Below, piece by piece: positions 1 through 35,507 of a stretch of 35,507 bases of DNA. Location of the stretch: the NCBI GenBank assembly GCA_967798035.1, contig CBRGOK010000001.1, forward strand, positions 1 through 35,507, in the 5' to 3' direction. The stretch comes from an uncultured bacterium (lineage in GTDB: Bacteria > Planctomycetota > UBA1135 > JAKEFM01). Position 1 is the first letter of the stretch; every line of letters starts with the position of its first letter. Position numbers and translations under genes: made by a program. A model generated the notes under the pieces. It was not told the origin of the DNA. It was given only the letters and a program-made list of their open reading frames with translations, and searched no databases.

Positions 1-230
1 GCGTACCGGAGGTCGAGCGCCCGCGCCAGGGCCCGCACGAGGAGCGTCTTCCCGAGGCCCGGCACCCCCTCGAGCAGACAGTGGCCCCCGGCGAGGAGGG
101 CGAGGACCGCCTGCTCGACGAGGTCCTCGTGCCCGAGGAAGACCCGGCCCACCTCGGCGCGCAGGGCGTCGACCTTCCCCCGGAGCGCGTCGATCTCGCG
201 CTCGAGGCTCTCGAGCTCCGCCGGATTCAC
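1..230 (-). CDS. MoxR-family AAA+ ATPase, N-terminal fragment (gene runs off the window start)
   Basis: Reverse-strand translation from GTG at 230-228 gives NPAELESLEREIDALRGKVDALRAEVGRVFLGHEDLVEQAVLALLAGGHCLLEGVPGLGKTLLVRALARALDLRY. This is a MoxR-type N-terminus with Walker A GxxGxGKT. The start overlaps the upstream HAD stop (227-229) as GTGA. Confidence 0.8.
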   Translation of the reverse strand, partial: MNPAELESLEREIDALRGKVDALRAEVGRVFLGHEDLVEQAVLALLAGGHCLLEGVPGLGKTLLVRALARALDLRY

Positions 231-964
231 GCGTCCCGCCCGTCGATCAGGGGGAGGAGCCCCCGCAGGTCGTGGAGGCGCGCGAAGGGGCCGTCCCCCG
301 GCGCGGGCGGGCAGAGGTGGGCGTCGGCGGTGTCCCCGTCGAGGCCGCACGGTCCCTCCCTCTCGACCAGGGCCGGGACGATCCCGACCGCGCGCGCCCC
401 CTCGACGTCCTTCTCCACGGAGTCCCCGACGTGGATCGACTCGGCCGGCTCGACGCCGGCGCGGGCGAGCGCCCGGCCGAAGATCTCGGGGTCGGGCTTC
501 TCGACCTCCTCGATCGCCGAGCAGACGGTGAAGTCGAAGCGGTCCTCCAGGGATAGCTCCCCGAGGAGCCGGGGGAGCCGCGGGCTCCAGTTCGAGATGA
601 TCCCGAGGGTGAGCCCCCGCTCGCGGAGCGTCCGCGTGACCGACTTGACCTCGGGGAAGATGTGGAACGTCCGGCGGTCCCGGAAGGTCGCGGAGAGCCG
701 CTCCTCGATCGCGGGGAGCTGGCCCTCCGGCGCCCCGAGCGGCCGGAAGACCTGGGCGATGTAGGCCCGGAACCACCCGCTCGTGTAGCGGAAGTGGCCG
801 TCGACCCGCTGCGGGAGGGCGTCGTGGGCGCGGATCATCTCGGCCCGTACGCGCTCGACCTCGCCCGGCAGGCCGAACTCGCGGGCGACGGAGGCGTAGA
901 TCTCCCAGCGCAGGGGCTTCTCGCGGAAGAGCGTGTTCCCGGCGTCGAAGAAGACGGCGCGCAC
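227..964 (-). CDS. HAD-superfamily hydrolase (subfamily IA-like, motif I = FFDAGNTL)
   Basis: 245-aa ORF with a GTG start at 964. HAD motifs are FFDAGNTL (I), IISNW (II), KPDPEIF (III) and HVGDSVEKDVEGA (IV). The translation is non-R/P-rich. Confidence 0.85.
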   Translation of the reverse strand: MRAVFFDAGNTLFREKPLRWEIYASVAREFGLPGEVERVRAEMIRAHDALPQRVDGHFRYTSGWFRAYIAQVFRPLGAPEGQLPAIEERLSATFRDRRTFHIFPEVKSVTRTLRERGLTLGIISNWSPRLPRLLGELSLEDRFDFTVCSAIEEVEKPDPEIFGRALARAGVEPAESIHVGDSVEKDVEGARAVGIVPALVEREGPCGLDGDTADAHLCPPAPGDGPFARLHDLRGLLPLIDGRDA

Positions 965-1077
965 GGCGCGGGTGGGGTGACGGCGGTCGGGCAGGGGCGG
1001 GGAGAGCGGGGATGGATACCATATCGGCCCGAAACCGGCGGCGCGCCCCCGTCCGAGTCCTCCCGGCTCCCCCCGCC

Positions 1078-1887
1078 ATGCCGATCGAGACCAGGTCCGC
1101 GTCCCGATTCGTCCGGGCCGGATTCCTCCTGCTCCTCGCGCCCGCCTGCGCGGCTCCGGAGGTCCGACCGGTCCCTCCGGCGCCGGCCGCCCCGGCGCCC
1201 GTCGAGGCCCACCTCGCGCGCGCGAGCTCGCTCGCCTCGGAGGGCTTTGCGCGCGCGGCGATCGAGACCGTCGACGCCGCCCTCCTCCGCGAGCCGGACC
1301 GGGGCGAGGCCCTGCGCCTGAAGGCGCGCCTGCACGAGTCGCTCGGGGAGGAGCGGGCGGCGATCGCGGTCTACGACCGGCTGTCTACGCGCGCGCCCGG
1401 CGACCTCGACGCGCTCTTCCACTCCGCGAGGGCGCGGCTCCGGATCGGGGACGTGGAGGAGGCCCTCGTCGGGCTGCGCCGCTTCGCCGCGATCGCCCCC
1501 GGCGATGCGGAGGGACGTCGGGCGCTCGGGACCGCGCTCTACCGCAAGGCGATCGCGGGCGCCCCCGCGGACGCGCGCCTCCTCGCGGAGGCGGAGGAGG
1601 AGCTCCGCGCCGCGCGGGACCTGCGGCCCGAGGCCGCCGACCTGCACCACGACCTCGCCTCCCTGCGCGTCGTCCGCGGGGATCTCGCGGGAGCGGAGGA
1701 GGAGTATCGTCGCGCCCTCGCGCGGGATCCCGAGCACCTCTCCGCGCTCGAGGGACTCGCGGAGCTCCTCGAGGGTCAGGACCGGCGGACCGAGGCGCGA
1801 GAGCTCGCCGGCCGGGCCCTGCGGCTCGAGCGCCATCCCCTGCGCAGGCGCACGCTCGAGCAGATCCTCGGGGAAGGGAAGGGATGA
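1078..1887 (+). CDS. TPR-repeat protein with N-terminal signal peptide
   Basis: The ORF track gives 1012-1887. I prefer the ATG at 1078 (MPIETRSASRFVRAGFLLLLAPACAAPE), which gives a signal-peptide-like N-terminus. The rest is Ala/Leu/Arg-rich helical repeats typical of TPR (e.g. ALRLKARLHESLGEERAAIAVYDRL, EEEYRRALARDPEHLSALEGLAELL). Confidence 0.7.
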   Translation: MPIETRSASRFVRAGFLLLLAPACAAPEVRPVPPAPAAPAPVEAHLARASSLASEGFARAAIETVDAALLREPDRGEALRLKARLHESLGEERAAIAVYDRLSTRAPGDLDALFHSARARLRIGDVEEALVGLRRFAAIAPGDAEGRRALGTALYRKAIAGAPADARLLAEAEEELRAARDLRPEAADLHHDLASLRVVRGDLAGAEEEYRRALARDPEHLSALEGLAELLEGQDRRTEARELAGRALRLERHPLRRRTLEQILGEGKG

Positions 1888-1923
1888 GGGACGCGGCGCC
1901 GGGGAGGAGGGAGGGCCCCTCGC

Positions 1924-2304
1924 TCAGTGCCCGAGCGCCTTCTTCGCCTTCTTCGGGTCGTTGACCGTGAGGCCGAGCTCGGTCAGGTCGGAGTCGCGCG
2001 CGAGGACGTAGAGCGACTCGATGTTCACCTCGGCTCCGGCGAGCCTCGCCGCGAGCCCGGCGATGACGCCCGGCTCGTTCTCGACGAGCTCGGTCAGGAG
2101 CTCGGCCTCGGCGAAGGGGATGCGAGACTCCTGGAGCGTGTCGCGCATGGCCGTGACGTTCTCGGCGACCAGGCAGGCGATCGCCCGGTTTCCCTCGGCG
2201 ACGACAGCGACCGACTTCAGGTTGATCTCCTTCGTCGAGAAGATCTCGGCCAGCCGCGCGAGCTCTCCGGGCCGGTTGGGCAGCGAGACCCGAAATTCTC
2301 TCAT
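1924..2304 (-). CDS. Stand-alone tandem ACT-domain (small-ligand-binding) protein
   Basis: 126 aa made of two roughly 60-aa halves, each with the ACT signature (FRVSLPNRPGELARLAEIF... and LVENEPGVIAGLAARLAGAEVNIESL...). AGGAG lies 6 nt upstream of the ATG at 2304. Confidence 0.8.
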   Translation of the reverse strand: MREFRVSLPNRPGELARLAEIFSTKEINLKSVAVVAEGNRAIACLVAENVTAMRDTLQESRIPFAEAELLTELVENEPGVIAGLAARLAGAEVNIESLYVLARDSDLTELGLTVNDPKKAKKALGH

Positions 2305-2372
2305 GGGAGACTCCTAGGCGCTTGGCGTGAGCGAGAATAGACCCGGGGAGAGGTCGGACAAGGGGGGGGAGG

Positions 2373-4517
2373 TCAGGGTTCCTCGATCTCGACCCTGCGA
2401 TCGACGGGCAGGTCGGAGAGAAGACTGCGCCCTCCGGAGGGCCAGGACACCTCGAGAGCGCGCACTCGGCCGGCGGACCCCAAGCCGAAGTGGAGGGGCG
2501 CGAGACTCTGTCCGTAGACGGTGAGCCACCGGTCTCCGGCGACCTGGATCTGCTCGCCGTTGTCCGTGGCGACGCGCACCCGCGCTCCGAGTCCCCCCGC
2601 GCCGCTGCGGCGGGCGCGCAGCGAGACCTCGATCCAGCGGTTGGATCGGCCGGCGCCGTTCCGGAAGAGCCGGTGCGGGCCGGAGGGATCGAAGAGGGCG
2701 TCCCACGGGCGCCGCTCCGTCCGGTCGAGCACGAGGAGGTCGAGCGATCCGTCTCCGTCGGCGTCGAACCAGAGAGCCGTTCGCCCGACCGAGCCGTCGA
2801 GCGCGAGACCGCACGCCCGCGTCCGATCGGCGAATCGTCCTCCCCCTTCGTTCCGGAAGAGGCGGTTCGGCCCCGTCTGCCCCACCAGGTAGAGGTCGAC
2901 CCGACCGTCGTTGTCGTAGTCGGCGAAAGCGGCGTGGCGCGCTCCTTCCGGCAGTCCGCTCCGGTCCGTGACGTCGGCGAAGGAGGGTCCTCGTCGTTCG
3001 AAGAGCCGGCTCCCCTCCGGCCGCGGGCCTGCGAGGTAGAGGTCCTGGTCGCCGTCCTGGTCGACATCGGCGAAGGAGGCGGAGACCTCGGGGAAGAGCC
3101 CCTGCGCCGCCCGATCGGCGAAGGCGCCGCGGGGCAGGCCCGCGGCGTCGGGGACCTCCTCGAAGCGGTCCCCCTCGTTCCGGTAGAGCGCGAGGGGGAC
3201 GAGGGTGAGCAGGTCGAGGTCCCCGTCCCCCTCCACGTCGAACCAGCGGAAGGCCGACGCCCCCTCGAGCGCCACCCCTCTCGCCGACGCCTCGTCGGCG
3301 AAGCTCCCGTCCCCGCGGCCCCGGAGGAGGAGCGCGGGCTGGCGGAGGTTCCCGACGAAGAGATCGGAGAGACCGTCCCGGTCGAGATCGAGCCAGGCGG
3401 CGCAGCGGCCGCGGCCGTAGGGGCTCGAGATCCGCGCCTTCGCCGCGGACTCCCGGAAGCGGCCCTTGTCGTTCCGGAAGAACTGATCCGACTTGGGCTC
3501 CATCGGCGGACGCAGATCCCCCCCCATCGCGCCCTGCGCGACGTAGAGGTCGGCGTCCCCGTCGGCGTCGGCGTCCCCGAACGCGGTCCCGTGGGGATCT
3601 CCGAGGACGATGAGGATCGGCGTGCCCGCCGGACGGATCCCGGACGGTCCGATCCGCACGCGCTCGAATTCGGGGCGTCCGTCGACACGGAACTCGAAGC
3701 GGTAGGTCCCCTCGAGAAACTTCGTCCCGAACTCGAGCACCCCTCCGGCCGCGGGCCCTTGCGAGTCGAAGCGCACGGAACGCCCGTCCGCTGCCGCTTG
3801 CAGGCGCGCGCCGGTCGCCGAAGCGCCGAGGATCGTCGAGTTGGTCTCGATCCACCCCTCGAAGCTCCGGCGCCACTCGCCGGAGCGCCATCGCACGCGC
3901 CACTTCCCGGGCGACGACTCTCCGCGAGGCGGGTCGTGGTAGACGTCGAACCCTCCCTCCGGAGGCGGATCCCTCGGCTTGCCCAGGATCGCGCTCACGC
4001 CGGGCTCCGGCACGAGCCCCGTCTCGCGGGCGACGTCGCGGAAGCGCATCCTCCCCTCGTTCCGGTAGAGGGCCAGGTCGCGCAGGTTGTGCGCGTTGAC
4101 GAGGAGGTCGGGATCCCCGTCCCCGTCGACGTCGGCGCAGGCGGCGTCGAAGGCGTCGCCGACGAGGTCGGGCGGCGCGCCGATGCCGGACCCCTCGGTG
4201 ACGTCCACGAAGGGTCGCGGGGAACGGAGCCGGAAGAGGGGGAATCCGGCGAGGAGGAGGAGCGCCGCCGCGAACGGGAATCGCCACCGGCGCGCTCCGG
4301 CGGACCCTCCCCTGCCGAGGAAGGAGAGGGCGGCGCCGGCGGGGAGAGCGAGGAGCGCGAGACGCAGCGCGTCCCGTTCCGTCCGGTCGAGGACGACGAG
4401 CCAGGCGGGCTCGGAGGGAGCGCGAAACCGGAGAAGCGCCCAGGCGAGCCGGCCGGCGAGGAGGACCCAGAAGGCGAGGGTGGACCCGCGGAGGATCGCC
4501 GCGAGCCGACCCCTCAC
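2373..4517 (-). CDS. CRTAC1-family protein: N-terminal TM segments + 7 FG-GAP/VCBS repeats + ASPIC/UnbV C-terminal domain
   Basis: This is the C-terminal 714 aa of the 1329-aa track ORF. The GTG at 4517-4515 overlaps the sulfatase stop (GTGA). Hydrophobic N-terminus (LAFWVLLAGRLAWALL, FPFAAALLLLAGFPLF). Seven Ca-loop motifs (DVDGDGDPD, DADADGDAD, DLDRDGLSD, DVEGDGDLD, DVDQDGDQD, DYDNDGRVD, DADGDGSLD). UnbV/ASPIC-like tail (NRWIEVSL...GARVRV...LHFGLG...VEVSWPSG). Confidence 0.85.
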   Translation of the reverse strand: MRGRLAAILRGSTLAFWVLLAGRLAWALLRFRAPSEPAWLVVLDRTERDALRLALLALPAGAALSFLGRGGSAGARRWRFPFAAALLLLAGFPLFRLRSPRPFVDVTEGSGIGAPPDLVGDAFDAACADVDGDGDPDLLVNAHNLRDLALYRNEGRMRFRDVARETGLVPEPGVSAILGKPRDPPPEGGFDVYHDPPRGESSPGKWRVRWRSGEWRRSFEGWIETNSTILGASATGARLQAAADGRSVRFDSQGPAAGGVLEFGTKFLEGTYRFEFRVDGRPEFERVRIGPSGIRPAGTPILIVLGDPHGTAFGDADADGDADLYVAQGAMGGDLRPPMEPKSDQFFRNDKGRFRESAAKARISSPYGRGRCAAWLDLDRDGLSDLFVGNLRQPALLLRGRGDGSFADEASARGVALEGASAFRWFDVEGDGDLDLLTLVPLALYRNEGDRFEEVPDAAGLPRGAFADRAAQGLFPEVSASFADVDQDGDQDLYLAGPRPEGSRLFERRGPSFADVTDRSGLPEGARHAAFADYDNDGRVDLYLVGQTGPNRLFRNEGGGRFADRTRACGLALDGSVGRTALWFDADGDGSLDLLVLDRTERRPWDALFDPSGPHRLFRNGAGRSNRWIEVSLRARRSGAGGLGARVRVATDNGEQIQVAGDRWLTVYGQSLAPLHFGLGSAGRVRALEVSWPSGGRSLLSDLPVDRRVEIEEP

Positions 4518-6412
4518 CGCAGGTAGCCGAGCGCGCGGAGGCTGCGTTCGGTCTCGGCGTCCCCGGGGTCGGCGGCGCGATGCGCCTCGACCTTCAGGGC
4601 CTCCCCGCGCATGCGCCGCGCCCACTCGAGGAGCCGGTCGCGGAGTCCGTGCACGTCGGGGTCCTCGGTCCGGTCCGCGCGTTCGCCGGCCGGATCCCGG
4701 GCGTAGTCGAGGACGAGGGGTTCGGACTCCCCGTGGCGGAGGATCAGCCTCCAGCGCTCCGTCCGGAGCGACTTCGCCTCCTCCCCGTAGAGGAGGCTCT
4801 CGGAGAAGGCGGTCCGAGGAGCCGGCGCGCCGGCCTCCTCGAGGAGGGGAAGGAGAGAGGCGCCTTCCGCTCCGGGATCCGGGGGGAGTCCCGCGACCGC
4901 GCGGATCGTCGGGGCGAGGTCGAGCAGGCTCACCGTCGGCGCCACGCGCCGGCCCGCGTGGCGACCTCCCGGGAAGGCGAGGAGGAGGGGGACGCGGAGG
5001 ACCTCGTCGTGCAGCGAATGCCCGTGTTCGAAGCCGCCGTGCTCGCCGAACTCCTCGCCGTGGTCGGAGGTGAGGACGACGAGCGTCTCCCTCTCGAGGT
5101 CCCTCGCCCGCAGGTGGGCGAGGAGCCGGCCGATCTCCCGGTCCGCGTAGGAGACCTCCTCCGCGTAGGCCTCGCGGGCGCGGGGGAGGGCCGAGGCGGG
5201 GGCGACCCGACCCACGCGCACGTCCTCGAGGAAGGAGAGCGGGACGGGCCGGGCGGAGCCGGGCGCGTCGTAGGGGAGATGGGGGTCGAGGTAGTGGACC
5301 CAGAGGAAGAACCGGCGGTCTCGCAGCCGATCGATCGAGGCGATCGCAGCGTCGGTGACGGGGCGAGCCCGGGCCGCATCCCCGTCCGGATCGGAACGCA
5401 GCCGTCGGACGAGGCGCGCGAGGTGGAGGGGTTGCAGGTGCGCCATCCACCCGGGGCGGTCGAGCCGCCGGTAGCGGGCGAACCCGTCGTCCAGTCCGAA
5501 GCGCGCCTCGCACCACACGTTCGTGACCTGCGCCTCCGTCGCGTAGCCCGCCCGCGCGAGGACGCCGGGGAGCGAGCCCCCTTCCCTCGAGCGGGGCGGT
5601 CGGCGGAGCAGGAAGCGTTCGAGGACGCGCCCCTCCTCCTCGCCCGTCCGTCCGGTTCCGCACTCCGAGGGAAACCTCGAGGTGAAGAGGGCGGTCAGCG
5701 AGGCGAGGGTCCAGGGGGAGGCCGCGTGCGCGCTCTCGAAGAGGACGGCGCGGGACGCGAGCCCGTCGAGGTAGGGCGTCCGGGCGCCGCCGTTCCCGTA
5801 GCATCCGAGGGCGTCCGCCCGCAGGGTGTCGACGGTGAGGAGGAGGACGTTGGGGCCGCTCGCGGGATCGCGCGCCTCGAGGCGGGGGACGGAGTCCGGT
5901 CCCCAGATCCGGCCCGCGCGGAGCGAGGTCGCGATCCCTCCCCAGAGGGCGGCGGCGGTGAGAGTGCAGGCGAGAAGGAGGGGGCGAGAGCCGACGGGCC
6001 CGAGGACGAGGCGTGGGCCGAGGGCGCTCGCCGCGATTCCGCAGGCGCCGGCGACCGCGAGGACCTCGAGGCCCGCCGTCCACGCCGCGGGGCGAGCGCT
6101 CTGCGCGAGGAGGGCGGCGAGGCGCGCTCCGCCCGCGACGAGGCCGGCGCCGATCGCGAACCACGCGGAGAGGCCCGGAGTCGTTCGGAAGAGGGTCGCG
6201 AGGAGCCTCGCGAGCGAGAGTCCGCTCGCCCCGGCGGCGCAGTGGAGCCAGAGGACGAGCGCGGGGAGGAGGGCGACGACCGCCCCTCGGCCCGGGAGCG
6301 GGGCGGGAGGCTGGGCGCAAAGCCGCCACGCCTCGACGAGGCCGAAGCCGCCTCCGACCCACGCCCCCGCGACCGCGGCGTCGCGCACCGAGCGGGGTCG
6401 GGATTCGCTCAT
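4514..6412 (-). CDS. Membrane-anchored sulfatase-like (alkaline-phosphatase superfamily) hydrolase/transferase
   Basis: ATG at 6412-6410 (MSESRPRSV...). The first roughly 190 aa form a polytopic hydrophobic domain. The sulfatase fold follows: NVLLLTVDTLRADALGCYG, HAASPWTLASLTALFTSRFP, LVVLTSDHGEEFGEHGGFEHGHSLHDEVLRVPLL. Track ORF residues upstream of this ATG are R/P/G-rich and look non-coding. Confidence 0.85.
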   Translation of the reverse strand: MSESRPRSVRDAAVAGAWVGGGFGLVEAWRLCAQPPAPLPGRGAVVALLPALVLWLHCAAGASGLSLARLLATLFRTTPGLSAWFAIGAGLVAGGARLAALLAQSARPAAWTAGLEVLAVAGACGIAASALGPRLVLGPVGSRPLLLACTLTAAALWGGIATSLRAGRIWGPDSVPRLEARDPASGPNVLLLTVDTLRADALGCYGNGGARTPYLDGLASRAVLFESAHAASPWTLASLTALFTSRFPSECGTGRTGEEEGRVLERFLLRRPPRSREGGSLPGVLARAGYATEAQVTNVWCEARFGLDDGFARYRRLDRPGWMAHLQPLHLARLVRRLRSDPDGDAARARPVTDAAIASIDRLRDRRFFLWVHYLDPHLPYDAPGSARPVPLSFLEDVRVGRVAPASALPRAREAYAEEVSYADREIGRLLAHLRARDLERETLVVLTSDHGEEFGEHGGFEHGHSLHDEVLRVPLLLAFPGGRHAGRRVAPTVSLLDLAPTIRAVAGLPPDPGAEGASLLPLLEEAGAPAPRTAFSESLLYGEEAKSLRTERWRLILRHGESEPLVLDYARDPAGERADRTEDPDVHGLRDRLLEWARRMRGEALKVEAHRAADPGDAETERSLRALGYLR

Positions 6413-6439
6413 CGGAGTCGGGCGCGGGCCGGTCGTCGA

Positions 6440-6445
6440 TATACT
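6440..6445 (+). promoter_or_regulatory. -10-like hexamer TATACT in the 45-bp divergent intergenic region
   Basis: This is the only AT-rich patch (tcgatatactaagc) between the sulfatase start (6412, minus) and the GT1 start (6458, plus). It lies only 12 nt from the GT1 ATG, implying a very short leader. No convincing -35 is seen. Confidence 0.3.
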
Positions 6446-6457
6446 AAGCGCCTCCCC

Positions 6458-7774
6458 ATGGCGGGCGCAGTCGGATCGGGGCGGGACGCGCCGGAGAAGG
6501 GACGGGGCGGAGCGGGCGGGATCGGGCAGGCTCCCCTCGTCTGCTTCTCCTACGACCCTTGGGGGGCCTACGAGAAGAACATCCACCGGCTGATGCGCCG
6601 CCTGGCCGCCCGGCCGGAGGTCGGGAGAGTGCTCTTCGTCGAGCCCGAGGCGTGGCTCTCGAGGCTCCTCGAGCCCCTCGAGCGTCCCGAACCGGGAGAG
6701 GCGGAGGCCCGCTCGCGGGCGTTGCGCGGGGGCCTTTCCTTTCCGGCCCGGGAGATCGGGGTCTGGACTCCCGTGCACCGCGTCCCGTTCGCCGGGCGCT
6801 GGGGAGCGCTCGGGGCTCTCGACCGCGCGCTGCTCCGCTCCGGTTTCCGGCGCGCCCTGCGCCGCCTCGGGGTCCGCGAGCCGCTCTTCTGGGTGAACCG
6901 GCCCTTCGAGCCCCGGCTCCTCGAGGCCGCGGCTCCCGTCCGGGGAACGGTCTTCCACTGGTCCGACGACTGGGAGGCGTTCGCGTCTCCCTCCGAGCGG
7001 GACGTCACCCGCCTCTGGACGCAGGAGTGGCTCCGGCGCGCGGACGTCGTCTTCGCCGTCTCCCCGGGTCTTCGCGCGCGGGCGGCGGCCCTCAACCCGG
7101 CCTCCTTCCTCCTCCCGAACGCGACGGATCCCGAGTTCTTCGAGGCGGCCGCCGAGGGGACGGTGCCCGCGGCGGAGGAGCTCGCCGGACTGCCGCGTCC
7201 CGTCCTCGGCTTCGTCGGATTCCTCTCGCCGCGCCTCGATTTCCCGCTCCTCGAGGCGCTCGCCCGCCGCCGGCCGCAGTGGACCTTCGCGTTCGTCGGC
7301 CCCGAGCGCCGCCTCGGCGGGGCGGGGGAGGCGTTCTTCGGGCTCCCGAACGTCCGCCGACTCGGGCCGCGGCCCGCCTCGGAGATCCCGGGCCTCTACC
7401 GCGGCATGGACGTCTGCCTCGTCCCGTTCCGGCGCGACGAGGCGACGCGCGACGCCGACGCGATCAAGTTCTACGAGTACCTCGCTGCGGGCCGGCCGGT
7501 GGTGGCGACGGAGGCCTCGGGCGCGGAGCGGGTCCGCGAGTTCGTCCGGGTGGCCACGGGGCCCGAGGCGTTCGAGCGCGCGATCGAGGAGGCCCTCGCG
7601 CGGCGCGATCCCGGGGAGGTCGAGCGCGGGCGCGCGTTCGCGCGCCGGAACTCCTGGGAGGCGAGGGCGGGGGAGGTCCTGAGCCGCCTCGCCGAGGGAG
7701 GTCTCCTCGGCGGGCCAGGTCCCGCGCCCCGGCCGGCGTCCGAGGCGGGACGGCGCCTCGCGGTCTCCCCGTGA
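6458..7774 (+). CDS. GT-B fold glycosyltransferase (family 1/4-like)
   Basis: ATG at 6458 (MAGAVGSG...). The plausible part of the 1064-aa track ORF includes PLVCFSYDPWGAYEKNIHRLM, PVLGFVGFLSPRLDF, and an EX7E-type C-terminal motif around KFYEYLAAGRPVVAT. Confidence 0.85.
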   Translation: MAGAVGSGRDAPEKGRGGAGGIGQAPLVCFSYDPWGAYEKNIHRLMRRLAARPEVGRVLFVEPEAWLSRLLEPLERPEPGEAEARSRALRGGLSFPAREIGVWTPVHRVPFAGRWGALGALDRALLRSGFRRALRRLGVREPLFWVNRPFEPRLLEAAAPVRGTVFHWSDDWEAFASPSERDVTRLWTQEWLRRADVVFAVSPGLRARAAALNPASFLLPNATDPEFFEAAAEGTVPAAEELAGLPRPVLGFVGFLSPRLDFPLLEALARRRPQWTFAFVGPERRLGGAGEAFFGLPNVRRLGPRPASEIPGLYRGMDVCLVPFRRDEATRDADAIKFYEYLAAGRPVVATEASGAERVREFVRVATGPEAFERAIEEALARRDPGEVERGRAFARRNSWEARAGEVLSRLAEGGLLGGPGPAPRPASEAGRRLAVSP

Positions 7775-9294
7775 GCGCCCCCGCCGCGTCGGCCGGCTCG
7801 CCTCACGCCGGCGCGGGCCTGCGCCGGGCGGCGGTCTCGAACCTCGGGCTCGCGGGGCTCTGGAAGGGCCTCTCCTGGATCCTCAACTGGGCCGTGGCCA
7901 TCGTCCTCGCGCGCGTCCTGTCGCGGGAGGACTTCGGGCTGTTCGCGATCGCCTCGGTGCTGACGGGGTTCTTCGCGCGATTCAGCGAGCTGGGGCTCGC
8001 CGCGGCCGTCGTCCAGCGCCAGCGCGACGACCCGGCGACCCTCGAGACCGCCTTCACCATGCGCCTGGGGGCGCTCCTCGTCTCCGGGGCGATCCTCGCC
8101 GCCCTGGCGCCGTTCTGGGCCTCGTTCACGGGCCAGCCGCTCGTCGCTCCGCTCGTGTGGGCGATCCTCGTGCCGACGGTCGCCTCCGGGCTCTTCTTCG
8201 TCCCGAGCGTCCGGCTCTATCGGGACTATCGGCACGGCCGCACGCGGTTCGCCCAGTTCGCCGGGGAGGCGGCGAAGGGCGCGGGAATCCTCCTCGCCGC
8301 GATCTCCGGCGCGGGGGTCTGGAGCTTCGTCGTTGGAGTCGTGGCGGGGAACCTCGCGACCTGGGCGTGCTACGCCGCCTTCTCCCCCTGGAGGCCACGG
8401 CTGAGATTCGACCGCGAGGTCGCGCGGGAGCTGTTCGGGTTCGGCCGGTTCGTCCTCGCCGCGGACCTCCTCTTCTTCGCGAACGGGAACGTCGCGAACC
8501 CCATCCTCGGGAAGCTCCTCGGAGTGGCCGCGCTCGGGGACTTCCGCCAGGCCTATGTCTACGGCACCTGGGCGGTGGCCGAGGTCGCGCAGCTCCTCTC
8601 GGAGACGCTCTACCCCGCCTTCGCCCGGCGGCAGGCCAACCCCGCCGCCCGGCGCGCGGGCTGGCGCGCGACGCTCCGGGCGACGGGCGCGATCGTCTTC
8701 CCCCTGACGCTCGGCCTCGCCGCGGTCGCTCCCGACTTCGTCCGCGCCGTCCTCAATCCCGCCGGCGATCCGGGGAAGTGGGACGGAGCGATCGTCCCGC
8801 TCCAGATCCTGTGCCTCTTCGGCCTCGTCCTCTCCTTCGAGCGGGTGAGCCATCCGGTGATCTTCTCGGCCGGCCGTCCCCACATGGTGACCGTGGGACA
8901 GGGGGCGATGCTCGTCGTCCTCCTCGGGGGGCTGTTCCTCGGCGTCCCGGCCTTCGGGCTCCCCGGCGCGGCGGCCGCGGGCGTCCTCGCCGCCCTCGTC
9001 GCGACCTCGATCGCCCTGCGGGCCGCCGCGGGGATCGCCGGGGTCTCGGCGCGCGAGATCCTCCTCGACCTCTCCGGCCCCTTCGCCTCGGCGGTCGCGA
9101 TGGCGGGGCTCGTCCTCCTCGCCGGCTCGCTCCTCGGTCCGGGGCCGGGCCCGCTCGGGAGGCTCGCGGCCCGGGTCGGCCTGGGCGTCGTCGCCTACCT
9201 CCTCGCGGGACGGCTCTTCATGCCCGGGACGCAGCGCGAGATCCTGGGGGAAGTGTCGGTCCTCCTGCGACGTCCCGCCTCGACCCGGCGATGA
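7771..9294 (+). CDS. Wzx-like polysaccharide/oligosaccharide flippase (MOP superfamily)
   Basis: The GTG at 7771 overlaps the GT1 stop (GTGA). The protein is 507 aa and polytopic (roughly 12-14 hydrophobic segments). The N-terminus WAVAIVLARVLSREDFGLFAIA is typical of Polysacc_synt proteins. Confidence 0.85.
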   Translation: MSAPAASAGSPHAGAGLRRAAVSNLGLAGLWKGLSWILNWAVAIVLARVLSREDFGLFAIASVLTGFFARFSELGLAAAVVQRQRDDPATLETAFTMRLGALLVSGAILAALAPFWASFTGQPLVAPLVWAILVPTVASGLFFVPSVRLYRDYRHGRTRFAQFAGEAAKGAGILLAAISGAGVWSFVVGVVAGNLATWACYAAFSPWRPRLRFDREVARELFGFGRFVLAADLLFFANGNVANPILGKLLGVAALGDFRQAYVYGTWAVAEVAQLLSETLYPAFARRQANPAARRAGWRATLRATGAIVFPLTLGLAAVAPDFVRAVLNPAGDPGKWDGAIVPLQILCLFGLVLSFERVSHPVIFSAGRPHMVTVGQGAMLVVLLGGLFLGVPAFGLPGAAAAGVLAALVATSIALRAAAGIAGVSAREILLDLSGPFASAVAMAGLVLLAGSLLGPGPGPLGRLAARVGLGVVAYLLAGRLFMPGTQREILGEVSVLLRRPASTRR

Positions 9295-10226
9295 GCGGCG
9301 GCCGCGTCGTCAGCGTCGTCGTCCACTGGAACCAGCCCGCGGAGACGGCGGCGTGCGTCGCCTCCCTCCTGCGCTCCGACTACCCCTCCCACGAGGTCGT
9401 CGTCGCGGACAACGACTCGCGCCCCGAGGCCCTCGCGCGGCTGCGGGAGGGGATCGGGACGGTCCGGGTCCGCGCGAACGGCGCCAACCTCGGCTACGCC
9501 GGCGGGAACAATCCCGCCCTCCTCGAGGCCGTCGCCGGGGGGGCGGCGTTCGTCTTCCTCGTGAACAGCGACGCCACGGTCGCCCCCTCCGCGATCTCCC
9601 GGCTCGTCGCCGCGGCGGAGGCCGACGAGAGGATCGCGGCGATCGGCCCCTACGTCCTCTCGGCGGAGCGGCCCGAGCACATCCTCTACGCCGGCGGGAC
9701 GGTCGACTGGATCCGCGGGCGCACCGACATCCGCCGGCCGCGCCCGGGGGAGGAAGGGGGGGTCCTCGACGTCGACTGGATCCCCGGTTGCGCGATGCTC
9801 GTCCGGGCGCAGGCCGTCCTTCGCGTGGGGGTGATGGATCCCGCCTACTTCCTCTACCTCGAGGAGGTGGACTGGTGCACGCGGATGCTCCGGGCGGGCT
9901 TCCGCGTCTCCATCCTCGCCGAGCCCCTCGCCTCGCACCGGGAAGGGAGCTCCCTCTCCCTCACGAAGAGCCCCTACTTCCTCTACTACTACGCCCGCAA
10001 CCTCCCCCGCTTCCTCGCCCGTCACGCCCCGCGCGGGACGGGGCTCCGCTTCCTCCCCCGCTACCTCTGGAAGAACCTGGTCGCGGGGGCGGCCTACTAC
10101 GCGGCGGGCTATCTCAAGGGGAGGGACCGCCGCGACCTCGTCCGCGCCCGCGCCCAGCTCGCCGCGCTGCGCGACGCGCTGCTGCGGCGGAGCGGACGCG
10201 GGCCGGCCTGGCTCGACTCCGGGTGA
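9291..10226 (+). CDS. Family 2 glycosyltransferase (GT-A fold)
   Basis: The ATG at 9291 overlaps the flippase stop (ATGA). Motifs: VSVVVHWNQPAETAACVASLL, VVVADNDS, NLGYAGGNN, LVNSDATV, GCAMLVR, YLEEVDWCTR. Confidence 0.9.
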   Translation: MSGGRVVSVVVHWNQPAETAACVASLLRSDYPSHEVVVADNDSRPEALARLREGIGTVRVRANGANLGYAGGNNPALLEAVAGGAAFVFLVNSDATVAPSAISRLVAAAEADERIAAIGPYVLSAERPEHILYAGGTVDWIRGRTDIRRPRPGEEGGVLDVDWIPGCAMLVRAQAVLRVGVMDPAYFLYLEEVDWCTRMLRAGFRVSILAEPLASHREGSSLSLTKSPYFLYYYARNLPRFLARHAPRGTGLRFLPRYLWKNLVAGAAYYAAGYLKGRDRRDLVRARAQLAALRDALLRRSGRGPAWLDSG

Positions 10227-11431
10227 GCGGGCTCCGCCGCGTCCTCCTCGGCGCGATCCTCCTGCGCCTCTTCCTCGCGGCGGCGGTCCCGCCCGGGGAG
10301 GCCCCCGACGAGCGGGCCCACGCCGAGTTCGTGCGCTACCTCGCCGAGGAGCGGCGTCTCCCCGTCCAGACGGAGCGCACCGGCGAGGGAGACCGCTACG
10401 AGTACTACCAGCCGCCGCTCTTCTACATCCTCGCCGCGCCGCTCCACTCGATCGCCGGTGGGGGGGACCGCGCCCTCTACGCGGTCCGCGTCCTCAACGC
10501 GATCCTCTCCGTCCTGACCGTCGCGGCCGGCGCCCGGTTCGTCCGGACCTGGGTCCCGGATCGGCCTTCCCTCCCCGTGGGGGTCGCGGCCTTCCTGGCG
10601 TTCCACCCCTCGTTCGCGGCGAGCGGATCCGCCGTCAACAACGACGCCCTGCTCGTCCTTCTCTCGACGCTGGCGCTCGAGCGGCTCGGCCACGCCGTCC
10701 GGACGCCTCGCCTGCGGCCGATCGACCGGCTCGTGTCGACCCTCCTCCTCGCCGCCGCGCTCCTGACGAAGGTCTCGGGCGCCTTCCTCCTCCCGGTCGT
10801 CGGTCTCGGCCTCCTCGTCGCGAGGGGAGGCCTGCGGGGATCGGCGGAGGCGGCCGGCGTCGCGTGCGGCGCGGCGCTCCTCGCCTCGCCCTGGTACCTG
10901 CGCAACCTCCTCGTTTACGGCGGCCTCCTCCCGCACGAGATCGCGAACGTCCCCTGGGCAGATCGGCCTCCCGCCCTCGAGGCGGCGACGTGGGAGGCGG
11001 GCTACGCCGCGCGCACTTTCTGGGTCTCCTTCGGCCGCCACAACGAGGTCGAAGTCGAAGCCCTGCGCCCCCTCCTCTTCGCGCTCGGCGCCCTCCTCCT
11101 CCTCGTCTTCGCGCGGTGGGCCGCGCGGGAGGTTCGCGTCCCCGACAGGGAACGGCGCGCCCTGGCGCTCGCCGCCTACACGGGCGTCGTCCTCCTCCTC
11201 GCCTTCGTCGCCTCCTTCGGATGGCGGTACGGCCAGGCGCAGGGCCGCTTCCTCTTCCCGGTGCTCGCGCCGTTCGCGGTGGCCTCCGTGTCCACGCTGG
11301 AGGAGGTCGCGGGACCCGGCCGGTCCCACCGGATCCCCGCCCTCCTCGCCGGCACCTTCCTCGCGCTCCTCGGGGCGGAGTTCCTCGGCGCGTTCCTCCC
11401 GAAGTTCTACCCCTCGGTCCTGCCCTGGTAG
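10223..11431 (+). CDS. GT-C type membrane glycosyltransferase (ArnT/PMT_2/DUF2142-like)
   Basis: The GTG at 10223 overlaps the GT2 stop (GTGA). The protein is 402 aa and polytopic. The first loop carries EAPDERAHAEFVRYL (acidic DE motif after TM1), followed by YYQPPLFYIL. Confidence 0.75.
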   Translation: MSGLRRVLLGAILLRLFLAAAVPPGEAPDERAHAEFVRYLAEERRLPVQTERTGEGDRYEYYQPPLFYILAAPLHSIAGGGDRALYAVRVLNAILSVLTVAAGARFVRTWVPDRPSLPVGVAAFLAFHPSFAASGSAVNNDALLVLLSTLALERLGHAVRTPRLRPIDRLVSTLLLAAALLTKVSGAFLLPVVGLGLLVARGGLRGSAEAAGVACGAALLASPWYLRNLLVYGGLLPHEIANVPWADRPPALEAATWEAGYAARTFWVSFGRHNEVEVEALRPLLFALGALLLLVFARWAAREVRVPDRERRALALAAYTGVVLLLAFVASFGWRYGQAQGRFLFPVLAPFAVASVSTLEEVAGPGRSHRIPALLAGTFLALLGAEFLGAFLPKFYPSVLPW

Positions 11432-11437
11432 CGGCGA

Positions 11438-11456
11438 GGCGGGAGGAACCCCCGCC
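11438..11456 (+). terminator. Possible stem-loop after the glycosyltransferase operon
   Basis: ggcggg-aggaacc-cccgcc (6-bp GC stem, 7-nt loop) lies 7 nt after the TAG at 11429-11431. There is no U-tract. Confidence 0.3.
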
Positions 11457-11471
11457 GGGGAGCCGTCGTTC

Positions 11472-11477
11472 TACAAT
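11472..11477 (+). promoter_or_regulatory. -10-like hexamer TACAAT
   Basis: An AT island in a GC-rich spacer, 64 nt upstream of the lipoprotein ATG (11542). No clear -35. Confidence 0.3.
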
Positions 11478-11541
11478 CCCCACCCTCGCGAATAGCCGAT
11501 CGGGGCCCCGTATCCGGCCCGTCCCCCCCAGGGAGGTCCCC

Positions 11542-12312
11542 ATGAGATTCCCCGTCGCCCCCCTCGTCCCGGTCCTCGCGCTCCTCGCCGGTTGCCGGAT
11601 CATCCGCCAGTCCGACTTCGAGAGGATCGGGGAGACCGAGGCGCGGACCGAGGTCGGCGAGGCCCGCCGGCTCGTCGTCCGGAACACGGTCGGCGACGTG
11701 GTCGTCCGGACGGACGCCGAAGGGACGGTCACGGCGAAGGCCGTCGTCTACCACCGCGAGGACGGAACGCTCCGGACCGCCGGGCCCGAGGACCTTCGCG
11801 TCGAGGTCGAGGGGGACGCCGTGATCGTCGAGAACGCCCACCGCGACGATCCGGACCGGGAGGACTGGAAGATGTCGATCGTCGTCTCGGCGCCGCCCGG
11901 CCTCGACCTCGAGCTCCGGCAAGGCGTCGGGGACGGCACCCTCTCGGGCGCGTTCGGCGAGGTCTCGGCGGACGTCGGCGTCGGGGACCTCGAGGTCCGC
12001 GCCGAGTCGATGCGGGGCGGGCGCGCGAAGATGGGGGTGGGGGACCTCACGGTCGAGGTCCAGGCGGAGGGTCCGACGACCTCCCTCGAGTGCGAGACCG
12101 GCGTCGGCGAGATCTCCGTCGCGGTCCCCGCCGCGTTCGACGGCGAGGTCTTCCTCCACGCCGGCGTCGGCGAGATCGACGTCGAGAACGCCGCCGGCGT
12201 GCACGTCGATCGCGTGGGCGCGAGCGCCACCTGCGAGGGCAGGCTGGGGAGCGGCGCGGGACGCGTCAGAGCGAAGACCGGGGTGGGAGAGATCTCCTTC
12301 GCGCGCCGGTAG
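11542..12312 (+). CDS. Lipoprotein with DUF4097-like (putative adhesin / beta-helical) repeats
   Basis: GGGAGG at 11531-11536 precedes the ATG at 11542. Lipobox: MRFPVAPLVPVLALLAGC. Repeated rungs: VGVGDLEV, MGVGDLTV, TGVGEISV, AGVGEIDV, TGVGEISF. Confidence 0.75.
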   Translation: MRFPVAPLVPVLALLAGCRIIRQSDFERIGETEARTEVGEARRLVVRNTVGDVVVRTDAEGTVTAKAVVYHREDGTLRTAGPEDLRVEVEGDAVIVENAHRDDPDREDWKMSIVVSAPPGLDLELRQGVGDGTLSGAFGEVSADVGVGDLEVRAESMRGGRAKMGVGDLTVEVQAEGPTTSLECETGVGEISVAVPAAFDGEVFLHAGVGEIDVENAAGVHVDRVGASATCEGRLGSGAGRVRAKTGVGEISFARR

Positions 12313-12325
12313 CTAACCTCCTCCG

Positions 12326-13105
12326 TTGCGGATCGTCACCTGGAACGTCAACTCGATCCGCACTCGGCTCCCCCGCTGCCTCGCCTTCCTCGATCGCCAC
12401 CGTCCCGACGTCCTCTGCCTCCAGGAGACGAAGGTCGCGGACGCGGAGTTTCCCTCCGCTCCGTTCGAGTCCGCGGGCTACCGCGCGACCCTCCACGGGC
12501 AGAAGACCTACAACGGCGTCGCGATCCTCTCGCGGTCGGAGGTCGAGAACGTCCAGCGCGGGATCCCGGACGCCGAGGGGGACGAGCAGGCGAGGCTCCT
12601 CGCGGCGACGGTCGGGGGGGTGCGCGTCGTCAACGTCTACGTCCCCAACGGCGAGTCGGTCGACTCCCCGAAGTTCCCCTACAAGCTGCGCTGGCTCGAG
12701 AGGCTCGCCGCGTGGCTGCGCGAGTCGACCGACCCCTCGAAGCCGCTCCTCGTCTGCGGCGACTTCAACATCGCGCCCGAGGACCGCGACGTGCACGACC
12801 CCGAGCGGTGGCGCGGGCAGGTCCTCTTCCATCCCGAGGAGCACCGAAGGCTCCGGGCCCTCTGCGACGGGGGGCTCGTCGACCTGCTGCGCCGGAAGCA
12901 CTCCGAGCCCGGGATCTTCACCTGGTGGGACTACCGGATGGGATCGTTCCACCGGGGCTGGGGGCTGCGGATCGACCTCCTCCTCGGGAGCCCTCCCCTC
13001 GCCGAGCGCTGCCGCGAGGTCACCGTCGACCGGGAGGAGCGCAAGGAGTCGACGGGCGAGGGGAAGCCCTCCGATCACGCCCCCGTCGTCGCCGACTTCT
13101 CCTGA
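12326..13105 (+). CDS. xthA: Exodeoxyribonuclease III (AP endonuclease)
   Basis: RIVTWNVNSIRTRL, CLQETK, YNGVAILSR, VNVYVPNG, VCGDFNIAPEDRD, FTWWDYR, RIDLLL, SDHAPVVADF. The start is a forced TTG at 12326: an in-frame TAA at 12314-12316 closes the frame upstream. It lies 13 nt after the lipoprotein stop with no SD. Confidence 0.95.
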   Translation: MRIVTWNVNSIRTRLPRCLAFLDRHRPDVLCLQETKVADAEFPSAPFESAGYRATLHGQKTYNGVAILSRSEVENVQRGIPDAEGDEQARLLAATVGGVRVVNVYVPNGESVDSPKFPYKLRWLERLAAWLRESTDPSKPLLVCGDFNIAPEDRDVHDPERWRGQVLFHPEEHRRLRALCDGGLVDLLRRKHSEPGIFTWWDYRMGSFHRGWGLRIDLLLGSPPLAERCREVTVDREERKESTGEGKPSDHAPVVADFS

Positions 13106-13108
13106 GCG

Positions 13109-13131
13109 GCGCCCCTAGCCGATCGGGGCGC
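13109..13131. terminator. Stem-loop at convergent gene ends (xthA vs FAD oxidoreductase)
   Basis: gcgcccc-tagccgatc-ggggcgc (7-bp stem, 9-nt loop). It sits in and just past the 9-nt gap between the two convergent genes and contains the stop (13115-13117) of the minus-strand gene. Confidence 0.4.
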
Positions 13132-14350
13132 GGCGACGGGAGAGGACCGGGAGGTCGAGGAGGTGTCCGGTGCGGGGGAGCCGCGCGCGGCGGGTGCCGG
13201 GATCCTCGACCAGGTCGGCGACAATCCGGCCGATCGCGGGCGCGCCCTTGAACCACGCCCCGCTCGTCCCGATCGCGACGAAGTATCCCTCGACGTCCGT
13301 CCGGTCGATCAGGGGATAGCCGTCGGCGGCGGTCCAGTCGTAGAGCGCGGGCTTCGCGTGCATCCCGCGGACGCGCGCGCCCGGCCAGCGCGCGCGGAGC
13401 GCCGCGACCTTCTCGCGCGCGAAAGCACGGAGCGCTCGAGGGTCGGTCCGCTCGTCCGGCTTCGTCCGGAAGTCGCGGTGGTCGCGGGGAAGCGCGCCTC
13501 CGAGGCGCACGCCGCTCGGCGAGGGTCGGAGGTAGAAGCCGTGTCGGAGATCGATCATCGCGGGCAGGCGCGGTTCCGGGGGTCCGGCGAGCGCCACCTC
13601 GACGACGGTCTGCCCGAGCGGGACGGTCGCGAGCGGGAGGGGACAGCGCGCGAGGAGGTTCACCTCGGCCGACCACGGGCCGGCGGCGTTGACGAGGGCC
13701 TCCGCGGGGAGCCGACCCCTCGTCGTCCGGACCCCGAGGATGCGCGGCGGATCGCCGTCCGTCGTGTCGACGGCGAGGAGACGCTCGCCGAACCGGAACC
13801 GGACGCCGGCCGCGGCGGCGGACTCGACCGCGTCGAGGACGGCCTCGCGCGGGCCCGCGACGTAGCCGGAATCGGGCTCGACCAGGCCGACCTCGGCGGG
13901 CCCGGTGAAGGCGAAGAAGGGGAAGGCCTCCCGGAGGGCGCGCCCCCGCAGCAGGTCGCAGCCGACGCCGAGGGCGCGCAGCCCGCGCACGATCCGGTGA
14001 AGGTCCGCTCCGCTCGCCTCGGGCTTCAGCCCGAGCGCGGAGCCGCTCGGACGGGCCGCGGCCTCCCTGAGGAGGAAGAGGACGCCGGAGCGGACGAAGC
14101 GGGCCCGGGTCCTCCGGAGGCGGAGGTGCTCGGCCCACGCCTCCCAGGTCGCGCGCCCCTCGTGGGCGAGCTTGATCGCCTCGCGCTCGCCGTAGTGGCA
14201 GCGGATGACCGCCGAGGAGCGGCGCGTGCTGCCGCGGCCGGGGGCGGGGAGGCGCTCCAGGACCGTGACGGCGAATCCCTTCCGGGCGAGCTCGAGGGCG
14301 GCGCAGGCTCCGACGATCCCGCAGCCGACGACGACGACGCGACGGGGCAC
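13115..14350 (-). CDS. FAD-dependent oxidoreductase (DAO / D-amino-acid or sarcosine oxidase-like)
   Basis: The GTG at 14350-14348 shares 1 nt with the upstream TAG (TAGTG). Rossmann motif VVVVGCGIVGACAALELARKGFAVTVLE. DAO-like C-terminal segment YFVAIGTSGAWFKGAPAIG. Track ORF residues upstream are R/P-rich. Confidence 0.85.
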   Translation of the reverse strand: MPRRVVVVGCGIVGACAALELARKGFAVTVLERLPAPGRGSTRRSSAVIRCHYGEREAIKLAHEGRATWEAWAEHLRLRRTRARFVRSGVLFLLREAAARPSGSALGLKPEASGADLHRIVRGLRALGVGCDLLRGRALREAFPFFAFTGPAEVGLVEPDSGYVAGPREAVLDAVESAAAAGVRFRFGERLLAVDTTDGDPPRILGVRTTRGRLPAEALVNAAGPWSAEVNLLARCPLPLATVPLGQTVVEVALAGPPEPRLPAMIDLRHGFYLRPSPSGVRLGGALPRDHRDFRTKPDERTDPRALRAFAREKVAALRARWPGARVRGMHAKPALYDWTAADGYPLIDRTDVEGYFVAIGTSGAWFKGAPAIGRIVADLVEDPGTRRARLPRTGHLLDLPVLSRRRAPIG

Positions 14351-15306
14351 TACCCCTTTCCGAGGTACTCGGGGAGCCGCGCGAGGTCGAGGTTCCCCCC
14401 GCTCACGATCGCGACGACCCGCTCGCCGGGCTTCACCCCCGCGCGGCGCGTGAGGAGGGCGCCCGCGGAGGCGGCCCCCGCCGGCTCGGCGAGGACCCGG
14501 CACCGCTCGAGGAGGAAGCGCAGGCCCGCGAGGATCTCCTCCTCCGAGAGGACGACGAGGCCGTCGAGCCGGCCCTGGAGGATCCGGAGGTTCCTCTCGC
14601 CGGTGAAGGGGGCGGCGAGGCCGTCGGCGACGGTCTGGACCCGCTCGAGCCTCACGACCTTCCCCGCCTCGAGCGCGCGGCGGAGCTTGTCCGCGCCGGC
14701 GGGCTCGGTGGCGACGACGCGGCAATTCGGAGCCGCCGACTTGACCACGAGGGCGCTCCCCGCGATCAGGCCCCCTCCCCCGACGGGAGCGAGGAGGAGA
14801 TCGGCGTTCGGGAGGTCCTCGAGGATCTCGAGAGCGACCGTCCCCTGGGCCGCGATCACGTCCTCGTCGTCGAAGGGAGGGACGAACCGCAGCCCCCGCT
14901 CGGCCGAGATCCGGTCGACGAGGGCGAAGGCCTCGTTCGCGTTCGCCGCGAAGACGATCTCGGCGCCGAGGGCGCGGGTCGCCTCGACTTTCACCGGGTT
15001 CGCTCCGGCGGGCATGACGACCGTGCAGGGAATCCCCGCAGCGGCGGCCGCGTGAGCGAGGCCGCGGCCATGGTTGCCGGCCGAAATCGTGACGACGCCG
15101 CGGGCGCGGGCGTCCCGCGGGAGGCGGGAGACCGCGTAGGTCGCCCCGCGGACCTTGAAGGACCCCGTCCGCTGCAGGCTCTCGAGCTTGAGGAACACCT
15201 CGGCCCCGATCTCGCGCGAGAGCGCCTCCGAGCGCACGAGGGGAGTCCGGTCGACCGAGCCGGCGAGGGACTTCGCCGCGCGCCGGACGTCGTCGAGGGT
15301 CGGCAT
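14350..15306 (-). CDS. PLP-dependent threonine/serine dehydratase (catabolic-type, no regulatory domain)
   Basis: MPTLDDVRRAAKSLAGSVDRTPLV, PLP-lysine motif LQRTGSFKVRGA, ISAGNHG, GGGGLIAG. I chose the ATG at 15306. The 33 codons upstream (to 15405) have many A/T third positions, unlike the rest of the gene. Confidence 0.9.
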   Translation of the reverse strand: MPTLDDVRRAAKSLAGSVDRTPLVRSEALSREIGAEVFLKLESLQRTGSFKVRGATYAVSRLPRDARARGVVTISAGNHGRGLAHAAAAAGIPCTVVMPAGANPVKVEATRALGAEIVFAANANEAFALVDRISAERGLRFVPPFDDEDVIAAQGTVALEILEDLPNADLLLAPVGGGGLIAGSALVVKSAAPNCRVVATEPAGADKLRRALEAGKVVRLERVQTVADGLAAPFTGERNLRILQGRLDGLVVLSEEEILAGLRFLLERCRVLAEPAGAASAGALLTRRAGVKPGERVVAIVSGGNLDLARLPEYLGKG

Positions 15307-15441
15307 GCTCGGGAAGAGAGGCCGGTCGCGAAGGGTAGAAGAACCCGCGGGGGAGGCAAGGAGGAGCCGCCCTCTTGAACTCGCGGCGCGCTTCGCCACA
15401 TTCATCCCCCGCGACGCGCCCCGGACGAGGGAATCGACCCC

Positions 15442-15585
15442 ATGACGATCGAGATGTGCAGCACGTGCCAGGGAAAGGGCTACGTCAAGGGAGTCGCCTG
15501 CGTCGACTGCTCGGGCGCGGGGACGAAGGTCCCCTCGAGGCCCGGCAAGAAACCGGCTCCGGCACCTCCGGCGCCGAAACCCTGA
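15442..15585 (+). CDS. Small (47 aa) DnaJ-type zinc-finger protein, CxxCxGxG x2 (not in the ORF track)
   Basis: MTIEMCSTCQGKGYVKGVACVDCSGAGTKVPSRPGKKPAPAPPAPKP followed by TGA at 15583-15585. There are two CxxCxGxG motifs. GAGGGA lies 9 nt upstream of the ATG. 40 of 47 third positions are G/C. Confidence 0.45.
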   Translation: MTIEMCSTCQGKGYVKGVACVDCSGAGTKVPSRPGKKPAPAPPAPKP

Positions 15586-15618
15586 CGCCGCCGCGCCGCG
15601 CCCATCGCCCGGGCGGGC

Positions 15619-16797
15619 CTACTTGCCGGGGGTTCCGGCGAGGCGACCGAACTTGCGCAGGACCTCGCGCAGCCGGTCGTGGGGGAGGGCGACCACCTTC
15701 CTCCCGTCGATCCCGACCATCGTCTCGGCCGCGACGAGGGCGTTCACGATCGCCTCCTCGGTCGCCTCGACCGTCGCCTCGAAGAGCGGATTCGTCCGGT
15801 CGTTCGGGAGCATCTGGAGGGAGGTGATTCCCTCCGTCGCCGCGGCGCCCGGGTTCGCGGTCGAGAAGGCGAGGAAGATGTCGCCCGAGCCGTTCCCCGA
15901 GACGCTGCCGAGGCGGGCGAGGCCGAGGGAGGCGCGGCGCGCGAGCCGCTTCAGCTGATGGGGGAGGAGGGGCGCGTCCGTCGCCACGACGATGATGATC
16001 GAGCCGTTCTCCCGGCTCCAGAGAGCGCCCTCGGGGATCTCCGCGCCGACCGGGACACCCGCGACGCGCAGCTGGTGGCGCAGCCCGTAGTTCGCCTGGA
16101 CGAGGACGCCGACCGTGTGGCCCCCCGCCTTCGCGTCGAGCCGGCGGGAGGCGGTCCCGATCCCTCCCTTGAACTCGTGGCAGATCATCCCGGTCCCGCC
16201 GCCGACGTTCCCCTCGGCGACCGGGCCGCCGCGCGCCCCCTCCAGCGCCTCGATGGCGTGGGCCGCCTTCACGTGGAATCCGTTGATATCGTTCAGGTAG
16301 CCGTCCCAGGTCTCCGCGACGACCGGGAGCGACCACCAGTAGCCCGTCGCGTCCGCCCCCCCCTGCTTCACCCGCCAGGCGATGGCCGCGTCGCGGACGA
16401 CGCCGACGCTGTGGGTGTTCGTGAGGAGGACGGGCCCCTCGAGGAATCCCGACTCCTCGAGCCAGGTCGTGCCGGTCATCTCCCCGTTCCCGTTGAGGGA
16501 GAACCAGCCGGCGAACGCCGGATCGGTCGCCGACCTCTTCCCCCGGGGCAGGATCGCCGTCACGCCCGTCCGGACGGGGCCCTTCCCGACCTCGAGCTTC
16601 CCTTCTCCCGAGACGATCGTGGCGTGCCCGACCTCGACTCCCGCGACGTCGGTGATCGCGTTCAGGGAGCCCGGCGTGCCGTCGAAGGGGACGCCGAGGT
16701 CACGGGCGCGCGGCTTGCCTCCGCCGTTTGGAGGAATCGCGAACGCAGCCAGGGCGATGAAGGAGGCGCTGGTTCTTCCGACCGGACGCGGGCTCAT
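15619..16797 (-). CDS. DmpA/BapA-family (peptidase S58/P1) aminopeptidase, with signal-like N-terminus
   Basis: 392 aa with ITDVAGVEVGH, TGVTAIL, GNVGGGTGM, GSIIIVVATDAPL and SGNGSGDIFLAFST. GGAGG lies 5 nt upstream of the ATG at 16797. The N-terminus TSASFIALAAFAIPP looks like an export signal. Confidence 0.9.
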   Translation of the reverse strand: MSPRPVGRTSASFIALAAFAIPPNGGGKPRARDLGVPFDGTPGSLNAITDVAGVEVGHATIVSGEGKLEVGKGPVRTGVTAILPRGKRSATDPAFAGWFSLNGNGEMTGTTWLEESGFLEGPVLLTNTHSVGVVRDAAIAWRVKQGGADATGYWWSLPVVAETWDGYLNDINGFHVKAAHAIEALEGARGGPVAEGNVGGGTGMICHEFKGGIGTASRRLDAKAGGHTVGVLVQANYGLRHQLRVAGVPVGAEIPEGALWSRENGSIIIVVATDAPLLPHQLKRLARRASLGLARLGSVSGNGSGDIFLAFSTANPGAAATEGITSLQMLPNDRTNPLFEATVEATEEAIVNALVAAETMVGIDGRKVVALPHDRLREVLRKFGRLAGTPGK

Positions 16798-16907
16798 GGG
16801 GGCCTCCGCGGGGATTGGGCTTCCTTGGACGAGCTTCGAGACACGGCGACGATCGGAGCGGGTTCCCGCGCCGCAGAGTCTCCGGGAGGCTGGAACGGAT
16901 CAAGCCT

Positions 16908-16922
16908 CCGCGCGAAGCGCGG
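16908..16922 (-). terminator. Short GC hairpin immediately after the LMF stop
   Basis: ccgcgc-gaa-gcgcgg (6-bp stem, 3-nt loop) abuts the TGA at 16924-16926. A second, partly overlapping stem exists (ggaggc 16885-16890 with gcctcc 16904-16909). No U-tract. Confidence 0.3.
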
Positions 16923-16923
16923 G

Positions 16924-18417
16924 TCAGCGTGGACGCCCCTCGCCGCAACGGCGGTTCTCGACGACGTAGCGCACGAACGTCCGGTGCCACCATTCGCCGG
17001 TCTCCCGCCGCCGCGCCCGATCCGTGAAGGTGTACTTCCAGAGGCCGAGGCGGATCGCCTTCGGAGGAACCTGAGGGAACGGGTCGGGATCGAAGAGGCC
17101 GCGCACGGAGTCCGGCTTCTCACAGATCCAATCGAGCAGGCGCGCGAGGTAGGCGGCCCTCCCGCCGAGGGGGAAGAACCAGAGCTGGAAGTCGACGCGC
17201 GGCTGGTGGGGCGCGACGAACGGAGGCCGTCTCTTCGGGTCGCCCGGCTTCCACCGGAATTCGAAGGGTCTCCACTCCCTCCCGTCCGCGGTCCCCTCGA
17301 TCACCGCCTCGTACCGCTCGAGAGTCATCGACGCGAAGAGGTGGTAGGAGTTCACCGACCGGTAGGGGCCGTAGAACTCGTGGATCTCCCCGGCGGCCGC
17401 GTAAATGAAGGGGAGGACCGGCTCCCGGCGAGGGCGCAGGACGACGAGCGCGAAATCGGCGACGGAACAGAGGACGACGGCACCGGCGAGTATCCGGAGC
17501 GCGATTCTCGGGAGGAGCGGGCGAGGTGGAGGCTCGGTCGGGGGGGGCAGCTCCGGCGCGGCGGGACGTCGCAGGAGCGCGCGCAGGCGCGCCGAGGCCC
17601 ACTCGAGGTCGCGGTCCTCGAGGAGGAAGAGGTGGAGGAGGATCGAGAGGTGGTTGAAGAATCCGTAGTTCGCGGTGAGGAGGATCCCGAGCTGGAAAGG
17701 GAGGAGCGCCGCGAGGGCGGCCAGTCGCGCCGGTCGCGGCGCCCAGACCGCGAAGGGGAGGACGAGCTCGGCGAAGAGGGAGAGGAAGGCGCTCGCCCGG
17801 AGCACGCCCGCCGGAAGCTGGTGGGCCCACCAGCCGAGCGCGGTCGGGATCTGGGCGGTCTCGAAGTAGGCGACCATCGCCGTCCCGTCGCGCCAGGTCG
17901 GATCCCCCAGGGCGAGCTTCGAGACGCCCGACTCGAAGAGGAGGCGGAAGAGGAGCCAGCGTCCGAGGAAGAGCCCCGCCCCCGAGGGGGGCCGGCCGCG
18001 CCGGCCCATGAAGATCGAGACGAAGGAGGCCTCGAGGAGGAGGTTGTCCCACTGGAACGAGAGGAAGTCCTGCCCGATCGAGGCGAAGGAGAGGTAGAGC
18101 GCCCAGAGGCCGATGCGGAGGGCGATCGGGGCGCGGCCGAGGACGAGGGGAATCGAGAGGGCCGCCCCGAGCCACGCGGAGGTCACCAGGACGGCGTCGC
18201 CGTGCGCGATCCAGAAGATCGTCGGCACCCTGTGGAATCGCTCGACTCCGAGGCTCCGCGCGACGGCGGCGAGGAACTCCCCCGCCGGGAGGAGCCCGTC
18301 CTCCCCGAGGAGGGTCCGGACCTGGACCGCGAGGGAGACGAAGGCGTCGAGGAAGACGAGGCCGAGGAGCCGCAGGAAGAGGTCGCGGACCCGCTCGTGC
18401 CTCGCCCCTCCCGTCAC
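16924..18417 (-). CDS. Lipase maturation factor (LMF1/HTTM-like) family polytopic membrane protein
   Basis: The GTG at 18417-18415 overlaps the upstream stop (GTGA). LMF hallmarks: FLSFQWDNLLLE, LTANYGFFNHLSILL, VNSYHLFASMT..YEAVIEGTADGREWRPFEFRWKPGD..RPPFVAPHQPRVDFQLWF. The N-terminal 630 aa of the track ORF are R/P/G junk. Confidence 0.85.
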   Translation of the reverse strand: MTGGARHERVRDLFLRLLGLVFLDAFVSLAVQVRTLLGEDGLLPAGEFLAAVARSLGVERFHRVPTIFWIAHGDAVLVTSAWLGAALSIPLVLGRAPIALRIGLWALYLSFASIGQDFLSFQWDNLLLEASFVSIFMGRRGRPPSGAGLFLGRWLLFRLLFESGVSKLALGDPTWRDGTAMVAYFETAQIPTALGWWAHQLPAGVLRASAFLSLFAELVLPFAVWAPRPARLAALAALLPFQLGILLTANYGFFNHLSILLHLFLLEDRDLEWASARLRALLRRPAAPELPPPTEPPPRPLLPRIALRILAGAVVLCSVADFALVVLRPRREPVLPFIYAAAGEIHEFYGPYRSVNSYHLFASMTLERYEAVIEGTADGREWRPFEFRWKPGDPKRRPPFVAPHQPRVDFQLWFFPLGGRAAYLARLLDWICEKPDSVRGLFDPDPFPQVPPKAIRLGLWKYTFTDRARRRETGEWWHRTFVRYVVENRRCGEGRPR

Positions 18418-20840
18418 GCCTTTCGCCGGCCCGTGGCGCCGGGGAGCGAAGCGAAGCGGAACGGCTCGGGGAGCGGCGCGAGCGACTGGAGGCCCGCGAG
18501 CAGGCGAGGAGCGACTTCGGGGCGCCGATCGAGCGCGCCTTCGAGGTCGCCATGGAGGGGCAGGGCACGCCGTAGCTCGGCGAGGAGCCGCGTCCTCTCT
18601 CCGGGAGGAACGGCCTCGAGCGTCCGCGCGACGATCCGCGCCGCCAGCCCGGCGAAGGCCTCCGCCGCCCCGAGCGTCGGGGCGAGGAGGCCGCGGTGGA
18701 GGGAGAGGAGCGCCGTCGCCTTCGGGGTGCTCACCCCGAGCCGGGCGCGGACGACCGCGAGGTTCACGACGGGGGGGAGGCCTCGCCCCGCGCGGAGGTC
18801 CTCTCTCGTCTCCTCCGCCGTGGAGAGGACGAGGCGGACGGCCTCCTCGTAGGGGAGGTCCGCGAGGGAGGCCGTGATCCGGGCGGACCGATCGACGAGC
18901 TTGCCGTTCGTCGGCAGGACGTAGGTCATCCAGTTCCCCCGCACCCGGCCGAGGGAGACCATCACGACGGTCGAGAGGGAGTTGAGCAGGAGCTTGAGGA
19001 CGAGGGATCGGGGAAGGTCGAGCGGGCTCCGGGGGACGCCCTCGACGAGGACCGCCTCGTCGTGGGGGAGGAGCTCGGCTCGCGCGAGCCCTCGGGAGGA
19101 GACCGCGATCCAGGCTCGCGCGGCTCCCTCGGCCCCCGCGCGCGCGAACGCACGCCCGACTAGGGAGCCCGGCCGTCGCGCCGCCTCGAGGTCCTCCTCC
19201 ATCCCCACCGCGACGAGGAGGTTTCCGCGCCCGAGGGGCCTCTCCTCGAGCGCGCCCTCTCCGCCGATGCGGAACCGGAGGACGGCCTCGCGGCCGATCG
19301 CGGGCGCCGCGCCGCCGAAGCGGGCGAACCCCTCCTCCCCGAGGAGCCGGCGGTAGGTCGGGACCTGCCACTCGAGGGCGCGGATCTCGCGCCCGAGGAG
19401 CCGGCGCCAGGCCTCCTCGTTCGTGGCGGCCTCGAGGATCAGCGAGGCCGGAGGCGCCTTCGCCTCGGGACGGTCGACGGGCCGGAAGGGAGGGAGCGCG
19501 AAGGTCGGGGAGCGCTCGGTCGTGTCGGTGAGGAGGACGAGCGCCGACTCCTCCCCCGCGAGGTAGAGGGTGAAGCCGCGGCCGGGGTCGAGATCCCTCG
19601 GCGCGTCGAGATTCCCTCCCTCCCGATAAGTCCGCGCCTCGAGGCGGGCGAGCCGGGCGAGCGCCGGGATCGCCGCGGCGGCCCACTCGGGGATCCGCGC
19701 CGAGGCGCGGGCCGCGCTCCGGATGTCGTCCGGGGGGGAAGGAAAGCCGAGCGCGGCGAGGTCGGCCGGCCCGAGCCTCCTCGAGAGGACTCGGCCGAGG
19801 GCCGCCTCGAGGACGCATCCGAGGACGAGCGTGTCGATGCTCGCCGCCTGCATCCGCGTCGAGCCGGTCAGCGCCTGCGGCCCGGTCGCGAGGCCGATCT
19901 TCCGGATCCTCGCCTCCGCGAGCACCCGAGCGCTGCGCTCGACGCCGCGGAGCACCTCGTCGGGGTTGTTGTAGACGAAGAAGGCGCGCGCGCCGCGCTC
20001 GAGCGCCCCCCAGGCCGTGCCGATGACGTGCGTCGTCTCCCCCCCCTCGGTCACGGCGAAGAGGACGTCGCCGGGCCCGACGCCGAGCTCCCGCACCTGC
20101 TCGCGCCCGAAGGACTCCTCGTCCTCGAAGTGCTCGACGGACCGGATGAGCGCATAGTCCCCGCCGGCCATCGCGCCGAAGACGCGCTCCGCCGGGTCCG
20201 AGGAGAAGACCGCGCGCGCGCGTGCGGCGAGCTCGGGGTTCTCCCGGCCGGCGCGCCGCCAGAACCCGCGCCAAGCCGATTCGAGGAGCAGGCTCAGCCT
20301 CCCGGTCGCGCCGCATCCGGTGAAGAAGATCCGGCCTCCCGCGGCCAGGGCCTCCGCCGCGGCGTCGACGGCGGGGTCGAGGACCCCCGACTCGGCCGCG
20401 CGCGCGAAGGCGGCCGGGATCTCCCTGTCGACGGCGTTCAGGAGGGCCAGCCCCTCCTCGACGTCCCGGTCCACGACGCGGCTCAGGTCCGACGTCTTCG
20501 GATGGGGCTGTTCGGTGAGCAGGTGGCCGAGGCGGAAGCGCGACCCTTGGCGCAGGAACGCCTCCGCTTCGGCGCTCCGCGGAGGTCCGTCCTCGAAGCC
20601 TTCGGCCAGGTTCGCGAGTTCGAGGGCCCAGAACTCGAGGTCCGCGCGGATCCGTTCGGCGGCTCCCCGGTGCCTCTCGACGAGGGCGAACAGATCCTTC
20701 GGCGATCCCGTCGAGTAGACGGGATGCTGCGGCTCGGTCGAGACGGATCGAAGCGAGGCGAGAGCCGCCCGAAACGCCGCCGGACCGGGGTCGGGCTCGA
20801 ACAGCGCCCGCAGGGTGCGCGGGACGGTGCGGGCTGTCAC
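18414..20840 (-). CDS. GKRP/MurQ-like double-SIS-domain protein (808 aa)
   Basis: GTG start at 20840. MurQ/GKRP-type motifs: LLTEQPHPKTSDLS, IFFTGCGATGRLS, VTEGGETTHVIG, then VRGNWMTYVLPTNGKLVDRSARI near the C-terminal third. A roughly 300-aa insert lies between the two halves, and extra N- and C-terminal regions are present. Confidence 0.8.
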   Translation of the reverse strand: MTARTVPRTLRALFEPDPGPAAFRAALASLRSVSTEPQHPVYSTGSPKDLFALVERHRGAAERIRADLEFWALELANLAEGFEDGPPRSAEAEAFLRQGSRFRLGHLLTEQPHPKTSDLSRVVDRDVEEGLALLNAVDREIPAAFARAAESGVLDPAVDAAAEALAAGGRIFFTGCGATGRLSLLLESAWRGFWRRAGRENPELAARARAVFSSDPAERVFGAMAGGDYALIRSVEHFEDEESFGREQVRELGVGPGDVLFAVTEGGETTHVIGTAWGALERGARAFFVYNNPDEVLRGVERSARVLAEARIRKIGLATGPQALTGSTRMQAASIDTLVLGCVLEAALGRVLSRRLGPADLAALGFPSPPDDIRSAARASARIPEWAAAAIPALARLARLEARTYREGGNLDAPRDLDPGRGFTLYLAGEESALVLLTDTTERSPTFALPPFRPVDRPEAKAPPASLILEAATNEEAWRRLLGREIRALEWQVPTYRRLLGEEGFARFGGAAPAIGREAVLRFRIGGEGALEERPLGRGNLLVAVGMEEDLEAARRPGSLVGRAFARAGAEGAARAWIAVSSRGLARAELLPHDEAVLVEGVPRSPLDLPRSLVLKLLLNSLSTVVMVSLGRVRGNWMTYVLPTNGKLVDRSARITASLADLPYEEAVRLVLSTAEETREDLRAGRGLPPVVNLAVVRARLGVSTPKATALLSLHRGLLAPTLGAAEAFAGLAARIVARTLEAVPPGERTRLLAELRRALPLHGDLEGALDRRPEVAPRLLAGLQSLAPLPEPFRFASLPGATGRRKA

Positions 20841-20895
20841 GGTCGGGGGAGGGCTCCGGGTCCGCCCGATTCTAGGAACTCCCCCGGGCCCCCCC

Positions 20896-21567
20896 TCAAC
20901 CGGAGGCGCTTCCCAGGACGTCGTAGCGCGCGCGCTCGTGCGCCTCGACCGGGTCGATCCCCTTCGCGATCCAGGCCTTCACCTTCTTCTCCGCGGCCGC
21001 GCACTCCTGCACGATCCGGAGGACCTCCTCGGCGCGGTCCCAGGGAACGAGGACGACCCCGTTGACGTCCGCGACCACGAGGTCCCCAGGCCGGACGAGG
21101 ACGCCGCCGAGCCCGACCTCGACGCCGCGGCCGCCGAAGGCGCAGCGGCCGCGGACCGACTGCTGGATCACCCCCCGACCGAACGCCGGGAAACGCAGCG
21201 TCTTCATCTCGTCGACGTCGCGCGTGACGCCGTCGATCACGACGCCCGACAGTCTCCTGCGCCTCGCGGTGTAGGAGGCGATGCCGCCGAAGGAGTTCAC
21301 GTCGAGGTGTCCCCCGTGGTCGATCACGAGGACCTCGCCGGGGCCCGCGGCGGCGATCGTCTCGAGCGTCCCGCGGACGGGCGAGGCGGGCCCCTCCGGC
21401 ACGAGGCGCATCGTCGCGGCGCGGCCGGCGATCCTCGGGCAGCCGCTCCAGATCGGGAGGATCCCTCTCGGGGCGCCCTTCAGGTTCAGCCGGTCGAGCG
21501 CATCGGAGACCGTGCAGGTCGAGTGCGCGAGGAATCGCCGCACCAGGTTGGCGGGGTTGGGGGGCAT
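20896..21567 (-). CDS. RraA-family protein (RNase E regulator / HMG-CHA aldolase-like fold)
   Basis: ATG at 21567 (MPPNPANLVRRFLAHSTCTVSDALD), followed by VLVIDHGG, NSFGGI, GVVIDGVTRD, PAFGRGV and GDLVVADVNGVVLVP. Confidence 0.85.
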   Translation of the reverse strand: MPPNPANLVRRFLAHSTCTVSDALDRLNLKGAPRGILPIWSGCPRIAGRAATMRLVPEGPASPVRGTLETIAAAGPGEVLVIDHGGHLDVNSFGGIASYTARRRRLSGVVIDGVTRDVDEMKTLRFPAFGRGVIQQSVRGRCAFGGRGVEVGLGGVLVRPGDLVVADVNGVVLVPWDRAEEVLRIVQECAAAEKKVKAWIAKGIDPVEAHERARYDVLGSASG

Positions 21568-21699
21568 GACGCGACCCGTCGCGATGGCGAACCTACGGCG
21601 GCGGGCGGCGCGGTTCGAGGCCGCTCTCGTTCCGCGGCGGGAGCCGCCGGGGCTATCCTCCGGCCGGGCTCCCGGAAGAGGGCCAAGGAGAGCGCCGCC

Positions 21700-24321
21700 G
21701 TGAGAAACGCATCGCGTGCCGTCCTCGTCGTCCTCCTCGCCGCCTGCGCGGGACCGGGGGGAAGGAGGGCCGAGGCGTGGCGAGACCCGTCGAGGCCGCC
21801 CGAGAAGCGCGCCGCGGACCTCCTCTCCCGGATGACGCTCGAGGAGAAGGCGGCACAGCTGCGCTGCAGCCTCTCCGACCCGGAGGAGAAGCCCGTGATC
21901 CCGGCGGAAGGGATCGGGAACCTCGGGACCTTCCTCCGTCCGTTCCCCGCCGCCGAGGCGGCGGAGAAGGCGAACCGCGTGCAGCGGATCGCGCGCGAGA
22001 AGACCCGGCTCGGCATCCCGATCCTGGTCCACGACGAGGCGCTCCACGGCCTCGTCGGGAAGGGGGCCGCCTCCTTTCCCCAGGCGATCGCGCTCGCGGC
22101 GACCTTCCACACGGACCTGATGCTCGAGGTCGCGACGGCGATCGGGAGGGAGACGCGCAGCCGCGGCATCCACCAGGCGCTCTCGCCCGTCGTCAACCTC
22201 GCGCGCGACGTCCGCTGGGGCCGGGTGGAGGAGACCTACGGGGAGGACCCCCACCTCTCGGCCCGCATGGGGGTCGCCTTCTGCCGCGGGCTCGAGGGGG
22301 CGGGAGTCATCACGACGCCCAAGCACTTCGCCGTGAACGTCGGGGACGGCGGGCGGGACAGCCAGGCGATCGACCTCCCGGAGCGGATGCTGCGCGAGAC
22401 GGAGTTCGTCCCCTTCGAGGCGTGCTTCCGCGAGGCGGGGGCGGGATCCGTGATGGCGGCCTACAACTCGCTCAACGGCCTCCCCTGCTCCTCGAACCCC
22501 TGGCTCCTCACGGACATCCTGCGGAAGGAGTGGGGCTTCCGGGGCTTCGTGGTCTCCGACTACGACTCGGTCGGCGGGATCGTGAGCCTCCACCGAGCCG
22601 CGGCCTCGAAGAAGGAGGGCGCGGCGCGCGCGCTCGGGGCCGGCCTCGACGTCGAGCTTCCCAAGGTCGAGCTCTACGGCCCTCCCCTGCTCGAGGCCCT
22701 GCGGGAGGGGCTCGTCCCTCGCGAGGCGCTCGATCGCGCCGCCACGCGGGTCCTCGAGGCGAAGTTCCGGCTCGGCCTCTTCGAGGACGCGAGCGTGGAT
22801 CCGGGGCGGGCCGCGGCCCTCGCCGACTGCGCGGAGCACCGCGCGCTCGCCCGGCGCGCGGCGCGCGAGGCGATCGTCCTCCTCCGCAACGAGGGGGATC
22901 TCCTCCCGCTGCGCAAGGATCTCGGGGCGATCGCCGTGATCGGGCCTCTCGCGGACGAGGTCCGCCTCGGCGGGTACAGCGGCTCGGGGATGAAGACCGT
23001 GAGCGCGCTCGAGGGAATCCGGGCGAAGGTCTCGCCCGGGACGAAGGTCCTCCACGCCCGGGGCTGCGAGATGGCCTCCGCCCTTCCGGCGATCCCTCCC
23101 GATTTCCTCCGTCCCGAGGGGGGGGACCCGCAGGCCCGGGGCATGCGGGGCGAGTACTTCGGCAACCGCGACCTCGAGGGGAACGCGGCCCTCGTGCGCA
23201 CGGACGAGCGCGTCGACTTCGACTGGAGCGGGGGTTCGCCGGGCGAGGGGGTCAAGGCGGACGACTTCTCGGTCCGCTGGACGGGGAGGATCGTCCCTCC
23301 CGAGACCCGGGCGTACGAGATCTCCGTCACGACCGACGACGGCGTCCGGCTCTGGATCGACGGCCGCCTCCTCGTCGACTCCTGGACCGACCGCTCCCCG
23401 ACGACCGACCGGGTCTCCGTCCGCTGGACGGCCGGGGAGCCCCACGACCTGCGGCTCGAGTACTACGAGCGGGGAGGCGGGGCCGTGGCGCGGCTCGGCT
23501 GGGACTGGAGGTCGGGCGCGCTCCTCGAGGAGGCGGTCGAGGCCGCGAAGGCTTCCGACGCCGCGGTCGTCCTGGCCGGGATCGAGGAGGGGGAGGGGCG
23601 CGACCGCGCGAGCCTCGACCTCTCCCCGGCGCAGGAGGAGCTGATCCTCTCGGTCGCGTCCGTCGGGAAGCCCCTCGTCGTCGTCCTCGTCGGCGGAAGC
23701 GCGGTCACGATGGCGCGCTGGATCGGGCAGGCCCCGGCGATCCTCGAGGCCTGGTACGGAGGCGAGGAGGGGGGGAGCGCGCTCGCCGAGGTCCTGTTCG
23801 GCGACGTCAGTCCCGCCGGCCGCCTCCCGATCACCTTCCCGCGGTCCGTCGGGCAGCTCCCCCTCGTCTACAACCACCGCCCGACCGGCCGCGGCTACGA
23901 CTACGTCGACCTGTCGGGGCGCCCCCTCTTCGCGTTCGGGCACGGGCTCTCCTACACGAGGTTCGAGTACTCGAACCTGCGGATCGAGCCGGCCGAGATC
24001 CCCCCGGCGGGGCGGGTCGAGGTCCGCGCCGACGTGAAGAACGTCGGATCCCGCCCGGGGGACGAGGTCGTCCAGCTCTACCTGCGCGACGAGGTCGGCA
24101 GCGTCGTGCGCCCGGTGAAGGAGCTCCGCGGGTTCCGGCGGATCGCGCTCGCTCCCGGAGAGACGCGCACCGTCGCCTTCGGGCTCGGACCGCGGGACCT
24201 CGCCTTCCCGGGGCCGGACGGGAGGCCGATCGTCGAGCCCGGGTCCTTCCGGGCGATGGTCGGAGCGTCCTCCTCCGACGTCCGGCTCGAGGGCGAGTTC
24301 CGGGTGACCGCGGCCCGCTGA
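21700..24321 (+). CDS. GH3 beta-glucosidase with PA14 insertion and Fn3-like C-terminal domain; lipoprotein/secreted
   Basis: AAGGAG lies 9 nt upstream of the GTG at 21700. Signal: RNASRAVLVVLLAAC. GH3 motifs: LVHDEALHG, KHFAVN, nucleophile region GFRGFVVSDYDSV. PA14: GMRGEYFGNRDLEG...FSVRWTGRI...DDGVRLWIDGRLL. C-terminus: GHGLSYTRFEY, VVQLYLRD. Confidence 0.95.
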   Translation: MRNASRAVLVVLLAACAGPGGRRAEAWRDPSRPPEKRAADLLSRMTLEEKAAQLRCSLSDPEEKPVIPAEGIGNLGTFLRPFPAAEAAEKANRVQRIAREKTRLGIPILVHDEALHGLVGKGAASFPQAIALAATFHTDLMLEVATAIGRETRSRGIHQALSPVVNLARDVRWGRVEETYGEDPHLSARMGVAFCRGLEGAGVITTPKHFAVNVGDGGRDSQAIDLPERMLRETEFVPFEACFREAGAGSVMAAYNSLNGLPCSSNPWLLTDILRKEWGFRGFVVSDYDSVGGIVSLHRAAASKKEGAARALGAGLDVELPKVELYGPPLLEALREGLVPREALDRAATRVLEAKFRLGLFEDASVDPGRAAALADCAEHRALARRAAREAIVLLRNEGDLLPLRKDLGAIAVIGPLADEVRLGGYSGSGMKTVSALEGIRAKVSPGTKVLHARGCEMASALPAIPPDFLRPEGGDPQARGMRGEYFGNRDLEGNAALVRTDERVDFDWSGGSPGEGVKADDFSVRWTGRIVPPETRAYEISVTTDDGVRLWIDGRLLVDSWTDRSPTTDRVSVRWTAGEPHDLRLEYYERGGGAVARLGWDWRSGALLEEAVEAAKASDAAVVLAGIEEGEGRDRASLDLSPAQEELILSVASVGKPLVVVLVGGSAVTMARWIGQAPAILEAWYGGEEGGSALAEVLFGDVSPAGRLPITFPRSVGQLPLVYNHRPTGRGYDYVDLSGRPLFAFGHGLSYTRFEYSNLRIEPAEIPPAGRVEVRADVKNVGSRPGDEVVQLYLRDEVGSVVRPVKELRGFRRIALAPGETRTVAFGLGPRDLAFPGPDGRPIVEPGSFRAMVGASSSDVRLEGEFRVTAAR

Positions 24322-24360
24322 AGTCCCCCCCCGCGCGTTTCCGCGGCGAGGGACCTCGAT

Positions 24361-24366
24361 TAGCAT
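24361..24366 (+). promoter_or_regulatory. -10-like hexamer TAGCAT
   Basis: It lies 44 nt upstream of the GTG at 24411 and 7 nt upstream of the 20-bp palindrome. No -35 is seen. Confidence 0.25.
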
Positions 24367-24373
24367 TCGGGCA

Positions 24374-24393
24374 GGCGACCCACGTGGGTCGCC
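24374..24393. promoter_or_regulatory. Perfect 20-bp palindrome GGCGACCCAC/GTGGGTCGCC (operator or RNA hairpin)
   Basis: Exact reverse-complement symmetry centred on CACGTG. It is located in the 89-bp GH3/amidase spacer, 17 nt before the GTG at 24411 and 8 nt before AGGAG (24402-24406). Confidence 0.5.
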
Positions 24394-24410
24394 GCATCGA
24401 CAGGAGCCCC

Positions 24411-26987
24411 GTGAAGAAGATCCCGGTCGTGGCGCTGTTCGTCTCTCTCGCCTCCGCGGCCGGCCAGACGCCTCCTGTCCCCGGGACCCTCTCGGGGAAG
24501 CGGATCGTCATCTCCCCCGGCCACGGCCGGTACTGGCATTCGAGCCTCGGATGGATCTACCAGCGCCCGCTGATCAACGGGCTCGTCGAGGACGTCCACA
24601 CGAACGAGATCGCGATCGACCATCTCTACCGCTACCTCGAGGGGGCGGGGGCGAAGGTGATCACCTGCCGCGAGCGGGGCACCGTCCCCTTCGAGGCGAT
24701 CCGGGACAACGACCTCCCGGCGACGTACGCCGAGACCGGGACCTGGACGACGAGCGGGACCCCGGGCTACGCCGGGCTCACCTACCGCTTCGTCAACGCG
24801 AGCCCGACGGAGACCGCCACGGCGACCTGGGGCGCCGTCGTCCCGGCGGACGGGCTCTACCCGGTCTACGTCTTCTACCGCGACGGGGCGAACCGGGTGA
24901 CGGACGCGCTCTACCGGGTCCTTCACCCGGGCGGGTTGAGCGAGGTCCGGCTGGACCAGGAGATCGACGGGCTGCGCTGGAACTACCTCGGTTCCTGGAC
25001 CTGGTTCGCCGGCGACCTCGCGCAGGTGACCCTCTCGAACGAATCGGCCGAGGCGGGCGTCGTGATCGCCGACGCCGTCCGGATCGGGGCGGGGATGGGC
25101 TCGATCGTGCGCGGCGGGACGACAAGCGGGGACCCGCGCTGGAGGGAGTGCTCGCGCTACTTCGCCGAGTACTCCGGGGCCCCCGCGAGCGTGTGGGATC
25201 CCTGCGGACCCTCGAGCCAGGACAACTGCGACGACGTGACGGCGCGGCCGAACTTCGCCGAGTGGTGGGGGGCGGACGCCTTCGTCTCCCTGCACACGAA
25301 CGCCAGCCCGACCGGGACGGGGAGCGGGACGAGCACCTACATCTACAACGGCGCCGCCGGCGGGAGCGCGACGCCCGGCAGCGCGGCGCTCCAGGCCTCG
25401 ATCCACAACCGGATCGTCCAGGACCTCCAGGCGGAGTGGGACCCGACCTGGACGAACGGGGGGCTCCTCCAGGCGAACTTCGGCGAGGTGCGCGAGCTCG
25501 TGACGATGCCGGGCTGCCTGATCGAGCTCGCGTTCCACGACAACGTCGCCCTCGACAACCCCTACCTCCACGAGCCCGAGTTCCGGGAGATCTCCGGGCG
25601 GGCGATCTACCGGGGGATCGCGAGCTACTTCCTCCCGGGCGCGCCGTTCGTGCCGGAGCCGCCCGTCGAGGTGGCGATCCAGAATCAGGCCGACGGTGCG
25701 ATGAAGGTCCGCTGGTCGCCCGTCGCCGGGGCGACCGGCTACGTCGTCTACCGCTCGCCGGACGGCAAGGCGTTCGACGACGGGACGGTCGTGGCGGGGG
25801 GGGGGACGGGCGAGATCCCCCTGACGGGCGTCGCCCTCGGGGAGGTCGTGCACGCCAGGGTCGCCTCCTTCAACGCGGGGGGGGTCGGCCGCCCGACCGA
25901 GGTCGTCGCCGCCCGCGCCGCGAAGGGGGGGCCGGTCTCCGTCCTCCTCGTCTCGGGGTTCGACCGGCTCGACCCCTTCGTCCTCGAGCGGGACAACACC
26001 TTCGACTTCGAGCGCCAGCACGCCGCGGCGGTCGCCGCGGCGCTGGACGCGGGGTGGAACTTCGACGGCGCGAACAACGAGGCGGTGCCGGGCCTCCTCG
26101 CGCTCGCCCCCTACCGGATGGTCGACTGGATCCTCGGGGAGGAGTCGACCGTGGACGAGACCTTCTCCTCGGCCGAGCAGGCCCTCGTGGCCGCCTATCT
26201 CGCCGCCGGCGGCAATCTCTTCGCGACCGGCGCCGAGATCGGGTGGGACCTCGACTTCCTCGGGTCGGTCGCCGACCGGACCTTCTACGAGTCGACCCTC
26301 GGGCTGAACTACGTCGCCGACGACGCGAACACCCACTCGATCGCGCAGCCGCCGGCGGCCTCGTTCTTCGCCGGGATCCCGGGATTCACCTTCGACGACG
26401 GGACGCAGGGGACCTACGACGCGAACTTCCCCGACGTCCTCCTCCCCTCCTCCCTCCAGGGGGCGATCGTCCTCACCTACGCCAACGGGGGCGGGGCCGC
26501 GGTCCGCTTCGTGGCGCCGGGCTACCACGCGATCGGATTCGGATTCCCCTTCGAGACGATCGTCGAGGGCGGGCCGCGCAACGCCGTCATGGGGCGGGTC
26601 CTCGACGACCTCGCCCCGCTCCCGATCCCGCCCCAGGACCCGATCGCGCCGGGCGCCTCGCGCGCGATCCCGGTCAACCTCCCGGGCTCGGGGGGGCTCC
26701 CCTTCGCCGTGACCGGTTCGCTCGGGAGCTTCCCCGGCATCCCGATCGACGCGGGGCGGATCGTCCCCCTCAATCCCGATCCGCTCTTCTTCCTCCTCCT
26801 CGCGCCCGGGAACGGGGTCCTCTCCGGGAACGTCGGCACGCTCGACCCCGCGGGGCAGGCGACGATGACCCTCTCCATCCCGGCGATCCCGGGGATCTCG
26901 GGGCTCGCCCTCTACCTCGCCGGCGCCTCCTTCAACGGCGGCGCGCTGAACGAGCTGACAAACTGGGTCCGGGTCGCGATCCTCTGA
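24411..26987 (+). CDS. Secreted multidomain N-acetylmuramoyl-L-alanine amidase-like protein (split Amidase_3 + Fn3 + flavodoxin/GATase1-like domain + shared C-terminal module)
   Basis: GTG at 24411, with AGGAG upstream. Signal: KKIPVVALFVSLASAAG. Amidase_3 zinc/catalytic motifs: VISPGHG (H38), HTNE (E66), FVSLHTNA (H295), LIELAFHDN (E372). A roughly 150-aa insert lies between E66 and H295. Fn3-like: MKVRWSPVAGATGYVVYRS. Then VSVLLVSGFD...YRMVDWILGEES...YLAAGGNLFATGAE. Confidence 0.8.
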   Translation: MKKIPVVALFVSLASAAGQTPPVPGTLSGKRIVISPGHGRYWHSSLGWIYQRPLINGLVEDVHTNEIAIDHLYRYLEGAGAKVITCRERGTVPFEAIRDNDLPATYAETGTWTTSGTPGYAGLTYRFVNASPTETATATWGAVVPADGLYPVYVFYRDGANRVTDALYRVLHPGGLSEVRLDQEIDGLRWNYLGSWTWFAGDLAQVTLSNESAEAGVVIADAVRIGAGMGSIVRGGTTSGDPRWRECSRYFAEYSGAPASVWDPCGPSSQDNCDDVTARPNFAEWWGADAFVSLHTNASPTGTGSGTSTYIYNGAAGGSATPGSAALQASIHNRIVQDLQAEWDPTWTNGGLLQANFGEVRELVTMPGCLIELAFHDNVALDNPYLHEPEFREISGRAIYRGIASYFLPGAPFVPEPPVEVAIQNQADGAMKVRWSPVAGATGYVVYRSPDGKAFDDGTVVAGGGTGEIPLTGVALGEVVHARVASFNAGGVGRPTEVVAARAAKGGPVSVLLVSGFDRLDPFVLERDNTFDFERQHAAAVAAALDAGWNFDGANNEAVPGLLALAPYRMVDWILGEESTVDETFSSAEQALVAAYLAAGGNLFATGAEIGWDLDFLGSVADRTFYESTLGLNYVADDANTHSIAQPPAASFFAGIPGFTFDDGTQGTYDANFPDVLLPSSLQGAIVLTYANGGGAAVRFVAPGYHAIGFGFPFETIVEGGPRNAVMGRVLDDLAPLPIPPQDPIAPGASRAIPVNLPGSGGLPFAVTGSLGSFPGIPIDAGRIVPLNPDPLFFLLLAPGNGVLSGNVGTLDPAGQATMTLSIPAIPGISGLALYLAGASFNGGALNELTNWVRVAIL
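25796..25805 (+). repeat. G10 homopolymer inside the amidase-like CDS (codons GCG GGG GGG GGG)
   Basis: Counted directly: gtggcggggg|gggggacggg. It is the longest mononucleotide run I found in the window. Confidence 0.9.
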
Positions 26988-26995
26988 GCCGCCCC

Positions 26996-27739
26996 GTGAC
27001 CCGCCGCGCCGTCCTCCTCGATTTCGGCAACACCCTCGTCGGGGAGGTCTCCTCCTTCGAGGTCTACGACCCCGCCGCCGCCCCCGTGCTCGAGGCCCAC
27101 CTGTCGAGGCGGCTCGCCGACCGCGACGCGGCGAAGGTCGTCGCGCGGTTCCTGCGCCTGCGGCGCGAGGGGATCGGGCGCGCCCGGCGCACCTACGTCG
27201 AGGAGCCGGCCGCGGGCCACCTCAAGACGGCGTTCGAGACCGGAGGGCTCCACGCCCCGGCGCCGGAGGAGATCGAGGCGGCGCTCGACGTCTTCTGCGC
27301 GAAGGAGGAGGCCGCCTACCGGCCGGTCCCCGGCGCGCTCGAGGCGCTCGCGGCGCTGCGGGAGGCGGGGGTCCGCCTCGGGCTCGTCTCGAACAACACC
27401 TACCACGCGCCGATCGCCCGGACCCTCGAGCGGCTCGGGATGCGGCCGCACTTCGACGTGCTCGTCAGTTCGAGCGCCTTCGGGTTCCGCAAGCCCGACC
27501 CGCGGATCTTCCGCGCGGCGAGCGACTACCTCGGCGTCGACCCGCGGGACTGCGTCCACGTCGGGGACCTCCCGCTCGTCGACGTCGCCGGGGCTCGGGC
27601 GGCGGGGATGAAGAGCGTCCTCGCCCGCGTGGTCCCCTCCCTCGCCGGTGAGTCGCCTCCCGAGGGCCCGGAGCCCGACGCCGTCGTCGAGGACCTTCGC
27701 CGCCTCCCGGAGGCGGCGCTCGCCCTCCTCGCCCGTTGA
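26996..27739 (+). CDS. HAD-superfamily hydrolase (motif I = LLDFGNTL), paralogous in type to 227-964
   Basis: The GTG at 26996 lies 8 nt after the amidase stop. Motifs: LLDFGNTL, LVSNN, KPDPRIF, HVGDLPLVDVAGARAAG. Confidence 0.85.
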   Translation: MTRRAVLLDFGNTLVGEVSSFEVYDPAAAPVLEAHLSRRLADRDAAKVVARFLRLRREGIGRARRTYVEEPAAGHLKTAFETGGLHAPAPEEIEAALDVFCAKEEAAYRPVPGALEALAALREAGVRLGLVSNNTYHAPIARTLERLGMRPHFDVLVSSSAFGFRKPDPRIFRAASDYLGVDPRDCVHVGDLPLVDVAGARAAGMKSVLARVVPSLAGESPPEGPEPDAVVEDLRRLPEAALALLAR

Positions 27740-27789
27740 AGGGGACCGGGGAGGGCGTGGGAGAATCCCGGCGGACCCGGAGGGAATCC

Positions 27790-28329
27790 ATGACGGCGGA
27801 CCCGAGGACCGGGGAGATCCCCACGGCGGCGCGGCTGTGGCGGGAGCTCCCGAAGGAGGAGCGCGAGGCGCTCGCGCGGGCGTTCTTCGAGCAGAAGGAC
27901 CTCGCACCCGAGGCGGCGGGGGCCCTCGCGCGGGAGATCGGCCCGCGCCGCGGCTTCCGTGAGGCGGGCTTCCTGCGGCTTTCGCTCGACCTGCGCGTGA
28001 GGATGCTCGCCTCGACCCTCGACCTCCGGGAGGACGTCGCGGCGACCCTCCTCCTCGTCTTCCACATGGAGAGGCGCCGCCCGCTCCTCCGTCGGTTCCT
28101 CGACCTCGTCGGGATCCCGCACGAGGACGGGATGCTCGGGGAGGAGGAGAACCCCGTCGTCCCCTCGGTCGAGGTCGTCGCGAAGGCGACGGAGGCCCTC
28201 CTCGCCGAGTTCCCGGCGGCCGACGTGCGCCTCTACTACCGGGCCCTCCTCACGCAGGAGCCCTCCCGCTGGCGGGCGGTCGGGAGCGCGCTCTCCTCCC
28301 CCCCCCTCTCCCTCCCCCCCTCTCCGTAA
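27790..28329 (+). CDS. Hypothetical cytoplasmic helical protein (179 aa), no domain recognised
   Basis: GGAGGG lies 5 nt upstream of the ATG at 27790 (MTADPRTGEIPTAARLWRELPKEEREALARAFFEQ...). An alternative TTG at 27736 overlaps the HAD stop (TTGA). High GC3 and a non-junk composition support coding. Confidence 0.6.
   Translation: MTADPRTGEIPTAARLWRELPKEEREALARAFFEQKDLAPEAAGALAREIGPRRGFREAGFLRLSLDLRVRMLASTLDLREDVAATLLLVFHMERRRPLLRRFLDLVGIPHEDGMLGEEENPVVPSVEVVAKATEALLAEFPAADVRLYYRALLTQEPSRWRAVGSALSSPPLSLPPSP
28291..28325 (+). repeat. 35-nt pure pyrimidine (C/T) tract containing C9 and C7 runs, at the 3' end of the hypothetical CDS
   Basis: ctctcctccccccccctctccctccccccctctcc encodes LSSPPLSLPPSP. 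The complementary strand is all purine with G7/G3/G9 runs. Confidence 0.9.
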
Positions 28330-28470
28330 CCCGCGGGAAGGACCCCCCCTCCGGGGCTTCGGTCGGGGCGCCCTGGAGGCCGAAACAGGGAAGCCCCCGC
28401 TCGCTCGCATGGGAGCTCCCCTCGTCGTCGGCCCGGAGAACGCCCTCTCCATCCACCGGAGAGGCGCCCG

Positions 28471-30216
28471 ATGACGCTCTCGAAGCGGGAGCGCCTCGTC
28501 CTCGCGAGCTCCACCTTCTTCATCGGGGCCGTCGCGTTCGTCCTGACGCTGGTCGCGCGCAGGACGCCCGAGCTCGCCCGGCATCTGCCGCGGCGGGAAA
28601 TCACCGTCGTTCCCGGAGGGGAATGGCCCGTCGACACGCAGCCCGCGAGCCGTCCGGTCGAGGGAGGGGAGGGAAACCTCGAGCCCCCGGCCGAGCCTCC
28701 TCTCGAGGGGGACGGAGGTCGACCGGAGCCCGGGGAGCCGGCCGTCGCGAAGCCGAGCGGACCGGTGGGAACCCTCTCCGGCCGGATCACCGACGAGCGG
28801 GGGACGCCGCTGCGCTTCGCGTCGGTCACGCTCGCGATCGAGCGCCGCGAGGTCGACGACGAGGGGGAGGAGACGAAGGTCTCCTTCGAGAAGGTCGCGG
28901 ACTGCCGGGCGAACGCGAGCGGCGTCTATCGACTGGAGACGCGGATGGGAGGGGAGCTCACGGTCCGGGCGCTCGTCGCCGGCTACGAGGACGGGACCCT
29001 GCGGCGGAACTTCCCCGATCCCCCCTTCCAGACGCGCGTCGACCTCGCCCTGCGGACGCGCAAGGTCTCGCGCGTCCGGGGCAGGCTCCTCGACCTGGAG
29101 GGGGCGCCCCTTCGTCCGGTGAACCTCCTCTTCCTCTTCCCGGAGGCCGTCCGCGGCGCGGGCTCCCACCGCGTCCGCGATTTCTGGGGCGCCTCCGGGA
29201 TCTACGCGGCCGCCGAGGCGTTCTGCCCGGGCGCCTGGCGCGGGAGCGTCGAGGGGGAGCAGGCCGACATCGACCTCGAGACGGCCTTCTTCGAGGCGGA
29301 GGTGCCCGCGGGGTCCGAGCGGATCGTCACGGTGGTCTTCCGGGACCAGGCGATCGCGGAGAAGCGCTGGAAGAACGGCGATCCTCCCCTCGAGTTCCGG
29401 ATCGACGTCCCCGGGCTCAACCGCACGCTCGGGGCCCTCGAGCTCGACGTCCTCGACGCCGGGACGCTCCAGCCGGTGGCGGGCGCGGAGGTCTCGTTGC
29501 GGAAGCTGGTCGGCGACTTCGGGATGCGCGCCCTCCACACCGGGTCCTCCCAGCCCTCGCTCCTGGCGCGGGGCCTCCCGCCGGGCCCCTACGCCGCCGA
29601 GGTGCTCGCCCCGGACTACGCGGCGGCGGCCGCCCGGGTCGAGGTCCCCCCCTTCGGGAACGTGCGGGCGGTCGTCGAGCTCGCGCGGCGCGCGACGGTG
29701 CGGCTCAATCTCGTGCCGGTCGACGGCTGGCTGCCGGAGCGCGAGAGCTTCGAATTCGAGTACCGCAACGTGGCGGGCCTGCGCCTCCCCTGCCCCGGCG
29801 AGCTCGACGAGAAGGGGGAGAGCGTGCGGCTCGGCGCCGCCCCGCCGGGGTCGGGCTTCCTCGTCCTGGCGGGGAACGCGCTTCGCCTCGAGCTCGCGAG
29901 CGGCGAGAACTCCGACAGGGGCTTCCCCCTCCGCCGCCCCCGCCGCCTCAAGGTCCGGTTCCGGCCGCGGCCGGAAATCCTCGGGCCGCAGCGCTCCGTC
30001 GTGTGCGAGGCGCGCCTGCTCGGGCCGGGAGGGATCCCCGTCGTCGAGACGGTCTACCGCGCCGCGCGGCGGGCCGACGGCCGCTGCCTCGTGTCGCTCG
30101 ACGCGCCGCCCGGGATCTACACCCTCGAGCTCAGCGCCTGCCGAGGCAAGCTCGTCCGCGGCATGGTCCAGATCGGCGAGGAGCCCGTCTCCGAGACCCT
30201 CGTCGACTCGCCGTAG
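28471..30216 (+). CDS. Single-pass membrane-anchored protein with repeated carboxypeptidase-regulatory-like (CarboxypepD_reg/Ig-like) domains
   Basis: GGAGAGG lies upstream of the ATG at 28471. TM anchor: LVLASSTFFIGAVAFVLTLVA. Repeated modules of the type GTLSGRITDERGTPLRFASVTL...GVYRLE, RVRGRLLDLEGAPL, LDVLDAGTLQPVAGAEVSL...PPGPYAAEVLAPDY, PPGIYTLELSA. Confidence 0.65.
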   Translation: MTLSKRERLVLASSTFFIGAVAFVLTLVARRTPELARHLPRREITVVPGGEWPVDTQPASRPVEGGEGNLEPPAEPPLEGDGGRPEPGEPAVAKPSGPVGTLSGRITDERGTPLRFASVTLAIERREVDDEGEETKVSFEKVADCRANASGVYRLETRMGGELTVRALVAGYEDGTLRRNFPDPPFQTRVDLALRTRKVSRVRGRLLDLEGAPLRPVNLLFLFPEAVRGAGSHRVRDFWGASGIYAAAEAFCPGAWRGSVEGEQADIDLETAFFEAEVPAGSERIVTVVFRDQAIAEKRWKNGDPPLEFRIDVPGLNRTLGALELDVLDAGTLQPVAGAEVSLRKLVGDFGMRALHTGSSQPSLLARGLPPGPYAAEVLAPDYAAAAARVEVPPFGNVRAVVELARRATVRLNLVPVDGWLPERESFEFEYRNVAGLRLPCPGELDEKGESVRLGAAPPGSGFLVLAGNALRLELASGENSDRGFPLRRPRRLKVRFRPRPEILGPQRSVVCEARLLGPGGIPVVETVYRAARRADGRCLVSLDAPPGIYTLELSACRGKLVRGMVQIGEEPVSETLVDSP

Positions 30217-30235
30217 CCCTCCGCCTCGCGCCGCG

Positions 30236-30241
30236 CATAAT
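30236..30241 (+). promoter_or_regulatory. -10-like hexamer CATAAT
   Basis: An AT island 32 nt upstream of the ATG at 30274. No clear -35. Confidence 0.25.
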
Positions 30242-30273
30242 CCCAAGTTCCCCGGACGACCGGGAGAACCGCC

Positions 30274-32019
30274 ATGAGGCTGCGCGCGCTTCGTCCCGCC
30301 CTTCTCGCCTCCGCCCTCCTTTCCGCCTCCTCCCCCGCCCAGACCCTCGTCTGGTCGCAGGACGGCGAGGCGCAGGACGACCGGTTCGGGATCTCCGTCT
30401 CGGGAGGGGCGGATCTCGACGGGGACGGCTTCGACGACGCCGTCGTCGGATCCTGGCGCCACGACGGCCCCGCGGGGATCGACGCGGGGAAGGCGTACGT
30501 CTACTCCCCGCAGAGCCTCGCGCAGCTCTGGATCTTCGACGGGGAGGCGGCGGCCGACGAATGCGGGTACGCGGTGGCCGTCGCCGGGGACGTGAACGGC
30601 GACGGGACCGCCGACGTGATCGTCGGCGCGCCGCTCCACAACGCGGCGAGCGGCGTCGACGCCGGCAAGGCCTACGTCCTCTCGGGCCCGGACGGGACCC
30701 TCCTCCTCAGCGTCACGGGGGAGGCGGTCGGGGACCGGTTCGGATTCTCGGTATCGGGCGCGGGGGACGTGAACGGGGACGGGAGGGCCGACGTGATCGT
30801 CGGGGCCGACCGGTGGAACGCCCCGGGCGCGCTCGACGCCGGCAAGGCCTACGTCTACGCGCTCCCCGCCGCCGCCACCGCGCCCCTCCTCCTCTATTCC
30901 TGGACCGGGCTCGCGCAGCAGGACAACTTCGGGGCGGCGGTGGCAGGCGCGGGAGACGCGAACGGCGACGGCCGCTCCGACCTCGTCGTGGGGGCGTGGC
31001 GGTTCGACCCCCCGAGCGGAACGAACGCCGGCCGCGTGGCCGTCTTCTCGGGACTCACCGGCGCCCCCCTCTTCACGTTCGACGGGGAGTCCCCCGCCGC
31101 GGCCTTCGGCGCGGCGGTGGCGGGGCCCGGGGACACGGACGGCGACGGGCGGGCCGACATCCTCGTCGGGGCGTGGGGGCAGGCGAGCGGCGGCGGGACG
31201 TTCGCCGGGCGCGTCTACCTCTACTCCGGCCTGACCGGCGCCCTCCTCACGACCGCGGACGGACTCGCTCCGGGCGACGCCCTCGGCACCTCCGTCTCGG
31301 CGGCCGGCGACGTCGACGGCGACGGATTCGCCGACTACGCCGCGGGCGCCCCCTCCCAGAACGGGCAGACTGGCCGCATCTACGTGTTCCGCGGCGGCCC
31401 GGCCCCCATCCCCCCCCCGCCCCTCCTCTTCGAGCAGGGGGGCGAGGCCCTCGCCGACTTCTTCGGAACCGGGCTCGGCCCCGGCGGGGACATGGACGGG
31501 GACGGCTTCGGGGAGGTCTCCGTCGGCGCGCACTTCCACGACGTCGGCACCGGGGACGTCGGGAAGGCCTACGCCTATTCGGGCGTCCCGCCCGGCATCG
31601 ACTCGTTCGGCTCGGGATGCCCCGGGTCCCTCGGCGCCGCGCCGCGGATCGGCGTCACGGGGATCCCCTTCGTCGGGGCGACCTTCGAGGTCCATCTCTC
31701 GAGGACCCTGCCCGGCACCTTCGCCCTCCTCCTCCTCGGGGCGTCGAACGCGTCCCTCCCGGGGGGCCTCCCCCTCCCCCTCAACCTCGGCTTCCTCGGG
31801 ATGCCCGCCTGCAACCTCCTCGTCTCCCTCGACGCGATGCTCCCGGCGGCGACGAGCGGACCGGGGCCGGGCGCCGGCCGCGTCTCGTTCCCCTTCGCCA
31901 TCCCGCCCGATCCCCTCCTCGTGGGCGGGGTCGCCTACGTCCAGTGGTACATCGTCGATCCGGGTCCGGCCCCTCTCCCGGGGGCGATGACGCGCGCGCT
32001 CGCCGTGACGCTGCAATAG
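30274..32019 (+). CDS. Secreted integrin-alpha-like 7-bladed FG-GAP beta-propeller + shared C-terminal module
   Basis: Signal: MRLRALRPALLASALLSASSPAQ. Seven FG-GAP blades, each with a Ca-loop: DLDGDGFDD, DVNGDGTAD, DVNGDGRAD, DANGDGRSD, DTDGDGRAD, DVDGDGFAD, DMDGDGFGE. Recurrent GKAYVY/GRVYLY strands. A C-terminal domain of about 140 aa follows. Confidence 0.9.
   Translation: MRLRALRPALLASALLSASSPAQTLVWSQDGEAQDDRFGISVSGGADLDGDGFDDAVVGSWRHDGPAGIDAGKAYVYSPQSLAQLWIFDGEAAADECGYAVAVAGDVNGDGTADVIVGAPLHNAASGVDAGKAYVLSGPDGTLLLSVTGEAVGDRFGFSVSGAGDVNGDGRADVIVGADRWNAPGALDAGKAYVYALPAAATAPLLLYSWTGLAQQDNFGAAVAGAGDANGDGRSDLVVGAWRFDPPSGTNAGRVAVFSGLTGAPLFTFDGESPAAAFGAAVAGPGDTDGDGRADILVGAWGQASGGGTFAGRVYLYSGLTGALLTTADGLAPGDALGTSVSAAGDVDGDGFADYAAGAPSQNGQTGRIYVFRGGPAPIPPPPLLFEQGGEALADFFGTGLGPGGDMDGDGFGEVSVGAHFHDVGTGDVGKAYAYSGVPPGIDSFGSGCPGSLGAAPRIGVTGIPFVGATFEVHLSRTLPGTFALLLLGASNASLPGGLPLPLNLGFLGMPACNLLVSLDAMLPAATSGPGPGAGRVSFPFAIPPDPLLVGGVAYVQWYIVDPGPAPLPGAMTRALAVTLQ
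30583..30678 (+). repeat. Intragenic direct repeat copy A (FG-GAP blade 2)
   Basis: Aligns at a 177-nt offset with 30760-30855. The first roughly 45 nt match about 88%, and a 23-nt identical block (tcgacgccggcaaggcctacgtc) follows. Confidence 0.7.
30760..30855 (+). repeat. Intragenic direct repeat copy B (FG-GAP blade 3)
   Basis: See copy A. The period is 177 nt, or 59 codons. Confidence 0.7.
31420..31428 (+). repeat. C9 homopolymer inside the FG-GAP CDS (ATC CCC CCC CCG)
   Basis: Counted directly. It encodes IPPP in the linker between blades 6 and 7. Confidence 0.9.
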
Positions 32020-32045
32020 GACGCGGCGGATTCACGGCGGCTCGC

Positions 32046-32051
32046 TAGAAT
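32046..32051 (+). promoter_or_regulatory. -10-like hexamer TAGAAT
   Basis: An AT island 61 nt upstream of the ATG at 32113. A strong GGAGG sits at 32103-32107. Confidence 0.3.
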
Positions 32052-32112
32052 CGGCTCCCGTGATGCGGGCCCCTCCCCGGGCCCGACCGAAGGCCCGAAT
32101 CCGGAGGTTTCC

Positions 32113-33501
32113 ATGCGCCTCGCCTCTCTCCTCGGCTCCGCCCTCGTCCTCTGCGGAGCCGTCTCCCGCGCGTCGGCGGTCGACATCTGGGTCGACGCCG
32201 CGACCGGCAACGACGCCAATCCCGGGACCCTCGCCCTCCCTCTCCTGTCGATCACGGCGGCGGCGACCATCGCCGCCCCGGGAGACCGGATCCTCGTGCG
32301 GCCCGGGACCTACGACCCGGGGACGACGGGGGAGATCTTCCCGATCAACATCGGGCTCCCTGGAGGGGTCGCGGTCCCGCAGCAGAGCGTCCAGATCCTC
32401 GGCGTCGGGGGCGCCGCCGCGACGATCGTCGACGGCGCCGGGGCGAGCACGTCGGTCGCGGGGATGATCTCCTTCCGCGCGCTCGGGAGCGGGGGCCGGC
32501 TCTCCGGGTTCACGCTCCGCAACCACAACGGCGGGTTCGGCGTCGTCCGGATCGGGAGCATCACCGCCGGGTCGAGCTTCCAGACGACGAACATCGAGAT
32601 CGACCACTGCGTCGTCGAGACGGGCGCGGGATTCTCCGCCTACGGGATCGCGACCTTCGGGCCGGCGGGCGGGCTCCGGATCCACGACAACCTGATCCAG
32701 GGCGCGACCGACGCGAACCTCTGGATCTCGGACATCACGACGGGGAGCCCCGGGGGCGGCGACGTCTACAACAACACGATCGTCGACGGCCTGAACGGGA
32801 TCCGGGTCCAGGGGGGGAACTGGAACGTCTTCAACAACATCGTCGCGAACCACTCGAACTTCGGGATCTTCGATTTCGGGATCGCGCCCCCGGCGCTCCT
32901 GAACCTCCTCAACGACTCCAACTGCGTCTTCGGGAACGCGACCGACTACTCCGCGATCGCCCCGGGGCCGAACGATGTCTCCGTCGACCCGCTGTTCGTG
33001 AACCCGGTCCCCCCGGGCGACCACCATCTCCTGGCGACCTCCCCTCTCGTCGACGCGGGGACCTCGATCGTGCCCCCCTTCCTCGACTCGGACGGCGACG
33101 GCGACCCCCGGTTCATCGATTCGGACAACGACGCCTTCGCGGTCCCGGAGATCGGCTACGACGAGGTGACCGACGTCCGGCTCCTCCTCAACGGGACCTT
33201 CGGGCAAGGGCAGACCTTCTCCCTCGACGTGGCGGCGCCCGCGGGCCGGTTCGTCGCCTACTTCTTCTCGCTGGGCCCCCTCAACTTCGTCCTCCAGCCC
33301 TTCGGGAACGTGCTGATCGACCCGACGATCCTGATCCAGTTCTTCCCCTCCGGGATCACGCCGGCGGCGGCGACCCCTCCCATCCCGATCCCGGTCCTCC
33401 CGGTCCTCGACGGCGCGTTCGTCCACATGCAGGCGGCGGTCTTCGACGTCGCGAGCCCCCCCCTCGCCAAGGTGACGAACAAGATCGTCGGGGCGCTGTA
33501 G
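32113..33501 (+). CDS. Secreted right-handed parallel beta-helix (pectate-lyase-fold/DUF1565-like) protein + shared C-terminal module
   Basis: Signal: MRLASLLGSALVLCGAVSRASA. N-terminus: IWVDAATGNDANPGTLALPLLSI...APGDRILVRPGTY. Repeated rungs: HCVVE, IHDNLI, VYNNTIV, VFNNIVAN. D-rich loop DSDGDGDPRFIDSDND, then a roughly 108-aa tail. Confidence 0.8.
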   Translation: MRLASLLGSALVLCGAVSRASAVDIWVDAATGNDANPGTLALPLLSITAAATIAAPGDRILVRPGTYDPGTTGEIFPINIGLPGGVAVPQQSVQILGVGGAAATIVDGAGASTSVAGMISFRALGSGGRLSGFTLRNHNGGFGVVRIGSITAGSSFQTTNIEIDHCVVETGAGFSAYGIATFGPAGGLRIHDNLIQGATDANLWISDITTGSPGGGDVYNNTIVDGLNGIRVQGGNWNVFNNIVANHSNFGIFDFGIAPPALLNLLNDSNCVFGNATDYSAIAPGPNDVSVDPLFVNPVPPGDHHLLATSPLVDAGTSIVPPFLDSDGDGDPRFIDSDNDAFAVPEIGYDEVTDVRLLLNGTFGQGQTFSLDVAAPAGRFVAYFFSLGPLNFVLQPFGNVLIDPTILIQFFPSGITPAAATPPIPIPVLPVLDGAFVHMQAAVFDVASPPLAKVTNKIVGAL

Positions 33502-33519
33502 GAGGCTCCCCCGCTACAG
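33496..33519. terminator. Inverted repeat spanning the 12-nt convergent gap; both stop codons lie in the stems
   Basis: ctgtag (33496-33501, contains TAG) pairs with ctacag (33514-33519, contains the complement of TAG). The loop is 12 nt. Confidence 0.35.
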
Positions 33520-35507
33520 GACGCGCGCGGAGAGGACGACCATCGTCTTCCCCGCCCACTGGAGGCGCTTCTGGAGCGCGAAGGCGGTCTCGTTGTGGAG
33601 GATCCGCTGGTACCACTTCTCGCGCTGGAAGATGACCTTCCCCCCGAAGAAAGTCGTCTGCGGGAAGTCCTTCGCGACCGCCAGCGAGAGCCGCTCGACC
33701 TCCGCCACGGCGTCGGTGCCGATCGCCGTCCGGTAGGTCGCCGGGACGCCCAGGGCGCGCGCGACCTCGACGTACTTCTTCGCGGTCTCTTCCGTCCGCT
33801 TCCGGAGCGACCCGATCGCCTCCTCCCCCTTGAAGACGCCCGAGTCGATCACGCCGACGGTGAGGAAGACGAGGTTCTTGAAGTGGTTGGGGAAGGCGCG
33901 GAAGACGTTGAGGGTGGTGTGGATCCCCAGGCCGCCGTAGGAGCCGACGAGGACGGCCGCGGTCGGCGCGCTCGGATCGAGCGCCCCCGGCTTCTCCGCG
34001 GGCACGAGGGGGAGGGTCCCGAGGTCGGCGTAGAGCCGCGCGAGCTTGGCGGCGACGACCCGGTAGTGGCGGCGGATCAGGAAGCAGAGGGAGACGACCG
34101 ACCCCGTGAGGAGGAGCGTCACCCATCCCCCCGCCCGGAACTTGAGGACGACCGTCGAGACGAGGATCGTCGCGCACAGGGCGAAGCCGACGCCGAAGAG
34201 GGCGGCGCGGCGCTTCCACTGGACGTCCCGGCGCCGGTTGCGCAGCCGCCAGAGCGTCATCCCGAGCATGGAGAGGGAGAAGGTGAGGAAGACGTTGATG
34301 CTGTACATCACGACGAGGTGACCGACCGCGCCTCCCGTGTAGAAGAGCGCGGCGAGGGAGGCCCCCCCCATGAGGAGGACGCCGTTCTGCGTCGTCAGGC
34401 GGTCGGAGAGGGCCGAGAAGCGGTGGGGCATCCAGGAGTCGACCGCCATGTTGGCGAGCACGCGCGGACCGTCGAGGAATCCGGCCTGCGCGGCGACGAC
34501 GAGGAGGGAGGCCTCGGAGAGGAGGGTGAGGACGACGAGGACCCCCCCTCCCGGGAGGGGGGCGGCGAGGCGCTCGACGAGGACGGCGTTCATCGTCTTC
34601 CCCGGGACCGGGGCGACGTTCCAGAGGAGGTAGCAGAGGAGGAGCCCCGTCGCCGTGAACGCGAGGGACGAGGCCATGTAGATCATCGTCCGCTTCGCCG
34701 TCCGGGCGCGCGGCCGGCGCATGAGGGGGAGGCCGTTCGAGACCGCCTCGATCCCCGTGTAGGTCCCTCCCCCGAGCGAGTAGGCCCGCAGCAGGAGGAG
34801 GAGGACGCCCCCGGCGCCGAGCGTCGAGAGCCCCTCCCGGCATCCCCCGGCGAGCGAGCGCGCCGTCGCGGGGAACGCGGGGGCGTGCGCGACGATCCCG
34901 CCGAGGATCAGGACGACGTGGGTGGCGACGAAGAGGAGGAAGATCGGGGCGAGGGTGAGGACCGACTCGCGGACGCCGCGGAGATTGAGGGTCGTCAGAC
35001 CCGCGAGGAGGAGGACCTCGACCGGGAGCTTCAACGACTGCGCGTGGGGCGGGAGGAAACTGAAGAGCGCGTCGCCCGCGGCGGCGACCGAGACGGTGAT
35101 CGTCAGGACGTAGTCGATGAGGAGGGCGCACCCCGAGACGACGCCCGCCCGCTCCCCGAGGAGCTTCGTCGCGACGACGTAGCCTCCGCCGCCGTGGGGG
35201 AACTGCTCGATGATCCGGCTGTAGGCGGCTGAGATGAGGAACACGGTCCCCGCCATCAGGAAGGCGAGCGGGAGGGCGAGGAAGGTGTGCCCTCCGAGGG
35301 TCCGGAAGGCCTCGTCCGGGCCGTAGGCGGAGGAGGAGAGCCCGTCCGCCCCGAGGCCCACCCAGGCGAGGAGGGGAACCAGGGCGAGGCGGTGGAAGAG
35401 GGTCCGGTCCTCGAGGTTCCTCGGGGCGCCGATCACGAGGCGCCGGAGCCGACGGCCGAGCGGTTCCTCCTCCTCGGGGGGAGAGGAAGGCGGGGGTGCC
35501 TCCTGGA
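33514..35507 (-). CDS. APC-superfamily amino-acid/cation permease with cytoplasmic C-terminal domain (5' end probably outside the window)
   Basis: Polytopic 640-aa ORF with SSSAYGPDE, FPHGGGGYVV, YSLGGGTYTGIEAVSNG and a soluble C-terminal domain of about 170 aa. The first in-window start is the GTG at 35436, but the frame stays open to 35505 (QEAPPPSSPPEEEEPLGRRLRRL...) with no start codon. The true start may therefore lie beyond the window. Confidence 0.8.
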   Translation of the reverse strand, partial: QEAPPPSSPPEEEEPLGRRLRRLVIGAPRNLEDRTLFHRLALVPLLAWVGLGADGLSSSAYGPDEAFRTLGGHTFLALPLAFLMAGTVFLISAAYSRIIEQFPHGGGGYVVATKLLGERAGVVSGCALLIDYVLTITVSVAAAGDALFSFLPPHAQSLKLPVEVLLLAGLTTLNLRGVRESVLTLAPIFLLFVATHVVLILGGIVAHAPAFPATARSLAGGCREGLSTLGAGGVLLLLLRAYSLGGGTYTGIEAVSNGLPLMRRPRARTAKRTMIYMASSLAFTATGLLLCYLLWNVAPVPGKTMNAVLVERLAAPLPGGGVLVVLTLLSEASLLVVAAQAGFLDGPRVLANMAVDSWMPHRFSALSDRLTTQNGVLLMGGASLAALFYTGGAVGHLVVMYSINVFLTFSLSMLGMTLWRLRNRRRDVQWKRRAALFGVGFALCATILVSTVVLKFRAGGWVTLLLTGSVVSLCFLIRRHYRVVAAKLARLYADLGTLPLVPAEKPGALDPSAPTAAVLVGSYGGLGIHTTLNVFRAFPNHFKNLVFLTVGVIDSGVFKGEEAIGSLRKRTEETAKKYVEVARALGVPATYRTAIGTDAVAEVERLSLAVAKDFPQTTFFGGKVIFQREKWYQRILHNETAFALQKRLQWAGKTMVVLSARVL

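Follow-up and report, generated by a model that had tools for sequence, protein, structure and literature searches.

A C-terminal beta-sandwich tail on unrelated proteins of an uncultured planctomycete, a candidate localisation module

Do three neighbouring genes of an uncultured planctomycete, which encode proteins with unrelated bodies, share one C-terminal module, and what might such a module do? The question was raised by an earlier note on this DNA, in which the ends of the three proteins had been aligned by eye. The window, i.e., the whole stretch of DNA that was analysed, comprises 35,507 nucleotides. Planctomycetota have an unusual cell envelope, and the surface delivery of their very large secreted proteomes is poorly understood.

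Gene layout of the locus

The three genes belong to a group of six on the + strand, which point in one direction and are separated by gaps of 8, 50, 141, 57 and 93 nt, in agreement with the layout given in the earlier note. The genes and tails are as follows.

24411..26987, + strand: gene A, 858 aa, with a signal-peptide-like N-terminus (VKKIPVVALFVSLASAAG), Golvesin_C and Amidase_3
26643..26984, + strand: A tail, aa 745-858, "A-type" C-terminal module without cysteines
26996..27739, + strand: gene B, HAD-family hydrolase of 247 aa without signal peptide
27790..28329, + strand: gene C, small protein without signal peptide, alternative TTG start at 27736
28471..30216, + strand: gene D, 581 aa, tail absent, with a hydrophobic membrane anchor at the N-terminus and CarboxypepD_reg domains
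30274..32019, + strand: gene E, 581 aa, with a signal peptide (aa 1-22), an FG-GAP propeller and then the canonical tail
31582..32016, + strand: E tail, aa 437-581 (~145 aa), canonical C-terminal beta-sandwich domain
32113..33501, + strand: gene F, 462 aa, with a signal peptide (aa 1-22), a DUF1565 beta-helix and then the tail
33181..33498, + strand: F tail, aa 357-462, shortened and divergent family member

Domain matches confirmed the bodies that had been read from the sequence as an amidase (A), a 7-blade FG-GAP propeller (E) and a beta-helix (F), which are unrelated to one another. In A, Golvesin_C covers aa 97-225 and Amidase_3 aa 275-404, and the tail follows a conserved C-terminal body domain ending GFPFETI...VLDDL. 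The body of E (aa ~23-436) contains seven FG-GAP stretches corresponding to a seven-blade propeller, and that of F, a right-handed beta-helix of the DUF1565 / LIC10774-like type, weakly matches choice-of-anchor Q. The description of the whole group as an island of exported proteins applies to A, E and F, whose signal-peptide-like N-termini were read straight from the sequence, but not to the hydrolase B or to C, and D is membrane-anchored. As far as can be seen, gene B stands outside the tail system. Gene C gave no family match in Pfam or NCBIfam.

Relationship among the three tails

The tails extend to the final residues of the three proteins and end in a beta-strand (…AVTLQ in A, …KIVGAL in E and …VRVAIL in F). 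Pairwise BLASTP among them revealed nothing significant (best pair E-F, E = 2.4), so that the alignment by eye alone is not above chance. A family profile was seeded with relatives of the E tail only, A and F never being included, and compared with the 291 six-frame ORFs of the window. E ranked first, followed by F and then by A, and the matches in F and A were both located at the predicted C-terminal positions.

The E tail (E 1.8e-56 against the family profile) possesses the conserved cysteines C449 and C513, an LPLPL motif, the IPxxPxLxG motif and a near-invariant Q, and is a canonical member of the family. The F tail matched positions 15-119 of 127 with E 3-5e-6, hhalign gave 86% (P 5.6e-6, 87 columns), and all 25 of its 25 best matches in a single-sequence phmmer search were family tails. 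Both cysteines are absent from it, IPxxPxLxG, P, Q and D are kept, and it is clearly a divergent member of the same family as the E tail. The common tail proposed for three proteins is firm for E and F, and only probable for A. The length of about 110 aa given in the earlier note had to be revised: the canonical module comprises ~130-145 aa, and ~105-115 aa is the length of the shortened, cysteine-less tails of F and A.

The A tail matched only positions 82-116 of the profile (E 1.6e-3 at Z = 2557), which correspond to aa 811-845 (nt 26841-26945), the last beta-hairpin. Its resemblance might be convergent or due to chance, being that of a Pro/Gly-rich beta-hairpin in a high-GC proteome, with A ending in an unrelated small domain. 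We consider this a genuine possibility, although a somewhat doubtful one. It would be in line with the non-significant BLASTP results, with a profile match that spans only ~30-35 residues, with hhalign values of 30-62% against the family, which drop to 11% when a third putative sequence is added to the A-type profile, and with the absence of the Cys pair and the near-invariant Q (P is kept). However, the match is exactly C-terminal and in register, the IPxxPxxxG hairpin being followed by the final T/S-N strand, and the A tail is third of the 291 ORFs, directly behind E and F. None of the shuffles (0/2000) reached its score, and its weak phmmer matches are strongly enriched for in-register family tails. 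Moreover, it has a clear relative, the sole one, in the tail of an arylsulfotransferase protein at another locus (L019, E 3.6e-5), which is likewise C-terminal and whose gene is situated directly upstream of a canonical-tail gene. This comparison suggests that the A tail is probably a divergent subtype or relative of the family.

The tail family, its cargo and its predicted fold

An exhaustive HMMER profile search revealed 9,590 cluster representatives (clusters at 50% identity) at E <= 1e-3, and 3,646 at the stricter threshold of E <= 1e-10. The domain is covered by no Pfam or NCBIfam model, and all named relatives are uncultured Planctomycetota MAGs. The family is very large and was not previously described. 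Every one of 259 tail-family proteins carries exactly one copy (259/259), and 243 of the 250 complete domains end <= 11 residues from the protein end when placed by the final profile, which does not extend to the last strand. Placed by the first profile, nearly all tails end 1-7 residues before the stop. The two cysteines of the pair are conserved in 83% and 97% of members, Q in 99% and P in 98%. The carriers A, E and F have signal-peptide-like N-termini, and among 107 full-length relatives, 84 showed a hydrophobic N-terminus. Tail genes are clustered, as 33 of 55 related loci contain 2-5 of them, and several genomes yield 3-4 separate tail loci each.

That one C-terminal module sits on very different cargo, as had been supposed for the three proteins, holds across the family. 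The cargo includes FG-GAP, Kelch, M14, S8, reprolysin with C-type lectin, trypsin-like, multicopper oxidase, arylsulfotransferase, beta-helix, DUF4082 and DUF642 proteins, and the combination of signal peptide, seven-blade FG-GAP propeller and tail accounts for about half of the best 150 matches of the E tail. Some of the cargo belongs to the NCBIfam groups choice-of-anchor C, Q, Z, R and H, a term for surface proteins with lineage-dependent anchors (bioRxiv 10.1101/2023.03.06.531300). These results established the existence of the family, its C-terminal position, the diversity of its cargo, its genomic clustering and the membership of E and F.

The AlphaFold2 model of the E tail is a confidently predicted 8-strand beta-sandwich (pLDDT 95.7) without a close PDB or viral structural relative. 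In the PDB, Foldseek placed RhoGDI and lipid binders of the ML-domain type (GM2 activator, MD-2, NPC2) highest; their E-values lay between 4e-4 and 2e-2, and most had prob >= 0.9. Ig-like domains of glycoside hydrolases were matched as well. Since the TM-scores were only 0.30-0.47 and the RMSD 6-14 Å, this resemblance is generic, and the predicted fold is a generic E-set/Ig-like beta-sandwich. T9SS C-terminal domain structures were not among the top Foldseek matches. Membership in the ML domain was rejected, the Foldseek TM-scores of 0.30-0.42 being below 0.5 and a Pfam match being absent.

The absence of any fit to a named sorting signal or domain, stated in the earlier note, was supported by the Pfam and NCBIfam searches. 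A, E and F did not match the T9SS type A domain (TIGR04183 / PF18962) at E <= 1, nor did 29 family tails match the Por_Secre_tail profile at E <= 10, whereas two orthologues of the A body used as positive controls (L067 and L070) scored 43 and 49 bits against TIGR04183 (cut-off 23). No profile match was obtained for T9SS type B / C sorting domains (PF13585 CHU_C, TIGR04131, NF033708) or, with the tails, for NCBIfam CTERM signals and LPXTG, and the 29 tails matched no CBM, dockerin or ML-domain profile of Pfam at E <= 10. The tail is a folded soluble beta-sandwich lacking a terminal hydrophobic helix and a basic cluster. A signal of the PEP-CTERM / MYXO-CTERM / LPXTG type was rejected on account of the terminal beta-strand and the missing CTERM match. 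Inspection of the window and 57 related loci (<= ~20 kb) revealed neither cognate machinery nor a sortase-like enzyme, nor a gene that recurs as a partner, and the 35.5 kb of the organism and an overlapping 14.8-kb contig contain no secretion-related genes. An export or attachment route and a processing enzyme were likewise not identified there, in agreement with the earlier remark that no cognate sortase, exosortase or T9SS gene is visible.

Proposed function and comparison with known systems

Orthologues of the A body differ in what occupies the end of the protein. Those at L067 and L070 (36-42% identity) end in a genuine T9SS type A sorting domain in place of the A tail, that at locus L059 ends in a Cys-motif, a membrane helix and RRR, i.e., a tripartite signal, and those at L064 and L066 end in dockerin-like repeats. 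The location of the tail at the extreme C-terminus of secreted proteins gives it the appearance of an undescribed localisation tag. For cargo so diverse, one can conceive of a common destination but hardly of a common substrate. We favour a function as a sorting or surface-retention module, on the grounds of the strictly C-terminal placement, the choice-of-anchor bodies among the cargo and the T9SS domain on A-body orthologues. A, E and F would be exported by Sec, their unrelated catalytic or adhesive bodies each being fused to one lineage-specific C-terminal beta-sandwich. After Sec export, the tail would be recognised by a common partner, which may carry the cargo across the outer membrane or hold it on the cell surface; candidates are a component of the outer membrane or of the cell surface, or else a lipid or glycan of that surface. 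That E, F and probably A are exported with the tail serving as a shared localisation module is our best explanation, to which we assign about an even chance of being correct. Against it, cognate machinery was not found in the window or the 57 loci, binding domains and pro-domains are sometimes also strictly C-terminal, and the tail shows neither sequence similarity nor special structural likeness to T9SS C-terminal domains.

A bolder proposal is that the tail may be the recognition domain of an undescribed outer-membrane export or surface-attachment pathway, restricted to a lineage of uncultured Planctomycetota and evolved independently as a functional equivalent of the T9SS C-terminal domain system. 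Cargo proteins in the thousands would then rely on this pathway, for which the F- and A-type tails without cysteines would serve as variant signals. The C-terminal position, the choice-of-anchor cargo and the T9SS analogy of the A body agree with the uncharacterised route suggested in the earlier note, but the route itself was not found, and we regard this proposal as rather unlikely.

The tail might instead be a ligand-binding or adhesion module, a beta-sandwich for a glycan, a lipid (e.g., of the outer membrane) or an environmental polymer, which would recruit diverse enzymes to one substrate, or to the envelope of the producing cell, without dedicated export machinery. The generic E-set/Ig-like fold, the Foldseek matches to ML lipid-binding beta-cups and Ig-like domains, which fit equally well, and the lack of a processing enzyme or secretion gene in the window and related loci are all consistent with this. 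Yet the structural scores indicate only generic resemblance and no CBM or ML-domain match exists in Pfam even at E <= 10. Binding modules are commonly internal, N-terminal or in tandem, whereas this tail is single and terminal in 259/259 proteins, and peptidases, oxidases, a sulfotransferase, a cell-wall amidase and propellers have no common substrate. Ligand binding appears possible without being probable. We consider it very unlikely that the tail acts only transiently, as a C-terminal pro-domain of the PPC kind that serves as an intramolecular chaperone or aids secretion, is cleaved after export and has no role in localisation. Such a role would suit a small beta-sandwich that sits strictly at the C-terminus of numerous secreted hydrolases, among them M14, S8 and reprolysin peptidases, but the tail is found no less often on non-enzymatic bodies, namely propellers (FG-GAP, Kelch) and beta-helices, resembles neither PPC nor other known pro-domains, and shows no evident conserved cleavage motif at the body-tail junction in the alignment.

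Peptidases, oxidases, cell-wall amidases and integrin-like propellers all carry the family at their C-terminus. Its members form a candidate "sortome", whose size can be determined for each genome and which can be used in phylogenetic profiling for cognate machinery. With the family, thousands of "hypothetical proteins" can also be annotated better. If the tail is a true sorting signal, it would represent a new class of folded C-terminal signal outside the Bacteroidota lineage; if it is a binding domain, it would still be a large uncharacterised family deserving a database entry.

Among known systems, the ML domain (GM2 activator) and E-set sandwiches are disulfide-stabilised beta-sandwiches or beta-cups of similar size, and the ML domain gave the best Foldseek E-values (4e-4 to 1e-2); with TM 0.30-0.42, RMSD 6-14 Å and 10-16% identity, the likeness concerns the general fold class only. 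The tripartite signals (PEP-CTERM/exosortase, MYXO-CTERM, LPXTG/sortase) are, like the tail, lineage-specific C-terminal elements on unrelated secreted proteins, and choice-of-anchor bodies occur with both; they differ in consisting of ~25-35 aa with a motif, a membrane helix and a basic cluster instead of a folded beta-sandwich. In other phyla, T9SS C-terminal domains, dockerins and SLH domains mediate localisation through a common partner. Dockerin and SLH domains are modular C-terminal additions that localise diverse enzymes to a common cell-surface partner, and some orthologues of the A body end in dockerin-like repeats instead of the tail, but their fold is different, sequence similarity is absent and a cohesin-like partner was not identified. 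The T9SS type A C-terminal domain (Por_Secre_tail, TIGR04183 / PF18962) of Bacteroidota and relatives has profiles of 72-75 positions as compared to ~140 aa for the tail, which has a conserved cysteine pair, and gives no sequence match to it at E <= 10. The host of the tail is a member of the Planctomycetota, a phylum not known to possess a T9SS, and PorU/PorV-like genes were not seen in the available DNA. Nevertheless, both are small all-beta sandwiches at the extreme C-terminus of Sec-exported proteins, present in one copy per protein and in many carriers per genome on diverse cargo (peptidases, adhesins, beta-helix proteins), and on orthologues of the A body the T9SS domain occupies the very position of the tail.

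Gene island and its surroundings

The G+C content of the window is about 74%, at which long spurious ORFs are common, and genes were therefore assigned by third-position GC and reading frame. Six co-directional genes (A to F) were separated by gaps of 8, 50, 141, 57 and 93 nt, as described in an earlier note made from the sequence alone.

Genes of the island (domains by Pfam)
24411-26987, + strand: gene A, Golvesin_C and Amidase_3, signal-peptide-like start
26996-27739, + strand: gene B, HAD hydrolase, neither signal peptide nor membrane anchor
27790-28329, + strand: gene C, no Pfam match, neither signal peptide nor membrane anchor
28471-30216, + strand: gene D, CarboxypepD_reg, N-terminal membrane anchor
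30274-32019, + strand: gene E, seven FG-GAP stretches, signal-peptide-like start
32113-33501, + strand: gene F, DUF1565 beta-helix, signal-peptide-like start

Just two matches were added by NCBIfam, both in gene F: one was LIC10774-like and the other a weak one to choice-of-anchor Q. The description of the stretch as an island of exported proteins fits four of the six genes (A, E and F by their signal-peptide-like starts, D by its membrane anchor) and fails for B and C, which lack both features. A search of the island for promoters and terminators found neither.

The remainder of the window contained polysaccharide-synthesis, sulfatase, GH3 and metabolic genes, among them the following.

Other features of the window
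2373-4523, - strand: ASPIC/UnbV FG-GAP protein without the tail, upstream of the polysaccharide cluster
4514-6322, - strand: sulfatase, upstream of the polysaccharide cluster
6452-11431, + strand: polysaccharide/glycoconjugate biosynthesis cluster with a GT1-family glycosyltransferase, a Wzx-like flippase (Polysacc_synt_3), a GT2 glycosyltransferase and a PMT_2-type membrane glycosyltransferase
16924-18471, - strand: bacterial lipase maturation factor homologue (LMF1 E 2.5e-43, LMF1_C E 2.3e-35)
21649-24321, + strand: directly upstream of gene A, by eye a GH3 beta-glucosidase with a PA14-like insert and a signal or lipoprotein-like N-terminus

Lipase maturation factors are familiar chiefly as ER proteins of eukaryotes. 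ORFs of more than 1,000 aa that lie on the strand opposite to real genes or overlap them in another frame (20896-24366 on the - strand, 27526-32016 on the - strand, 21777-26987 on the + strand, and others) were rejected as artefacts of the 74% G+C and should not be annotated. An identical metagenome contig (L001; ENA ERZ27397409 NODE_3277) reaches past the right end of the window and encodes two M28 peptidases, a CCP_MauG peroxidase and an 889-aa protein without Pfam match (coordinates given: 5728-7386, 9127-10632 and 7448-8971); the tail-family HMM found no tail at E <= 1e-3 in its genes beyond that end.

The tail family and the relationship of the three tails

The earlier note had proposed that the otherwise unrelated proteins A, E and F end in a common module of roughly 110 aa. 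Pairwise BLASTP of the three proteins gave no significant tail similarity (best E-F alignment E = 2.4, pairs with A worse), so the by-eye alignment alone was not above chance. A word-indexed protein search with the F or A tail returned zero matches, and the E tail returned only four partial proteins, from Planctomycetota MAGs. The first profile was built from the E tail and these four relatives, with A and F excluded. Its exhaustive search, covering 1.84 billion cluster representatives, recovered 9,590 proteins with E <= 1e-3; 3,646 of them reached E <= 1e-10 and 56 reached E <= 1e-30. In almost all listed proteins the matching region was at the C-terminal end.

The family consensus was G.GC.GsgG.vP.ig..G.P..G..F.v.Ls.Alpg..A.L.lG.Snt.W.G.PLPLdL..lGaPGC.LLVSpDvl....T.g.G.As.plpIPndPaLvG..ly.QW.V.DPgan.lgga.SnGl, with two conserved cysteines (in 83% and 97% of members) and a near-invariant Q (99%) and P (98%). 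Exactly one tail was present in each of the 259 locally collected proteins. By final-profile coordinates, 243 of 250 complete domains ended no more than 11 residues from the protein end; by first-profile coordinates, nearly all tails ended 1-7 residues before the stop codon. The N-terminus was hydrophobic in 84 of the 107 relatives available in full length. No Pfam or NCBIfam model touched the A, E or F tail, and none covered the tail in 29 tails compared with Pfam at E <= 10 or in 32 diverse full-length members compared with both databases. No such domain was described in the searched literature. The family is thus large, without a Pfam or NCBIfam model and undescribed in the papers searched. 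The 32 members scanned, seven of which matched DUF4082, included a subgroup of about 310 aa (P0080, P0098, P0130, P0131, P0135, P0146 and P0147) in which F/Y-G-x-G-C-x-G, the motif that opens the C-terminal tail, stands right after the signal peptide; it may be a reusable N-terminal strand and cysteine element of two or more beta-sandwich domains.

An HMM built from the best 150 matches was run, filters off, on every one of the 291 six-frame ORFs in the window. E headed the ranking (1.8e-56), followed by the F tail (6e-5) and then the A tail (0.066), and no other ORF scored below 0.6. Against a profile iterated on 57 related loci, the F tail gave E 3-5e-6 over positions 15-119 of 127 and the A tail E 1.6e-3 (Z = 2557) over positions 82-116 of 127. 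By hhalign the F tail reached 86% probability (P 5.6e-6, 87 columns). In phmmer searches with the F tail as single query, all 25 best matches were family tails (top 5.7e-6); those with the A tail gave weak matches, among which family tails in the correct register were strongly over-represented. In 2000 shuffles of either tail (F or A), the observed score was never reached. The E tail is a canonical family member, and the F tail is very likely a divergent one that lacks the cysteines.

The A tail probably represents a still more divergent subtype, although a chance or convergent likeness to the E and F tails, which would concern this tail alone, is a possibility of some weight. Its hhalign probability was 30% alone, rose to 62% (P 7e-5) when it was paired with its one clear relative and fell to 11% once a weaker third sequence had joined. 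An iterative search seeded with it picked up only that one clear relative (L019), without converging on the canonical family. The L019 tail, which is cysteine-less, sits on an arylsulfotransferase protein directly upstream of a canonical-tail gene (15266-17029 and 16429-19722). The weaker sequence (L012 6200-14142) is another cysteine-less tail of this type, on a beta-helix protein downstream of two canonical-tail genes. The observation of a common module was therefore largely right, being firm for E and F and probable for A. The motifs noticed earlier turned out to be the most conserved C-terminal elements in the family alignment: IP-x-x-P-x-L-x-G, a hydrophobic strand, and a final S/T-N/R…V-x-L strand.

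Cargo, neighbourhood and possible role of the tail

The bodies preceding the tail were extremely diverse. FG-GAP propellers made up about half of the best 150 matches, the set most closely related to the E tail; other cargo comprised Kelch propellers, M14 carboxypeptidases, S8 subtilases, trypsin-like peptidases, reprolysin with a C-type lectin domain, multicopper oxidase, arylsulfotransferase, right-handed beta-helices, DUF4082, DUF642, NIDO and TIG. NCBIfam recognised choice-of-anchor C, Q, Z, R and H domains among the cargo, a label given to surface proteins that carry LPXTG, PEP-CTERM or T9SS anchors depending on lineage (bioRxiv 10.1101/2023.03.06.531300).

When one genome of each GTDB species was scanned with a narrow peptide pattern, derived from a 5-sequence alignment, 57 loci emerged, with G+C contents of 55% to 73%. 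All came from uncultured Planctomycetota MAGs, save three tail-bearing contigs (L029, L031 and L053) of one MAG labelled Luminiphilus sp. (Gammaproteobacteria). These are probably mis-binned, since L029 is syntenic with Planctomycetota loci, several of its neighbour genes being common to L006, L007 and L011. No cultured organism was among the carriers returned by this narrow pattern; the family is present in complete or near-complete genomes such as OZ245838.1, OZ245006.1 and JBKAGP010000001.1. Several genomes had 3-4 separate tail loci apiece. At 33 of 55 loci, two to five tail genes lay together in a stretch of at most 20 kb, frequently in the form of tandem paralogues. The window, which has its three tail genes, each with a different type of body, inside 9 kb, fits this clustering pattern.

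The strict terminal position, the single copy, the signal peptides and a cargo with no conceivable common substrate but with choice-of-anchor families suggest that the tail may be a common localisation module that either marks proteins for export or retains them at the surface. The cautious earlier proposal of a possible export or attachment route is the best available reading, which we infer from the C-terminal slot, single copy and cargo diversity; no cognate machinery was found. Clustering of neighbours over the 57 related loci revealed no gene recurring beyond close synteny blocks and no sortase, protease or secretin-like candidate. This is weak evidence against a dedicated route, since T9SS components are likewise not known to be linked to their cargo genes. 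B, C, D and the F body are not conserved partners, as their homologues were absent from all fetched loci.

Within the synteny blocks, the recurrent neighbours were histidine kinase, Ser/Thr kinase, ABC/MlaD and DCC1-like thiol-disulfide oxidoreductase genes and those of TPR and CarboxypepD_reg proteins. The DCC1-like gene, of interest given the conserved cysteine pair of the tail, lies immediately upstream of an M14-peptidase tail gene in four loci (L004 7280-8020, L013 464-1033, L054 7161-8021 and L058 69-578), which may be close relatives with common synteny. Gene D (28471-30216), encoding the membrane-anchored CarboxypepD_reg protein, sits between tail genes. A large nine-repeat CarboxypepD_reg protein is also encoded near tail genes in L006 (8590-12354), with homologues in L007, L011 and L029; BLAST detected no homology between D and these proteins.

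The AlphaFold2 model of the tail (29-sequence alignment) was a confident eight-strand beta-sandwich with pLDDT 95.7 and pTM 0.89. The best Foldseek matches in the PDB were GM2 activator, MD-2, NPC2, RhoGDI and assorted Ig-like domains, with TM-scores of 0.30-0.47 and identities of 8-16%, and nothing in BFVD fell below E 7e-3. No close relative was found in either database; the matches were generic beta-sandwiches with TM < 0.5, and assignments as T9SS C-terminal domain, CBM, ML-domain or phage fibre were rejected on these grounds. The E-tail profile found only chance antibody light chains (E > 0.2) among PDB sequences. A domain binding a glycan or lipid ligand would suit this generic fold and the lipid-binding beta-cups at the top of the Foldseek list, but three points speak against it and leave it the less likely reading: TM-scores are low, no CBM or ML-domain profile matched, and the position is invariably terminal. 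Less probable still is that the tail is a transient pro-domain of the PPC kind, which is conceivable for the peptidase cargo and leaves the propellers and beta-helices unexplained.

Comparison with known C-terminal systems

A metagenome scan with the A body revealed 12 relatives with 25-42% identity, in which the common body ends at one conserved motif, GFPFETI…VL.F, and the continuation depends on lineage. In two low-GC relatives (L067 and L070) the body is followed by a T9SS type A sorting domain (TIGR04183 43 and 49 bits, cut-off 23; PF18962 37 and 44, cut-off 27). In L059 (73% GC) it is followed by a Ser/Thr-rich linker, a GGCS motif, a membrane helix and RRR, an ending that resembles a myxobacterial-type CTERM signal and scored below threshold, and in L064 and L066 by dockerin-like repeats, which likewise stayed below threshold. 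Where these relatives have such other C-terminal elements, protein A of the Planctomycetota bacterium has the tail. Of the evidence on the role of the tail, this comparison of A bodies is the most informative.

The family is huge and unannotated, and is directly usable to look for a novel protein-localisation route in Planctomycetota. By analogy, the tail would belong with the folded C-terminal localisation domains of secreted proteins, and the T9SS C-terminal domain, dockerin and SLH-type anchors appear closest to it in manner of working, although it is a member of none of them. It failed all profile tests, whereas a positive control passed, and it differs from the T9SS domain in its larger size and in the putative disulfide pair of its conserved cysteines; Planctomycetota, its host phylum, are not known to possess a T9SS. 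Lacking a terminal helix, the tail is no tripartite signal of the CTERM or LPXTG kind either.
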